From: Candidatus Eiseniibacteriota bacterium
Lineage (GTDB): Bacteria > Eisenbacteria > RBG-16-71-46 > CAIMUX01 > VGJL01
Direction: 5' to 3'
DNA length: 64,000 bases
Assembly: GCA_963792585.1 (NCBI GenBank)
Contig: CAWBWI010000002.1
Location: 128,001-192,000, forward strand
How positions within the stretch are numbered: position 1 is the first letter of the stretch; each line of letters begins with the position of its first letter. Positions 1-64,000 of this stretch are shown here, piece after piece. The notes below the pieces were generated by a model. It did not search any database. It was not told the origin of the DNA and saw only the letters and a program-made list of their open reading frames with translations. The position numbers were made by a program, and so were the translations under genes.

Positions 1-375
1 CGGCGGGAAGCCGTCGCCGTCCAACTCCTCGAAGGAGACGATGCCGATATTCACGGCATCCCGGAGGGCGCGGGCCTTCGCCCGGGTCTCGGCCATGCGG
101 ATCAGGTGCGGGACGATGAAGGAGTTGACGTTCTCGGGAGTGGCATCGCCAATCCCGTCGAACCGCCCCTTCTTCGTTTCGACCAGAGCCTTGGCGATCG
201 CTGTCCGGCCGTTTTCGTCCGTGGGGACTTGGACAAGCCGAGTCGCGATCCGTTGCAGGCCCTCGTCATGGGCCTTGGAAAGCAGCCCCTGATAGGTGAC
301 CACCTCCTTGGTGCCGACGACGCGGCCGGTGCGGTCCTTGATCTCGATCGTGCGGATGAGGCCGTTCTGGCTCAT
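1..375 (-). CDS. Rad52/Rad22-like single-strand annealing protein (partial, runs off window)
   Basis: Manual translation from ATG at 375 (RBS AGGAGG): MSQNGLIRTIEIKDRTG...VTYQGLLSKAHDEGL...AIAKALVE...FDGIGDATPENVNSFIVPHLIRMAETRAKARALRDAVNIG. The 'RMAETRA-ARALR' motif is typical of phage/MGE Rad52-like SSAPs. Not in the ORF track. Confidence 0.7.
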   Translation of the reverse strand, partial: MSQNGLIRTIEIKDRTGRVVGTKEVVTYQGLLSKAHDEGLQRIATRLVQVPTDENGRTAIAKALVETKKGRFDGIGDATPENVNSFIVPHLIRMAETRAKARALRDAVNIGIVSFEELDGDGFPP

Positions 376-633
376 GGAAACACCTCCTGTGTCGTGGGGG
401 AATTGGGAAAGGGCAGATGGATGGAGAGCGAGTCTCCGAGATTCACGGTACGGGAGGTAGGGTGTTTGATGAAGGGAGGGGGATGTGCCGTTCTGCACAC
501 ATCCTGTGGATAAATGGTAAGATGCCTCGGTTAGGGCCCAGAAGCCTAGGAGAGCATCAGATCCGCGGCAACGTCCGCTCGCCTGGTGGAGCAATCAGAC
601 GCGGTCCAGGGACTCGAGGATGGGCACCTTCTT

Positions 634-2028
634 ATGAGAGACATGCTCTTCGTCAGCCATGCGAACCCGGAAGACAACGAGGCGGCTCGGTGGTTGTCGC
701 TACAACTTGCGCGGGAAGGGTACCCGGTCTGGTGCGATCTCACTAAGTTGCTCGGTGGCGAGGACTTCTGGCGGGATGCCGAACAGGCTATCCGAGAGCG
801 TACGGCCAAATTCCTATACGTTCTTTCACGTGTATCAAACGTGAAGTCCGGACCAATCGACGAGCTGCAAGTAGCCAAGAATGTCGCCCGAGAATTGCGC
901 CTCGCTGACTTCATCGTCCCGCTCCGTTTCGATGATCTGCCTCCCCGCGATGCAAATATCAGACTGACGAACCTCAACATGGTGCCATTTCAGGCTAGTT
1001 GGATTTCCGGGCTGGCCCAGCTCCTCAAGAAGCTCGAAGAGGACGGAGTAGCGAAGGATCCGCGGTTCACACCACGGACAGTCGCAAGTTGGTGGCGGCA
1101 CTACTACCGCAGGGAGCGGGCACTGCGAGCCACAAGAGAGCAGCTCGTCTCGAACTGGTTCCAGATTTTGGATCCGGTGGCCCTGCAGTTCCACTTGCTT
1201 CGCTCAAGCGAAGAACATCACCCCTTGCAACTACCGGACGATTTGCCATACCCCGCAGTCCAATACGGTGAGTATCTTGTCTCCTTCGCAGGAGCGGGTG
1301 ATTTCAGTGATCATCTCGGACCCACACTTTCGATTATCGAATCAGAGGCAATAGAGATCAGCCGGACAACTGAGGCGGCCCGCCTTCTGAAATGGACAGG
1401 CGAACAGGAGTACAATGCCTTGGTGCGACTGCTAGATCTGACGTGGCGAAGATTCCTTTCCGGTCAGAAGCTCCCGCTCTGTTCTTTTGCGAACCACGTG
1501 GTGGCCATGTACTTCAAGGCCGGGACGGCGCGGGGCGGCCGCGTACTGCCGCCACGTCGCAACGGACGGCAAACATATCGGCAGGTGGTGGGTTTCCAAA
1601 CCGTTCGGAAGGCGACCGCCGAAACTCCAGCCAAGCTTCGACACTGGCACTTCGCTCTCGAAGCGCGGCCACTAGTTCATCCGTTCTTGGGCTACGCCAT
1701 GAAACCTCACGTCGTCTTCTCCGACGACGGCGAGGCAATCTGGGGGAACGTTGATCTCATGCACCGCGCTCGGCGCAGTCAGTGCCGGAACTGGTGGAAC
1801 GATGAATGGCGCGATCGGATTCTGGGAACGGTATCCTGGCTTGCAGGTGAAGCCGAGTTCATCAACCTGTGCGTGGGATCTGACCGGCGACTACGGTTAC
1901 GCGCGCTGCCAATGACGGTCACGTCGCCCGTTTCCTACGACAACTCTGACTTCCAGGGGCCACCCGTAGATGAGGACGAGGATGAAGCGGTCGAAGACGA
2001 CATCGAGCCAGAAGAACCACGAGCGTAG
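634..2028 (+). CDS. TIR-APAZ NADase of a SPARTA system
   Basis: N-terminal TIR (LFVSHANPED...WLSLQL...GYPVWCD; catalytic Glu in PIDELQVA). C-terminal APAZ motifs (WHFA, ARRSQCRNWWNDEWRDR). Directly upstream of a short pAgo. ATG 634 preferred as start. Confidence 0.92.
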   Translation: MRDMLFVSHANPEDNEAARWLSLQLAREGYPVWCDLTKLLGGEDFWRDAEQAIRERTAKFLYVLSRVSNVKSGPIDELQVAKNVARELRLADFIVPLRFDDLPPRDANIRLTNLNMVPFQASWISGLAQLLKKLEEDGVAKDPRFTPRTVASWWRHYYRRERALRATREQLVSNWFQILDPVALQFHLLRSSEEHHPLQLPDDLPYPAVQYGEYLVSFAGAGDFSDHLGPTLSIIESEAIEISRTTEAARLLKWTGEQEYNALVRLLDLTWRRFLSGQKLPLCSFANHVVAMYFKAGTARGGRVLPPRRNGRQTYRQVVGFQTVRKATAETPAKLRHWHFALEARPLVHPFLGYAMKPHVVFSDDGEAIWGNVDLMHRARRSQCRNWWNDEWRDRILGTVSWLAGEAEFINLCVGSDRRLRLRALPMTVTSPVSYDNSDFQGPPVDEDEDEAVEDDIEPEEPRA

Positions 2029-2080
2029 ACAGGACAATCGGGAGCGGGCCCGACGGTCCCCGAGCCACGGACGTAACGAG

Positions 2081-3592
2081 GTGATTGTCCTGTCGGAGCC
2101 GGCGATACTCTTCGGGCATGGTCAGGCTGTAGAAGACCCGCGCGACGGGTTGACCCTGTTCGGCCCGTTGGACGAAGGCGCCCCCTATGGGCTTCGCGTT
2201 GGAGTCATCGGCACTGAGCAAGGGCTCGACCTGTATCGCTCATGGGTGGGCCGTATTCAGGGACCGCTTGCCAACAAGGCCGGATCTGTCTTCTCCGATC
2301 CGCCATTCCCCGGGTTTGAGTCCGTATTCCGCATTCCATGGTCACCAACGCCGACCCTGGCCGTGACTCTCGATGCCGGCGAGCTCGACCGGATCGTCCA
2401 TTTCGGCGATGCGCACCAGCGGGTCTTTAGCACGGTCAGCCTGTTTGCCGACCGCATTGCGAGGGCGGCCCGCACCGAGGACACGCCGGTCGACTTCTGG
2501 TTTGTCGTCATCCCTAACGTCGTCTACGATAATTGCCGGCCTAGATCGGTAGTTCCCTTTGCGGTGCGGACGCAGGATGAGGCGGTTCCCTATATCCGTG
2601 CGCAGCAAGCCAAGGGCCTTCTGAAGCAGCCATCCCTATTCCCCCAAGACCATGAGGCGGCGGCACCTTACTACTACGAGGTGGATTTCCACAACCAGTT
2701 GAAGGCCAGGTTGTTGCCGCATCTTGCGCCGACACAGATCGTCAAAGAAAGCACGCTTTCATTCCCGCCGCCCGAAATCCGTCTCCCGCTGAGCAGAGAC
2801 AAGCGCCGACTTCAAGCGGCTGTCGCCTGGAGCCTCACATCGGCCGCGTTCTATAAAGCCGGCGGTCGCCCGTGGAAGATCGCGAGCATCCGCGATGGCG
2901 TGTGTTACATCGGTTTGGTATTCAAGCAGGATATTACGCAGGCGGATCCGCGGATGGCATGTTGCGCGGCTCAGATGTTTCTTGATTCCGGCGATGGTGT
3001 CGTCTTCCGAGGCGCAGTTGGCCCATGGCTTGTCCCGGACCGACAGGTGTTTCATCTCAGTCGCTCTGCTGCCCGCGAACTGGTTACCATGGCAGTGTCC
3101 GCCTACAAGGACAAGGTTGGCCGGCCGCCAAGTGAACTCTTCATTCACGGCAAGGCGTTCTTTGAAGATGATGAATGGGGCGGCTTCCAGGAAAGCGTCG
3201 ATCCGTCGGTAACTAACCTCGTCGGCGTCCGTATTCGGGAGGAGCGCGACTTGCGGCTGTACCGGCCGGGCACGCACCCGGTCCTCCGTGGTACTGCGTA
3301 CACGCGCAATCGGCATTCGGCATATCTCTGGACCAGGGGATTTGCTCCCCAGCTTCGGACATATGTTGGCCGCGAGGTCCCGAGACCGCTGCGGATCGAT
3401 GTTTTGCGAGGGGAGGTCGAACTCCCCATCGTCCTCGCCGACATTCTTGCGCTCACGAAGCTGAACTTCAATACGTGCATCTTCGCGGATGGCATACCGG
3501 TCACACTAAGATTCGCAGACGCCGTTGGAGAGATTCTCACTGCGGGGCCCGTAGGTCAGAAAAACCCGCTGGCGTTCAAGTACTACATTTGA
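2081..3592 (+). CDS. Short prokaryotic Argonaute (MID-PIWI), SPARTA
   Basis: EPAILFGHGQ..EDPRDGLTLFGP, FHNQLKARLL, YKAGGRPWK, CCAAQMFLDSGDG, LTKLNFN, FKYYI C-terminus. Start uncertain (GTG 2081; ORF is open from 1970). Confidence 0.93.
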   Translation: MIVLSEPAILFGHGQAVEDPRDGLTLFGPLDEGAPYGLRVGVIGTEQGLDLYRSWVGRIQGPLANKAGSVFSDPPFPGFESVFRIPWSPTPTLAVTLDAGELDRIVHFGDAHQRVFSTVSLFADRIARAARTEDTPVDFWFVVIPNVVYDNCRPRSVVPFAVRTQDEAVPYIRAQQAKGLLKQPSLFPQDHEAAAPYYYEVDFHNQLKARLLPHLAPTQIVKESTLSFPPPEIRLPLSRDKRRLQAAVAWSLTSAAFYKAGGRPWKIASIRDGVCYIGLVFKQDITQADPRMACCAAQMFLDSGDGVVFRGAVGPWLVPDRQVFHLSRSAARELVTMAVSAYKDKVGRPPSELFIHGKAFFEDDEWGGFQESVDPSVTNLVGVRIREERDLRLYRPGTHPVLRGTAYTRNRHSAYLWTRGFAPQLRTYVGREVPRPLRIDVLRGEVELPIVLADILALTKLNFNTCIFADGIPVTLRFADAVGEILTAGPVGQKNPLAFKYYI

Positions 3593-3599
3593 TCTCAGA

Positions 3600-3842
3600 T
3601 CACCCTTCCTCTGCGCCAATGGGTTCAGGACGTGATTGCCTTCGGACAGCGATGGCAACCGCCAGCGCATCGAACATGCGGAGCCAGTACTTGTTCCTCG
3701 GCTTGAACCCGAGCGCCGGATGCAGCGTTTCCTTCGGCAGCTTCGCCGGCAAGGACTCGAACCCCATCGCCACGATTGCCTGGGCGACGCGGTGTTTCGC
3801 TCGGGGAACGGGGGCCACGATCGTCGACGCGGTATGTTTCAA
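3600..3842 (-). pseudogene. C-terminal remnant of a RuvC-like nuclease (paralog of 4549-5055)
   Basis: KLPKETLHPALGFKPRNKYWLRMFDALAVAIAVR aligns with KLPEEPPHPFLGYKPKDKYWLHMFDALAVALAVR. The N-terminal DPG motif is absent. Confidence 0.8.
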
Positions 3843-4090
3843 CCCGGCGCTCTTGTCGTGACGGGCGCACCTCCGCTAGCGTTCAGGCGAGCCCTCGGGG
3901 GAACTCGAGCAAGCCACTGGCGTATAGCAGATCGAGACGTCTGAAGGCCTCGCCCCGAACCGCCGCGGGATCGACTCTCGAAACCGTGACCTTCCACGTT
4001 TCCGGTCGAATGAGGTACGTAATGAAGCGTGGCTTCGCCCGGATCGTTCCTCTTCGTGAGACCAGGCCGCCATCCGCCGGAATCGGGAGC

Positions 4091-4510
4091 ATGCTGCCTC
4101 AGGGCCTTCCCGTCCTGGTCATGGTCCTCTGCGCCTGCGGATCCAGTCCGCGTCCACGGTCCGTCCCACCCTACCCCGAGAGCCTGACGGGGGAGGCCCA
4201 GACGACCTATGTGAGCTACATCACGGCCGTGCAGGCCGGGCGGGAGCCGGTGGACGACTTCACGATCCCGCCCCGGTATTGGACAGAGGCCGTCCGGGCG
4301 CTGCACCCACTCAGGGTCTACGTGCACGAGACTAACGTAGCCGTCGTCCAGAAGATGGTCGGGGACGTGGAGCATGGGATCTATATCTCAGTCCCGGTGT
4401 CGTCCTACCTGCCCCGATCGGGCGACGACGGATTCGAGTTCACTCCTGATCCCCGGACCGCCCGGCGGGTCACCGGTATCTACGAGTTCCGGAGGACGAA
4501 GACCCGATAG
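4091..4510 (+). CDS. Hypothetical lipoprotein
   Basis: ATG after GGGAG, hydrophobic stretch and lipobox-like VLCAC. Confidence 0.55.
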   Translation: MLPQGLPVLVMVLCACGSSPRPRSVPPYPESLTGEAQTTYVSYITAVQAGREPVDDFTIPPRYWTEAVRALHPLRVYVHETNVAVVQKMVGDVEHGIYISVPVSSYLPRSGDDGFEFTPDPRTARRVTGIYEFRRTKTR

Positions 4511-4548
4511 TCCCCACTTGGCCGGCGATGACGTGCCTCCGGAACCGG

Positions 4549-5055
4549 TCAGTGATTCCGGACCGCCAGCGCCACCGCCAGCGCATCGAACATGTGGAGC
4601 CAATACTTGTCCTTGGGCTTATAGCCAAGGAAGGGGTGAGGCGGTTCCTCCGGGAGCTTCACAGCTAGGGCCGGAAACAGTTTGATGAGCGCCAGTGCGA
4701 CATCGAGCTTCTTGGCGTGCTGATTGCCAACGACGATCCGACGGACCTCCCGGGGTGAGATCTCAACGACCCTCAGCCCGACCTCCCGAGAACGGGCATG
4801 GAGTTCCTGCGCGATGACCGAGACAAGCGCGGCGCGTTGGGTGGGGAACAGTAGGGGTTTCTCGATCGCCACGATCGATGGTGCGTAGTCCTCAACGTAT
4901 CCAAGCACGACCCGGCGAGCCTGCCCGATCACGTCATTCGGCCGCTCGCCGTTCTTCAGCGTCTTGACACCGAAGGCGAGAAGCGTGGCGCCCTGAATGA
5001 CGGCGATGCCCATCTCCTTGGTGCCGGGATCAATACCCAAGATGATCTCCTCCAT
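4549..5055 (-). CDS. RuvC-like (RNase H fold) nuclease/resolvase, copy 2
   Basis: ILGIDPGTKEMGIAVI, IAIEKP, ISPREVR, AKKLDV, HMFDALAVA. Confidence 0.85.
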   Translation of the reverse strand: MEEIILGIDPGTKEMGIAVIQGATLLAFGVKTLKNGERPNDVIGQARRVVLGYVEDYAPSIVAIEKPLLFPTQRAALVSVIAQELHARSREVGLRVVEISPREVRRIVVGNQHAKKLDVALALIKLFPALAVKLPEEPPHPFLGYKPKDKYWLHMFDALAVALAVRNH

Positions 5056-5099
5056 GATGTTTGTGGGTGTGTTACGGATGTAAGCGCGTGCGAGGTGGT

Positions 5100-5227
5100 G
5101 CCCTCCCGATGAAGACCGCGACGGTGCGGGCTCCGTCTTGCTCGGGATTCCCGCGGTTGTCCGCGGCGGCGGTCCGCAAGATGAAGGCCGCCTGACGACT
5201 CAGCCGAAGAATCGGCTGCGGGAGGGC
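5100..5227 (-). other. Highly structured intergenic element between the two RuvC-like genes (candidate ncRNA or ssDNA structure)
   Basis: 9-bp closing stem (5100-5108/5219-5227), three internal hairpins and a 12-nt direct repeat GATGAAGRCCGC. Confidence 0.45.
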
Positions 5228-5236
5228 GGGTGATGC

Positions 5237-5737
5237 TCAGGCCGATTGGGCCTGATGGTGAAGGGCCAAGGCGACAGCATCAAACATGTTCTGGAAGTAG
5301 GCTTCCTTCCAGCGCCGGTCCTGCGTGAGATAGACCCGCAGGGCGGGCAGGCGCCAAGCGACCGCCTCGGCTGTCTGGCGTTTGTTGGCCCAGCCATGGC
5401 CAACGATGGACTTCCGGACGGTCTGGGGTGCGTAGCTGGCGACCGAGACGCCTTTGAGCATCGCCAGCCTTCGGATCCGCCGGGCCAGTTGCTCAAGCCG
5501 GTTGAGCGAGCTGATCCCGTTCCGATGCGTCGCCTCAATCACCACGACCGCGGGACGAAAGTGACCGATCCAGCCGTTGACCGCCTGGACGGCGGCCGGA
5601 AAGCGACGGCGAGGCGGAAGGAACCGAAGGGGATAGACCCCGGACTCGATCAGACTCCGGCCGCGAACAATGGCATACCCGAGATCCCGGAGACCGGGAT
5701 CAAGGGCGAGGATTGTCTTCACTGTGGCTTTGGGCAT
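5237..5737 (-). CDS. RuvC-like nuclease/resolvase, copy 1
   Basis: ILALDPGLRDLGYAIV, VVIEAT, YAPQTVRK, ANKRQT, NMFDAVALA. Start ATG 5737. Confidence 0.85.
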   Translation of the reverse strand: MPKATVKTILALDPGLRDLGYAIVRGRSLIESGVYPLRFLPPRRRFPAAVQAVNGWIGHFRPAVVVIEATHRNGISSLNRLEQLARRIRRLAMLKGVSVASYAPQTVRKSIVGHGWANKRQTAEAVAWRLPALRVYLTQDRRWKEAYFQNMFDAVALALHHQAQSA

Positions 5738-6254
5738 GGCGTTTGAGAAGGTAAAGAAATAAGGCGGTGCGCGATCGGCGGATCTCTCCAGCCGGGACGG
5801 CGAGGGTGCCGGCCAGCGCGCGTTTGATGGTCTCATCATCATGGGCCTCGAGCGCCGATTCAAGTGACGCCCGGTTGCCGGCCTCTCCTAGCGCCCGTTC
5901 GAGCTTTCCGGCCGTGAAGAACCGCTTGGGAGCCGGCGGGGATTCCGCCTGAACCGGCGCTTCGGGAAGATGCCGGATCGTCACGCGGAGGGCTTGCCCG
6001 GACCGCTCCAGGCTCACGTACCGTCGTGTTCGCAGATGCCCGAGCCAGCTTCGAACGGTTTCGGCAGGAACCCCCATGGCGGAAGCGATCTCCGCCGGGT
6101 CCAGGTCCAGCGCGTTCTGTTTGGCGGGCAGTCGGGCCAAGAGGCCTAGGTAGAGCCAGACGGCGGAGTGCATGCGGTGGATGTGGAGCGCCTGGGGATG
6201 CTCCAGGAGTCCGCGGTCGAATCGGATCGTGATCGGCATGGCTTGACGGGTCAT
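5700..6254 (-). CDS. wHTH Rep/replisome-organiser-like protein, paralog B
   Basis: AVWLYLGLL...EIASAMGVPAETVRSWLGHL HTH. C-terminal IRRSRTALFLYLL is shared with the upstream gene. ATGA coupling. Confidence 0.6.
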   Translation of the reverse strand: MTRQAMPITIRFDRGLLEHPQALHIHRMHSAVWLYLGLLARLPAKQNALDLDPAEIASAMGVPAETVRSWLGHLRTRRYVSLERSGQALRVTIRHLPEAPVQAESPPAPKRFFTAGKLERALGEAGNRASLESALEAHDDETIKRALAGTLAVPAGEIRRSRTALFLYLLKRHAQSHSEDNPRP

Positions 6255-6865
6255 CGGTCGGTCTTGTCGTTAGCGATGAGATAGCGGAACAGGGCGAGGC
6301 GGGACTTGCGAATCCGGTCCGCTGGCGTGCGCCGCACCCGCTCCAGCACGCGGGCGACATGCGCAGCGGTATGCCGCGACAGGATCGTCGGCAGCTCGGC
6401 CACGATCGCGGGCCCGACTGCCTCCAGGGCAAGCTTGCGAAGCGCCCCTTCCCCCGCACCCCCATCCCCGATAGCTATAGCCTGATTGCCTAATAGCTTA
6501 TTGCTCTGATAGCTATAGCTATCTTCCATATGTGCCTTCGGAAAAGCCTCGGAATGGCTCGGATTCTCGCGCTCGGACGGGCTTTCGCCAGACCACGAAA
6601 CGAGGCGGGCGACAAGGTACGGCAGCGGCGAAAGCACGCGGACCAGCCCGGCGGCGACCAGGCGAGAAATCCATCGGTCAATGCGATCTTCCGTCACCTC
6701 GAGTTCACCGGCGAGGCGCACCCGAGTCGCGACCACTGTGCCTTTGGGTCCGGCGCGGCCAATCAAAACCACGTACAGGAACAGACCGTTTCCGATTGAG
6801 TCAACCGAGTGGGGTACACGAATCGCCGCGTCAAGGGCGTGGGTTGGAATACGCCGTCCGGTCAC
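6251..6865 (-). CDS. wHTH Rep/replisome-organiser-like protein, paralog A
   Basis: GLFLYVVLI...RLAGELEVTEDRIDRWISRL HTH, linker encoded by AT-rich repeats, C-terminal IRKSRLALFRYLI. Confidence 0.6.
   Translation of the reverse strand: MTGRRIPTHALDAAIRVPHSVDSIGNGLFLYVVLIGRAGPKGTVVATRVRLAGELEVTEDRIDRWISRLVAAGLVRVLSPLPYLVARLVSWSGESPSERENPSHSEAFPKAHMEDSYSYQSNKLLGNQAIAIGDGGAGEGALRKLALEAVGPAIVAELPTILSRHTAAHVARVLERVRRTPADRIRKSRLALFRYLIANDKTDR
6470..6523. repeat. AT-rich repeats/palindrome inside the Rep-like gene (candidate origin)
   Basis: GATAGCTATAGC at 6470 and 6508. 6508-6523 is a perfect 16-bp palindrome. Confidence 0.55.
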
Positions 6866-7137
6866 TGAGGGTCGGGGTTAGGATCATCATCGTGCTTCGG
6901 GAAGTAGAGCGCGGCATACAGGGACTCGGCCAGAGTGCCGAGTGCGCGAGCCAGGCGGAACACGTCCGGCAGGCTGGGGAGCTTCTGCCCGCGCTCCCAC
7001 GTCCCCACGACCTTGCGACCCCTCCCTATGACCCCTGCCAGCGCGGCTTGATTCAGGCCGGCCCGGAGTCTGTATTCGCGGATGCGGTTCGGAAACCGGA
7101 TCTTGCCGCGGGATCTTCGAAGCGTGAACTGGAGCAT
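6862..7137 (-). CDS. XRE-family HTH regulator
   Basis: NRIREYRLRAGLNQAALAGVIG...VGTWERGQKLPSL. Confidence 0.85.
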   Translation of the reverse strand: MLQFTLRRSRGKIRFPNRIREYRLRAGLNQAALAGVIGRGRKVVGTWERGQKLPSLPDVFRLARALGTLAESLYAALYFPKHDDDPNPDPQ

Positions 7138-7347
7138 GAGTTCAGAATACCGACGCGGAGAACCGCAGAAAAGAGGGGGCGATGTGCACAAATTGGCACT
7201 TCTTGTGGAAAACGATCGCGTGTGGGCCGGTTCGATGCGGACCTTAGCGCAGTTGGTCAGCGGCGGACGTATTTGTTCCCATGAGTTCCTCAATCGGAGC
7301 CATCATCCCCCCTGTGACGGCGCGGGTCACTGTGGCACGATGGAAGC

Positions 7348-7554
7348 ATGCCTCTTCAAAGCGACCCGCAATCAGCCGGGGAAACAACATCCGGACCAGT
7401 GTTGACCGCCCAGGACATCCGCGAATTCCAGGACATCGTGGAATCCGAAACCGGCGTGCGCCTGGAGGACGCGGCGGCGTGGTCGAGCGCAACCGAACTG
7501 ATCGCGCTGTGTCGCATGCTCCTGGGCCGGATCCCGGAAGATCCCGAATCCTAG
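7348..7554 (+). CDS. Small protein upstream of the serine recombinase (possible directionality factor)
   Basis: LTAQDIREFQDIVESETGVRL..AAW..ATELIAL resembles small ORFs I associate with this recombinase type. Function inferred from position only. Confidence 0.55.
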   Translation: MPLQSDPQSAGETTSGPVLTAQDIREFQDIVESETGVRLEDAAAWSSATELIALCRMLLGRIPEDPES

Positions 7555-7652
7555 CGATGTTTCGCGAGTTCGAACGTCGTCCCGACTTGTGCGTTTTCCG
7601 ATTTAACGGGACAATGACTTCCGCCTTTTCAACTTCTCTGTTTCAACGTCCC

Positions 7653-9269
7653 ATGCCTGTCTACGTCATCTATGCCCGGAAATCCACCGAGTCCGAGGAC
7701 CGGCAAGTCCTCTCGATCGACTCGCAGATTCGAGAGCTACAGTCGCTCGCTCAGAATCGAGGGATTGCCGTGTCCGAGGTTCTCACGGAGTCCCATTCTG
7801 CGAAAGCTCCGGGCCGGCCCGTGTTCGGGGCGCTCATGCGCCGCATCGGTCGCGGCGAGATCCGCGGCGTTGTCTGCTGGAAGATGGACCGATTGGCTCG
7901 GAATCACTTCGACACCGGGTCGATTCTTCAGGCACTTGCGGACGGCAAGCTGCAGGAAGTCATCACCTCGGACCGCGCCTATACCCGCGACGGAAATGAC
8001 CGCTTCATGGGCAATTTCGAGCTGGGCATGGCGACGAAGTTCATCGACGACCTGCGGGCGAACGTGAAGCGCGGTAACCGGGCACGCCTTGCGCGCGGGT
8101 GGGCGAACTACGTACCGCCCCTCGGCTACCTGAACGACGTCGGGACGAAGACCGTGGTCAAGGATCCCGAGCGGTTCGACCTCGTCCGGCGGATGTGGGA
8201 CCTGGTGCTCACGGACTCCCTCCGACCATCCCAGATCTTACGCACGGCGAACGAAGAGTGGGGGTTCCGGACAAGGCGTTTCAAACGTACCGGGGGCAAC
8301 CGGCTCTCAAAGTCCGTGCTCTACAGCCTCTTCCAGAATCCGTTCTACTTGGGCATCATCCGCCTGAAGTCCGGCGAGACGTTTGTCGGCGCACACCCGC
8401 CGATGGTCAGCCGCGAGGAATTCGACCGCGTTCAGGAGACCATCGGACGACCCGGGCGGCCGCGCCCAAAGTCGCACGAGTTCCCGCTCACCGGCATCAT
8501 CCAGTGCGGCAACTGCGGCGGGTCGGTGACCGCCGAAGAACACGTCAAACCCTCGGGCCGACGCTACGTCTACTACCATTGTTCCCACAACCGCCTGCAT
8601 GTCCCCTGTCGGGAGCCGTCGGTGTCCGAGCGCGTGCTCGAAGAGCAGATCGTCGCGCTTCTGGAGCGCCTCACGATTCCGCAGCGTGTCCTCACCTGGA
8701 TTCTGAAGAAGGTCACGGCCTCGATTCACGCCGAAGCCGCCCGGCGCGTGGCGTCACGGGCGATGCTTGAAGCCGCGTTGGCCGATGCGACTCGGGAATC
8801 AGAGAATCTTCTCGCCCTCCGTCTTCGGGACCTCGTCTCGGATGAAGTGTTCCTCCGGAAGAAGCGGGACATCGAAGAACGCCGGGCCAGGCTAAGCGCG
8901 CAGGTTGGCGCCCCGGCGAAGACGCAGGAGGAGCTCACGTCGCAAACGGAGAAGATGATCGCGTTCGCTTCTCGTACCGCGGAGCTCTACCGCTCAGGGA
9001 CGACAGTTCAGCGGCGCATGATCCTGAAAGCGGTTCAGTCGAACTCGACGTTGCAGGGAAGAAAACTGCTAATCCAACTCAAAAGACCGTTCCGGATGAT
9101 TGCCGAGGCGGGCTCTTGTTCTAACTGGCAGCGCACGCCGGAGGACGTCAGAACGTGGATCCAAGATACGACCGAGTACTTGGCCGTGCCCGATTTCTCA
9201 AAACTCCCCCAAGATTCAGGACAAGAAGCGACCGCACGCTTTCACGAAACCATGATTTCCCAACCCTAA
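7653..9269 (+). CDS. Large serine recombinase (resolvase + recombinase + Zn ribbon + coiled coil)
   Basis: IYARKSTESEDRQ catalytic Ser, WKMDRLARN, PPLGY, CGNCG...YYHC...C zinc ribbon. Confidence 0.95.
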   Translation: MPVYVIYARKSTESEDRQVLSIDSQIRELQSLAQNRGIAVSEVLTESHSAKAPGRPVFGALMRRIGRGEIRGVVCWKMDRLARNHFDTGSILQALADGKLQEVITSDRAYTRDGNDRFMGNFELGMATKFIDDLRANVKRGNRARLARGWANYVPPLGYLNDVGTKTVVKDPERFDLVRRMWDLVLTDSLRPSQILRTANEEWGFRTRRFKRTGGNRLSKSVLYSLFQNPFYLGIIRLKSGETFVGAHPPMVSREEFDRVQETIGRPGRPRPKSHEFPLTGIIQCGNCGGSVTAEEHVKPSGRRYVYYHCSHNRLHVPCREPSVSERVLEEQIVALLERLTIPQRVLTWILKKVTASIHAEAARRVASRAMLEAALADATRESENLLALRLRDLVSDEVFLRKKRDIEERRARLSAQVGAPAKTQEELTSQTEKMIAFASRTAELYRSGTTVQRRMILKAVQSNSTLQGRKLLIQLKRPFRMIAEAGSCSNWQRTPEDVRTWIQDTTEYLAVPDFSKLPQDSGQEATARFHETMISQP

Positions 9270-9437
9270 CAAGGGGGCGGAGGTGCCGCTCCGATGTCAG
9301 GTTGTGGACAACTCTAAGCGCGTTTGAACGAGCAAGGCCGGACGAAAGCTGGCAACTCGTTGAGCATTCAGCGACCCGAAGCCATTTGCCGATGGAGCAA
9401 ACCCCATGATATACTCCTATCACATGACCCAACCAAT

Positions 9438-9737
9438 ATGGCTCAAGCACTTACAAAGGCAGGTCTCACCGCGCTCCGAAAGGGGCTAGAGGCGTCATTC
9501 CACAGCGAAGTTCGCGACCCCCTGGTGGATCACTTCAATCGCAGCCAGGGTGGGCAGAATCAGCGGCTTGAGGGGATCGAGCAGCACTTTGATGGTGTCG
9601 ACCGTCGCTTCGATGAGGTGGATGCGAAGCTCTCCGCGATCATGGAGATGTTCGCCACCCGTCAGGAGTTACGCGCCCTTGTCCGAGAGCTCAAAGCTCG
9701 CGGTATCGCCCTGGATGAGAGCCGGATCTTGGCGTGA
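9438..9737 (+). CDS. Small coiled-coil hypothetical protein
   Basis: Heptad pattern RLEGIEQHFDGVDRRFDEVDAKL. Confidence 0.6.
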   Translation: MAQALTKAGLTALRKGLEASFHSEVRDPLVDHFNRSQGGQNQRLEGIEQHFDGVDRRFDEVDAKLSAIMEMFATRQELRALVRELKARGIALDESRILA

Positions 9738-9855
9738 GCGCCGCAGGGTTCTTCGCTCTGCTGGGCTTCTGAATGATGACGTCCTACAAACGAGAGCGTA
9801 GTATGACAGTGCACTTTGACATAATGTTCTCCTGCCCCTGTTGCGTCGACTGTCG

Positions 9856-11112
9856 TCAGGGATCCGCTTCACCGCCGCTTCCATCCTTCTCACGGGACCA
9901 GGTCCGGGCAGCCTTCTCCCACGTCGCCTGCGCATGCTTCGCCTCCAAGTGTGTTCGTACAATATCTTGATCACAACTCTCCGAAATCACGATCCCTCCT
10001 TGCTCGGGATTAAGGGAGGCAAGAACACGCCAGATTGCTTTCGCTACGCCCTGACACTTATCCGCTTCACTGACAACCTTGTCGTCACTCATGCCCTTCT
10101 GTTGCGCAGACGCATCCCAGGTGATCCCCGCAACACCCACGGAAGCGGACACGACGACCGCCCTTGGCGCACCAGTCCTCATTGTCGTGCCCTCAAGAGC
10201 CTCTCGAACAATCCGCTCGAACGTCACTTTGTCCAGGCCAGAGGCGAGAACCACGAACTCGTCACCCCCTCTACGGCATACCCAGCATTGTCCTCCCTCC
10301 TTCATCACCTCCAGTGCAACATGTTCTCGGAGTCGTCTGCCAATCTCACAGAGTAGGTCGTCGCCCGCGTCATGGTTGAGCCTATCATTCACGTCCTTAA
10401 ATCTGTTGATGTCCAGATACGCGCACAGCACGCCGGGTTCTCCTGCCGCTTTCAGCCTTGGGATTGTGTCGTCTACAAAACGGCGGCTTAGAACACCCGC
10501 TTCGCCGGTTAGAGGGTCATAGTAGACCAGTCGAAGCATCGTCATCACGGTTCCGATGAGGTTCCCCAACGCCAGGAAGAACCTGCACACCTCCTCGCGG
10601 GCGAATGCCTTGCTTGCCCAACTGTCAACGCTCAGGATGCCGGCCAACCTCCGCTCGACAAGGGACGTGCGCCGATGCGGGATCGCGACGCAGACGGGAA
10701 CGTAGAGCACCGATGTCGGCGAGCGGGACGTTACTTCTTCGAGCACCTGCCGTTGGTCGACCTCAAGGTCCCTGACGGTCGCAATGTAGTATCCCTGCCG
10801 TCTCTCAATCCCTGCCGGCAGGGGCTCCCCGCACTCGGCATCGACGACAGCCCAAAGGAGCCCCCGTGGTCGGCGAACGGTTCCGCGTCCACGGAGGAGT
10901 TCGCTGCCACCCGGACTCAGTTCGGTGGGATCGGACACCGAGTACCAATTGACGCGCCCGGCCTTGCCGTCGTCGACGATGGTTGTCACGAGCAGTACGC
11001 TTAGTGCGTCACTCAAGATCGGAAGAGCGGAATTCGCTGCATCCTGGACGACTGCCGCGACCCAAGGGAACTCAAGGTCTCGCATGACGTCTGGAAAGAT
11101 GGACGTATTCAT
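9856..11112 (-). CDS. Diguanylate cyclase (GAF-like + GGDEF)
   Basis: YDPLTG, YLDINRFKDVNDRLNHDAGDDLL, RRGGDEFVVL. RBS GGAGG. Confidence 0.9.
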   Translation of the reverse strand: MNTSIFPDVMRDLEFPWVAAVVQDAANSALPILSDALSVLLVTTIVDDGKAGRVNWYSVSDPTELSPGGSELLRGRGTVRRPRGLLWAVVDAECGEPLPAGIERRQGYYIATVRDLEVDQRQVLEEVTSRSPTSVLYVPVCVAIPHRRTSLVERRLAGILSVDSWASKAFAREEVCRFFLALGNLIGTVMTMLRLVYYDPLTGEAGVLSRRFVDDTIPRLKAAGEPGVLCAYLDINRFKDVNDRLNHDAGDDLLCEIGRRLREHVALEVMKEGGQCWVCRRGGDEFVVLASGLDKVTFERIVREALEGTTMRTGAPRAVVVSASVGVAGITWDASAQQKGMSDDKVVSEADKCQGVAKAIWRVLASLNPEQGGIVISESCDQDIVRTHLEAKHAQATWEKAARTWSREKDGSGGEADP

Positions 11113-11220
11113 AAGTCGCCTCCCGAGGAGTCCTGAGGTCGAGAAACGGTATCGAAGGTGGCTTCGTGCAGCATGAAGATTGCCGGATTAGGGTTGGTAG
11201 TAACATGATAGGAGAATTCC

Positions 11221-11493
11221 ATGACACGAGAGGACGACCTCCACCTTGCAGCGCTGCTAGCCCGGCTACTGCCGGAGCCTGCAATCGCAACGGCCTGTCT
11301 GTATTTGGCAAAGCGGTCCGGTAATGAGCAGCTATACTGGTCGTTCATGAAGGACTGGCTCGCCGCCCATCCTGGGGGCATTACTTACTTCCTCCCCGCA
11401 CCGCTTAGCGTCTTCGCTCCCGAGTTTCTTCGGGCGTTTCTGAAAGCGAATCCTGCCCTGCTCGTGCCGTGGAATGCTCGACATGGCTCCTGA
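11221..11493 (+). CDS. Hypothetical protein
   Basis: AGGAG RBS, protein-like composition, divergent from the GGDEF gene. Confidence 0.5.
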   Translation: MTREDDLHLAALLARLLPEPAIATACLYLAKRSGNEQLYWSFMKDWLAAHPGGITYFLPAPLSVFAPEFLRAFLKANPALLVPWNARHGS

Positions 11494-11830
11494 TCTCTAC
11501 ATCGCACCCCGTCAGTCCCGCTCAGCAGCACCCCATCTTGACACTCGCGTCCACTCCGGGTAAAATACCTATGCTGGTCGATACCCTGTTCCAGGAGGTG
11601 GAAGATGGATGGTTTGTTGACTGATTGGATTGGAGAGGGACTTGTACATTAGGGCGCTTATGAACGCCGATTGCCCGAAGGCAAGCGCCGACCCGGGTTT
11701 GCCTCGCTGGACCGGCATCACGGTGATTGTCACGGGCATGGCCTTGCCCTTCTTGCTCATTCTGGCATTTCTGTTGGAAGTACTTCTTGCCTAGGACGGC
11801 TGGAGGCTTCTGCAGCACGCAACACAGGAA

Positions 11831-11856
11831 CACCCACCACGCACGAGGTGGGTGGT
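11831..11856. terminator. Hairpin downstream of the 11879 gene
   Basis: CACCCACC-N8-GGTGGGTG with short T-rich flanks. Confidence 0.45.
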
Positions 11857-11878
11857 TTTCTTGTTGGACGGAGTTCAC

Positions 11879-12910
11879 TTAGGCGCCTATCCATAAGGTG
11901 TTGAAAGCGCCAGGCACGGCGGCGACCCAGCCGCTCGCATCCGTATCCTTGGTCAGCTCAACCACGAGACTCCACCCTGTAAGCCGTGAGTAGCCTTCAC
12001 CTAGAGTTGCCAGGAGGAGGCAGTTTCCGATGAGCGCGAAGTCGAGGTAGACACCGGAACCGTAGCTGTACCGTTCCGCGTGAACGGGCCTGCAGATCAT
12101 TGGTGACTGGTTGCGGTGGGCACAGATGCTGTCGATCTTCGCCCTGTAGTCCCGGTCACGGTCATAGTCGGTCTTGCGGTAGAACAGGATGTTACGGATG
12201 GTAACGCCATGTTGCGTTGCTTCCTGGCACACCCGCTCCGTGAAGTTCTGGTAGAAGGTCGCTCTGAGGATGTCTGCGTCTAGGAAACTCGTCATCAGGA
12301 CTTCCGCACCGCTGGGGAGTGCCTGAATCCGGGCGATGATCTCATCGGCGTACTTGGTTGCCCCCCGAAAGGTACGAACTTTGTCATAGGGGCCGAGAGC
12401 AGTTTCCCATTCAAGCAGGCGGTTCCGCACGTGCTCGCGAACGGGCTTGGCATCCACGACCGTGGAGATGCGTGAAGCGCTTCGGGCCAGTCCGGCAAGA
12501 GGGTCGGCGAAGTCGTTGCGACACAGACCAATCCAGACTGATCGCGTCGACAAGAAGCGAAGAAGGTCAACAAGGGGAATCCGAGCCATTTCAGCCTTTC
12601 CTCTACGGCACGGCCGAATGAGCCACACGGACCACGGCCGAGCGATCGAGAAATACACGCCAACGAGGATGAGGATGATCCTGAGGAAGGGCCACCTGTG
12701 AATGAGCCCGCGCCTCAAGTCAGTGAGAGCGGCAGCTATCTCGGCTGGTGGCCCCGACCAGATCCAGGTCGCGCAGGTGAATGCGAATCCCATGGCAAAC
12801 CAGCCAAGGAGAATGGATCCAACCCCGAGCCACCACCGCCTGGGCAGGCATGCCGCCCGACATAAAAGGACATCACGCAGGAGCCTTGTCCCGTTGAGCA
12901 TTGCTCTCAT
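11879..12910 (-). CDS. 2-TM protein with a C-terminal PLD/TrmB-like-fold domain (no HKD motif seen)
   Basis: Two hydrophobic helices, GVTIRNIL, DFALIG, FNTLWIGA end. Start uncertain. Confidence 0.5.
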   Translation of the reverse strand: MRAMLNGTRLLRDVLLCRAACLPRRWWLGVGSILLGWFAMGFAFTCATWIWSGPPAEIAAALTDLRRGLIHRWPFLRIILILVGVYFSIARPWSVWLIRPCRRGKAEMARIPLVDLLRFLSTRSVWIGLCRNDFADPLAGLARSASRISTVVDAKPVREHVRNRLLEWETALGPYDKVRTFRGATKYADEIIARIQALPSGAEVLMTSFLDADILRATFYQNFTERVCQEATQHGVTIRNILFYRKTDYDRDRDYRAKIDSICAHRNQSPMICRPVHAERYSYGSGVYLDFALIGNCLLLATLGEGYSRLTGWSLVVELTKDTDASGWVAAVPGAFNTLWIGA

Positions 12911-13064
12911 CACTCCAAGCCTGTGAGAAGCTTGGCTGTGGGGGAGAGGTGGATGAGTCGGTGGGCACCCCACCAATGCGTACGGAGTCGTTGGATAGGG
13001 GAGTGTAGGTCCAGCTCTTGGTTCCGGGCTGCGGGCCAACCCAACGAGCTGGTGACGGCACCCT

Positions 13065-13793
13065 TCATGTGCTGGTTGTCCCTCCTGCGGACGCAGAGCC
13101 GTTGCCTTGATGGGGGGTGCCCTCCGGATGCAGCGGCGTCTCGATGATCGATCCGTGGTCGCAACGATAGACTCGGTCAGCCTTTCGAGCGACCTCCAGG
13201 TCTTGCTCAACAATCAGTACGGCCTTGTCGGCCGCACGCTCCCGTGGCCTGACCCAGTCTAGAAGATCATCGACGAAGGTTCTTGCTAGCCCCAGCGTCG
13301 GCTCATCAAGCAATACGAGCGTGTCTCTCTGCCCAAGGCCGCACGTGAGCGCCAGGACCTGCTTCTCGCCGGCGCTCAGTGTCGCAGCGAGCTGCCGACT
13401 CCTGGGGGCTTTGAGCCAAGGCCACGTGTGCTCATGAGCGAAAGCTGCCACGCAAGCCGAGTTGCTGACCAGACGGAGGTTCTCCTTTACAGTGAGGTTC
13501 CGGAAGACTCGTCCACTTTGGGGCACGTAGGCAATTCCACGACGCGAACGCTTCCATGTCGGCATCAATCCGATATCTTCACCTCGATGCCGAACGACCC
13601 CTGACCACATTGGCACAAGCCCCATGATTGCCCGCAGGAGCGTTGTCTTGCCGGAACCATTGTCGCCGATGACCGCCACGACTTCTCCCGCATGAAGCGT
13701 CAGATTCACGCCGCGCAGGACTTCGTGCCTGCCGTAGCCAGCCTTCAGTGATTCGACCTGGAGGATCGGAGTCGTCGGTACTCGTTCATCCAT
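13065..13793 (-). CDS. livF: Branched-chain amino acid-type ABC ATPase (LivF-like)
   Basis: GDNGSGKTT, LSAGEKQ, LLDEPTLGLA, LIVEQ. Confidence 0.85.
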   Translation of the reverse strand: MDERVPTTPILQVESLKAGYGRHEVLRGVNLTLHAGEVVAVIGDNGSGKTTLLRAIMGLVPMWSGVVRHRGEDIGLMPTWKRSRRGIAYVPQSGRVFRNLTVKENLRLVSNSACVAAFAHEHTWPWLKAPRSRQLAATLSAGEKQVLALTCGLGQRDTLVLLDEPTLGLARTFVDDLLDWVRPRERAADKAVLIVEQDLEVARKADRVYRCDHGSIIETPLHPEGTPHQGNGSASAGGTTST

Positions 13794-14514
13794 TGGGGAA
13801 CCTAGCCCTTGGGAGAATGGCAGCCGCAGGGCCGACCCCTTGCACCTTGCCGTCCGCGAGAAGGACGACCGTATCTGCGATACCCTCCACGACGTGGAGG
13901 AGGTGCTCAATCAGGAGAATCGCAAGACCGTCCGCGCGTGCCACTTTGAGTCTGGTAAGTATGACATCGACCGTGCGGTCGAAGATGCCTGACACCGGCT
14001 CGTCGAGGAAGAGGGCCCTAGTACTGCCCGCGAGACAGGTCGCGAGCGAAAGAAGCTTCCTTTGCCCATAGGAGAGCTCCAAGACTTGTCTGTCACGGAG
14101 GTCCGTCAGGCCGAAGTCCCGAAGCAGGGCAACGGCCGCCTCCATGGATGCTGTGTCAGGTTCTGACCACCAGCGTTTGACGATCCTTCCAGGGTCGGCT
14201 TGACCGAGGAGGACGTGATCCAATACCGTCATCTTCTCGATGACGCGCACCTCTTGGAATGTCCGGCGGATCCCGCGGTGCTCGAGTTCCCACGGCGGGA
14301 GCCCGGAGATCCGTTCGTCCTCGATGTAGATCTGGCCCTCGTCCGGCCGAAGGAATCCTGTGAGGATGTTGAGGAGCGTCGTCTTTCCAGAACCGTTTAG
14401 TCCCACGAGCGCCGTGATGGTCCCCGGTTCGAGTGTTACGCTCACGTTGTCTAGGGCGAGAACGCCGTCGAAGCGCTTCGTCACGCCCTCCGCTCGCAAG
14501 AATGCGGCGCACAT
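13786..14514 (-). CDS. livG: ABC ATPase (LivG-like)
   Basis: GLNGSGKTT, RTFQ, LSYGQRK, LDEP, LIEH. Confidence 0.85.
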   Translation of the reverse strand: MCAAFLRAEGVTKRFDGVLALDNVSVTLEPGTITALVGLNGSGKTTLLNILTGFLRPDEGQIYIEDERISGLPPWELEHRGIRRTFQEVRVIEKMTVLDHVLLGQADPGRIVKRWWSEPDTASMEAAVALLRDFGLTDLRDRQVLELSYGQRKLLSLATCLAGSTRALFLDEPVSGIFDRTVDVILTRLKVARADGLAILLIEHLLHVVEGIADTVVLLADGKVQGVGPAAAILPRARFPNG

Positions 14515-14515
14515 C

Positions 14516-15424
14516 CTACCAGCTCCCCCGCCTTGGCTCGAACGAGAACGTGCCGAGGAGACCCTGCGGCCGCAGGCGCATGAGGAATACTAGCAAGAGC
14601 CCGAAGAGCAGCTCTCTCACTCGAGAGGCGGAGGCTATGTCGAGACCGACAAAGCGGAGCCCCTCGGGGAACAAAACGAGCACGAGGGCACCGAGCACGG
14701 CGCCCGCGGGACGTCCGGCGCCCCCGAGGATTACCATGGCCAGGAAGAGAATGGACTGGTTCACCCCGAAAGTCGTCGGATCGATGAAGCCTATGTGGGC
14801 GGCGAGAATCCCTCCGGCGAGGCCAGCCTCTCCCGCGGCCACAGCAACGGCAATGACCTTGACCCGAGGAACATTCCTGCCAAGAGATGCCGTAAGGATC
14901 TCGTCCTCACGGATTGCCCGCCACACCCTACCCGTCGGTGCGCGGGTCAGTCGCGTGTGGAGCCAGAGCAGAAGTCCTACGAGCGCGACGGAGAGACACG
15001 GCAGGACGAGTGGCGAGTCAGGCAGGACCAGCCACCCTCGACTGCTGGCGGATGCGATTCCCAACGGCCCGCCGGTGAGCATGCCCAGATTGTTGAGTAG
15101 TTGGATAGCGATGAGTTGGAGTCCAAGTGTCGCGATGGCGAAGTAGTCTTCATGGGTCCGTAGGGAGGCGAGACCGACGACCAGACCTCCGAGAATCGCA
15201 GAGACGACTCCGCCGACGAGTGCCAACTCGAGGGGCAGACCGAGACGGGAGGCGAGAATTACGGACCCGTAGCCACCCATGCCGACCATCGCAGCCTGGG
15301 CCGTCGACAGCAGCCCCATTTGCCCCGCGACGATGTCGAGGGACAGCGCGACCATGGCGCCGACCGCTGCGAGAATAATGAGGTGTAAAATGTAGTCCAT
15401 AGGCTTAAAGTTCCACGCGCTCAA
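14516..15424 (-). CDS. livM: ABC permease (LivM-like)
   Basis: DYFAIATL, TGGPLGI, AIREDE, RPQGLLG. Confidence 0.88.
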   Translation of the reverse strand: MSAWNFKPMDYILHLIILAAVGAMVALSLDIVAGQMGLLSTAQAAMVGMGGYGSVILASRLGLPLELALVGGVVSAILGGLVVGLASLRTHEDYFAIATLGLQLIAIQLLNNLGMLTGGPLGIASASSRGWLVLPDSPLVLPCLSVALVGLLLWLHTRLTRAPTGRVWRAIREDEILTASLGRNVPRVKVIAVAVAAGEAGLAGGILAAHIGFIDPTTFGVNQSILFLAMVILGGAGRPAGAVLGALVLVLFPEGLRFVGLDIASASRVRELLFGLLLVFLMRLRPQGLLGTFSFEPRRGSW

Positions 15425-16283
15425 TTCGGCTTCCGGCGAGTCCCTTCGTCCTCACCACGAGGAACAGGAGGAGAAGCGTGAAGGAGATCGTATCCTGCCA
15501 CACGGATGGGAGAAGGAGAAGGCTCATGTGGCGCAAGATTCCGAGGAGGAGGCCGCCGACAGCGGCACCGCCGACACTGCCCACGCCGCCAATGAGCATC
15601 CCGGTCACCCCCATGAGCAACGGCTGAAACCCCATCGTCGGACGGGCATCGGTATCCCACGCGAGCAGCATCCCGGCCACGCCCACGAGACCGGAGCCAA
15701 CTAGGAAGGCCGCGCGCACGATACCATCGCTGCTGATCCCCCGGACCTCCGCGAGTTCTCGATCGTCGGCGACCGCCCGGAGATGGAGTCCGAGCCGGCT
15801 TGACCGCACCACGGCGAAAAGCCCAACCATGAGGCCAAGGCATACCAGGACAGTCACGATCTGAACACCGGTGAGACGAACGGATCCGAGCAATGTCAGA
15901 CCGGCTGACGGAGGTCCATGCCGAAAGCTCTTTGTGTCATCGCCGAACCCCATGGCGATGAGGTTCTCTCCCACCAAGTAGACTCCGAGAGACGTTATGA
16001 AGAGCACAAGCCCCGATCCACCATGGCGCCGGATGGGCTCATAGACAAGCATGTGCAAGGAGAGCCCGAGGATTGCGCAGACCGCGAACACGCCAAGTAC
16101 ACTCAGACCGACAGGGAGACCTAGAGTACCGAACAGGATGTACGCGGCGTATGCCCCGGCGACGAGGATGGAGGCGTGAGCGAAGTGGAAGAACCGTCCG
16201 ACGCTGTAGATGAGCGCAAAGCTGGCGGCCACGAGGCCGTACGCCGCGCCTGCGGCAACTCCATTCGCGAAGAGCTGGAGCAT
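15405..16283 (-). CDS. livH: ABC permease (LivH-like)
   Basis: NGVAAGAAYGLVA, FHFAHA, LRAVADD, GGVGS. Confidence 0.88.
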   Translation of the reverse strand: MLQLFANGVAAGAAYGLVAASFALIYSVGRFFHFAHASILVAGAYAAYILFGTLGLPVGLSVLGVFAVCAILGLSLHMLVYEPIRRHGGSGLVLFITSLGVYLVGENLIAMGFGDDTKSFRHGPPSAGLTLLGSVRLTGVQIVTVLVCLGLMVGLFAVVRSSRLGLHLRAVADDRELAEVRGISSDGIVRAAFLVGSGLVGVAGMLLAWDTDARPTMGFQPLLMGVTGMLIGGVGSVGGAAVGGLLLGILRHMSLLLLPSVWQDTISFTLLLLFLVVRTKGLAGSRIERVEL

Positions 16284-16453
16284 GATTCCCGGCCGGTTGG
16301 CGGCCCTACCTCTTCCTCTGTCGCTCGCCCTCTTCCGGGGCGAGGGAAGGCCGGAACTCCTCGTTGCGATGTTTCGCTTCTTCTGGTCGTACAGGTGGCC
16401 CGTCAGATTCCGGTCCAGCGAGCACGGCTTGGGTTCGTTTATCCTCCTCCAGC

Positions 16454-18127
16454 CTATGATGTACCGACGATGCGGTACTCCTCACCCGTCGCGACTTCAA
16501 TGCCTTCATTGGAACCCCCTTCTTCCATGATTGAAGCGAAGTGCCGAACGAGAAACCGCTCGAGATCCCGGTGGGTCCAGTACGGTGTGTCAATGTTCGG
16601 CCGGTGGAAATCGAAGAACTCGGGCTCGCGCCTGACCACGGATACCCCCGGCATCGCCCCGGCAAGGATCTGGCCACCGAGGTCCGATCCGGGGAAGGGC
16701 GTGAACGCGCCGCCCATGACCGAGACCTCAACCCCCAGACGATCTGCCGAACTCAGAAGCGACCTGATGTAGTCCGATTGCCGGTCAAGATCGTCCTTTG
16801 AATTCCACGGGAAGCCAAAGATGGAGCCGAACCCGAGCGTAAGGTCCAGATCTTTCGCGATTCGCATGACCCGGGACGGCGACTGGAGTGACACCTTGCC
16901 CCCCTTGCGCGTGAGCCGGATGTCGCGCTCGGTTAGCCCGTCGAGGCCGATCTCCAGGTAAAGATCATGGACCGCCGTCCGAAGTCTCCCGAGCAGACCA
17001 TCCGCGTAGCGGGACTCCACGGAGTCCACGCGAGACTGGAGGCAGAGAGAGGCGGTGCGGAAGGCCGGATCGCGGTCCAGCATCTCAGTGAACTCCGCCG
17101 TGCGATGGCGGTTGTGGAGCAGCTCGTCGTCCAGGAGGGCGATGGTCGATGTCCCGTGCCGGAGTGCTCTCAGCCACTCGCTCCGGACCTCGTCCAGCGG
17201 CCGATATATCGTCGGGACGCCCCCGACCGTGCAATATGAGCAGGAGAATGGGCACCCGCTACCCCAGAAGGATGCCCCCGGGGTCTGGTAGCGGCCTGGG
17301 TCGACGAGATCCCATGACGGCGTCGGGATGCGCACATCCCTCCGTATCCAAGTGGATGTCCGAGGCGCGGACGGCTCAGCCCACAGATCCGGAAGTCGTC
17401 CTGCGAGGAGCTCGGCGAAGGCCTGTGGTGCCGACAAGAACCCCTGCTTGCCAGGCAAGACAAGATCGTAGCAGCCGGATGTGGCAGCTTCCTTCTCGAA
17501 ATCAGTGGCATGATGGCCGCCCAGTACAATGCCGCGGAAGCGAGGGCTCTCGCTTTGCGCCCACCGCCTGACCCAGGTTGAGACCTGCTGTGCCTCACCG
17601 CCGGCTGCGGTGATGGCGGAAATCCCGACGGCCAAAGGGCGGTATCGCCGGAGTGCCGGTACGATCCGCCAAGCCTCCCAGCGATTCACGGCCATGTCGA
17701 CAATCGCAACGGAGAATCCCGCCGCGCGAAGAGAACTCGCAATCAACATGACACCGAACGGCACGGGTGTCGGCACGTTGCCCGCGTAGGGGTAGTTCGC
17801 TACGACCAGGAGGATGTCGGTCGGGGTAATCCCCTCGGGAGCCGGCATGTGGGGCCAGGGGGGCGGCGATTCCTCTTCAAGCAGTACGCCAGACTGCTTC
17901 AAGAACTCGATCTGTTCTTCCGCGCGCGCTCTGCCGCCCGCGATGCGCGCGAGCCTCCGCGTGACATCTTGGACAGGCACTTGCGAACCCTTCAGCCCGA
18001 GTTTGAGCAGGGCCCTCAGGGTTGCGGGCGGAAGCAGCACGATCGTACTTGTCCGTGGCGCGTAGATCGAGATTTCGCCTCCCGCGGGATCCCCAATGAG
18101 GCAATTCGTCAGCCTCAGCGTCCTCAT
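16454..18127 (-). CDS. B12-binding radical SAM enzyme with an N-terminal RRE/PqqD-like extension
   Basis: B12 domain (PFGVMLIASSL, VGIS, LGGHH), CPFSCSYC motif, LLDDEL, IFGFP. TAATG coupling to the upstream gene. Confidence 0.88.
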   Translation of the reverse strand: MRTLRLTNCLIGDPAGGEISIYAPRTSTIVLLPPATLRALLKLGLKGSQVPVQDVTRRLARIAGGRARAEEQIEFLKQSGVLLEEESPPPWPHMPAPEGITPTDILLVVANYPYAGNVPTPVPFGVMLIASSLRAAGFSVAIVDMAVNRWEAWRIVPALRRYRPLAVGISAITAAGGEAQQVSTWVRRWAQSESPRFRGIVLGGHHATDFEKEAATSGCYDLVLPGKQGFLSAPQAFAELLAGRLPDLWAEPSAPRTSTWIRRDVRIPTPSWDLVDPGRYQTPGASFWGSGCPFSCSYCTVGGVPTIYRPLDEVRSEWLRALRHGTSTIALLDDELLHNRHRTAEFTEMLDRDPAFRTASLCLQSRVDSVESRYADGLLGRLRTAVHDLYLEIGLDGLTERDIRLTRKGGKVSLQSPSRVMRIAKDLDLTLGFGSIFGFPWNSKDDLDRQSDYIRSLLSSADRLGVEVSVMGGAFTPFPGSDLGGQILAGAMPGVSVVRREPEFFDFHRPNIDTPYWTHRDLERFLVRHFASIMEEGGSNEGIEVATGEEYRIVGTS

Positions 18128-19008
18128 TACGCCGATTTCCGAACGGAGCGGCCCTTCCGCCCAATGCAGAAGTCGTATCGCCACTCATGGGGAGTCGGCG
18201 TCTCGATGATCTTGACACGGCCGAAGCCAGCGCAACGCATTGCCAATCGGATGTCGCACGCCGTAACCCGCCAGACGGGGAATTCTCGGGCCACGACCGT
18301 GCCGTCCTCGCGTATTCGAACCGCGATCGTGTACGACTTCGTCGGGGTTGCGCCATACGCAACGTGACTTTCGATCATGAATGCGCGTCCGTCCTCGCCA
18401 ACACGGTGCACGACATCCCGATCCCTCGGGATCCACTGGTCACCGATGAAGATCAGCTCCCGTCCGTGGGCGTCGTATCGTTTCATGTCGATGATGGCAA
18501 TCCCCCCACGGTGGAGGACCTCAAGCATGTTCCGAAAGACGCCCGCGAGTTCACTCGGCGGAATGTGGCATAGCGAATTGCCGGTACAGAGGACGACCTC
18601 TTGGCCCCGAAACTCCGTCGTGTCCGAGAGGATCTGCCAGGCGACCGGTTTGGGAAGGACACGGATACCGAGGCCGAGTGACCGCACCCGGGTGCGCAGG
18701 ATATCAAGCATAGCGCCGCTGCCGTCGGACGCGGTCATGCGGTATCCAAGATGGCTAAGCCCCACGGATGGATTCCCGGTTCCGGCGGCACAGTCCAGAA
18801 CGCGCAACTCACGACGTTCTCTGCCTGGGAGTTCCGCCCGAATCATGCGGTCGATCAAGCTCGCGGGTTGAGGCGAATCCCACCAGCCGAGCCACAGGTC
18901 GTAGATGGACGGCAAATCGGCCTGCCAGTAGTCCAAAAGATATGACGCGGCGCCGGTTGCGCGCGCCAAAGCGGCGCACTCCTCACTCAAAGGGAACAAC
19001 CTTCCCAT
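18127..19008 (-). CDS. Class I SAM methyltransferase, glycine/sarcosine N-methyltransferase-like
   Basis: VLDCAAGTG, ASDGSGAML, LCTGNSLCH. Start approximate. Confidence 0.85.
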   Translation of the reverse strand: MGRLFPLSEECAALARATGAASYLLDYWQADLPSIYDLWLGWWDSPQPASLIDRMIRAELPGRERRELRVLDCAAGTGNPSVGLSHLGYRMTASDGSGAMLDILRTRVRSLGLGIRVLPKPVAWQILSDTTEFRGQEVVLCTGNSLCHIPPSELAGVFRNMLEVLHRGGIAIIDMKRYDAHGRELIFIGDQWIPRDRDVVHRVGEDGRAFMIESHVAYGATPTKSYTIAVRIREDGTVVAREFPVWRVTACDIRLAMRCAGFGRVKIIETPTPHEWRYDFCIGRKGRSVRKSA

Positions 19009-20113
19009 CGCGGATGGTGAGGACTCGCATGGGCTGTTCAACGTCCCCATTCTCGAGGACCGTGAGCGTTCCGGCCGCCCCCTCATATCCACTGACTTCA
19101 TGAAGCCCGCGGCGAATGCCTTCGGCCGAGTATCCGTATCTCTTGATCGCCTCAAGGACGAGCTTGGCTGCATCGTAGCTGTTGGGGGCGTAGTTCTCGG
19201 GATCCTTCCCGTATCGCGCTCGGAACGCCGCATTGAATGCCTGCACGCTCCGACCGCCTGTCGCCGGGTCAAGCGTCCCGGAGGCGAAGACAACCCCTTC
19301 CGCTGCGCTCCCCGCGATCTCACGGACCTCGGGTGCTTCGGCCGTCTGATGGGCGAGTACGGGGAGTGTGACCGCGAGCTCGTGACGCTGCTTTAGGAAG
19401 ACGCCGGTCTCTGTGGCGAATCCAGCGAAGAACATTGCATCGGGTCTAGATGCAGAGATGCGAGTGAGTTGGGAGCGTAGGTCGGTCGCCCCTTGAGATG
19501 CTTTCTCGATGCCCGTCACGGTACCGCCAAGACCCTTGAACGCCATCCGGAACTCTTCCGCAACTCCAAAGGGACCTGCGGATTCCACATAGATGATCGC
19601 GATGTGCCGGTAGCCCATCCGTTCATAGGCAAAGCTCGCCGTCACCTGGCCTTCGTACACGTCCGAAGCGATCGTGCGGAAGAAGTTGGGAGACTTCCCC
19701 GTGAGGCCGTGGTCCGTAGCGGACGGGGAGACAATGACGGTCCCATGCCGATCACAGACTGGCAGGACCGCCTGTACCTCAGAACTCGCCATGGGACCGA
19801 TGACGACGGGCACTCTGTCCACAGTGGAGAGTTTCGTCACGGCGGAGACGGCCTCGCTCGGGGTCATCCTGGTGTTCTCGTACACCACCACAATGGGTCG
19901 TCCGTTGATGCCGCCAGCCTTGTTGGCCTCCTCCACTGCAAGATCGATGGCCATCCGCGCGTTACTACCGTAGACGGCACCGTCCCCGGTGAGTGGAAGG
20001 GCCGCACCGAGCTTTGTGGCGTGTTCTTCTCGCGCGCAGCCAACCAGGACGGTAGTGAGGACAGCCGCGCAGGCGATGAGTCGTATGACTATCCGGTCCG
20101 CTTCAGCTTTCAT
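18983..20113 (-). CDS. ABC substrate-binding lipoprotein (LivK/LivJ-like)
   Basis: Lipobox LVGC, PLTGDGAVYG, GGINGRPI, FFRT, NSYDA. Confidence 0.9.
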   Translation of the reverse strand: MKAEADRIVIRLIACAAVLTTVLVGCAREEHATKLGAALPLTGDGAVYGSNARMAIDLAVEEANKAGGINGRPIVVVYENTRMTPSEAVSAVTKLSTVDRVPVVIGPMASSEVQAVLPVCDRHGTVIVSPSATDHGLTGKSPNFFRTIASDVYEGQVTASFAYERMGYRHIAIIYVESAGPFGVAEEFRMAFKGLGGTVTGIEKASQGATDLRSQLTRISASRPDAMFFAGFATETGVFLKQRHELAVTLPVLAHQTAEAPEVREIAGSAAEGVVFASGTLDPATGGRSVQAFNAAFRARYGKDPENYAPNSYDAAKLVLEAIKRYGYSAEGIRRGLHEVSGYEGAAGTLTVLENGDVEQPMRVLTIRDGKVVPFE

Positions 20114-20447
20114 TATTGAGCTACCTCCACGGGTTCCCTTCCGCACCAGCACGCATTATCTGTGGCGTGGGGTCAGTCGCCGACCGACTCCTTCGCGGTG
20201 CCCGACACCCGCTGGTGCCGCCGGTTGGGTAGTCTACCACTCTGCCAGGCCCAGTAAAGTCCCATCTGCCGATCCCTTGACTCATCGACTCATCCAACTT
20301 CTTGCAGTCTTGGGGGATTTCGAGGGAATCGCTTCGTGAGGCTTCCATTCTGGGGCCCGTGCGAATCCTGGGATCGCGCGATCTCGCGCCGCAGTCCCGG
20401 GACGGATCTTCGAGAGGCCCACGGACCCGCTCGGCACCGAGGCGTCG

Positions 20448-21085
20448 GCCGGGGCCGGGTGGGGACATCTCGATCTGACTGCGGAGAATCTGGACTGATC
20501 GCCCGGAGTTCGCCGTACCGGGTGGCCATGTCAGCGGCCGTCCTGTCTCCCGCCCGGCTCCTCGACCTTCAGCTTCACCCGTAGCCCAGACTTTGTAGCA
20601 CAGGCGACCACAGGATGCCGGATTGCCTCGATCGAACGGCCCTGCCTCCCGATCACTAGGCCGACCTCTCCGGGTGCGACCCGGATGGCCAAGTGAATGA
20701 ATCCGTCGTCGGCTGGTTCGGCTGCGACCTCGACGGCTTCCGGCTGGTCGACGAGCATCTGAACCAATCGGCGTGTGAATTCCCGGATCTCGGTATGCAC
20801 GGAGCACGCCCTCCTGCATGGTCAGGGGTGACGTATCTATGTGGGACGAGGGTGACCACAAACAACTAGCCCCCGTCGGCTCACCGTCGCCGGATCTGAG
20901 TCGCTCCTGCGAAGCGCATTCTCCTGGACTATGTGACATGGGTGGGCAGCCCTTGGATGCACCGCTCCGCCCACCTCCGTGGGAATCCGTGACGGCATCG
21001 GAGATGAACTGTCCGGCAACGGCTCTATGTGACGGATCCAGGGAGGGGCTCCTCCGCCCAGAGTCACGTCACGACCGGCCGTGCC
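20448..21085. repeat. khpA-bearing repeat unit, copy 1
   Basis: Long co-linear similarity with about 31863-32500 across coding and non-coding parts. Partial matches at 27482-27524 and about 48690-48780. Confidence 0.85.
20531..20800 (-). CDS. khpA: KH-domain RNA-binding protein (KhpA-like), copy 1
   Basis: LVDQPEAVEV...GEVGLVIGRQGRSIEAIR with the GxxG loop intact. Confidence 0.85.
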   Translation of the reverse strand: MHTEIREFTRRLVQMLVDQPEAVEVAAEPADDGFIHLAIRVAPGEVGLVIGRQGRSIEAIRHPVVACATKSGLRVKLKVEEPGGRQDGR

Positions 21086-21454
21086 GATATCGAGGACCGC
21101 GCGAAGTTTCCAGCGGGTCATAGGGCTCGGCCGGTATCGCCCCAGCTCGGTGTTCCGCACCGTCCTCGGATCCCGGCTGGTTCTGGCGGCCAACTCGGCC
21201 TGGGTCATCCCGAGGGGCCAACGGGCGGTTCGGGCACGGGACCCGATCGCGGCGTCCTGCGAAAGCAAATCGACCCCGAGAACCTTTGCGATGCTCGCGC
21301 ACGAGGATGCGAGCGGCCTGGTCGCGCCGGACTCCCCGTTCGCCAGGGCCCGTGTCGTTCGCCCGAGTCGGTCCGCCAGTCCCGCCTGAGTCAGGCAGAG
21401 GTCCATTCGCTGTTGGCGGAGGGGATTTTCGGCCGGATCAGGGCTACTTGACAA
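21060..21454 (-). CDS. Tandem XRE HTH regulator (possibly decayed; ORF runs on into the repeat to 20837)
   Basis: Two HTH units: LTQAGLADRLG and GMTQAELAART...RNTELGRYRPS. Confidence 0.6.
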
Positions 21455-21533
21455 CCCGCATTGATAAGATATCCTCTTTGGGCGATGCCCGGCGCGGTTA
21501 CTGGCTGACGGGGGCTACCAGGAGTACTCTGCA

Positions 21534-24149
21534 ATGGTTTCCTGGATCTTCATTCTTGTGGTTTCGCTGGTTTTGGCAGGCGCTGCGCAACGCACATGGC
21601 GGAACCGATGCTTCTCCAAGTTTGCACGGCTTCATGACCAAGCGGTTCGGGCCGCCACCCCTGCGCTCCTGCATCACGCGTATGCTACTTTCCGTCGAAG
21701 TGGACTCTATCTCTCCAGAGCATATTGGCCCCTTATCACCAGGGACTTGACCATCCCAAGACTATTTCTGACGCAAGATCTTAACTCCGTCCTTCTTTGG
21801 GGACGATCGCGCGATAATCTTAGCGTCGTCGCCCATATTGCCAGCAGGACCAATCAGTGGCTTGCAGTCACCTCCAACCGCCTCGGCTATATTTCAGCTT
21901 CCATCACACATGCGCATCAATCAGTTCAATGGGCTCGATTAACGTCTGATTCACAAGCGATCGGTGGAGCATTGAACTGCCTGGGCAGCATCATGTCACC
22001 ATTCGATGCGGACTACGCTCGTAAGTGTTTTCTCGAGGATTTTAGCCATCGCAGCGATCCGTCAACGTACCTCGATCTTGCGAAAAACAGCATCGGCGCA
22101 TCGGAGTTCGCCGGTGCTCTTGAGTACCTGGAGATGGCGGAGCGCTTGTCGACGGGAGATGCGGAGGTTGACCACAAAAGCACGTTCCTCAGGGTCGAGC
22201 TGTTTCTTCGCCGCCGAGAGTACTCTCAAGCGGAGTCGCTTCTCGATTCAATGAGCGGGTGCGAGGACTCCGTGATATCCACCGGATCCTATCCGGAACT
22301 CATGGCTCGGCTTCTGCTGGAGACCGGACGAGGCAAGGAAGCCAACACCTACCTCATTGGTACCAAGTTACTAGCTGCCGACCCAATGATGCCATTGCCT
22401 CAGCTGGCAGCTGAGACCTGCAATTTTGGCTGGTGCGCCGAGCTGGTGGGAGACACGGAGACCGCCGTCGACAGGTATCTGAGGTCCGTTGACTGTTTAG
22501 AGCGGTTGCGACTCCTGAATCCAGAGGGGTTGCGACTCGGGTTCTTGAAGAAGGACAACCACCTTCGTCCGTACAAACGGCTCGTGGCACTGCTCGCACG
22601 AACTACTTTGCCGATCTCCGACCTAGACGAACGAGGATTCGGTAGGACGAATAGAGAAGCGGCTCTCTTCTTTGCGGACGCGGCGAGAGCGCGCGTACTT
22701 CTTGAACAGGTGGCGGCCAGGAGCAGGCCGGCGTCTGAGATCCGGAACAGCGCGCTGGTTCGAAAGGAGCGACGACTACGTGCTCGCCTGTTGAACGCGA
22801 CGCTGGCGACGGAAGCTGAAGCGGTGGCCTCTGGGTTTGAAACAGGGAGATTTGATCGAAGCGACGACGGCAAACTTGTATGGAGGGTGGCGTCAGCACC
22901 GAAGGAGTATATCAGGGCATGCGATCGGCGTACCGGCATTGAGAAGGAGCTGCGGGCGTGCGTGAAAGATCTGGTCGGTTCTGATCCTGGTTATGCATCT
23001 ACGCACTACCCGATACCGATTGCTGGCTGGGAAACGACCCTGAGGCCGAACGAGGTTGTCATCGAGTATGCACTCAGTCACCCGGAGAGTTATGCATTCG
23101 TCATATCCAAAGATGGCATCAGAGATGTAGTGGAGATTGCGGCGAGCGATGACCTAATTCGATGTAAGATCAAGGGATTCGTTGAGGCGATCGTCAGCGA
23201 GGACATTGTCGAGCGGGAAGCGCTTGGGTCTGAGTTATTCAATCTCCTGCTTTCCCCTGCGATCACGAATCTTGATGGCGCGGAGTCCCTGGTGATGATC
23301 CCGGACACGGGGATGTGGGGCTTGGCTTTTGGCGTCCTTCCCGTAGCAGGGCGCGTAGGGAATGGAGTGTCAACGTACGTGGGTGACCGCTGGCCGATTA
23401 GCTACCATGCGTCTTTGTCCAGCCTCCGACTTAACAGAACTAGAGCTAGAGTGGCTTCACGACGGCCGTTCTTTGGTCTTGGAAACCCGGCGTTCGGGCC
23501 GGGTGAGGTGGTGACGGCGGCCGTGGCAGGAGGAATCGTGCGACGGGCAGGCTTGTCGAGACCAGGATACAACGTGGAGGCGCTTCCGGAAACCGAGGAG
23601 GAGATCAGTGCTGCAGCGCGGCTCCTCCGAGCCGAGGTAGCGCCGCCGGATGTGCTCCTGCGAGAAAATGCGAGCAGGGCGATGCTTGAACGGACAGATC
23701 TGTCAAAATACAGGATTATTCACTTTGCGACACACGCAATAGCCAGCGATGACATCGCGGAACTCCGCGAACCCGTGATCGTGTTGTCGGGAGAAGCAGG
23801 GCAGGGACCGCAGGTGCTCCGAGCGGGCGAGGTGGCAGCCCTGAGACTGACCGGGTGTGAGCTTGTCGTGCTGTCCGCGTGCAGGACCGGCGTTGGCGAA
23901 GAGGTTCCAGGAGAAGGTCACTGTAGCCTTGCGTGGGCCTTTCAGCAGGCCGGGGCGAAGGCAGTGATCATGAGTCTCTGGGACGTCCCCTCGGTGGCCA
24001 CCGCAAGGCTCTTTGAGGAGTTCTATCGACGCGTGGCAGCGGGATGCAGCTTCGTGAGTAGTCTGGACGAGGCACGTAGACTTGTCCGTAACGAGTTCGG
24101 ATCCCCGCTGTTTTGGGGAGGGTTTGTGTTGGTGGGAGACGAGTGGTAA
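21534..24149 (+). CDS. TPR-CHAT (caspase-like) protease with an N-terminal hydrophobic helix
   Basis: IIHFATHA (His), LVVLSACRTG (Cys), AGAKAVIMSLWDV, PLFWGGFVLVG, TPR-like repeats. Confidence 0.92.
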   Translation: MVSWIFILVVSLVLAGAAQRTWRNRCFSKFARLHDQAVRAATPALLHHAYATFRRSGLYLSRAYWPLITRDLTIPRLFLTQDLNSVLLWGRSRDNLSVVAHIASRTNQWLAVTSNRLGYISASITHAHQSVQWARLTSDSQAIGGALNCLGSIMSPFDADYARKCFLEDFSHRSDPSTYLDLAKNSIGASEFAGALEYLEMAERLSTGDAEVDHKSTFLRVELFLRRREYSQAESLLDSMSGCEDSVISTGSYPELMARLLLETGRGKEANTYLIGTKLLAADPMMPLPQLAAETCNFGWCAELVGDTETAVDRYLRSVDCLERLRLLNPEGLRLGFLKKDNHLRPYKRLVALLARTTLPISDLDERGFGRTNREAALFFADAARARVLLEQVAARSRPASEIRNSALVRKERRLRARLLNATLATEAEAVASGFETGRFDRSDDGKLVWRVASAPKEYIRACDRRTGIEKELRACVKDLVGSDPGYASTHYPIPIAGWETTLRPNEVVIEYALSHPESYAFVISKDGIRDVVEIAASDDLIRCKIKGFVEAIVSEDIVEREALGSELFNLLLSPAITNLDGAESLVMIPDTGMWGLAFGVLPVAGRVGNGVSTYVGDRWPISYHASLSSLRLNRTRARVASRRPFFGLGNPAFGPGEVVTAAVAGGIVRRAGLSRPGYNVEALPETEEEISAAARLLRAEVAPPDVLLRENASRAMLERTDLSKYRIIHFATHAIASDDIAELREPVIVLSGEAGQGPQVLRAGEVAALRLTGCELVVLSACRTGVGEEVPGEGHCSLAWAFQQAGAKAVIMSLWDVPSVATARLFEEFYRRVAAGCSFVSSLDEARRLVRNEFGSPLFWGGFVLVGDEW

Positions 24150-24233
24150 TCCAAGTGAAGGGTACAAAGGGTGGCAACGGTGGTCACAGAACGTAGAGCA
24201 TTGGTGCTGAGAGCCACCTTGATTGGGGGAACC

Positions 24234-24590
24234 ATGACCGATGAGATCAGTATCCGTTCCTCGGAGTTGTCGGCGGCGGACTTGATTCAGTCATTAGTTG
24301 CGCCGGATTCGGGCAACGGGGATCTTCGACTCGAACTCAGACAGCGCGGTACGCGTGTCCGGAGTATCGATCAAACGGTGTTGGTTGCGATCGTAGGGGC
24401 GAGCGGAACGGCTCTGGGTGCATTGATTGCCGGTGTGCTCAACTTGGCGGCACAGAAGGGAGGAAGGAAGGTCATCATTGTTGGAAGAACAGGCCGGAGG
24501 TTAGAAATCACCGGGCGGCCCACTCCCGAGGAACTCGAAGGATACGTACAGATCGCCCGGGAGATTGACGCCGAGATCATCAAGCTGTAG
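24234..24590 (+). CDS. EACC1-like (effector-associated constant component) small protein
   Basis: N-terminal strand-helix-strand, Gly-rich hydrophobic segment (VLVAIVGASGTALGALIAGVL), then KVIIVGRTGRRLEI hairpin. Adjacent to a caspase-like protease. Confidence 0.6.
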   Translation: MTDEISIRSSELSAADLIQSLVAPDSGNGDLRLELRQRGTRVRSIDQTVLVAIVGASGTALGALIAGVLNLAAQKGGRKVIIVGRTGRRLEITGRPTPEELEGYVQIAREIDAEIIKL

Positions 24591-24858
24591 TAGTGCCGCA
24601 AGCAACGGCCATCCATCTAACCGTATGGTGCCTTCTCAGAAGTAGGTAGCCGCAATCTCTCGAACCTCGTGAACTCGCGCCGCAGCGCTGATTGGCGCAC
24701 CGCTTCACGGGTGCGGCCAATCTGAACTTCTCCCGAGGGACCTGGTTGCAGTTTGCAGTTGCTCCGGCGCCACACGCGCATCGCCCTCGACTACGGCGGG
24801 GTTGTCGCAGCCGCTCAGTCGCGGGTGATGTCTCTCTAGGTCAACCCGATGGTTTCGG

Positions 24859-25533
24859 TGCGCGTTTCGCTCCATCGTGAACGCCAAGATCGGCGCATCG
24901 TGAACAGTCAGATCGGACCATCGTGAACACCGGGATCGGGGTCGTGAACACGGCCCGGTCGGCGACACTGCCCCGTTGGGTGGCAGGGGAACCGGCTGAG
25001 GTGAGGGACGCTGGATAGTCGGTAACACCGTTCGCCCTTCGCCAAGGAGGGACGATGACCAAGGAGCGACTGCCCATGCGGAAGGTACGAGAGATTCTGC
25101 GCCTGGTTGGGGGGCTGTCCGGGACTTACCGGGACGCGGCCTGCAGCCTCGGGGTGAGCCTGGGAATCGTGGCGGCGACAGTCCGGCAGGCGACGGACGC
25201 GGGCCTGGACTGGCCCGGGGTGGAGGCGTTGCCCGACGACGCCCCCGGGCACCGACTCTACGGTTCCGTCCCGATCCTGGGCGAAGAGCGACCGCGCCCG
25301 GATTGCGCGTGGCTCCACACGGAGCGCCACCTGCCCGGAGTGACGCTGGCCCTGCTCCACCTGGAATACTTGGAACGCCACCTGAACGGGTACCGCTACA
25401 CCCAGTTCTGCGAGTACTACCGGCAGTGGCTCTCCCGCCGGCGCCTGAGCGTGCGTCAGGTACACCGGGCCGGCGAGAAGGCGTTCCTGGATTACGCCGG
25501 GAAGAAGCCACACCTGATCGATCCCGCGACCGG
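24859..25533 (+). mobile_element. istA: IS21-family left end and truncated istA (from 25055)
   Basis: Terminal tandem TCGTGAAC repeats, MRKVREILRL, GYRYTQFCEYY, HRAGEKAFLDYAG, then truncation. Confidence 0.88.
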
Positions 25534-25652
25534 TGTCAGGTTTCAACTGAACCGGCACACTGTCTTGGTTCAGCGTGAACATGACACGTCGACCTGCCCG
25601 ACAGGGCGGCCGTTCCGCCCGGGCGCTCCGTTCGGCGGCGACACTTCCGTGA

Positions 25653-27035
25653 TCACTCCCAGCAGTCGGAGAATCGAGAAAGGTCGTCTGCCGTCATCTG
25701 GTGCCACAATTGTCCGCCGCGTTCCACCGTAAACTGCGCCGAATCGAGGACGAAGTATCGCTGCTGCTCAGTCAATGACGTGATGACGAGATTGAAGGAC
25801 CCAGATTGCATAAGTGGCCATTCTACCCACAGGTCCTTCAGGTCACAGACGCTCGACCCAGCGCTAGTGAGCCCGGTGATGTCCAGAACCATCATGGCAT
25901 TCACCCTGAGCACTCCTGTGTTGAACTCTGCAGTGATAGACGGCGACTCTTGGTGCGCAGTGGTCGTCAGGTCTTTCGGCCACAGCAGCATTCGAATGCT
26001 CGGTGTTCGGGCAAGATGGACATCCAGATCTTTGCGAGAATCAGGAAGGCTTGTATAGAAGCGAAGCTCGACTCGAAACAGCTCGGAAGCAGCCTTTGCG
26101 AGTCTTTCAGCGTCCCCCTGCGGCCCGTGGGCGCGCCGAAGTGAGTGGTCGAAAGAATACTCCTTCGGATTATATGGCCAACCGTATTCGAACAAATAGA
26201 GAAAGGCCGAAGTTCTGGCGGGAAAGTAGATGCGATCAGCTCGCTGCACTTGCTCCTGCAGATCGTCGGATTCTTCCGGAGTTGAAGGGAAGTATGGATT
26301 GACTGGCGCACCGGACACAGGTGTAACGACAATGTTGTCCAGCGATTCGTTTTGAAACGCCGCGCGGGGATACTCCCAATCGACAGTCGAGTCGGGAAGG
26401 ATCGCGATCACGCCGCTTACACACTGCCTGCCGTTGGAAGGGAGTGCAGACGTGGCTGTCCACTCAGCCTGGAGGCTTTGAAATGAGTACTGGTGACCTA
26501 GGATGGCACTCGTTCGCCGTTTCATTACGTCGTGAAGCACCTTTACGTCTGCTGAGGCCGTCGCAATGCGGCGTGCTGTCGTCTCCGCAACCCCTCTGAG
26601 CTCGTCCGACTGTCGGCCCAATTGCTGTTGTGCTACAAACGTGGATTCCTGTGCCGAGCGGATGAGATCGCTCAGCTCGATTGCATCGCCAAGGCCGCGT
26701 TCGAGTTTCTCCAGAGCTGCCTGGGCGTCGGCTTGGCGCTCATCCCATGTGCGCCAGTGCTCTGCAGTTGCCCTGGCAGCCTTCTCCGCGTCTATTGCCG
26801 CCAGAAAACTCCAGACGGCGACTGCTGTCGCCAGGGTGACAGCCACGAGGAGACGAGCTGACTTGATGCGTAGTCGTCGAAACTGGACCGGCCTTAGATG
26901 CTCGCGGTCAAGGGACACATACAGGATCGAGAGAAGAAGCTGCAAGAAGATGAGACACCCGACGAGAAACATGCGGCATCCCCCGTGTGTTGGTCCAGCG
27001 TTAACCTGACTCCCATGGTTTTCGGCCATGCACAT
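25653..27035 (-). CDS. Hypothetical membrane-anchored coiled-coil protein
   Basis: 460-aa ORF with two TM helices, a coiled coil and a globular C-terminal domain. Confidence 0.65.
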   Translation of the reverse strand: MCMAENHGSQVNAGPTHGGCRMFLVGCLIFLQLLLSILYVSLDREHLRPVQFRRLRIKSARLLVAVTLATAVAVWSFLAAIDAEKAARATAEHWRTWDERQADAQAALEKLERGLGDAIELSDLIRSAQESTFVAQQQLGRQSDELRGVAETTARRIATASADVKVLHDVMKRRTSAILGHQYSFQSLQAEWTATSALPSNGRQCVSGVIAILPDSTVDWEYPRAAFQNESLDNIVVTPVSGAPVNPYFPSTPEESDDLQEQVQRADRIYFPARTSAFLYLFEYGWPYNPKEYSFDHSLRRAHGPQGDAERLAKAASELFRVELRFYTSLPDSRKDLDVHLARTPSIRMLLWPKDLTTTAHQESPSITAEFNTGVLRVNAMMVLDITGLTSAGSSVCDLKDLWVEWPLMQSGSFNLVITSLTEQQRYFVLDSAQFTVERGGQLWHQMTADDLSRFSDCWE

Positions 27036-27039
27036 GACG

Positions 27040-27375
27040 TGTGATCGTTCAGGCGCAGAGCTGGTCTTGGCGATGCGCCTCGCGCGCCGCTTCGAGCCGT
27101 CGATCGCGCTCGGCCCGGGTGGCCTGTTCCCGCCCCTCGAACCTATCCTCGGGGGTGACAGAGCCGATGGCGCTATGGAGCCGGACGTGATCGTAGTAGT
27201 AACTGTAGCGCTCGACCAGGTGTTCCGGCTTCTCTTTGGTGGCCGGGCGGTGGGGTTTGAATGGCCTCGGCCTTCAGGGGCTGATTCCAGCGCTCGATCT
27301 TGCCGTTGGTCTAGGGGTAATAGAGTGAGGTGCGGACGTGGGTCATCTCAGCCTCGCATATGAAGATCCTGAAGC
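27040..27375 (-). mobile_element. IS3-family transposase C-terminal remnant
   Basis: Minus strand reads YYDHVRLHSAIG.VTP. Degenerate. Confidence 0.65.
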
Positions 27376-27524
27376 TCTCCTCTACCCTCCGTCGCCGGAC
27401 CGTCGGCCTGGCCGGTCCATGCTTGGCCGCGGCAGCGAGGCTCCTCCGAAACATGGAACGTGGCGCCGTATGCGGCGGTCCGGTTGGCTATGAACGCCGG
27501 GGACGGGTGGGGACATCTCGATCT

Positions 27525-27689
27525 CCCCAGCGATCGAGCAGATCGCCGCCCACTGCGAGGCGTGCTCCCGCTCGTGCTCCAGAACCATCCGCACGGCCCG
27601 TTCCCGGACCTCCGGTGAGTACCTGCTTGGTCTTCCCATGACCCCATCCTCTCAAGGAATGGAGCCTCCGGCAATCCCGGGGCGGTTCA
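27525..27689 (-). mobile_element. IS3-family left end and truncated orfA
   Basis: TGAACCGCCCCG end, [19 protein letters not shown]. Near-identical to about 51410-51574. Confidence 0.9.
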
Positions 27690-27852
27690 CCTTGAGGATT
27701 CGTGCGCTTATAGACTCGGCTCCGTGGCAAGGCTCGGAGATACGGGACTGAAAGATAAGGCGCCTGGATGGATTTCACCAATAGTCGGCATTCGGCAACC
27801 ACTCCACTTATCTCTTCTGCTCACTCCTCTGCTGCATGCCTGAAGAGGGAGG

Positions 27853-28938
27853 TCAATGGTCAGGGATTCGAGAACGTGGCTGCAGCCCCGAAGCGGATGT
27901 GCCGTCAAGACCGGCAACGAGTTCAGACTCGAACAGCGAGCCGTGGACATAAAGGTGGGTCAATCGCAGGGAGAGGGGTCCCCCGCAACGCGAGCAATGG
28001 GTTTCCGTTCCGCGCACATAGGTTTTGCACTTCGGGCTTCGGCATTTTCGAAAGGAGATGGTGGTATAAGCCGGCGGCCAGATCAACCGGACATTGTCGA
28101 CTATGTACGACCGGCTTCCGGGAGCGGTCCGCCCGCAGGATCTGCAAGAACCAACAGTGTCGTACTCGGTTCTCGTCGAGCAGCCGGCACACTCACGGTA
28201 GGCGACGCGGGCGATCGAGAGCAGACCATCGTCCTCCAGGACGGGGTAGAGGATGCCGTTGCGAAACCGGTTTACCTGGAGATTCCCCTTGATCGTGCCA
28301 AAACCGTCGATAGCCCGGAGTAGCCACCCATAGAGGCTTCCCATCATTGGGTTCCAGTTATGGATCGACTGAAGTTGGTGATAGACGCGGGTCGACGTGG
28401 GGCGTATCCCCACGAACACCCCCACGGCGTAGTCGCTCAACATCTCGACATCGAGGTGGCTCGGTAGCCGGAACCCGTGAACATCCGTGGCAAGTCGCCG
28501 GCACACCCTGCGAACATGCCTGTTGGCAAGGTTGACCAACTCCCGTACCGCACCCGACCAGTGTCGATTGTCCCATGGGGGTTGGTCGACGTTTTGGACA
28601 TTTCGCCTCCAACCGCATCCATATGCCAGGACGATCTGGGTCTCCAACTCATCCGGTTTCAATGGGGTGGAACGGGTCGCGTTGAGGATCCGCTCGACCC
28701 GGTTGTCCAGTTCGTGATGGAGAATTCGAGGAGGCGGGCCCCCTCCGATCGGCTTCAGTAGTGACATGAGTGCGGCCACCCTGAGGGAGGGGGGCGGAAT
28801 TTCAGGAAACTGCTTCGAGAGCACGGGATGGACGAAGCGGGTCGCGTGGGCGTGAAGTTCCCCGTTCCCTCGGGGATTCTCACGCAGGATCATGTCGACG
28901 GCGGCGTTGATTTCGAGACACTGCGATTGGGTGAGCAT
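27853..28938 (-). CDS. Hypothetical protein with C-terminal double zinc ribbon
   Basis: CAGC, CRSC, CRSPKC, CSRC. Start ATG 28938 preferred. Confidence 0.6.
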   Translation of the reverse strand: MLTQSQCLEINAAVDMILRENPRGNGELHAHATRFVHPVLSKQFPEIPPPSLRVAALMSLLKPIGGGPPPRILHHELDNRVERILNATRSTPLKPDELETQIVLAYGCGWRRNVQNVDQPPWDNRHWSGAVRELVNLANRHVRRVCRRLATDVHGFRLPSHLDVEMLSDYAVGVFVGIRPTSTRVYHQLQSIHNWNPMMGSLYGWLLRAIDGFGTIKGNLQVNRFRNGILYPVLEDDGLLSIARVAYRECAGCSTRTEYDTVGSCRSCGRTAPGSRSYIVDNVRLIWPPAYTTISFRKCRSPKCKTYVRGTETHCSRCGGPLSLRLTHLYVHGSLFESELVAGLDGTSASGLQPRSRIPDH

Positions 28939-29219
28939 TGGATTCAGCTCGGGCCGGCAGTTCACTGGTCCACTCCCCAAGGGTCTCTCAGCTTCTCGGC
29001 TTGGCCCCACAGCGACCTCAGCAGGTTGAGTGAGGTTTCCGTGGGCACTTCGACACCGTCTTGCCGAAGCACCATTTGGACTCATAGCCAACGGAGAGTC
29101 GAGTGGTGGGTTCGCTCGAGCTGGCGCTTGGTTCCTGCCCATCGCATTCGGCGTGTTCACAGGAGCCCAGCTTCGAAAGGACCGGAAGAGGATGGTCCCT
29201 TTGGTTTCGTTCTCCCCAC

Positions 29220-29420
29220 CTAGAATAGCCCCTTCCAGGCCATGACCATCAAACCCAGGAGAAGGTATGTGCCGATGATAGTGACCATGGCTATCCGCTG
29301 GGCCGAGTTTATCGCGCGAGGCGGCTTGATTCCCGAGACCAAAATGGTGACAATCAGCGCGACAGAGAAAAGAATGACGGTGAGCAGGTTGGTGAGAATT
29401 AGCGAGAAGAACCCGAACAT
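29220..29420 (-). CDS. Small 2-TM membrane protein
   Basis: AAGGAGG RBS and two hydrophobic helices. Confidence 0.55.
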   Translation of the reverse strand: MFGFFSLILTNLLTVILFSVALIVTILVSGIKPPRAINSAQRIAMVTIIGTYLLLGLMVMAWKGLF

Positions 29421-30127
29421 GAGAGCGTCCTCCTTGTCGGTTTCCCAGGGTTCCATTCTGGGGGACCCGAGCGCGGAAGACGTTGGCGAGGAGTCGGGTC
29501 CCACGGAGCGCATCGCGACGTAAATGATACAGCATCATTCGTGGTTTTGGAACGAGAATACTATCGATAGCCAGTTGAGCGGATGCTTTGGCGGTTGGTG
29601 GTCATGTGATGTGCTAGCACCAAACCACAACATGAACCCAGTGCTGCCTGTGAGTGGAGCTTCTGGCGCTTTAGCAACTGCGGCAGTTGGAAATCTCAGC
29701 GAATGCCAACTGCTGGGCATTGTTCAGACTCAACCAGTTTCAGACGTTCGGGACACTAGGATAGAATCGATGGCTAGCTATTCAAGTGCAGCAACCCTTC
29801 GGTACAGCCAATCGTCTTGGGTATTCGAGAATCTTGAGGGTCTTCGCGATTAGCTGAGTTTGATGGTCACCTGAAGTCACTATAAACATAGTGAGGGGTG
29901 CATCCGGTCCCACGGAGCGTATCGCAACAATCCCAAGACTGGATGAACCCCCCTTCAATTTGCTGCTTCGGTGTGCATTGAACATGGATCCGTCCATTTT
30001 GGTAGTTGGGGCTTTGAGAATCATAAACACGTCAATTTCAGCGCATTTGCTGCGTGCTCTCACTCTTTAGCAGTACAGATGACCAGTTGGTGATCCTCTT
30101 CCCACAGGGAGAGGGCGCCGAACCTGG

Positions 30128-30528
30128 TCATCCGGGTGCTCCGAACAGCCGGTCCCAGTAGACCGCCTTGACGTAGGTCCCTCGGCGGTTGGCGAAGACA
30201 TAGAGCGTTCCCGACAGCGGGTCCTCGGACAGGACGTTCTTCACAAAGCCCAGGAGGCCTTCCAAGGACTTCCTCATGTCGACGGGCTGGCGATAGGCGA
30301 GGATCTTCGAAACCTCTCGCGCCAGGACCACGCATCAACCCTGGAATCGGAGCTGGACGCCGTTGGAGAGCGTGATCTCCAGCGTCCACGACGGTGTCCC
30401 GATCATCGATGGCGCTTCTGGCGTCACGGGTACGAATTGCGCCTGCGCCGACCCAACACCGAGTCTTTCCTGCCAGCGCTGAAAGCTCGTGGGCCGCAGG
30501 TCCTCTTTCTTGCAGAACTCCACGGGAC
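30128..30528 (-). mobile_element. IS66 remnant (tnpA fragment and truncated tnpB)
   Basis: PVDMRKSLEGL...DPLSGTLYVFANRR (TnpB); SPVEFCKKE...LEITLSNGVQLR (TnpA). Confidence 0.85.
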
Positions 30529-30650
30529 TGGGTATTCCGGACCATTTCGAACGCCGATTCCGGGCGAAGCCGAACACCGATTCCGGAGCAAGGTGAACAG
30601 CGATTCCGGGCATCCCGAACGCTGATTCGGCCATTCCGAACACCCATTGA
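30529..30650 (+). repeat. IS21-type terminal repeats
   Basis: GAAC-N3-GATTC units at about 22-24 bp period after TGGGTATTCCG. Confidence 0.7.
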
Positions 30651-30654
30651 TAGC

Positions 30655-30840
30655 GCTCGCCAACTCGGGATCCTCCTGTCCAAGTCTGACGCGCCGCAGG
30701 AACTGCAGCAGGACACAGATATAGGTCGAGAAATAGGTCCGCGCTACTCGATCGCAGGCTGGTCTCGCTCGTCCGGTCGGCAAACAGATCCAGCTGTTGC
30801 TCCTTGATCCGGTTCTCCATCTCTTCGAGGGCGCATGAGA
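30655..30840 (-). pseudogene. IS1380 transposase remnant
   Basis: MENRIKEQQLDLFADRTS, the same as in 46911-48314. Confidence 0.85.
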
Positions 30841-31034
30841 TGTCTTTTGAGGGAGCGGACTCGAGGGGTCACCAACATGCCCACGACGCATGCCCGGTTG
30901 TGTCGGGCAGGGCTTACCCGCTACTTTTCCATGTGGACGGAGCTACTAGGAGAGCCGCCAGGGAAGTAGTGATGGCTCCTTTCGCCTTGCGATTGAGCGA
31001 GATTTCCTGACCCGGACACGAGTGGAGGGGATCG

Positions 31035-31775
31035 GTGGGGACAATCGAAGAACGCTCGCCTTCGACGTGGCAAGAATTGCAGGTGGACGTCGCGCGGATC
31101 ATGCGAGAAGCCGGATTCGAGACTCAGGTTGAGTCCAGCGTACACACGGCGCGCGGTAGGGCTACCATCGATGTAGTCGCCGTTGACCGCGACGGAGCAC
31201 CTGTCACGACTTTCTTCTTCGAATGCAAGCACTGGCGACGCCGAGTGCCTAGATCGGTAGTCCGCAGTTTCCGAGTCGTGGTCGAGGACTATGGTGCGAA
31301 CGGCGGATGGATCATCGCACTCTCCGGGAGTCAGCGTGGAGCACGTGAAGCCACGAACTGCACGAGTATCAAGTGCCTGACCTACGAGGAGTTCCAGGAT
31401 CTCTTCGCAGTCCGCTGGTACCGTCGCTACTTCGTGCCCCAGCTGGAGGCTGCTCACGATCACATCGCTGCCCTGTCATTCGGGATTTCTGAGCGACCAG
31501 TCGCCGCAGCCCCCGATGGGCTAATGCCCTTGGATAATCGTTACCGCGGACTGGAATTGGTACGGGTGGAATGCTCGCGGGAGCCCGGGGCCGGTGACGA
31601 CAGCACGATCTCAAACTGCCGGGAGAGATTAGCCAACCTTCCGCTGGACGAGAAGAGCCAGCGGCTCTTCCGGGACGCACCTTTGCGGACTATCCTGAGA
31701 TTACTACTGCAAACAGCCGATCTTGCCGAAGCCGAGTATCAATCAATCTATCGTGGGCGGCCGAGGTCGGAGTGA
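31035..31775 (+). CDS. Mrr-like (PD-(D/E)xK) restriction endonuclease
   Basis: WQELQ..VARI, IDVVA, FECKHW, GANGGWII. Confidence 0.85.
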   Translation: MGTIEERSPSTWQELQVDVARIMREAGFETQVESSVHTARGRATIDVVAVDRDGAPVTTFFFECKHWRRRVPRSVVRSFRVVVEDYGANGGWIIALSGSQRGAREATNCTSIKCLTYEEFQDLFAVRWYRRYFVPQLEAAHDHIAALSFGISERPVAAAPDGLMPLDNRYRGLELVRVECSREPGAGDDSTISNCRERLANLPLDEKSQRLFRDAPLRTILRLLLQTADLAEAEYQSIYRGRPRSE

Positions 31776-31862
31776 TCTGCGAGCAGACCGTGACTGGGCC
31801 ACGGAGGAACGGCGTGTCCATAGATCGCGTCTTCGACGATCTCAAACGATTGCTTGGTAGGA

Positions 31863-32500
31863 TGGCTGGTTATGAACGCCGGGACCCGGTGGTCGCCCCG
31901 CTATCTGATCGCGGGCAGGATCGATTGCTCGCCCGAAGCCCACCGCACCCTTGTGCGACAGCCGTTAGTGGCCGACCTGCGACCCCCCCGGCTCCTCGAC
32001 CTTCAGCTTCACCCGTAGCCCAGACTTTGTAGCACAGGCAACCACGAGATGCCGGATTGCCTCGATCGAACGCCCCTGCCTCCCAATCACCATGCCGATC
32101 TCGCCGGGTGCGACCCGGATGGCCAGGTGAATGAATCCGTCGTCGGCCGGTTCGGCTGCGACCTTGACGGCCTCTGGCTGGTCGACGAGCATCCGAACCA
32201 ATCGGCGTGTGAATTCCCGGATCTCGGTATGCACGGAGCGCGCCCTCCAGCATGGCCACGAGCAGCCAGCCCCTTCGGTTCGCCGTCGCCGGATCTGAGT
32301 CGCTCCTGCGAAGCGCATTCTCTTGGACTATGTGACATGGATAGGCAGCCCTTGGATGCTCTGCTCCACCCATCTCCGTCGAGGAATCCGTCACGGCATC
32401 GGAGACGAATTGTCCGTCAATAGCTGATTTCTGTCAACGACTCTATGTGGCGGATCCAGGGGCTCCTCTGCTCAGAGTCACGCCACGACTGGCTGCGCCG
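31863..32500. repeat. khpA-bearing repeat unit, second full copy
   Basis: Direct repeat of 20448-21085 with small indels. Confidence 0.85.
31965..32234 (-). CDS. khpA: KhpA-like KH-domain protein, copy 2
   Basis: GEIGMVIGRQGRSIEAIR. Near-identical to copy 1. Confidence 0.85.
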   Translation of the reverse strand: MHTEIREFTRRLVRMLVDQPEAVKVAAEPADDGFIHLAIRVAPGEIGMVIGRQGRSIEAIRHLVVACATKSGLRVKLKVEEPGGSQVGH

Positions 32501-32869
32501 TCATGGGTGGGATGTTCGACGTTGTCACGGAGACGGTGACGCCTGCCACTTTGACGCCAGCGAGCGCGGGCCTAAATCGCGGGCGGGGTCGTGGCTGGGT
32601 GGTCGGCAAGCCAGCACCGCAGACACGCGCGGAACCGCTTGTCCATGCTCGATTCTCTGAGACCGGGGGACGCCGTTCCGGCCCCCCAGCTGAAGACGGT
32701 GCCCCCGACGCCCTCGTGAGACGACCTCGCGCTGGCCGAGTTTGCGGCCCGCCGGACGCTGCCTCCAGGTACCGTCGCCTATTCACCGAACTTCTCGGTG
32801 CGAACCTCACGTCGGCGCTCCGGTGGGAACTCCGCTCCATAGTACGCGCCGTGCACAACGTGGGACCGT

Positions 32870-34066
32870 TCAGCGTTCGTTGAGGGTCAGGCAGTGGACA
32901 TAACCGCCATTGACCTTGTCGTTGTCGTACACCTCAACTATCGGGTGGGCTTTGTTTAGGAGGTCGTGGCCACACAGGACAGCGACGGGGAGAGGCACGG
33001 CGGGGAATAGATGAATCCGCGTGGCGAGTGGATGATCCCGTTCGAATCGGGAGAACGCTCCCAGGTAGGCGCGTCGAAAGGCCATGAGGTCGGCATATGT
33101 GTTGAGGAGAAGCAGATTCGGGTCGCACCCTTGCGGGGCGAGTTCATAGAGGAAGTACGAATCGTCGATATCCGACGGGAACAGCTCCGGCCGGACCGTG
33201 CCGCTGATGGACAGCAGCAATGCAACCCGGGTGGGATCGGTGCCGACGCGCCGGAGGTTGAGGCAGAAGTCGACCGGCGGTCCCGACTCCTTCCAGGTCC
33301 ACTGTTTGGTGTCGCGGTGGAATTGGAAGAACTGGACGGCGAGCTTGTCGCTGATACGAGAACCCAGGTACATGAGCAAAGAGATGGGACCGAAGGCGAA
33401 GACGGAGATATGACGTGCCGGTTGGCCCAGCAGCCGGCGCGCGTGCAGCGGACGGAGCACGTCGTCCACCTTGCGGATCGCCATGTCGAGGAAGTGGGGG
33501 TCGCGATCGTCGTATTCGGACAGGTCGATCATGAAGCCGTGATGGTCCTCCGGGAAGTATGGGGACGCAGCCGCGAACACGTCCGGAGGTGGGATGTTCA
33601 CGGCCTTGCCGCCGATTTGGGCTCGCAGCTGAACGATCGTCGTCTTGCGATTGGGGCTCGCTGACAGGACGATCTCGACCCTCTTTTCATGCTCGGCTTT
33701 GTGCTGCTCAAGGAGCGCCCGCGGGTAGCGGGTGGGATGGTCGTCGATCTCCTTGTGGCAGGTCGGACAGAGCAACATGAGATTCGGAAGGGCGTTGACG
33801 TCCTTTGGACGCAGGCCGTCGCTCCCTCTGGGTCCGTTTTCCGAGAATGCCACGATGTGGGCCTTTTCTCCGTAATTTCCGATCGTGAGGGTCAGCGGGT
33901 TCTCGAGCAGAGACTTGTTGCAGCCATCGAACTGGCACCGGCCACCGGCACGCACGTACAGCACGAGCTCTACGAGGCGGTCGATCGCCCGGATCTGCTT
34001 CACCGGAGAAGGCACAGTTGATTTGAGTTTCTTGGGATCAGAACGTGTGGTCATGGGGATCCTCAT
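32870..34066 (-). CDS. cap5: CBASS effector, HNH-SAVED (Cap5-like)
   Basis: AGGRCQFDGC, AHIVA..GPR, NLMLLCPTCHKEID; SAVED motifs HISVFAFGPI and IHLFPAVP. Confidence 0.92.
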   Translation of the reverse strand: MRIPMTTRSDPKKLKSTVPSPVKQIRAIDRLVELVLYVRAGGRCQFDGCNKSLLENPLTLTIGNYGEKAHIVAFSENGPRGSDGLRPKDVNALPNLMLLCPTCHKEIDDHPTRYPRALLEQHKAEHEKRVEIVLSASPNRKTTIVQLRAQIGGKAVNIPPPDVFAAASPYFPEDHHGFMIDLSEYDDRDPHFLDMAIRKVDDVLRPLHARRLLGQPARHISVFAFGPISLLMYLGSRISDKLAVQFFQFHRDTKQWTWKESGPPVDFCLNLRRVGTDPTRVALLLSISGTVRPELFPSDIDDSYFLYELAPQGCDPNLLLLNTYADLMAFRRAYLGAFSRFERDHPLATRIHLFPAVPLPVAVLCGHDLLNKAHPIVEVYDNDKVNGGYVHCLTLNER

Positions 34067-34475
34067 TGGTGGTTGTGGGTTCAGGGTGCACGCCGCCGCC
34101 GAGCCATTCGCCAGTGGCGTGCCAGAGTTCGTAGTAATAGAGCCAGGTCACGGTCCAGGGCACCGTGGTGTGGGCGATCGGATCTTGGCGGGACCATTCG
34201 CCCCAGAAGTAAAGGCAGAGGGAGCCGTCCCGGAACCGGTGCGGAATGTGCTTCTCGTTTCGTTCTTGCAGTGGCGGGTCAAGCACAAAGACCTTGGGGG
34301 AGGAGTTGAGATCGAGACGGATCTCAACGGCGTAGACCGCTCCCAACGGCGTTGCCTGAAGGCGGCCGCGCCAGACGAACCTGCTTCCCCGGCGGATCAG
34401 CCGAAACTGCGGGTGCACCCACAGAAGCGCGGCCGACTGCTGGGAGGCATTCAGCGTTCTACTGCGTGGGTGCAT
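34038..34475 (-). CDS. Stand-alone prokaryotic E2 of a short type II CBASS
   Basis: WRGRLQATP, PKVFV, PHRFRDGSLCLY (catalytic Cys), PW...WL..YE.W...G.WLGG. Confidence 0.85.
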   Translation of the reverse strand: MHPRSRTLNASQQSAALLWVHPQFRLIRRGSRFVWRGRLQATPLGAVYAVEIRLDLNSSPKVFVLDPPLQERNEKHIPHRFRDGSLCLYFWGEWSRQDPIAHTTVPWTVTWLYYYELWHATGEWLGGGVHPEPTTTNEDPHDHTF

Positions 34476-35616
34476 CGCCGAAGAATGTGTTTCGCGGAAC
34501 CGGCGCGCTGCGGATGGCCGCCGTAGTCAGCAGACCCGAGCCGAGGGTTGAGCGAAGGATTCCCTGTTCCCGGGCCGCCGTGATCCGTTCGGACTGGTGG
34601 CGGAAGGCCCGCTTCGTCTCCTCCCCGAAGAGTTCATCGAGGATGCCGGCAAGCGTCGGGATCGGGGCCTTTAGGGCTTCGGCCCATCGTGCCTGCAAGC
34701 GCCCAAGCTGGGCGACGAAGCCGTGGTAGGAGGCGGGATCGTCGCGCCATTTCTCGCTCAGGAGTTCCCCCTCGTTGGCCGGGTTGTAAACCGGGAGGGG
34801 CTCGATGCGTCCCGCGGTCATCCCCAGCATCCGATCGATCACGGCGGTCAGCGATTGGCTGGTCGATGGCTCACCCGCGTAGGCGTGGGCGGCCAGCGTC
34901 GTGAGAACAATCGACCGCGGAGCGCGCTCGACGTCGTCGTGATAGACCAAGTCACGCCACCGCTTGAGGAGCTGGACCGTCCGCTGGAGGGACGACTTCT
35001 CGGAAGCCGGTTGCTGTCCCGGGACCGGTTCGGCCTTACGGGCCAGGGTGACTATGGCGAGCGATCCGCGCGCTTCGAACCAGGCCGCGTAACCCTTTGG
35101 ATTGCTTGGCATCCAGCACTGGAGTTTACGGTCCGGTACGCGGATTCTGGTCCCGTTCTGAGGCGTCTCCGGGCGGGCCGGCAAGACATCGAGGTGGAAC
35201 TGCGAGGCGTAGACCAGACGGACGCAGCGCCTGAGGCGCTTCAGCATGGGTCGATAGGTTTCGTGCGCGGCGAGACGATGTTCGATGGCGTCAAGAACCT
35301 GAAGCGGGTCGTGTTCCTGCGGTCCGAGAGCTAATTCGCACACGAGATCAAGATCAAATTCCTCGCGGCCGATCGGCCGTACCGTCGTCCCGATTCGGAA
35401 TGAACCCTGCGGGTAGAGAGCCGGCCGAAACTGGCGGAGAGGGCTGCCCTCCGATTCGAGCCAGTCGCAGACTGCGTGATATCGCCGTTCGGCGGTATCG
35501 TGCCAGGAGGGGGGCAGCTGCAGCTCCTCGCAGATTAGGGCGAGAAGATCATCGAGCTGGGCCTCGCGGGAGTCGAACAGCCCGGGCTCCGGTGGGTGTT
35601 GAATGAGATTGGTCAT
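34459..35616 (-). CDS. CD-NTase (cGAS/DncV-like cyclase)
   Basis: YPQGSFRIGTTVRP..EFDLDLV, FHLDVLP, SNPKGYA.WF, LLKRWRD, C-terminal NTFFG-DAPTQ. Confidence 0.95.
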   Translation of the reverse strand: MTNLIQHPPEPGLFDSREAQLDDLLALICEELQLPPSWHDTAERRYHAVCDWLESEGSPLRQFRPALYPQGSFRIGTTVRPIGREEFDLDLVCELALGPQEHDPLQVLDAIEHRLAAHETYRPMLKRLRRCVRLVYASQFHLDVLPARPETPQNGTRIRVPDRKLQCWMPSNPKGYAAWFEARGSLAIVTLARKAEPVPGQQPASEKSSLQRTVQLLKRWRDLVYHDDVERAPRSIVLTTLAAHAYAGEPSTSQSLTAVIDRMLGMTAGRIEPLPVYNPANEGELLSEKWRDDPASYHGFVAQLGRLQARWAEALKAPIPTLAGILDELFGEETKRAFRHQSERITAAREQGILRSTLGSGLLTTAAIRSAPVPRNTFFGDAPTQ

Positions 35617-35641
35617 GGTGTCCTTTCGTGTTCATGGATAT

Positions 35642-35670
35642 AAGCTACTTTGAGCGAACGGACAGGGCAA
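35642..35670 (-). promoter_or_regulatory. Putative sigma70 promoter of the CBASS core
   Basis: TTGCCC-17 bp-TAGCTT upstream of the AAAGGA RBS. Confidence 0.5.
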
Positions 35671-35688
35671 AAAAGATGTCGGTTGGGC

Positions 35689-36420
35689 TTACATGTCGAA
35701 CTCACTCTGCCCGATCTCCTTGGGAAGAGTTCCGAGTTCCTGGAGTCGGTAGACGACGACTTGCATGCTCACATCGAACTGCGCCATCACCTCCCGGATC
35801 ACGGAATCAGCCTGGGCGGCCCGCAGCGCCTCCCGAACCGACCCAAGTCCCCGGGCTTCCAGGAGCGACCGGAGGTATTCGACCGTTTCGCGCCGAGGCA
35901 GCAGCAGCGATGCCATTCCGCGATTCGCTTGATACTCCCACCATTGGCCGTCATAGCCGGACTCTCCGCCCCCGTAGACTCCAACCGATTCCTGTCGGCA
36001 GAGAACCTTGGGTAACGGTCGAACGGGGTCACCGAACAGCGATGGCGTCGCCAGGTCGACGAGATGGAGATGTCCGTGCATGACGATGTGAGCGCATTCG
36101 TGAGCGAGGGTGGTGCGCAGGCGCCGCCGGGCCACCAGGTCGGTTTCGGCATTGTCTGACAGCTCCCGACTCACAAAGGCCTCATATCGTCCATCCGGAT
36201 GAAAGTGGGTCATGCCCAGGACGCCCTCGGGCAGCTCGCCGTAGTCCGGAACCACTCCGTAGACGCGCTCGAGGATTCCTTCGACATCGACGCCGGTTCC
36301 CCCGACCAGGGGGACCGAACCGGACCGCTGCCGCGCTTCGTCCATCATGGCGTCGAACTCGTCATTCTCAAACCACAGGCGTTGGCCCCAAGGGCTGGCT
36401 GGATCGGGTCGTGTCCTCAT
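35689..36420 (-). CDS. capP: ImmA/IrrE-family metallopeptidase (CapP-like)
   Basis: RLRTTLAHECAHI (HExxH), EYQANRGMASLLLP. Confidence 0.88.
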   Translation of the reverse strand: MRTRPDPASPWGQRLWFENDEFDAMMDEARQRSGSVPLVGGTGVDVEGILERVYGVVPDYGELPEGVLGMTHFHPDGRYEAFVSRELSDNAETDLVARRRLRTTLAHECAHIVMHGHLHLVDLATPSLFGDPVRPLPKVLCRQESVGVYGGGESGYDGQWWEYQANRGMASLLLPRRETVEYLRSLLEARGLGSVREALRAAQADSVIREVMAQFDVSMQVVVYRLQELGTLPKEIGQSEFDM

Positions 36421-36779
36421 GAATTTCGCTTCTTTCGTTTCTGTTCCTCCTCCTCGAGTTGCTTGACGATCTCACGGGGGTCCTTGCCGACGTCACGAAC
36501 CTTCCGCAACATGTCCCGAACTCCCGGAGTGGCGTTGGCCCACGCCCGGACATCCGGATCGAGCCGGGTATCCATTCGGACTAGCTCCTCGAAGGTGGCT
36601 CCAACAGAGTGAAGCTCGTTGGTGATCTTTCGGAGTTGTGGATCTGGGGGCCGCCGCCGGTCGTGCTCGATGTCCGACAGGTAGGCGGCGGAAATGCCCA
36701 GCATCTCGGCGAACTTCCGCAGGGTGAATCCTGCCTCCGTCCGCAGTCGCCGGATTTCTTGTCCGAGAGTTCTGTCCAT
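36417..36779 (-). CDS. capH: XRE HTH repressor (CapH-like)
   Basis: GQEIRRLR...TLRKFAEMLGISAAYLSDIE. ATGA-coupled to the peptidase. Confidence 0.88.
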   Translation of the reverse strand: MDRTLGQEIRRLRTEAGFTLRKFAEMLGISAAYLSDIEHDRRRPPDPQLRKITNELHSVGATFEELVRMDTRLDPDVRAWANATPGVRDMLRKVRDVGKDPREIVKQLEEEEQKRKKRNS

Positions 36780-36785
36780 ACCCTG

Positions 36786-36814
36786 ATGTTAGCTGATAGC
36801 AGCGAACATGTCAA
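36786..36814 (-). promoter_or_regulatory. sigma70 promoter of capH (probably leaderless)
   Basis: TTGACA-17 bp-TAACAT with 6 nt to the ATG. Confidence 0.7.
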
Positions 36815-37005
36815 GCACCCCAGGTGTGGAAAACCACCGGCGACCGAGGCACTGGAAGCTCCTGTTCCGGTTTGTCCCGTCCGCCATCCTCTGCTCCTCA
36901 GCCCAGGGTGGCACCGATCGCCCAGCACGGAACAACGACGTGATCTTCGTTCGAACCCGTCCGTCCAGGACAGCGTAACACCTCGGGTATCCGGGCGTGG
37001 TTCCC

Positions 37006-38196
37006 CTACGTTCTCTTTCGCGGTCGCGGGTCCGCGCGCTCAAATGCCCGCACCAGCTCCTCTACGAGTGGCCGCTTGATCGACTTGTCCGGTCGGCCGT
37101 GGACGAGCTCTTCCCGCTGCCCGGAGCGATTCCGGGCCGCACCCCCGAAGCAGATGAGATCCACCTTGCATTGCACGAGCGGCTCGACCTCGGGAAGCGC
37201 GATCGAACCGGCGATCCAGAGTTCGATTCCCTTCTTGTGGGCGAGCGCGGCGAGCCGTTTCGTTTCAGCGGTGTCATAGAAGTCCACGTAGCGCCGGCCG
37301 GTGAACTTCTCGAACGTGTCGAGGAGGACTCCCTGCCATCCACCGTCCGCCGCGAGGGAGATACCTTTCTCTGCGATCTCGAAGGGTTGCTCGCCATGCG
37401 AGTCGATGCCGATCTCCGGGAAGAACACAGCCACGAGCGGAAACCGAGTCGTCTTGTTCAGCGGGGTTACGACGGCCCCTGCCTCGACAGCCCGGTCGAT
37501 TTCCACGCGAACAAGTTTCATCTGCCGCAGAACTTCGTCGCTCCGAAGATCCCGTTTGTACTCGTCGAGGTGGGCGAATCCGACTTTGACGATGTCCGCC
37601 CCGGCGCCGACGGCAGCCAGGATCTTCGTGGCTGTTAGAGCGGCCGTCGACCGCGAGTCAATCCTGCCGGTCTTTGGATTACGGACGATCTGTGTTGTCT
37701 CCGATACGTTGGTCGAGATGTAGACATGCTCGCCGATCTTGCGACGAATATCCAGAAGCTCTGTCACCGTGGCCGGTCCCAGCGCCTGCTCCATGTGCTC
37801 GGCATCGACCACGACTCGGTCGTGACGCACAAGCCCCGGGATTTCCTGCCCCTCATGCCCACTAATGAGGCAGAGCGAATTCACGGGACGGGGGTGGGAG
37901 GCGCTGGTCCACGCGCTCAGTCGATACCCGTGCCGGTGATGCGACGCCTGCTTGAACTTGGCAAGCGCTTCTTGCCGCATGGAGAGGATCTTCCGGGCAA
38001 CCGGGCTTACCTGGGAAAGTGCGTCTCGAAGACTGGTCCAGGACCCCTGGTCCTGCGCTAAACGCTGAATCTCGACGATGATGTCCCCTCCAGCACCGAT
38101 CGCCTTCCAGCATGCCTTGCGACTGTCCTGGTGATCACCGATCGCACGGAGCTTCTGCAGGTCATCGTCAGACCGGGTGACTAGATACTCGGGCAT
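37006..38196 (-). CDS. MfnB/DUF556-like TIM barrel ((5-formylfuran-3-yl)methyl phosphate synthase family) with N-terminal extension
   Basis: VVVDAEH..QALG, GADIVKVGF, LLDTFEK, WIAGSI, DLICFGGA. Has its own RBS (GAGGGAGAGGAC-ATG). Confidence 0.7.
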   Translation of the reverse strand: MPEYLVTRSDDDLQKLRAIGDHQDSRKACWKAIGAGGDIIVEIQRLAQDQGSWTSLRDALSQVSPVARKILSMRQEALAKFKQASHHRHGYRLSAWTSASHPRPVNSLCLISGHEGQEIPGLVRHDRVVVDAEHMEQALGPATVTELLDIRRKIGEHVYISTNVSETTQIVRNPKTGRIDSRSTAALTATKILAAVGAGADIVKVGFAHLDEYKRDLRSDEVLRQMKLVRVEIDRAVEAGAVVTPLNKTTRFPLVAVFFPEIGIDSHGEQPFEIAEKGISLAADGGWQGVLLDTFEKFTGRRYVDFYDTAETKRLAALAHKKGIELWIAGSIALPEVEPLVQCKVDLICFGGAARNRSGQREELVHGRPDKSIKRPLVEELVRAFERADPRPRKRT

Positions 38197-38206
38197 GTCC
38201 TCTCCC

Positions 38207-39093
38207 TCAAACCGAAAATGTTTGGAGGTCTTCGAGTACGGCGACTGAGGTGCTCCACTGTGCGATCCGCCGCTGGAACATGTAGTAGCGGGGCGGGTCC
38301 GCCATGGCAGAAGCCTCGCCGCCGCCAGCGACGTGTCCGGCCGAGCTTCCAGAAGTTGGGCGGCAATCTCGGTCGGCACGGCGATCGGAGTGGTGGCCCA
38401 GGTCGCCGCCTCCCGGGAGCACAGGCCGGCCCGTACGATGGCACATAGCTGATCCGGATGGCCGTAGTCACGGCGGCCACGGAGGATTGTCGGCATAAAG
38501 AAGTCGCCCAGGTGAGAGCACAGGGTGACGTACGCATGGAGCACCGAGGTGGCCACAACTGCCGTCGGACGAATGTCTCGGAGAGTGCACCAGTGTTCCC
38601 AGGCCTTCCCGCCGTCCGCTGTGTCCGTCGTAGGCCGGTCGAATGACTGCCTCGGGCAGCCGTTGAATCGCTCCGGAGGGTCGTAGACGTCCTTGGCCGA
38701 GATCCTGCCAGTCGAATTCCCCTCGATGAAGCCGAGAAGCACCGAGTCGCGCAGGAGGCTCCGGCCGACAGGAGAGTCGACGGCATGGGTTACGATTCGA
38801 CCGGTCAACTCGGCGGACACGCTGGCGAAGTACAAGTCACTCGCCTGGTCGTGAGAAACCTCCAAGTAGAGGAACTGCCCGTCCGGTGATCGCCGAACCC
38901 CGGAGGCGGCAACCTGGTGGCAGCTTCCATGCCAGGCGCCGAAGTCATAGTCACCATCATCCCCGGGACCAAGGTCGTCCCCTTGGATCAGGACCCGGTC
39001 GAGCCAGAGTCGGCGGAGCGCCTCCACATTCGCCGGGGCATCGGTGAGGTACCCGGCAGCGGTCACCTCGAAATCAAGATCGCCTCGCTTCAT
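38207..39093 (-). CDS. Hypothetical protein (1-nt frameshift near 38303)
   Basis: Restoring one base gives ...LLPW-ADPPRYYMFQRRIAQW...TFSV* ending at 38207, just before the next RBS. Confidence 0.6.
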
Positions 39094-39153
39094 GCTTCCC
39101 TCTTTGGTGTCCACTCAGCGCAGGGCATGAGCAGTAGTGTGAATGGCATTGAC

Positions 39154-40801
39154 CTATGGATGTCGAGCGTGGCGACGGGATCTTGCGGCGTCGCGCTGCC
39201 TACGGATCCGTTCGCGCCTCAGCCAGAGGTCTGTCACCGGAATGAAGGAAATGCTTACGAGGTACCCCATCCGTCGCAAGTTGCGCGTGGCGTTCTTGAG
39301 GTTCACCTTGCTGAAGAACGGCAGGTCGGGTTGTCGGCTCGATTTGCTGACGATCGCGTAGACGATCTCGTACTCGTCCCGACCCGGCGGATCGACCGGT
39401 GTTGAAATCCGCAGGGCCTCAGGAAGTCTCTCGTTTACCGCGCTACGAAACGCCGCGCTCTCGTAGAACAGCTCACTCGCCACCAGTCCTTGGGCGAATA
39501 GGTGACTGAGAACGCTCGATCCAGCATACCGTTTGATGTGGATCAGCTCTTTGTCCCGAGTGTAGATATCACAGGATTCGATCCGGCTGCGGCCTCCTCC
39601 GAACACAATGGTGTCGGAGTCAAGGATCGCACACCGGTCACGGTCGGCGGCGCAAACGCGTCCAATGTAATCCTGCTCTGAATCGTCCTCGTAGGGCGGG
39701 AAAGCCAGGTCCTTTCTTGGGATTGCTGCAATCGCCTGGTTCACCTCCTGCACGAAATTCCTGTCGACGCAGTACCAATGTCCGTCCGTGAGAAGGTAGG
39801 TGCTGTCATTCTCAACAACCTCGAAGTAGACGCATCGGTAGATCGGCCATGAGAGGATCGGTACGTCGTCCGAGGCGCGGATCGCGTGGGCTTGTCTGGA
39901 CCGGAGCGTCTCCACGGTAATCGCGCTTGATGCGGGAAGAGCGGACTTGAACGAGTGGACGCTCACGTCCGGGAAGATCTCGGCAGATTGGCTCTTCGAG
40001 TAGGCGACGCCACGTAGGTCCGTCCACTCGACGATGTCAGGCACCGCTAGCCACAGGCGATCGTGATCGTCGGACCGCATCGCCTCTACCAGCTGTCCGT
40101 CGAGGCGCTGAGCCAATTCGCGATCATTCACCTCGGCAATCTGGTCGATCCACGGGTAATCGGCGCGATACCGCTGGTCCTCATACTTGTCGAGATAGCG
40201 CTCAAGGAGCGGATGGAGGCCACCAAGATCTACATGGACGGAAACCGCCACCGCATCGCGGCCCGCCATGCGATTACCGAGAGTACGATCCTCGGGAACG
40301 CCCGTTACGGCACGGAGCAAATCGCGGTCCAGGTCCAATCCGAAGTCGGCGACACTCGCGTCGCGGCTGGTCTGCTCTCTGCTTTGGCGCGACAATGCGT
40401 CAAAGGTCGTCTTGTCAATCGACCGAATGGTGCTGCCCTTCGCGATCGAGTTGAGAGTCACGCGCAATCCGAAACGCTGTTCCCATGAGTCCTGTTTGAG
40501 AAGATTGCGACCGTGCCCGAAGGTAACAGCAAGCAGTCGATCTCTGACGGGGACGAGGTAGAATTCCGGCCGTGCTGGCGTTGAACACGCCCTGAACTGT
40601 GATCTGGCCCTGGAAGAGAGATAGCCAGCTTGGCGTCCGTTGTTCGGTGCGCCTGTACCAAAGCGCTGCCTCGGGTCCCTGAGGGGAAAGGCTCAGGTCA
40701 CACCGAACCAACGGAGCCGTCGACGCCAGGGCATCCTCAGCGGACCGGAAGCGATCCTTGATGAGATAGACAGTCAAGTGGCGGCTTGGTCGACGCGGCA
40801 T
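39154..40801 (-). CDS. TIGR04141/DUF6119-like sporadically distributed protein (frameshift near 40555)
   Basis: LTVYLIK, PSW, AVTFGHGR, FGLRVTLNSI, FGLD..RDLLRAVTG, IESCD, IHIKR..SSVLSHLFAQG, LPFFSKVNL. Confidence 0.8.
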
Positions 40802-41652
40802 GGGGCTCCCCGAAAAACGATCCACGGAGCTTGCGATTCCCCTGAGAGAAGCAGTATGGGTCGGAAGGGCAGCCCAGGCAAGCGCCCCGGGTCGCGTTCT
40901 AGTGTGGTGCCCCTCGTGTCCTTGGCCTGGTGGGATAGGTGGGTGTCGACGCCCGTTATTGTTTTGTGCGGCCAGAAGATATCCACCGAAGACGCACGGT
41001 TTCCGAGTCTACTAATGCTCACCAGTAACTCAGCTCGGCTGGCAGGATCCGGCATCCAGTCCTTGGGGTGCTGCAACCACGCGCCTGATCCGTGATGAGA
41101 TCGGCAAGCCGCGTATAAGCGGCGGCCCGCTTTGCTCACGAACTCTCCCAAAACGGGGCGCTCACCCTCCGGAAAGCTTCAAATTGGTGCGGTCACAAGG
41201 AATTCTTACTCTCAAGGCGCGTGGGTCAGGATGCCCCATTAGATGGCTGCATGTCGCTCATTCCAACATGCCGTTGGACAGTCCACCCGGTGAGAATTAT
41301 CCTGCTTGCGACTTCTCCAGAGATGGTCGCCGCAGGGGCTGCTGCGACCACCGTACTAGCGATCGCGCGGGGTTGAGAATCTGGAGCCGCCATGAGAGCC
41401 GCTGCAATGTCCGTGCCGCAGGGTGTGCCCCCCGTCCGGGAGGAGGGAGGGGCATTCGTATCTTCGCCGGCAGGTGACGCGGCCCAGCCTCGACCACTTG
41501 GCCCGCCTGTCCACCCTCGTCCTCGAAAGGCTCTGCACCGTGCCCCCCGTCACGCGCGAAAGCCTGTCCCGATACACGCGACCGACATTCCTGTGGTACC
41601 GGGCATGTTCCCGGTAGCGATCATGCCGTCGACTCAAGGGAGGCCGCCCGCC

Positions 41653-44600
41653 ATGAGACCCAGACCGTCGTACCTCAACCCGTGGAGAATCCTGGTCCCG
41701 ATCGTGTTCCTGACAGTGATGACCGCCATACCTGCGCTGGCGGGCCGTAACGCTGGAGGGGCTCTGATCGTCCACACGAACGACGCCGTGGCCTACACGG
41801 TCACCGGCGACTATTGCCAGACGAGCTTCCTGCCCGCGTCGTGCGAGGCCGCTGTTACCCGCACGGACAAGGACGAGGACACGCCCGCGGTGATCTGGCT
41901 GCTCGCGGCCTTCCCCGATACGTCGTCACCGGCCGTGACGGCAATCCAGTTTGGAATCGAGCACAATCTGCCGGCGAACGAGGGCTACTTCGAGCACTAC
42001 GCCAAGTGCGGTGATCTCGAGATGCCGGATCAAGGGTGGCCCGAGACCGGATTCGGCAATCTCTTGTCGTTTGGGTCGGCGGCGAAGACGGAGCTGCTCT
42101 TCCCGTTCTACTGGTTCGCGGCATATGGGTTCGAGGGGGCGTATCTGGGGACGAGGACGTATCCGAGCACGGATGAGGCGAAGTTCGTGGGGAATGAGAA
42201 TCCGCCGTTAGAGGATCGGATCTTCCAATTTGGCATTGTCCGTTGGTACGCCCAAGGCGCCAATTCCTGTCCAGCCTTTGGATCGGCCGATCAGAACGAA
42301 GACCACTCCGGGGGAGTGGATGATAATGAGACGACAGACGCGTCGACGCAGGTGCTGCCCGAAGTCATATACACAACGAGTGGGACCTGGAGCTTCCTTG
42401 TCTATGGCCCTCATCCCAATATGATAGCTAGCGTGGGCTTCCAATCAAACGACGAGAGGGTAGATGCGAATCTAGTCATGTCCACGGGCCCCGTTTCCTC
42501 ACTATGGACAGTTGCGTACCCGGAGCTGACCGCAGGTGCCCCAGCTTCGGTCACGGTTCGATTGACAACCGGAGCGACGTCGGATTTTCCAATTACTATA
42601 GCAGCGCCGGATCCGATCCGTGGCGAATTGCTTGCCGGGAGCGTCACAGTCGACCTTCGCCCGGGGACAATCGTCTGGGCGCCAGTCACTGGGCTCACCC
42701 GAGAAAGCCAAATTAGAACCCCGTCGGAGGTAGCCGTCAGTGACACCTTGCTACATCGATCCATCTCGGGTCTAGGAGTCACGGGCATCCGCAAATTGAT
42801 GGGCGACATTGCAGATGGCGATTCAACATGGAGCATGACCAGCGGGGGCACGGCTCATATCCCGGTGGCGGCTCGGTCAACATACACGTTGTTCTTCCCC
42901 AAACAAGTATCGAGCTGGGCCGTCGCAGAGATACTGCGCATGTGCCCATCCGTCCTCGACGTTGCTCCTGCCGGCCGCATAAATCCCGAGTCCACCCCCG
43001 AGTGCCCTGCGAGCGATCCATTCTGGTCATCGGAATGGTATATGAAATCCTCCCAAGAGACGGACTCGTGCTGTGTCTTGGCGGCGAATCACGCCTGGTG
43101 TATAAGTCGTGGGGCGGGCATCCGCATATATGTTGTAGATTGTATGGTGAACCCCGACCACCCGGACCTCACCGTACAGCTGCGGCCAGGTATCTGGTTT
43201 CCGGAGTTCATATCCGGATGGAGTGGAATTAACCATGGCTCATTTGTGGGGGTCATGGCCGCTGGGCACCACACCGGCAACAACTCATCTGCAGGTCAGG
43301 AGTACGCGGGAGTGGCCCCTGAGGACATAATCCACTCCTCCCCCTTCTACTACAGTGATCCTCTTGATTATGCTATAGACGCTATTCGTTATGTGGGGGA
43401 TGTTGCGACTGGTGCCTTAAGTGTCATGACCTGTGCATGGTCGGTGGGCTACTACACTCAAGGACAATATCAGACTATGTTGAGCTTGGCCCAACTCTGC
43501 AAGACGAGAAATGTCCTATTCCTAGCGGCGACCCCCCGAAATGGCGATACGAATGCGATCCCGGCTGCGATGGAGTCTGTGTACGGTGTCTGTGGCATTC
43601 GAAGTGATGGTAGCATCCTCGGGATCGCAGATAGCCTAGCTGCGATCGCACCGGTTGTCTGGAGCCCACCCTCATTTTTTGGAGTTGACGGGACCGTGAT
43701 CATCCCCCCGAGCACCTCGATGGCTACTGCGTTGGCCGCCGGAGCCGCCTCTGTGGTGGCCGGTTGCGCGGGCTTGAACGTGGCGGACCCGAATGCCGCT
43801 GCTTGGCTGGGGCATTTGATGGTCGAGGATTGCCATCCGACCGGTGGGGGGATACGCGGGCTTGACGCGGAACGGATTTGTGCTTTGGTGCCGATCCAAG
43901 ATGTCACGAATGTCAGCGCGACGGGTGGAAATCACAACGTTACGATTTCGTGGACTCTGACGGACGCTGAGAACGTGGACGGATTTGCGATATGGGAGGC
44001 AGCCTCCTGCTGGGGGCCATTTGAAGCCACAACTACATGGATACCATGCACCGGTGCCGGGAACTATGCTGAGACCGTTTCCGCCCCCTATGCTAGGGAG
44101 TACTACTACAAACTTGTCGCGTGGGGGGGAGGGGCATCAATGGAATACAAGTGTCACGCGAGTCCCAGTGTGGGGGATGGCGTGGATCCTCTGGCGGCAC
44201 CGGTAGGAGTGACGTTCAGCGGGCGACCCCCGACAGGCAGCAAAATACAATGGCAAAAGCGAAATTCTCTATCTTACCATATCTACTACGAGGTGTATCG
44301 GGGGTGCACGACTCCGCTTGATGAATGTGGATACGATGAGCATTGGGGCAACTGGCGCATTGGCGAGGTGGACAACAATGTTCAGAGCTGTGCTGACCCC
44401 CCCGAGATGGAGCTAGCCTGTTGGTGGGACGAAAATCTGGTGCCGGGACGTCTCTACGCTTATAGGGTTGCTACGTTGGGAAAGGATAATCAAGGAAGAA
44501 CGGTGTTCATGTCGGCACCGTCCTCCGAGGTCGTCGGCTACAGTCAGCTACCAGGTGAGGTTGATGCATTAGTGGGGACCGGAGAAGATCTGTCATTCGA

Positions 44601-44865
44601 GATTGCCAATATGCCGATTCACCACGGGAACTGCGTGAGGTTAGAAATCCTGAGCGGAAGGGCGAGAGAGGTGTCGGCGGGATTGTATGACTCAGCAGGG
44701 CGCGTCATATCATTGAAGGCGACGCGATGGCTTGTCAGCGAGGGGAGAACTTCGGTCGTGGCGACGTTGGCTGGCGGAGAGAGCCTGGCCCGGGGAGTGT
44801 ACTTCATTCGCATTAAGACGGGCGACGGGTTTACAGCAAAGAAGAAGCTGATAGTTTTGGATTAG
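41653..44865 (+). CDS. Secreted S8 (subtilase)-like peptidase with a C-terminal sorting-like domain
   Basis: Signal peptide; triad IYVVD / NHGSFVG / STSMA; C-terminal LYDSAGR...GVYFIRI...KKLIVL. Confidence 0.75.
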   Translation: MRPRPSYLNPWRILVPIVFLTVMTAIPALAGRNAGGALIVHTNDAVAYTVTGDYCQTSFLPASCEAAVTRTDKDEDTPAVIWLLAAFPDTSSPAVTAIQFGIEHNLPANEGYFEHYAKCGDLEMPDQGWPETGFGNLLSFGSAAKTELLFPFYWFAAYGFEGAYLGTRTYPSTDEAKFVGNENPPLEDRIFQFGIVRWYAQGANSCPAFGSADQNEDHSGGVDDNETTDASTQVLPEVIYTTSGTWSFLVYGPHPNMIASVGFQSNDERVDANLVMSTGPVSSLWTVAYPELTAGAPASVTVRLTTGATSDFPITIAAPDPIRGELLAGSVTVDLRPGTIVWAPVTGLTRESQIRTPSEVAVSDTLLHRSISGLGVTGIRKLMGDIADGDSTWSMTSGGTAHIPVAARSTYTLFFPKQVSSWAVAEILRMCPSVLDVAPAGRINPESTPECPASDPFWSSEWYMKSSQETDSCCVLAANHAWCISRGAGIRIYVVDCMVNPDHPDLTVQLRPGIWFPEFISGWSGINHGSFVGVMAAGHHTGNNSSAGQEYAGVAPEDIIHSSPFYYSDPLDYAIDAIRYVGDVATGALSVMTCAWSVGYYTQGQYQTMLSLAQLCKTRNVLFLAATPRNGDTNAIPAAMESVYGVCGIRSDGSILGIADSLAAIAPVVWSPPSFFGVDGTVIIPPSTSMATALAAGAASVVAGCAGLNVADPNAAAWLGHLMVEDCHPTGGGIRGLDAERICALVPIQDVTNVSATGGNHNVTISWTLTDAENVDGFAIWEAASCWGPFEATTTWIPCTGAGNYAETVSAPYAREYYYKLVAWGGGASMEYKCHASPSVGDGVDPLAAPVGVTFSGRPPTGSKIQWQKRNSLSYHIYYEVYRGCTTPLDECGYDEHWGNWRIGEVDNNVQSCADPPEMELACWWDENLVPGRLYAYRVATLGKDNQGRTVFMSAPSSEVVGYSQLPGEVDALVGTGEDLSFEIANMPIHHGNCVRLEILSGRAREVSAGLYDSAGRVISLKATRWLVSEGRTSVVATLAGGESLARGVYFIRIKTGDGFTAKKKLIVLD

Positions 44866-45215
44866 GCCAGACGAGGCAATTGACCGTGGGGCCTTAAGGA
44901 CTAACTTGCGGAATCAGGCAAGAGGCGAGTGGTGTGCCGGCCTCGCCTCGGGGTGCGTCTGAGGCACCGAGGATACTGACAGATTCTGATCCTCTGACCC
45001 CCGGAAGATGTCTTCCGACGGCTGACACGGCTGCGATCGTCGAATGTCGTGTTGGCTTCGCGGAAACGGCAGATCGATGGTGAGGGAACAAGGGATTGCG
45101 CCGACGGGGCGTGAGGGGAGAGGCTAGTTGGGGCATATGAAGACGCCTACGGCGATTGGACAGGTCCGATCCAGAGCTGACCCCGGCTGCTCCGATCGTG
45201 GATAGGGCGCCATGG

Positions 45216-46643
45216 TCAGGGGACAAGTCGAATGGATCTATAGAGAATGGGACTGTGTCCATCATGGAGGGAAGCCGCCAAGCGGCAATCACCAGATGGC
45301 AACAACGTATTACTACAGTCCGTAAGCGGCCAAGTCTGATTCATCGTGTAAGTCCTACCCGGTCGAACGACAAACATCCACTCGTCGGGAATAACTATGC
45401 ATGGTCGGCGCGCAACGCGCGCGCCACAACTGGCTTCAAGGTCGAGGCCCGGATAGCGCTCGAAAAGAAAACCGACAGAGTAGGGGCCATTGTTGACGAT
45501 CTTGAAGGTGAAAAGGACCGGATCACCGACGCGGTAGATCGCCTGATCAATCTCGAAGCGGAAGTCGATACCAAGTTGGGGAGCCCCCGGTACATCTTCG
45601 TGAGGATATAGATGGAGTTCTTTGGAAGCCCCAAGAATCCGTGTCTCGCTCGTCTGGAGATCGTTAATCAGGACCTGACCGGGGTTCGCACCCGTAGAAT
45701 AGGCGATCTGGTGATCGCTCAGCCAGCAGTACTTGACACGAGTCCCCGATGACAGGTTGCCGGTATCGATTGCCGAAACTCCCTCACCGGACAATTCTTG
45801 CACTTTGATGACGTGATTGTCGGGCATGTAGGCGATGCGCTGGCCGGAGGGGCTCCAGACATGGTTGAGGTCCCTCAGACTATCGCTGATCCTCCGGGGA
45901 ATCCCTCCATTGGCGGGAATGACGTATATTTGCCAGCGGGCGCCGTCATACATGGCAAAGCCGATGTGGGACCCATCGGGGGACCAAACCGGGAAATCCA
46001 GGTGGCCTTCGACGAGGAGAGAGGCGCTCCTCGTCCGCAGATCCAGGATCCATAGACCCGAATGTGAGTCAACACCATCGATGTGGCTCAGAACATAAGC
46101 CACGCGATCCCCATCTGGAGCAAAGGCAGGATTGAATATGTAATCCGGAGGCAGTCGCGTTGATAGCAAGGTCTCTGATGACCCAGAGTACGCTTGGTAG
46201 AGATAAAGCGAGGAGTCTGACTGGCAAAGGATTTTGTCCCCGACCATGCTCGCAAGATGAGGATGATAGCCTGGAAGGTCCTCCGCACGAACGGAGGCAA
46301 GGATCAGACCTCTTGCATCAGCGAGCTGGTAACCGGATCGAACATCGAGGGGATTCATTTCCTCAAGGAGGAAGTAATCCCCGTCCAGGGAGCCGAGGAC
46401 TGGCTGCAAGTCCGCAAGATGCTGCTCGCTGCCCGCGACCGGATCGACCGACCAAGCGGCCCCATCAGTTGTTCCGATGGTGATGATCTGATGCGTCGCA
46501 GAGAACCAGAGACCGGTGATCTGCACCGCTCTCGTTTCGTACTCGGATGGCTGTGGTGACACAGGATTGCGTTCGCAGCTGGCCGAGAGCAATGCCAGAC
46601 CGGCAACGATCCAGGTGCAACGTGCCTGCGGTATAAATAGCAT
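45216..46643 (-). CDS. TolB-like beta-propeller lipoprotein
   Basis: Lipobox SASC; repeats PAFAPDG, PVWSPDG, WSPSG. Confidence 0.85.
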   Translation of the reverse strand: MLFIPQARCTWIVAGLALLSASCERNPVSPQPSEYETRAVQITGLWFSATHQIITIGTTDGAAWSVDPVAGSEQHLADLQPVLGSLDGDYFLLEEMNPLDVRSGYQLADARGLILASVRAEDLPGYHPHLASMVGDKILCQSDSSLYLYQAYSGSSETLLSTRLPPDYIFNPAFAPDGDRVAYVLSHIDGVDSHSGLWILDLRTRSASLLVEGHLDFPVWSPDGSHIGFAMYDGARWQIYVIPANGGIPRRISDSLRDLNHVWSPSGQRIAYMPDNHVIKVQELSGEGVSAIDTGNLSSGTRVKYCWLSDHQIAYSTGANPGQVLINDLQTSETRILGASKELHLYPHEDVPGAPQLGIDFRFEIDQAIYRVGDPVLFTFKIVNNGPYSVGFLFERYPGLDLEASCGARVARRPCIVIPDEWMFVVRPGRTYTMNQTWPLTDCSNTLLPSGDCRLAASLHDGHSPILYRSIRLVP

Positions 46644-46816
46644 GGCTGGTCTCTCCTCGGACAGAGCGCCTTACGTCTACGTCGAGAACCACCGGGCGCA
46701 AGCTATCTTACTATCCAGGCTCGGTGTCGGTCCACCCCGCGTGCCTGACGTCGTTCCAGTGTTGTGGCGGACCGATCGGAGGGTGGTCAGGTCTCCTGCC
46801 GTGGAGGCACGGCTAG

Positions 46817-48531
46817 CCCGGATTTCTCACCAAGGGGAATAGCAACGGGCGGACAGATTCGTTAAAAGGGTGTTGTCTACGCACCTACAACGAATCATGA
46901 GGTCCGCCCGATGCAGACACACTGTAACTCCGCTCAACTCGCGTTCCAACCCCTTGGTCGTCGAATCGTAGAGGCCGCTTTCGACGCGGGTCATGTGACT
47001 AGCGACGCGGGCGGCCTCCTGCTTCGAGAGATCGCTTCCACCACGCGGATGATGGAGCGGATCGCCTCCTGCTTCACCGACGCCCGTGATCCTGCCCGGG
47101 CTGAGCATTCCCTCGACGGTCTGATTGCCCAGAGGATTTATGGCCTGGCCCTCGGCTACGAGGACCTCAACGACCACGATCAGCTCCGTCGGGATCCCCT
47201 GCTTGCCGTTCTGGTGGGCAAGACCGACCCGGATGGCCAGGATCGGGTCCGAGAGCGGGACCGGGGCTGCGCCCTGGCCGGCAAGAGCACTCTGAATCGG
47301 TTGGAGCACACTCCTCCCACCGAGCGGGATCGTTATCACCGGATCGCCTACGACTCTGGAAAGCTCGACCGATTGCTGGTGGATCTGTTCCTGGAGTCCT
47401 ACGATCACGCCCCTCGACAGATCATTCTGGATCTGGACGCTACGGATGACCCGGTGCACGGATCCCAGGAGGAGCGGTTCTTCCACGGCTACTACGGGCA
47501 CTACTGCTTTCTGCCGCTCTACGCTTTCTGCGGGGAGCACCTGCTCCTGGCCCGATTGCGGCCGTCGAACATCGATGCCTCTGCGGGGACTGTCAAGGAG
47601 TTGGCGCCCATCATTCATCAGATCTGGCAGCGGTGGCCGAGAACCCAGATCGTCTTGCGTGCGGATTCAGGCTTTGCACGGGAAGAGATCATGGTTTGGT
47701 GTGAGGAACAGGGCGTCGACTACGTCTTTGGGTTGGCGAAGAACTCTCGGTTGATCCGCAAGATTGCCCGGGAGTTGAAACGGGCCCTGAAACGCTATGG
47801 CCGGACAGGAAAGCCTGCCCGATTCTTCCGGGACTTCCTTTACCGGACCCGAGAGAGCTGGAGTCGATCTCGACGGGTGGTAGGGAAAGCGGAGCATCTG
47901 GAGAAGGGGAGCAATCCGAGATTCGTGGTGACCTCTCTTGAATCGGCACCAGCCCGGGATCTCTACGAAGCCATCTACTGCGCCCGCGGCGAGATGGAGA
48001 ACCGGATCAAAGAACAACAGCTGGATCTGTTTGCCGACCGGACGAGCGCGACCAGCATGCGGTCGAATCAGTTGCGACTCTATTTCTCGAGCTTTGCCTA
48101 CGTCCTGCTGCAGTACCTGCGGCGCGTCGGACTGCGGGGAACGGAACTGGCGCGAGCTCAGTGCGGGACGATCCGTCTGAAACTCCTGAAGATCGGCGCC
48201 CTCATCGCGGTGAGTGTCCGCCGGATCCGTTTCCGGATGGCCAGCGGCTATCCACATGCCGACCTGTTCCGCCAAGTGATGGAAAACCTACGACACGATC
48301 CGAGTCCAGGCTAATCCCCGAAGGTCCCCGAACACCAAAGATCCGCGTCGATTACGGAGACAAGGGAGGAGTCTGCCTCGGGCGGACTGGCGCACCTCCC
48401 AGGACGCCAGATTCCGGTCTCATGATCGGGAATCGAACGGCGGATGCGCGACGAGGGGCGCGAGAGAGGATCCATCGTCCTCCGGCACGCCCCTCGATCA
48501 GCTTCTTCCTACACCTGGTGAGAAATGCGGG
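46817..48531 (+). mobile_element. Intact IS1380-family element
   Basis: IRs CCCGGATTTCTCACCA / TGGTGAGAAATGCGGG, flanked by CTAG on both sides. Confidence 0.92.
46911..48314 (+). CDS. IS1380 transposase (DDE)
   Basis: TSDAGGLLL, LDLDATDD, RADSGF, YCARGEMENRIKE. Confidence 0.95.
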   Translation: MQTHCNSAQLAFQPLGRRIVEAAFDAGHVTSDAGGLLLREIASTTRMMERIASCFTDARDPARAEHSLDGLIAQRIYGLALGYEDLNDHDQLRRDPLLAVLVGKTDPDGQDRVRERDRGCALAGKSTLNRLEHTPPTERDRYHRIAYDSGKLDRLLVDLFLESYDHAPRQIILDLDATDDPVHGSQEERFFHGYYGHYCFLPLYAFCGEHLLLARLRPSNIDASAGTVKELAPIIHQIWQRWPRTQIVLRADSGFAREEIMVWCEEQGVDYVFGLAKNSRLIRKIARELKRALKRYGRTGKPARFFRDFLYRTRESWSRSRRVVGKAEHLEKGSNPRFVVTSLESAPARDLYEAIYCARGEMENRIKEQQLDLFADRTSATSMRSNQLRLYFSSFAYVLLQYLRRVGLRGTELARAQCGTIRLKLLKIGALIAVSVRRIRFRMASGYPHADLFRQVMENLRHDPSPG

Positions 48532-48808
48532 CTAGAGGGATTGGCCAAGGCCATCCCGGTTCACGGCGGGGCAGGCCGAGAGGCCGGGCGATTGCAGCTA
48601 GAGCGATGGCCCGGACCCCGCGTAGAGTCGCTGCCGTCAGGTCGAAATCGAGGCGCATTCCGTGGCTGTGCTGGGGGCGTCCGTCTGGAGGCTCGGTCGC
48701 GACTTCGACGGTCTTTGGCCGGTCGGTACGCATCTAGGCTGATCGACGTGCGAATTCCCGGCTTCGGATACAGGAGAACCGATGCAGATTCTCCCAACAG
48801 GTGAGCGG

Positions 48809-49340
48809 ATGTCGACTAAGGGACAGGCCGAACTTTACTTCAAGTCGCTGTGCGGGCTGGGTCAGGGAATTATGGCGGTGGACCGGCCAGTCGTCATTCT
48901 TGGGGCTGGCGCCACGAAGGCGTGTGAGCGTGACGGAGGACCAAGGATCCCACTCACGGATGAGCTCCTTAGAGCTGCCTTGGCTATCCAGGACGGGGTT
49001 GTCGATCGCAGCGAGTGGATGAGAATCCTGAAGAAGTTCTTGAGGGAAGTGTTTCCAAACGCTCAGTCCCCGTCATTGCCGACATTGCTTGGGCTGGTGG
49101 ATACGGGGATCGAGCGCGATCAGCCGCTCGCGCCGAAGTGGACAGCGGACCGCCTGCGGAATGTCCGGAAGGCAGTAGAGTACGCGGTGTTCGCCGCGCT
49201 GAATGAGACTCTGCGATGGACCGATGAAGGCCCGGGCTTGATTCAGGGGCTTTTCGAGCTCATTGGAAAGGCGCTCAAGTCCTTCCCCAGAGTCGATAAC
49301 GGAACCAACGAACTTCAGGTAGTCACCACGAATTACGATC
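48809..49340 (+). pseudogene. SIR2-like protein, truncated by IS3
   Basis: VVILGAGA and VVTTNYD motifs. The IS begins immediately after NYD. Confidence 0.75.
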
Positions 49341-51574
<2,234 letters not shown>

Positions 51575-51670
51575 ACCCGTGTGCTGTAGTGATACTTCCC
51601 CCGCGAACGTGGATTGCATCCTCTTGGCCGGGGTGGCCCCGCGGTGCTATCCTCAACGGAGGACGTAGCT

Positions 51671-52381
51671 ATGCCGATGTCACACAGTTTCGACGATCTC
51701 TGCGACCGGGTGACGGATCACTCGCTCGATGTACCCGACTTTCTTCGAGCCGTCCGAAGTGTCCGTCCCTCTCTGGACGAGATCGAGGACTTACTCGCAC
51801 GAGCTAGAGCTGGCAGCGCGCCCACGGCACTCATTGAAGGCCTCGCGGAGGCTCGCGAGAGAACACTTCGCGACAGAGACCGATTCGATAACCTGGGAAG
51901 ACTGTTCGGACTTCTCTTTAGTCGCGTTGAGCACCGTTTCCCTGCCTCGCTGCGCTGGCTCGTCCCGTTGGCTGTTCTAGTTGCTCTACTCGGGGTGGCA
52001 CGCGTGCCATTGATTCTTCCGAGATCAAGCATGGAGTCGGCTGGAGAGCCGCACTCCCGACCGGCCGAGGGCAGTGCACCCTCGGACCCTGTCGAACCCA
52101 CCGACCCAATAGATACGCTGCGAAGCAATACCGGACCTAGCTTCGCCGAACGGCGTATGGAGATATCCCTCGGAGTTTCTCGTTGCCATTGGACCGAACT
52201 CTACTATTGGGTCGGTGACTCGGGCGAGCCTGGTGGTCCCGTATCCATCGTGGGAAGTAGTACGGTCCGGATCTTTGTGCCGGAGTCAACGCACGAGGTG
52301 TTCGTGTCCGGAACACCCAGCCGACAGAACAGCCGTCTCGTCGCAATTGAACGTTACAGGGAGAATCCGGTATGTCCGTGA
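51671..52381 (+). CDS. Hypothetical single-TM protein
   Basis: GGAGG RBS, one TM segment, overlaps the next gene. Confidence 0.55.
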   Translation: MPMSHSFDDLCDRVTDHSLDVPDFLRAVRSVRPSLDEIEDLLARARAGSAPTALIEGLAEARERTLRDRDRFDNLGRLFGLLFSRVEHRFPASLRWLVPLAVLVALLGVARVPLILPRSSMESAGEPHSRPAEGSAPSDPVEPTDPIDTLRSNTGPSFAERRMEISLGVSRCHWTELYYWVGDSGEPGGPVSIVGSSTVRIFVPESTHEVFVSGTPSRQNSRLVAIERYRENPVCP

Positions 52382-53688
52382 GGGCTTGGCTTTCCGCCTG
52401 TTTGCTTGTGACCGCGACTACGGCCCTTGCGGACGACAACTGTGAATGGACGTTGCATGTAGTCGATATGAATGGGGACCCCGTGTACCCCGCGACTGGG
52501 AGCTTGCCGCAGCTATCGAAGAGAGAGCAAATCCTATGGGACGGAAGCTGTCGGTTCACGCTGCACGAGAAGTACGGCGGTGAGAATCTGGACTTCTGCG
52601 TCGTAGCGGACACCGGGGACACATTACTCGTACAGAAGGTCGTCGGTTGTCATGACGAGACGATCCGAGTTCTAGCACCTCTGCTGATCGAAGTCGAAGT
52701 TCCTGGATGGCCAGAGAGCTCGAAGGGAATGATCCGATTTCTTCACAGCGGTCTCGTCTTGCGAGAATACTCCTCCTTTGGTGGGTCGCTAAGGCAGACA
52801 GTCTACGATCGTCAAGATCAGTGGATCAACCAATCGGTGGACATTGAAATTCGTAGAGATGACGGCTACTGCCTTCGCGCAACTCGACCCTTTACCCGTG
52901 AAGGCATGGTCTTGCGAACACCTCGTTATGACTTAAGTGAGTGGCTGCCATGTAGCCCTGGAAGGTATGTCGTTGCTCGGGCTCCAGAATGGAAAGGAGG
53001 ACTGGCCACGGCGACGCTGTCCCATTCGGAGCTCGGAAAGCTCCCAAGTGTGACCGACACCACGGGCCTTTGGAGATTCACCTTGCCCTCCGTTGAACAG
53101 TGGGATTCCTGGGTCGGGAGTAACGTGACTCTAGAGATCGTCGGCGGTGGACGGAAGTACTTGTCTGATGCGCGTTTCGAAACATCCGGTGTCGAATTCG
53201 TCGTGCCACCTTTCTCCGAGTGGCAGGAAACTCGGGAACCCACACATCAGAAATGGGTGCTAGTGAGTGAATTGGCAGTAGAAGAGGCACTGGCGACTGA
53301 GAAGGCGCGTGCGATAACGGGTGGTCGTCTTGAGTTGCGCCTGGGGAAGAGTCGTTGGGGCGGAGTTCAGTTGCTTGCGTCGGGTGGGTATTATGAGTAT
53401 CCGCATGGGCACCTTCTCCCGACGCTCGTTGGAGTCAGGATCACGACCCTTTTGAGGGTACCGGTCTCACTGTCTGGCGGATACGCCTGGGGCAACACGG
53501 ACGCTGGTGTGTCTCCAGCCGGCCGGCTGGTCCGTCTAGCTGGTGAGGTCGCTTCTTTCGGGCCAGTGGCGGTTCAGGTAGCTAGCGTCGGGCAGGAGAC
53601 GTATAACTCTGACTGGTTCACCCAAGTGGGAATCACGCTGGGATATCGCCTAACGTTTAAGTGGCGTGAATTGGCGGCTGGAGAATGA
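52372..53688 (+). CDS. Hypothetical secreted beta-rich protein
   Basis: Signal peptide (TALA-DD) and alternating beta-strands at the C-terminus. Confidence 0.6.
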   Translation: MSVRAWLSACLLVTATTALADDNCEWTLHVVDMNGDPVYPATGSLPQLSKREQILWDGSCRFTLHEKYGGENLDFCVVADTGDTLLVQKVVGCHDETIRVLAPLLIEVEVPGWPESSKGMIRFLHSGLVLREYSSFGGSLRQTVYDRQDQWINQSVDIEIRRDDGYCLRATRPFTREGMVLRTPRYDLSEWLPCSPGRYVVARAPEWKGGLATATLSHSELGKLPSVTDTTGLWRFTLPSVEQWDSWVGSNVTLEIVGGGRKYLSDARFETSGVEFVVPPFSEWQETREPTHQKWVLVSELAVEEALATEKARAITGGRLELRLGKSRWGGVQLLASGGYYEYPHGHLLPTLVGVRITTLLRVPVSLSGGYAWGNTDAGVSPAGRLVRLAGEVASFGPVAVQVASVGQETYNSDWFTQVGITLGYRLTFKWRELAAGE

Positions 53689-53711
53689 AAAGAGGTTGCA
53701 GAAACGTCGTT

Positions 53712-54638
53712 TCAATTGGATTCGAACTCGATTATGAACTGATTCGTATGGGTTTCGAATTGATCGTTCCAAAGTGGAGAGAGGGACTCGTCGATCTCAA
53801 GGTAGAATTCGTCGACTGAATTGTCCTCGCCGTCGTTTGGTTCGTTGGTGGCCCAGTTGGTGTAGCCCCACGCCTCTCCAGTTATCCACTCCCAGCAGCT
53901 GTCGGGGACACAGCCGACGGCAGGCTGCTGAAAGCCGCCGATCCACTTGTTTCCAAGTTCAGCACCAAACGTCTCCTGGAGAAACAGCTGCTCGTTGGCA
54001 GAGGTTACCGTTGCCAGATGAGCCTGCATCCCGCGCCATTCGATCGTCTGGCTGGTGTCTCGCGCCGACGGCCAGTCTAGCCGCCATTTTATGATCTCAT
54101 ACCAGTGGCCATTGGTGGTCCATTTGAAGGGACCCCGATCATTGCGGCGGATGTCATAGCTTAGGGCCAGCGCCTGGTCGCTCGGCATGTCGTCGACGGC
54201 ATCCGCCACCAGATAGTAATCGCCGGCGGGGATCGTGGGCCAGTTGATGTGCTCGGAGCCAAGGCCCTCCGTGGATCGGTCTACGACGTCCATGGGATCG
54301 CACGAGGCGAGAAGAAAGAGATCAACATCGCTCGTATCCGGGTGATCGACGAATAGGCTCACTTGGGCTTGATCGAGGAGAACGAATCGCCAGATCACCT
54401 CCGGACTTGAGCCGTAGACTGCAGGCGTCCCTTGGTACCGCGCCACCTGGCTTTGAGCCGAAGGCAGGACCGCGGGAACGCTGCCGTGGCCGTCGAGATC
54501 GAAGAGCTGAGCGTTTCCGCACTCCAGCGTCGTCTCTGGCTTGGCGGGTGGGCCGCCAAAGAGCCCTTGGCCGCCAGAGCCACAGCCTCCAAGAATTCCA
54601 ATCATCGTGATTAAGGACCAGACCCGGCGGGACTGCAT
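53712..54638 (-). CDS. Lipoprotein with PPC-like and C-type lectin domains
   Basis: Lipobox LGGC; DVDLFL..GDYYLV; HLATVTSANEQ, WIGG, YTNWATNEPND, WND. Confidence 0.85.
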   Translation of the reverse strand: MQSRRVWSLITMIGILGGCGSGGQGLFGGPPAKPETTLECGNAQLFDLDGHGSVPAVLPSAQSQVARYQGTPAVYGSSPEVIWRFVLLDQAQVSLFVDHPDTSDVDLFLLASCDPMDVVDRSTEGLGSEHINWPTIPAGDYYLVADAVDDMPSDQALALSYDIRRNDRGPFKWTTNGHWYEIIKWRLDWPSARDTSQTIEWRGMQAHLATVTSANEQLFLQETFGAELGNKWIGGFQQPAVGCVPDSCWEWITGEAWGYTNWATNEPNDGEDNSVDEFYLEIDESLSPLWNDQFETHTNQFIIEFESN

Positions 54639-54899
54639 CAGTCCGACACTGGACCTTTGCCACCTTCTTCGAAAGCTCGAGAGGTCAGCCACAATTCTCC
54701 AGAACCCTCCCCGCCATGCTCGCATGGACGACGCCGATCTCATGATCATCGAGGACTATAGCATTTGGCCGATTGAAGGACAGACTCCGATGTTCTGGAA
54801 AGCGCTCGAGGCGTCTACTAGTCCTGAGGGTCCGACGAATCCCAGGAGGGCGTCGAGGGGCTGTCGTCCAGTTCGCGCAGAATCTCGCCTGGCTGAGCC

Positions 54900-55330
54900 C
54901 GTTCCTGCACCAAGTCCGCGAGAAGTTCCAGAAGCGAGTCCGGGAGCCAGGCGATCGTCTCTGCGCTCTTGGAGCCACCCCTTCTCGGCCAGGAGGCGAT
55001 TCTCCGGACCGGGCTTGGCACCCACGCGAAGGAGGACCACATCACCCGCCTCCACGTGCTCGTCCCCCACATCGAGCGGTGCTTGCGCCGCACCTCCCGG
55101 AATCGACGCTCGATCGTGTCCGTCGCCCGGTTCATCCGTCGCCACTCCGGGCCCGTCATAGTGGAGTGGTTCAGCATGTCGATGTCGTTAGACATGGCAT
55201 GGGCCGACGGTAGAGCTCGTCCCACCGCGCTCCGAAACGCACCGCCGCTTGGACTGCCCGCATCCGACTCTTCGCCCAGTAGATGCGTCTGAGACCTCGC
55301 TTTCGCCGCTTCCCGGTCCCTGACCGGTAC
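54900..55330 (-). pseudogene. IS256-like transposase remnant
   Basis: RATDTIERRFREVRRK resembles the IS256 motif RTTNxIER..RE.RRR. Confidence 0.6.
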
Positions 55331-55689
55331 CTTGTCCGCATGGTCCGGGCCTTGTGAGGCTAGCATCTTGCACGGGAATCCCAGGATAGACGACAGATAC
55401 AGCCGCGGAGAGCCACCGGTGGCATCGAATGTGGTCAATTCCATCCCCTTTCCCACGACGAGGCTTCTGCCGGTCTGTGACTTAGACTCGCCTCAAGAAT
55501 GTGCGGCGGCGGGGACTTGCCCCATACTCTCTGTTTTGCCGTCTCCAATATGTCTCCACGACTCTGGGGGAATCCGGGGGACTGGAGTGGACTTGCGGGG
55601 ACAACGAAGGCGGCGGCAATCCTCTCGCAGGGAACCGGTTAGGTGCCGAAGTCGTACACCAGCACCAAGTTAGGTAGTTGCTGCCGAGA

Positions 55690-55712
55690 GGGTTCGATTC
55701 CCGCCGCCTCCA
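55690..55712 (+). other. 3' fragment of tmRNA (ssrA), attR-like island boundary
   Basis: GGGTTCGATTCCCGCCGCCTCCA: T-loop plus Ala-type acceptor 3' strand. No matching 5' part upstream. GTCTCCA direct repeats at about 55540-55558. Confidence 0.75.
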
Positions 55713-55838
55713 AATTCTTGCGCTTCCGCCTTGTCGTCATGGGCCTCCGGATCGCCGTGCGGCAGGTGCCGGCGAAGAGATGGAGGTACTTCGCTCCCGA
55801 GGCGATCTTCAGGTGCGCCTTGCCGGACGATCCCGATC

Positions 55839-58800
55839 TCAGTGCTTCGGGGCAAGCGTCCGGTGGAGCTTCGAAATCATCCGCCCCAGCTCGGAATCAG
55901 GACCCGATCCAATTCGAACAGCAAGCTCCTCGGCTTCGCTCAGGGTCGCGAGCGCGGCCGGCGTATCCCCGGTTCCATGTTCGAGCTCGGCGCGGATGCA
56001 AAGGAGTTCGCCGAGATCTTGACCGGCATCCGCCTGACGCAGGAGCGGCTCCCCGGTCGCGAGCGCCTGCCGGGCCGCCTCGATCGACCCCTGTTGGTGG
56101 AGAAGACTTGCCAGGCATGCGAGCGTGTGGCCCTCGGAACCCCGATCGCTCACCAATCGGTGGATGGCGAGCGCCGATTCGTAGTGAGCACGCGCCAATT
56201 CCACTTCGCAACGATCCTGGTGCAGTCGCCCCAGTGCTGCGATGATGATCCCCTCCAGCCGCCGGTTGCCCACCTCGCGCTCGATGGCCAACGCCGCCTC
56301 GAAGTGTGCGCGCGCCTCATCGGTAAGTTCCTGCGTGCGGCAGAGAAGACCCAAGTTGATGAGAACAATACCCTCGGAGAAACGGGCACCGGTCTCGCGG
56401 TGAATGACGAGTGCCGCTTCCAAGTGGGTCCGGGCCTCTTCCATTTGACCCTGATCGTAACCGAGACCGCCGAGATTGGAGTGGGCGTTACCTGCAAAGC
56501 GCTGATTCCCCACTTCGTGGTGAACGACGAGTGCGGCTTCGTAGTGGGCACGGGCCTCCTCGGTGTGACCCTGATCCTGGAAAACAAGTCCAAGGTTACT
56601 GAGGACGATTCCCTCTAGCCGCCGGTAGCCAGCAGAACGCGCGACCTCGAGAGCCAGCTCCGAGGAGGAGCGAGCCTCAGCCATTCGTCCCTGACCACGG
56701 CGAGTCACGCTCAGCGTGTTGAGGGTATTGCATTCCAAGTGTCGGTCGCCCACCGCGCGCGCAGCTTCGAGCGCCATCTCCAAGTACACGGACCCCGCCT
56801 CCATGTGGTCCTGACTGACCTGCATGCCACCCAAATCCCCGAGGAGTTGAGCCTCGAGGTGCCGATCTGAAACCTCCCGGGCGATGGCAAGGGCCGCTTC
56901 CAGATGAGCGCGGGACTCCGCAACCATCCCGCAGTACCACTCCGCCAGTGCAAGCGTCTTGACGACGTGGGCTTCTTCGGCTCGACCAAGGCGCAATCCT
57001 TGCAGGGCTTCTCGTCCCAAGTGCACACCCAGGCCGAACGGTCCCCGCGAGTCCAGGACCGCCCATGAGGCCCGGTAAGCTGCCACGGCGGTCGCTGCAT
57101 CCCGACGCGAGACGGCACGCCGGCACGCGGCTACCATGTTGTCGAGCTCGCGTTCGACTCGACGCCTGTATTCTGGGCCGCCTAGCTCTTTGAACGTCTT
57201 GATTTTCTCCGGCGTCGCATAGCGTGCATACCACTGACCGTGCCGCTGCTCGACAGCCTGAGCGATTGGAATCTCGCTCCCCTCGACTCCCCAGGAAGGG
57301 CCCTCCCGAAGCTTTATGCGCGCATACGTCTGAAGGCTTACGAACATCCCGAAGCGAGCCTCGGGTATTCCCTCGCCGGAGCCAACCTCAGGAGCCGATG
57401 CCCGCAAGAGACTCTTGTCGACGAGGGATTGCACAACGTCCACCACCCACGGGGCATCCGGCCACGCGCCCAGGTCGACCACTCCCTCCGCCGCCTCCAG
57501 CGTGAACCCTCCTTCGAACACCGAGCACTGCGCCCACGCCGATCGTTCCCATGGCTTCAGTAGCTCCCAGGAGCCGTCGATCGCGACGACAAGGGTCTCG
57601 TGACGGGCGCTCCCGCCACCGGTCAGCAGACTGAAGCGACTGCGCATCTGCGCGACAATCTGCGCGGCGCTCATCACGCGCATCCGCGCCCCGGCGAGCT
57701 CGATCGCCAGCGGCATACCGTCCACGAGTCGCACGATCTCCCGCGCAGACTCGGCTTCCGATCCGACGAACTCGAGTCCCGGACGGAGCCTGCGCGCCCG
57801 GGCGGCGAAGAGCTCCACTCCCATCTCAATCGGCAGGGGTCCCACCGAAAGCACCGTTTCCTGGGTACCGAGGCGCAGCCTCTCGCGGCTCATCACGAGG
57901 AACCGTGCTTCGCCCGCCCTTGCTACCCACCGGCCCACCGTCGCCGCAGCGAGGTCCACGACCTGGTCGAAGTTGTCAAGCATCATGAGGCAGCGCCCGC
58001 GCCCCGCGATCGCGTGACCGATCTGCTCGACAGGATCTCCTCGCCCGAGCTGAACTCCGAGCGAGCCGGCGACGGCCGATGCGATCCCTTCCAAGCTCCG
58101 AGCCTCGGTCAGATCGCAGAACCACACTCCGCCCGGCCACGCGCCGAGATTTCGCCATCCGTAGTGAACTGCGAGCCGCGTCTTTCCCATCCCTCCGGCC
58201 CCGACCAGCGTCACCAGGCGCGAGTCGCGGTCGAGACAACGCTCCAGCTCCTCGCTCTCCAGCTCCCGGCCCACGAAGAAGTCCCGTTCCGCGGGCAACG
58301 TGTGCGGCGCCCTCGCCGCGACGCCCAGCGATTCGACGGGATCGACGCGCGCCCGTCCCGCGAGCGCTTCTGCCACCTCTTCCGCCCGCGCGAAGCGCCG
58401 GCGCGGCTCCCGGGCAAGGCATCGAAGAATCACCGCCTCCCAGCGGTCGTCGAGGTTGGGCAGGAAGTTTCGCGGCGACGGTGGATCCTCCACGAGTCGG
58501 AGCCGCGCCACTTCGGACGCCGATCCACCGGAGAACGGCAATGCGCCTGTGACCATTTCATAGAGCACGATCCCGAGCGCATAGATGTCGGCTGCGGGGC
58601 CGACCTCTTCCCCTCGAACTTGTTCGGGTGCCATGTAGATCGGGGTCCCGACGATTGGACCTGAGTCCCGCCGCGGTTGATGAGCGCCTGCTCTCTGCGA
58701 TGCCGCCCGCGCGATTCCAAAATCCGTCACGACCGCCTGCTCGCCCCCGTCTCTGTCGACGATGATGACATTGTTGGTCTTGAAGTCGCGGTGCACGACC

Positions 58801-59414
58801 CCTGCTCGATGGGCCGCCCCGAGCCCCGCCGACATTTGCTCCGCGAAGCGCTGCGCGCGATCGAGCGGGAGCCGCCCCGTGTCCTGCAGCTCCTTTGCGA
58901 GAGTTTCGCCGCGCAAGATCTCCATGGTGAGGAACCAGGTGGCGGCCTCGCCTTCCCCGTGCCGTCCGAGGTCGTACAAGCGGCAGACATTCGGGTGCCA
59001 TACCGAGCGCGCGAGGAGACCTTCCAGCTTGAGGCGCTTGTGCGCTTCCTCCGTGCCGCCCGGTAGGTGGAGCGTCTTGAGTGCTACCGGGATCGAGAGC
59101 TCCTCATCCCAGGCCTCGTACACCTCTCCCATTCCACCCCGGCCCAGTAGCTGCCGCACGCGGTAGCGCTGCGCCACCTGATCGTCCACCGAGAACCTGG
59201 GAGGGGCCGTGCCCGCAAGAATCTCGAACCATGCTGCGGGCGGCGCCAGCGTTTCCGGGCTGCGCTCGCATGCAGCGAGAAGAGAGACAACCTCGTCACG
59301 GAGATCGATGTCATCACCGCATGCGGACTCGACGAAAGCGCGCCGCGCCTCCACGGGCTGCTCCACCGCCTTTTCGACCAGGAGCTGCACGCGGAGCCAG
59401 CGCTCGGAGTTCAA
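55839..59414 (-). CDS. Ser/Thr kinase + P-loop ATPase + TPR protein
   Basis: GRGGMGEVY, HRDFK, DFG, YMAPE; GAGGMGKTRL; TPRs. TTG start overlaps the sigma factor stop. Confidence 0.93.
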   Translation of the reverse strand: MNSERWLRVQLLVEKAVEQPVEARRAFVESACGDDIDLRDEVVSLLAACERSPETLAPPAAWFEILAGTAPPRFSVDDQVAQRYRVRQLLGRGGMGEVYEAWDEELSIPVALKTLHLPGGTEEAHKRLKLEGLLARSVWHPNVCRLYDLGRHGEGEAATWFLTMEILRGETLAKELQDTGRLPLDRAQRFAEQMSAGLGAAHRAGVVHRDFKTNNVIIVDRDGGEQAVVTDFGIARAASQRAGAHQPRRDSGPIVGTPIYMAPEQVRGEEVGPAADIYALGIVLYEMVTGALPFSGGSASEVARLRLVEDPPSPRNFLPNLDDRWEAVILRCLAREPRRRFARAEEVAEALAGRARVDPVESLGVAARAPHTLPAERDFFVGRELESEELERCLDRDSRLVTLVGAGGMGKTRLAVHYGWRNLGAWPGGVWFCDLTEARSLEGIASAVAGSLGVQLGRGDPVEQIGHAIAGRGRCLMMLDNFDQVVDLAAATVGRWVARAGEARFLVMSRERLRLGTQETVLSVGPLPIEMGVELFAARARRLRPGLEFVGSEAESAREIVRLVDGMPLAIELAGARMRVMSAAQIVAQMRSRFSLLTGGGSARHETLVVAIDGSWELLKPWERSAWAQCSVFEGGFTLEAAEGVVDLGAWPDAPWVVDVVQSLVDKSLLRASAPEVGSGEGIPEARFGMFVSLQTYARIKLREGPSWGVEGSEIPIAQAVEQRHGQWYARYATPEKIKTFKELGGPEYRRRVERELDNMVAACRRAVSRRDAATAVAAYRASWAVLDSRGPFGLGVHLGREALQGLRLGRAEEAHVVKTLALAEWYCGMVAESRAHLEAALAIAREVSDRHLEAQLLGDLGGMQVSQDHMEAGSVYLEMALEAARAVGDRHLECNTLNTLSVTRRGQGRMAEARSSSELALEVARSAGYRRLEGIVLSNLGLVFQDQGHTEEARAHYEAALVVHHEVGNQRFAGNAHSNLGGLGYDQGQMEEARTHLEAALVIHRETGARFSEGIVLINLGLLCRTQELTDEARAHFEAALAIEREVGNRRLEGIIIAALGRLHQDRCEVELARAHYESALAIHRLVSDRGSEGHTLACLASLLHQQGSIEAARQALATGEPLLRQADAGQDLGELLCIRAELEHGTGDTPAALATLSEAEELAVRIGSGPDSELGRMISKLHRTLAPKH

Positions 59415-59977
59415 ACCCCGCCCTCGAGCTCTCGTTGGAGCCAGCCACGGAGGACGATCCAATCGCGCTTGGCCGTCGCGGTGGAGACTCCGAGCGCGGT
59501 CGCAGTCTCATCGATCGTCATTCCGGCGAAGAACCGGCACTCAACCATGCGTGCGTGCCGCGGGTTCAGCGTGGCGAGATTCTTGAGGGCGGCGTCGAGG
59601 TCGAGGATGCGGTCCGCCTCGACGACGGGGAAGTCGGCAGCCTCCGAGAGCGAGACATGCAGGGCGCCCCCTCCGCGCTTAGCGCGTTTGCGCCTGCGGG
59701 CGTAGCTGACGAGGATGTTCCTCATGACTTGAGCAGCAATCGCCAGGAAGTGGGCGCGCGATTGCCACTGTACGCGATCGAGCTGAACGAGCTCGAGGTA
59801 GGCCTCGTTGACGAGCGCCATCGTGTCGAGGGTGTGGCCCTTGCGCTCGAGCCGAAGCTTGGCGCGGGCGATGCGCCGGAGCTCGCTGTGGACCAAGGGA
59901 AGAAGCTCGTTCAGAGCCTGCGGGTCACCATCGCGCAACAAGATGAGGAGGTCGGTGACGCTACCGGGATTCTTCAT
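59411..59977 (-). CDS. ECF sigma factor (kinase-associated type)
   Basis: VTDLL, ALVNEAYL, QSRAHF, ARRRKRAKRGGG, RFFAG, KRDW. Confidence 0.92.
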   Translation of the reverse strand: MKNPGSVTDLLILLRDGDPQALNELLPLVHSELRRIARAKLRLERKGHTLDTMALVNEAYLELVQLDRVQWQSRAHFLAIAAQVMRNILVSYARRRKRAKRGGGALHVSLSEAADFPVVEADRILDLDAALKNLATLNPRHARMVECRFFAGMTIDETATALGVSTATAKRDWIVLRGWLQRELEGGV

Positions 59978-60238
59978 GCCATGCCTCCGAGCCGCCGGAG
60001 CACCGCCACCTCCTCGAGCGGAGCTGCCCCGTTGGCCAACCGACTCGCAACTCATTGTAGGACAACAATGTGGATGCTGCAATCGAGTGCTGGTCGGAGG
60101 CGATGAGCCATTCCCTCGGGATTTGGCGCTATCCGGGGCGAGACCCTTGGATGTCGCTGGCCGTGCGGGCTCCCTTCGGGGAGGGCGATCACTACCGACC
60201 CGCGTCCACGAACGAGAAGGGAGAAGAGGGAGTCGACC

Positions 60239-63200
60239 ATGTTCACGAGCTCGAATGTTTGCCGACGGGGGATCCTCGCCTGTGCGACCGCTTGCATCCT
60301 CACGATATCCGCTGCCATGAGCATCTTCTGGACTGTCCCGGGATTGCGGTCCGATGCCGTCGCCGCCCCGGGCCCTGCTCGATCCGCAGGCCCAGCCCAG
60401 ATTCCAGATGATGCCCGCAGGGGGGCGCTGGTGCCCATGCCAGAGCCCCTCCCTTCCGACCTTCGGCAGGTGGGAGCGGAGGAATCCTGGTGGCAGGCGG
60501 TTACGGCCGACCTCGCGCGCCGGGAGTACGAGGCGTCGACCACGGAGCAAGGTCTCCAGGCTCCCAACCGCGCCCACAACCTGCGGACGACCTTCGGCGA
60601 GCGGGGGATCGAAGTCGTCCCGCGGACGAGCAAAGATGTGTCTCCGGCGTGGCGGTTCGCGTGGGAGACGAGCGGCATCGGACGTGCAGGTTCCATGCAA
60701 AGCTCGGAACCGGTTTCCCCCGAGTCCGAGCGGAACCGCGTGACCTACCGGCGCGACGGATGGAGCGAGTGGTACGAGAACACGGCAAAGGGGCTCGAGC
60801 AGGGTTTCACGATCGAGCGGAGGCCCGGGGGCGAAGGTCTGCTACGGATCGCCGGCGGTTTTCCGGCGGCGCTGCGAGCCGAGGTGCGCGCGGATGGGGC
60901 GGTCGATTTCATCGACAGCCACGGCGTCTGCACGATCCGTTATGGAGAGTTGCACGTGTGGGACGCGCGAGGCCTTGAGCTCACCTCGGAACTCGTGATC
61001 GCTGAGGCGGCGCTGGCCATCGTGATCGATGATCGAGACGCGAAGTACCCGCTCACGATCGATCCGCTCATGACCTCCCCGGCCTGGACCGCGGAGAGCG
61101 ACCAGGCGTTCGCTCAGTTCGGCTTCTCGGTGGCGACGGCGGGGGACGTGAACGGGGACGGGTTCTCGGATGTCATCGTCGGTTCCTTGTTCTTCGACAA
61201 TGGCCAGGCGGACGAGGGTCGGGCCTTCGTGTATCAAGGCTCGGCGGGGGGTCTGAGCATCACTCCCAGCTGGACCGTCGAAGGCAATCAGATCGAACGC
61301 TTGGTTCGGCTACTCGGTGGCGACGGCGGGGGACGTGAATGGGGACGGGTTCGGCGACGTGATCGTCGGCGTCGATATCTTCCGACAACGGGCAGACCGA
61401 TGAGGGGCGGGCATTCGTCTATCACGGCTCGGCGGGAGGGCTGAGCGCCACCCCCAACTGGACGGCCGAGAGCGACCAGGCGAAGCGCCGACTTCGGCGT
61501 CTCGGTGGCGACAGCGGGAGACGTGAACGGGGACGGTTTCAGCGATGTCATCGTCGGCGCCTATCTCTTCGACAACGGCCAGTCCGACGAGGGACGGGCG
61601 TTCGTCTACCACGGCTCGGCCGGGGGTCTGAGCCTCGCCGCCACTGGACTGCCGAGGGCGACCAGGCCATCGCCGTCTTCGGCATCTCGGTGGCGACGGC
61701 GGGGGACGTGAACGGTGACGGATTCAGCGACGTGATCGTCGGCGCGTCCAACTTCGACAACGGCCAGACCGACGAAGGGCGGACGTTCGTCTATCACGGC
61801 TCGTCGAGCGGTCTGAGTTTCACTCCCAACTGGACCGCGGAGGGCGACCAGGTCGAGCGCCTACTTCGGCCAATCGGTGGCGGCGTGCTGGGGACGTGAA
61901 CGGGGACGGCTTCTCCGACGTCATCGTCGGCGCCCACGACTACGACAACGGGCAGAGCGACGAGGGGCGGGCGTTCGTCTACCAGGGTCGGCGGCGGGTC
62001 TGGCCGCCACCCCCGCGTGGACGGCGGAGAGCGACCAGGCCAACGCCGACTTCGGCATCTCGGTGGCGACGGCCGGGGACGTGAACGGCGACGGGTACGC
62101 GCGACGTGATCGTCGGCGCGGGCGTCTTCGACAACGGGCAGAGCGATGAGGGGCGGGTCTTCGTCTACCACGGCTCGGCGGCGGGGCTTGGCACAAGCGC
62201 CGCCTGGACCGCGGAGCCGAACCAGAGCAATGCTCGGTTCGGCAGCTCCGTGGCGACGGCCGGGGACGTGAACGGTGACGGGTTCTCGGACGTCATCGTC
62301 GGTGCCCCGTCCTTCAACGGCGGCCAATCCGAGGAGGGGCGAGCCTTCGTCTACCACGGCTCGGCGGCGGGCTTGGCCCTCTTGCCCGCGTGGACCAAGG
62401 AGAGTGACCAGACCGACGCCTACTTCGGTTTCTCCGTGGGGGCTGCAGGGGACGTGAACGGCGACGGGTACGGCGACGTGCTCGTCGGCGCCCCTCGGTA
62501 CGACAACGGTGAGCTGGATGAGGGGCGCGCCTTCGTCTACATGGGCTCGCCCGCTGGGCTCGCCGGCACACCCGCCTGGACTGCGGAAGGTGACCAGGAG
62601 GGCGCTTCCTTCGGAATCTCCGCGGCCACGGCGGGGGACGTGAACGGGGACGGCTACTCCGACATCATCGTCGGCTCCCACTTGTACGACAACGGTGAGA
62701 TCAATGAAGGAGCGGCCTTTGTCTACCTCGGGTCGTCCACGGGCCTGGCGACCACGCCCGCGTGGACGACGGAGAGCAACCAAGCAGATGCCTTCTTGGG
62801 CCTTCCCGCTCAAACGGCCGGGGACGTCAATGGCGACGGCTATTCCGACGTCGTGGTCGGCGCTTCCTTCTTCGACGGCGGGCAGGTCGAAGAGGGACGG
62901 GCCTATGTCTACGAGGGTTCGGCCGCGGGTCTCTCCGACACCCCCGCGTGGATCGCGGAAGGAGATCAGGTGAACGCCCTGTTCGGCACTTGGGTGGCGT
63001 CGGCGGGTGATGTGAACGGTGACGGTTTCTCCGATGTCGCCGTCGGTGCTAGCTTCTTCAGCAACGGGGAAGAGCGGGAGGGGCGCGCCTACGTTTACCA
63101 AGGCTCTGCGGACGGACTGGCCACCACGCCGGCATGGACCGCCGAGAGCAACCAGGCCGATGCCCGCTTCGGCGGTCGTGTGGAGACAGCGGGGGACGTG

Positions 63201-64000
63201 AACGGCGACGGCTATTCCGACATCATCGTCGGGGCCCATTTGTACCACAACGGGCAGTCCAGCGAAGGGGGTGCTTTCCTATACCAAGGCTCGCCTGCGG
63301 GTTTGGCAGTCTCGCCAGCGTGGACGGCTGAGAGCAATCAGGCTGGCGCCCAGTTCGGGATCTCGGTGGGGACCGCGGGGGACGTGAACAGCGACGGCTT
63401 CTCCGACGTCATCGTGAGCGCCTATTGGTACGAGAACGGGCAGGCCGCCGAGGGGCGGGCCTTCGTCTACCTGGGCTCGGCCGAAGGTCTGTCCACCCTC
63501 CCTGACTGGACTGCGGAGGGCGACCGCGTCGGAGCGAGGTTCGGCAGCCAGGTAGGCACGGCGGGGGACGTGAACGGTGACGGCTACTCCGACGTCATCG
63601 TCGGCGCCTACCAGTTCAGCAACGGGCAAGTCGAAGAGGGTCGAGCGTTCCTTTTCTACGGCAACGGGGGCGGCGGCCTCGTTCGACTCCCCCGCCAAGC
63701 GCGCACCGACGACTCTGCTCCGATCTCGCTCCTCGGGACCTCGGACTCCGAGTCAGCCTTTCGGGTCAAGGCTCTTGGCCGAACCGCCGCGGGACGGGGT
63801 CGGGTCCAGCTCCAGATCGAGGTGAAGCCCGCCGGTACGCCGTTCGATGGGTCAGGCGTTGTGACGACGCCGGCCGTCGACACCGGCATGCCGACGGCTA
63901 ACGGCAGCGCCGTGCCTCTCACCGAGCTCGCGAGCGGCTTGACCGCGGAGACTCTCTACCACTGGCGACTTCGGGTCGACGCCGACTCGCCGTTCTTCCC
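60239..64000 (+). CDS. Secreted FG-GAP/integrin-alpha repeat protein (several frameshifts at about 61300-62100; runs off window)
   Basis: About 13-14 tandem repeats of FGxSVATAGDVNGDGFSDVIVGA...EGRAFVY.GS at about 180 bp period. Confidence 0.9.

Follow-up and report, generated by a model that had tools for sequence, protein, structure and literature searches.

The locus at the left end of the window (the whole stretch of 64,000 nucleotides from contig C2 of a Candidatus Eiseniibacteriota genome) raises the question of whether a large serine recombinase gene and a divergent operon encoding two wHTH proteins and two RuvC-like proteins belong to a mobile element of their own or to a phage, and what role two RuvC-like proteins play in it; known RuvC is a homodimer encoded by one gene. 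The reading favored here, with a probability of roughly 0.6, is that the stretch belongs to a conserved island family with serine recombinases, each island comprising the operon, a variable cargo slot (here occupied by SPARTA) and a predicted recombination module, in which the RuvC pair likely acts as a heterodimeric junction nuclease and which is predicted to excise, replicate and reintegrate. No description of this island family was found in the literature searched. Gene positions and strands agree with those assigned in an earlier note on this DNA and are summarized in Table 1.

Table 1. Features of the island and their positions in the window.
Feature	Position	Strand	Basis
SSAP-like gene, 5' part, 227 aa	1-375, continues to C2:127692 left of the window	-	ORF; 84% identical to the copy on contig C3
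TIR-APAZ protein of SPARTA, cargo	586-2028	+	PADLOC Aga_TIR-PNTD1-PNTD2, E 5e-118; Pfam TIR_2, E 1.3e-14
Short prokaryotic Argonaute of SPARTA, cargo	1970-3592	+	PADLOC pAgo_I, E 1.2e-189, match from residue 36
Remnant of RuvC2 3' end, approx. residues 116-167	3600-3842	-	76% DNA identity of 3643-3744 to 4559-4660; 60% protein identity
Cargo ORF, real start probably internal	3776-4510	+	Coding-like GC pattern
RuvC2, RuvC-like nuclease, full D-E-H-D	4549-5055	-	Pfam RuvC, 39.1 bits
Four-way-junction RNA motif, approx. 120 nt	5101-5226	-	Covariance model R1
RuvC1, RuvC-like nuclease, D-E-N-D	5237-5737 (ORF extends to 5863)	-	Pfam RuvC, 52.9 bits
wHTH-B, winged helix (residues 14-93) and C-terminal four-helix domain	5700-6254	-	AlphaFold, pLDDT 91.8
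Candidate origin in the wHTH-A linker	6445-6523	-	AT-rich palindromes followed by a G-quadruplex motif
wHTH-A, paralogue of wHTH-B with inserted linker	6251-6865	-	Protein alignment
XRE-type regulator, first gene of the operon	6862-7293, likely start approx. 7137	-	HTH_31, E 2.9e-11
Large serine recombinase	7281-9269, real start approx. 7650	+	Resolvase, Recombinase and Zn_ribbon_recom domains
Small conserved ORF preceding the recombinase gene	7348-7554	+	49% identical to its C3 counterpart

The backbone comprises the serine recombinase gene with the small ORF and, in divergent orientation, XRE, wHTH-A, wHTH-B, RuvC1, a folded RNA and RuvC2, followed by the variable cargo slot and the genes for an SSAP-like protein, a Cas4-like exonuclease, RadC and DUF932. 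The same layout was observed in 16 loci distributed over 10 other Eisenbacteria genomes, with wHTH-A and wHTH-B each present in 14 of these loci and DUF932 in 13 (two partial or broken). RuvC1 lies directly upstream of RuvC2 in 15/16 of these loci, the 16th being interrupted by a contig end, and the two genes are likewise adjacent in eight further MAG loci and eight metagenome loci. A sister family from other phyla carries two tandem RuvC-like genes in 16/16 loci. Gene order is thus conserved across genomes. Moreover, the same genome harbors a second, diverged backbone copy (C3:597439-623639), whose proteins are 41-91% identical one by one to those of the C2 copy and which carries a different cargo of 18.5 kb. 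The C2 copy is possibly decaying, its DUF932 gene being broken and its RadC ORF measuring 167 aa versus 269 aa in the C3 copy.

Similarity between copies in one genome ends approximately 41 bp past the DUF932 stop and within approximately 50 bp past the recombinase stop codon; the unit is therefore 6-20 kb in size. Searches for att sites, a circular form and an empty site returned none. The recombinase, recognized as a large serine recombinase from the beginning, carries the three domains listed in Table 1 and would move the island; it matches a PHROG integrase (E 8e-76) and shows weak similarity to XisF and Ccr in NCBIfam, with every match far under the family cut-offs (XisF 104 bits versus 375). 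The three-domain architecture at one end of the unit is shared with CcrA/B/C of SCCmec, XisF of the fdxN element and phiC31-type phages, in which the cargo, operon and RuvC pair of this island have no counterpart. The small ORF, also noted before, is indeed conserved, and matches to its HMM adjoin a recombinase in 10/47 loci from genome contigs.

Alternatively, the stretch might be a prophage that has become defective, or the early (replication-recombination) region of an ordinary phage minus its structural genes. Matches in PHROG to families of RuvC-like resolvases, exonucleases, integrases and repressors are consistent with such an origin, as are the viral nature of the Atlas clusters nearest to the SSAP-like protein and one relative on an IMG/VR contig. 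However, the loci mapped with backbone models contain no capsid, portal or terminase gene closer than 10 kb to the module, none was found among the cargo genes scanned in 12 elements, and the unit size deduced from the same-genome copies also argues against a phage. Only two weak tblastn matches (30-32% identity) were obtained in 50,697 phage records, and the single relative among 2.9 million IMG/VR contigs lies approximately 30 kb from the genes of a Mu-like prophage, with two tyrosine integrases as well as helicase and methylase genes in between. A phage origin is accordingly considered highly improbable. Phage structural genes are absent near the module; the earlier statement that the whole window is devoid of capsid and conjugation genes was not confirmed, the gene check having spanned C2:108-140 kb. 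A described prophage module was rejected, phage-record matches being few and weak and the one IMG/VR relative lying apart from the Mu-like prophage. Since the RuvC pairing is conserved and no described prophage region was found to match the module, the classification as an uncharacterised integrative element, proposed in the earlier note, stands.

Judged by its protein models, the cargo of the C2 copy is the anti-phage system SPARTA, composed of a TIR-APAZ protein and a short pAgo. Both genes match PADLOC models and adjoin each other as in known systems, and nothing is unusual in the system itself. The SPARTA pair also occupies the same slot in the same relative orientation in loci L046 and L067. 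Across the family, slot length varies between 54 bp (L055) and 9 kb, and RuvC2-like remnants resembling the one described here were also detected in the cargo of L054, L059 and L067. The remaining cargo ORF had no family match in Pfam, PHROG, PADLOC and NCBIfam searches. SPARTA, the RuvC2 remnant, the RNA motif, the Asn residue of RuvC1, the degenerate sister-family copy and the candidate origin in wHTH-A had not featured in the earlier note.

At the left end, the gene product described earlier as a Rad52-like annealase had no Pfam, NCBIfam or PDB match and yielded a poor AlphaFold model (pLDDT 54.9); the sole hint comes from Atlas, where a weak lead points to SSAP_Sak (score 0.86), and the Rad52-like label stays unproven. 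Its gene adjoins the exonuclease gene in 11/16 loci. Left of the window, the Cas4-like PD-(D/E)XK exonuclease (PDDEXK_1, E 9e-31) and RadC (E 4e-38) are encoded, together with the broken DUF932 copy, in which the frame is lost over approximately 75 codons before a stop is reached. Recombination between related islands would be the task of the SSAP-like protein together with the exonuclease, and would explain the swapped cargo as well as the 3' ends left behind from RuvC2 and DUF932. An exonuclease paired with a single-strand annealing protein on an integrative element is known from Bet/Exo of SXT. Common to both are a PD-(D/E)XK exonuclease beside a small SSAP-sized protein, an integrated element and mosaic cargo, whereas the SSAP assignment in the island is putative and its exonuclease is Cas4-like (PDDEXK_1) rather than lambda-Exo-like.

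Within the operon, XRE and wHTH-A as well as wHTH-A and wHTH-B overlap by 4 nt and wHTH-B and RuvC1 by 38 nt; XRE orthologues are 92-95 aa long. These overlaps confirm the coupling noted earlier; RuvC1 and RuvC2 are separated by the RNA and are not translationally coupled. The wHTH proteins are paralogs, as previously recognized, being 23-25% identical and sharing the C-terminal IRxSRxALFxYL motif. Their designation as Rep proteins stays unproven: it is based on weak PHROG matches (E 3e-3 and, for wHTH-A against a 'replication initiation protein', E 4e-4), the presence of HTH_36 in 32/84 relatives and origin-like DNA in the wHTH-A linker. Fold searches returned generic winged helices only, and 706 relatives of wHTH-B were found by a word-indexed search and 612 cluster representatives by HMMER. 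The idea of a heterodimeric initiator is weakened because the sister family possesses a single wHTH gene.

The DNA encoding the wHTH-A linker is a candidate origin. The palindrome GCTATAGC occurs twice at 6470-6523, next to the G-quadruplex motif GGGGATGGGGGTGCGGGGGAAGGGG at 6445-6469. Two matches to GCTATAGC in the window compare with 0.16 expected, and three of the 12 matches in the 5.4-Mb genome lie in the two wHTH-A genes. A strict G-quadruplex motif is present in 8/16 wHTH-A genes and a looser form in two more, leaving six of the 16 elements with none; the strict form occurs only five times genome-wide, and a Gly-rich protein motif could account in part for the presence of the G-quadruplex motif in wHTH-A. 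In 11/14 cases, the lowest-GC window lies centrally within the gene. The palindromes would be binding sites for the very protein whose gene contains them, wHTH-A, just as the lambda O protein binds ori inside its own gene, with wHTH-B serving as an accessory paralogue. Both systems feature a DNA-binding protein encoded early in an operon and a flexible linker specified by AT-rich, repeat-bearing DNA. However, no sequence or specific fold similarity between O and wHTH-A was found, a G-quadruplex motif follows the repeats of the island, and its backbone contains no helicase, primase or polymerase gene and no P-like loader.

Regarding the RuvC-like proteins, the earlier assignment was corroborated: both exceed the Pfam RuvC cut-off (22.2 bits) and retain the D, the E and the aspartate of the FDA motif, and RuvC2 contains the reported Pro-rich insert. 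Both also match phage RuvC-like families (PHROG 159 and 1770) and score far under the NCBIfam RuvC equivalog cut-off of 100.65 bits (RuvC1 41.7, RuvC2 29.2). In a quick tree, every one of the four RuvC groups makes up one side of a branch (SH-aLRT 85-97), and a long branch, supported at 100%, separates all four together from host RuvC. RuvC1 has Asn as its third catalytic residue; D13, N150 and D153 are invariant in 16/16 orthologues and E68 is present in 15/16, while D9, E65, H154 and D157 of RuvC2 are invariant in 17/17. Of the two sister-family copies, the downstream one reads D-E-N-D in 15/15 cases and the upstream one N-K-R/K-E in 13/15. The latter has lost all four catalytic residues and is kept across several phyla, leaving the D-E-N-D type as the only copy with acidic catalytic residues.

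Based on these patterns, RuvC1 and RuvC2 likely form a heterodimer that acts as a junction nuclease, a view supported by the degenerate partner found in the sister family. RuvC1 would be the universal subunit, partnered either with the fully equipped RuvC2 or with the catalytically dead copy, and the pair would form an asymmetric nuclease for branched DNA arising from island replication or recombination. Paired nucleases with one dead subunit are known from XPF-ERCC1 and Mus81-Eme1, in which an active and a degenerate sister subunit were likewise retained together over long evolution; these differ in fold and domain of life, and the RuvC pairing is only predicted. Compared with RuvC of E. coli and Thermus thermophilus and with phage RuvC-like resolvases, the island proteins are similar in size (approx. 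165 aa), and RuvC2 shares the D-E-H-D set known from Thermus RuvC. However, bacterial RuvC is a one-gene homodimer, whereas the islands always encode two old paralogues together, one with Asn at the third position. This Asn may cripple RuvC1; E. coli RuvC D138N is reportedly inactive.

It is also conceivable, albeit less likely, that each protein functions alone, e.g., that RuvC2 is a resolvase acting as a homodimer, with RuvC1 (or the dead sister-family copy) serving in DNA binding or regulation. RuvC2, with its complete catalytic set, could act alone as a homodimer, a regulatory-looking RNA takes the place of translational coupling between the genes, and the RuvC1 and RuvC2 trees are incompletely congruent, conflicting for L039 and L045, so that the genes can be reshuffled between lineages. 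Against separate functions, the genes co-occur wherever this could be tested (15/15 uncut phylum loci, 8/8 metagenome loci and 16/16 sister-family loci), and the conservation of a dead beside an active copy resembles the pattern of XPF-ERCC1 and Mus81-Eme1.

A covarying RNA structure lies between RuvC1 and RuvC2. Three hairpins are enclosed by a closing stem that is invariant (CCCUCCCG/CGGGAGGG), and pairing is possible between the loops of P3 and P4 (CUUGC/GCAAG), a contact displaying just one compensatory change. Covariance model R1 yielded 25 matches at E <=1e-7, all of them in sense orientation and located between the two RuvC genes, the best scoring 110.9 bits versus 20.7 on the reverse strand. 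Among 80 metagenome loci, eight further matches were obtained, all flanked by both RuvC genes (8/8), versus 0/72 for loci matching the closing-stem pattern alone. In the alignment, 92.0% of cells pair versus 38-47% when slid, and compensatory changes were recorded for 21/34 pairs. The motif had no match in Rfam. That the structure acts instead as single-stranded DNA, i.e., as an island origin, nick site or recombination site, is improbable. Its location in a mobile element and the P1 stem, which never covaries and in which 8/9 pairs are invariant, would fit recognition by a sequence-specific protein, and folded DNA tolerates G-T pairs. However, the structure resides within the operon on the coding strand in 33/33 cases, and its frequent G-U pairs and rich compensatory change are as in RNAs. 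Situated between the two cistrons of the mRNA, the four-way-junction RNA would influence RuvC2 expression in cis, perhaps by serving as a binding site for the junction-specific nuclease itself.

Taken together, the island is predicted to excise, to replicate from the likely origin inside wHTH-A and to reintegrate. For SPARTA, the novelty is its placement in the fixed cargo slot of an island family, observed in three elements. The mobile islands of this family are chromosomal and widespread, and their fixed core comprises two sister RuvC-type genes with a conserved folded RNA between them.

Based on ORF listing and family scans, the gene layout that the earlier note had proposed for the left end of the window (C2:128001-192000 of the 5.4-Mb source genome, which comprises 7 contigs) was recovered, except for the label 'Rad52-like', which concerns the gene termed SSAP-like here. 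The large serine recombinase possesses all three domains expected for this family, namely the Resolvase catalytic domain (PF00239, E 1.3e-18), the recombinase domain (PF07508, E 9e-9) and the zinc ribbon (PF13408, E 7.7e-11). The operon diverging from it was correctly described as coupled, since adjoining genes share 4, 4 and 38 nt. Coordinates of all features are summarized in the table.

Table. Features of the island and of related sequences (positions refer to the window unless a fetched locus is named; L003 covers C2:108001-128000)
Feature	Position	Strand	Evidence or remark
Large serine recombinase	ORF 7281-9269, real start ~7650	opposite to RuvC operon	ORF listing, family scans
Small ORF	7348-7554		upstream of recombinase; ORF listing
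XRE	6862-7293	minus	ORF listing, family scans
wHTH-A	6251-6865	minus	ORF listing, family scans
wHTH-B	5700-6254	minus	ORF listing, family scans
RuvC1	5237-5737	minus	ORF listing, family scans
Four-way-junction RNA motif	5101-5226	minus	covariance model, folds
RuvC2	4549-5055	minus	ORF listing, family scans
ORF without assignment	3776-4510		cargo
RuvC2 3' end remnant	3600-3842		beside SPARTA genes
Short pAgo (SPARTA)	1970-3592	opposite to RuvC operon	PADLOC E 1.2e-189
TIR-APAZ (SPARTA)	586-2028	opposite to RuvC operon	PADLOC E 5e-118
Cas4-like PD-(D/E)XK exonuclease, RadC, DUF932	left of window		operon continuation
DUF932 3'-end copies	L003 15879-15989, 17664-17774; L004 17526-17636; L007 2846-2958, 14812-14885

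The pairing of the two RuvC genes and the gene order around them proved to be conserved, as the earlier note had anticipated. A second copy of the island is located on contig C3 of the same genome (C3:597439-623639) and shows the same order, with proteins 41-91% identical to those of the window and a different cargo of 18.5 kb. When 206 genomes of the phylum were searched with RuvC2, a weaker match of RuvC1 type lay 150-200 bp upstream of every strong match, in the same orientation. Mapping of 16 loci from 10 genomes with the backbone proteins revealed RuvC1 followed by RuvC2 in 15 of them, the 16th starting at a contig end 142 bp upstream of RuvC2. Genes for wHTH-B and wHTH-A were present in 14/16 loci each (one wHTH-A being partial), the SSAP-like gene in 13/16, DUF932 in 13/16 (two partial or broken) and a divergent upstream recombinase in 12/16. 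A further scan, in which one genome per species was considered, provided 47 loci that were mapped with custom-built profiles; eight of these are additional elements of this kind, and their MAGs carry the labels Gammaproteobacteria, Binatia, Phycisphaeraceae, Kerfeldbacteria, Acidobacteriota and Betaproteobacteria (labels here and below as deposited; binning may be wrong). Moreover, a sister family featuring the layout XRE, one wHTH, two abutting RuvC genes and DUF932 was found at 16 loci in MAGs labelled Syntrophobacteraceae, Thermodesulfobacteriota, Desulfarculales, Aminicenantes, Sumerlaeota, Thermoguttaceae and Planctomycetaceae, three being labelled only Deltaproteobacteria.

Both RuvC proteins exceed the Pfam PF02075 cut-off of 22.2 bits (RuvC1 52.9, RuvC2 39.1) and fall below the NCBIfam equivalog cut-off of TIGR00228 (100.65; RuvC1 41.7, RuvC2 29.2 bits) as well as that of NF000711 (163; RuvC1 35.5, RuvC2 38.0 bits); they are 28% identical to each other. 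RuvC2 carries D9, E65, H154 and D157 in 17/17 cases, corresponding to the metal-binding set D, E, D/H, D. RuvC1 reads D13, E68, N150 and D153 and departs from this set by the Asn at the third position, which is found in 16/16 cases. The host's own RuvC, encoded at C4:180439-180831, reads D-E-D-D. For the sister family, residues were compared in 15 of the 16 loci, L074 being left out due to its split downstream copy: the downstream copy is D-E-N-D in 15/15, and in the upstream copy all four positions are replaced (N, K, R/K, E) in 13/15, the other two being D-E-S-D. In a maximum-likelihood tree from a quick search, every one of the four RuvC groups forms one side of a branch with support values of 85-97, and a branch with 100% support sets all four apart from 20 host RuvCs; the order in which the four groups branched is left unresolved by this tree. 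Trees for RuvC1 and RuvC2 disagree regarding two loci, L039 and L045.

Judged by these residues, the D-E-N-D protein is the constant member, always accompanied by a sister copy that may be dead. An obligate pair would be expected to show such a pattern, which is read here as a heterodimer; a heterodimeric RuvC1-RuvC2 nuclease is considered likely. RuvC is the textbook case of a symmetric homodimer, in contrast to the situation described here, in which two paralogues occur together and one of them is degenerate in the sister family.

The spacer between RuvC1 and RuvC2 can be aligned across elements, and single-sequence folds agree on a four-way junction. Its closing stem is invariant (CCCUCCCG/CGGGAGGG) and encloses the hairpin P2, the hairpin P3 with CUUGC in its loop and the long P4/P5 with GCAAG in the loop. 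A covariance model built on this RNA (R1) yielded 25 matches with an E-value of 1e-7 or lower, all in sense orientation between both RuvC genes, and the best match scored 110.9 bits vs 20.7 on the reverse strand. A metagenome scan using only the closing stem provided 80 loci with DNA, of which R1 matched eight, exactly those eight with RuvC1 on one side and RuvC2 on the other. Used by itself, the pattern GCCCTCCCG...CGGGAGGGC was rejected as a specific marker, the other 72 of the 80 loci being unrelated sequences lacking RuvC genes; no Rfam match was obtained for the 20 of these 72 that were scanned. In an alignment of 28 sequences, 92.0% of cells pair vs 38-47% with partners slid, and compensatory change was observed in 21 of 34 pairs, values reached by 0/500 shuffles; these counts lean towards structure because the alignment was fitted to the model. 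Compensatory change in P2 was already visible in the first, unfitted RNAalifold run. The CUUGC and GCAAG loops are complementary in 96.8% of cells, with 1 compensatory change only, a result that 219/500 shuffles reach, and loop-loop pairing is thus considered a possibility only. This model did not match the sister-family loci (L069-L084), in which the RuvC genes abut, and in a scan of window 1-12000 against Rfam 15 no match with E up to 1 fell on 5096-5231. As a candidate for a new RNA family, the intergenic RNA is well supported. As a matter of speculation, it might control RuvC2 in cis, possibly by binding the junction nuclease.

Taken together, the boldest reading would combine a first bacterial heterodimeric RuvC-type nuclease, consisting of the universal D-E-N-D protein and a possibly dead sister, with a four-way-junction RNA that mimics its DNA substrate and either sets the dosage of the enzyme by binding to it or is one of its components; a probability of roughly one in five is assigned to this combination.

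The proteins wHTH-A and wHTH-B had been described as paralogs, which agrees with their 23-25% identity, the common wing-helix part and the C-terminal IRxSRxALFxYL motif. The wHTH-B model (pLDDT 91.8) shows a winged helix and a four-helix C-terminal domain. Fold searches with it returned generic winged-helix regulators (best Z 9.7), with the initiator 4pta and ORC (Z 7.9 each) among many regulators, and no initiator fold was specifically favoured. Hints of a possible replication initiator among the wHTH genes include weak matches to PHROG 270 (E 4e-4) and PHROG 7498 (E 3e-3). The wHTH-B family is large and lacks annotation, one search yielding 706 relatives and a second one 612 cluster representatives; Pfam HTH_36 was detected in 32 of 84 scanned wHTH members. 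A heterodimer of wHTH-A and wHTH-B is doubtful.

The extra linker of wHTH-A is encoded by DNA of unusual composition that includes the stretch of lowest GC content within the gene; this stretch falls centrally in 11/14 elements. In the window, the linker DNA contains two palindromes around GCTATAGC vs 0.16 expected; genome-wide there are 12, three of them in the two wHTH-A genes. Four G-tracts, GGGGATGGGGGTGCGGGGGAAGGGG, come next after the palindromes. A strict G4 pattern, which occurs only five times in the 5.4-Mb genome, was found in 8/16 wHTH-A genes and a looser one in two more. The lambda origin lies inside gene O, and the origin-like DNA within the wHTH-A gene would resemble this arrangement. 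This putative origin represents the best support obtained here for the 'Rep-like' idea of the earlier note, short of proof. Helicase, primase and polymerase genes are absent from the backbone. The SSAP-like protein has no Pfam or NCBIfam match and is without a PDB match; its AlphaFold model, calculated with 14 sequences, reached a pLDDT of 54.9, and an Atlas lead pointed to SSAP_Sak at 0.86 only. Matches of its profile to ribosomal S2 among PDB sequences were at chance level and were dismissed.

The spacing between RuvC2 and the SSAP-like gene is only 54 bp in locus L055 and 386 bp in L063, and this site is therefore regarded as a cargo slot that can be empty. In the window, the slot harbors a TIR-APAZ gene adjoining a short pAgo gene, the ORFs sharing 59 nt, which identifies a complete SPARTA system. 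Three elements (window, L046 and L067) carry SPARTA genes in this slot, oriented alike with respect to the operon, with 52-70% identity. Since the slot is fixed and contains SPARTA in three elements, the island family is interpreted as a vehicle for defence genes. Other cargo comprises a TIR protein, DUF4062, ion channels, an M48 peptidase, radical-SAM genes and IS21. The cargo of the C3 copy (L004/L006, C3:602306-620436) encodes a B12-binding radical SAM enzyme, a class II tRNA-synthetase-like protein, an LD-carboxypeptidase, a glycosyltransferase-like protein, a WYL regulator and an ion channel. A large RHS-repeat protein (1429 aa) is encoded downstream of this copy (L005 2457-6746).

Four cargo slots (window, L054, L059 and L067) contain RuvC2 remnants, which resemble scars left behind when cargo was exchanged through recombination. 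Diverged copies of the final 111 nt of DUF932 (79-86% identity) occur 1.8 kb further left in C2 as well as 19 and 31 kb away in C3, and bracket other genes. Moreover, a 54-bp piece of the recombinase 3' end (L006 5191-5244, i.e., C3:591191-591244) lies 6 kb beyond the C3 recombinase and is 85% identical to window 9140-9193; the DNA between this piece and the C3 recombinase encodes a LexA-like S24 repressor and a TPR-GreAB-C-PIN protein of 1260 aa. All three kinds of fragments look like scars of recombination between related islands, and repeated insertion at the DUF932 3' end could also have produced the 111-nt copies. In one element, approximately 6.6 kb separate the small ORF and recombinase from XRE (L062 1436-8307; L047), which suggests that the divergent promoter region holds a second insertion site.

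Comparison of island copies, three of them from one genome, showed that similarity ends about 41 bp past the DUF932 stop, just beyond a terminator hairpin, and at most about 50 bp past the recombinase stop; the backbone was therefore placed at approximately C2:125620-137320 (window -2380 to 9320). A hairpin-like motif, GGGG.GGAGGT, is common to the sequences following the recombinase stop. Matching inverted arms or an att repeat were not found at the island ends, no usable syntenic empty site was obtained by DNA synteny search in five other genomes of the family, and a promoter and terminator scan of window 3400-9600 gave nothing above shuffles. In the window's island, the DUF932 gene (L003 17661-18395, minus) loses its frame over about 75 codons before a stop, reflecting either decay or an assembly error in this long-read MAG. 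To the left of the island (C2:108-125.6 kb; L003 ~2171-17361), a run of defence genes encodes Mrr, a SIR2-HerA pair, an AlbA_2 (Schlafen-like) protein and SIR2-TPR, together with an Eco57I-like methylase-nuclease (1138 aa) and a truncated tyrosine integrase. Directly to the right, a GGDEF-domain protein of 418 aa is encoded at window 9856-11112, followed by ABC-transporter ATPase-like ORFs at 13065-14514, read from translations only.

The module did not map to a described prophage region in the searches made: RuvC2 gave two weak matches in 50,697 phage records. The RuvC1 profile identified one true relative among 2.9 million IMG/VR contigs. This contig (58.7 kb; L104, L106, L107), to which a viral completeness of 98% is assigned, proved to be composite. 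The twin-RuvC island occupies one end; next come two tyrosine integrases together with helicase and methylase genes, and at a distance of about 30 kb from the island a Mu-like prophage begins (repressor, transposase, MuB-like protein, terminase). Capsid, portal, terminase and tail genes were detected neither in C2:108-140 kb nor in the cargo of 12 elements; a PHROG terminase match (phrog_2666) was discarded, as it falls on a HerA-type ATPase. Likewise, no gene scanned in C2:108-140 kb or C3:586-637 kb matched a Pfam family for relaxase, coupling protein or type IV secretion, and matches to TrwB and FtsK were attributed to the HerA ATPase of the SIR2-HerA pair. Recurrent pairing and scarce phage-record matches support the proposal of an uncharacterized integrative element with a conserved gene pair. 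Literature searches on the gene combination, on paired or heterodimeric RuvC and on DUF932 yielded no description of the module. As far as these searches reach, three features appear to be new: the pairing of RuvC genes with a degenerate partner, the RNA with its four-way junction and the DNA resembling an origin.

With 706 wHTH-B relatives and the module present in MAGs labelled as at least 10 phyla, the island family is common in uncultured phyla, and it provides a vehicle for defence genes in lineages whose mobile elements are hardly known. Given its conservation and the dead partner in the sister family, the paralogue pair would represent a bacterial asymmetric junction nuclease, and the four-way-junction shape of the intergenic RNA leads to the specific hypothesis that it may act as an RNA mimic of the Holliday junction.
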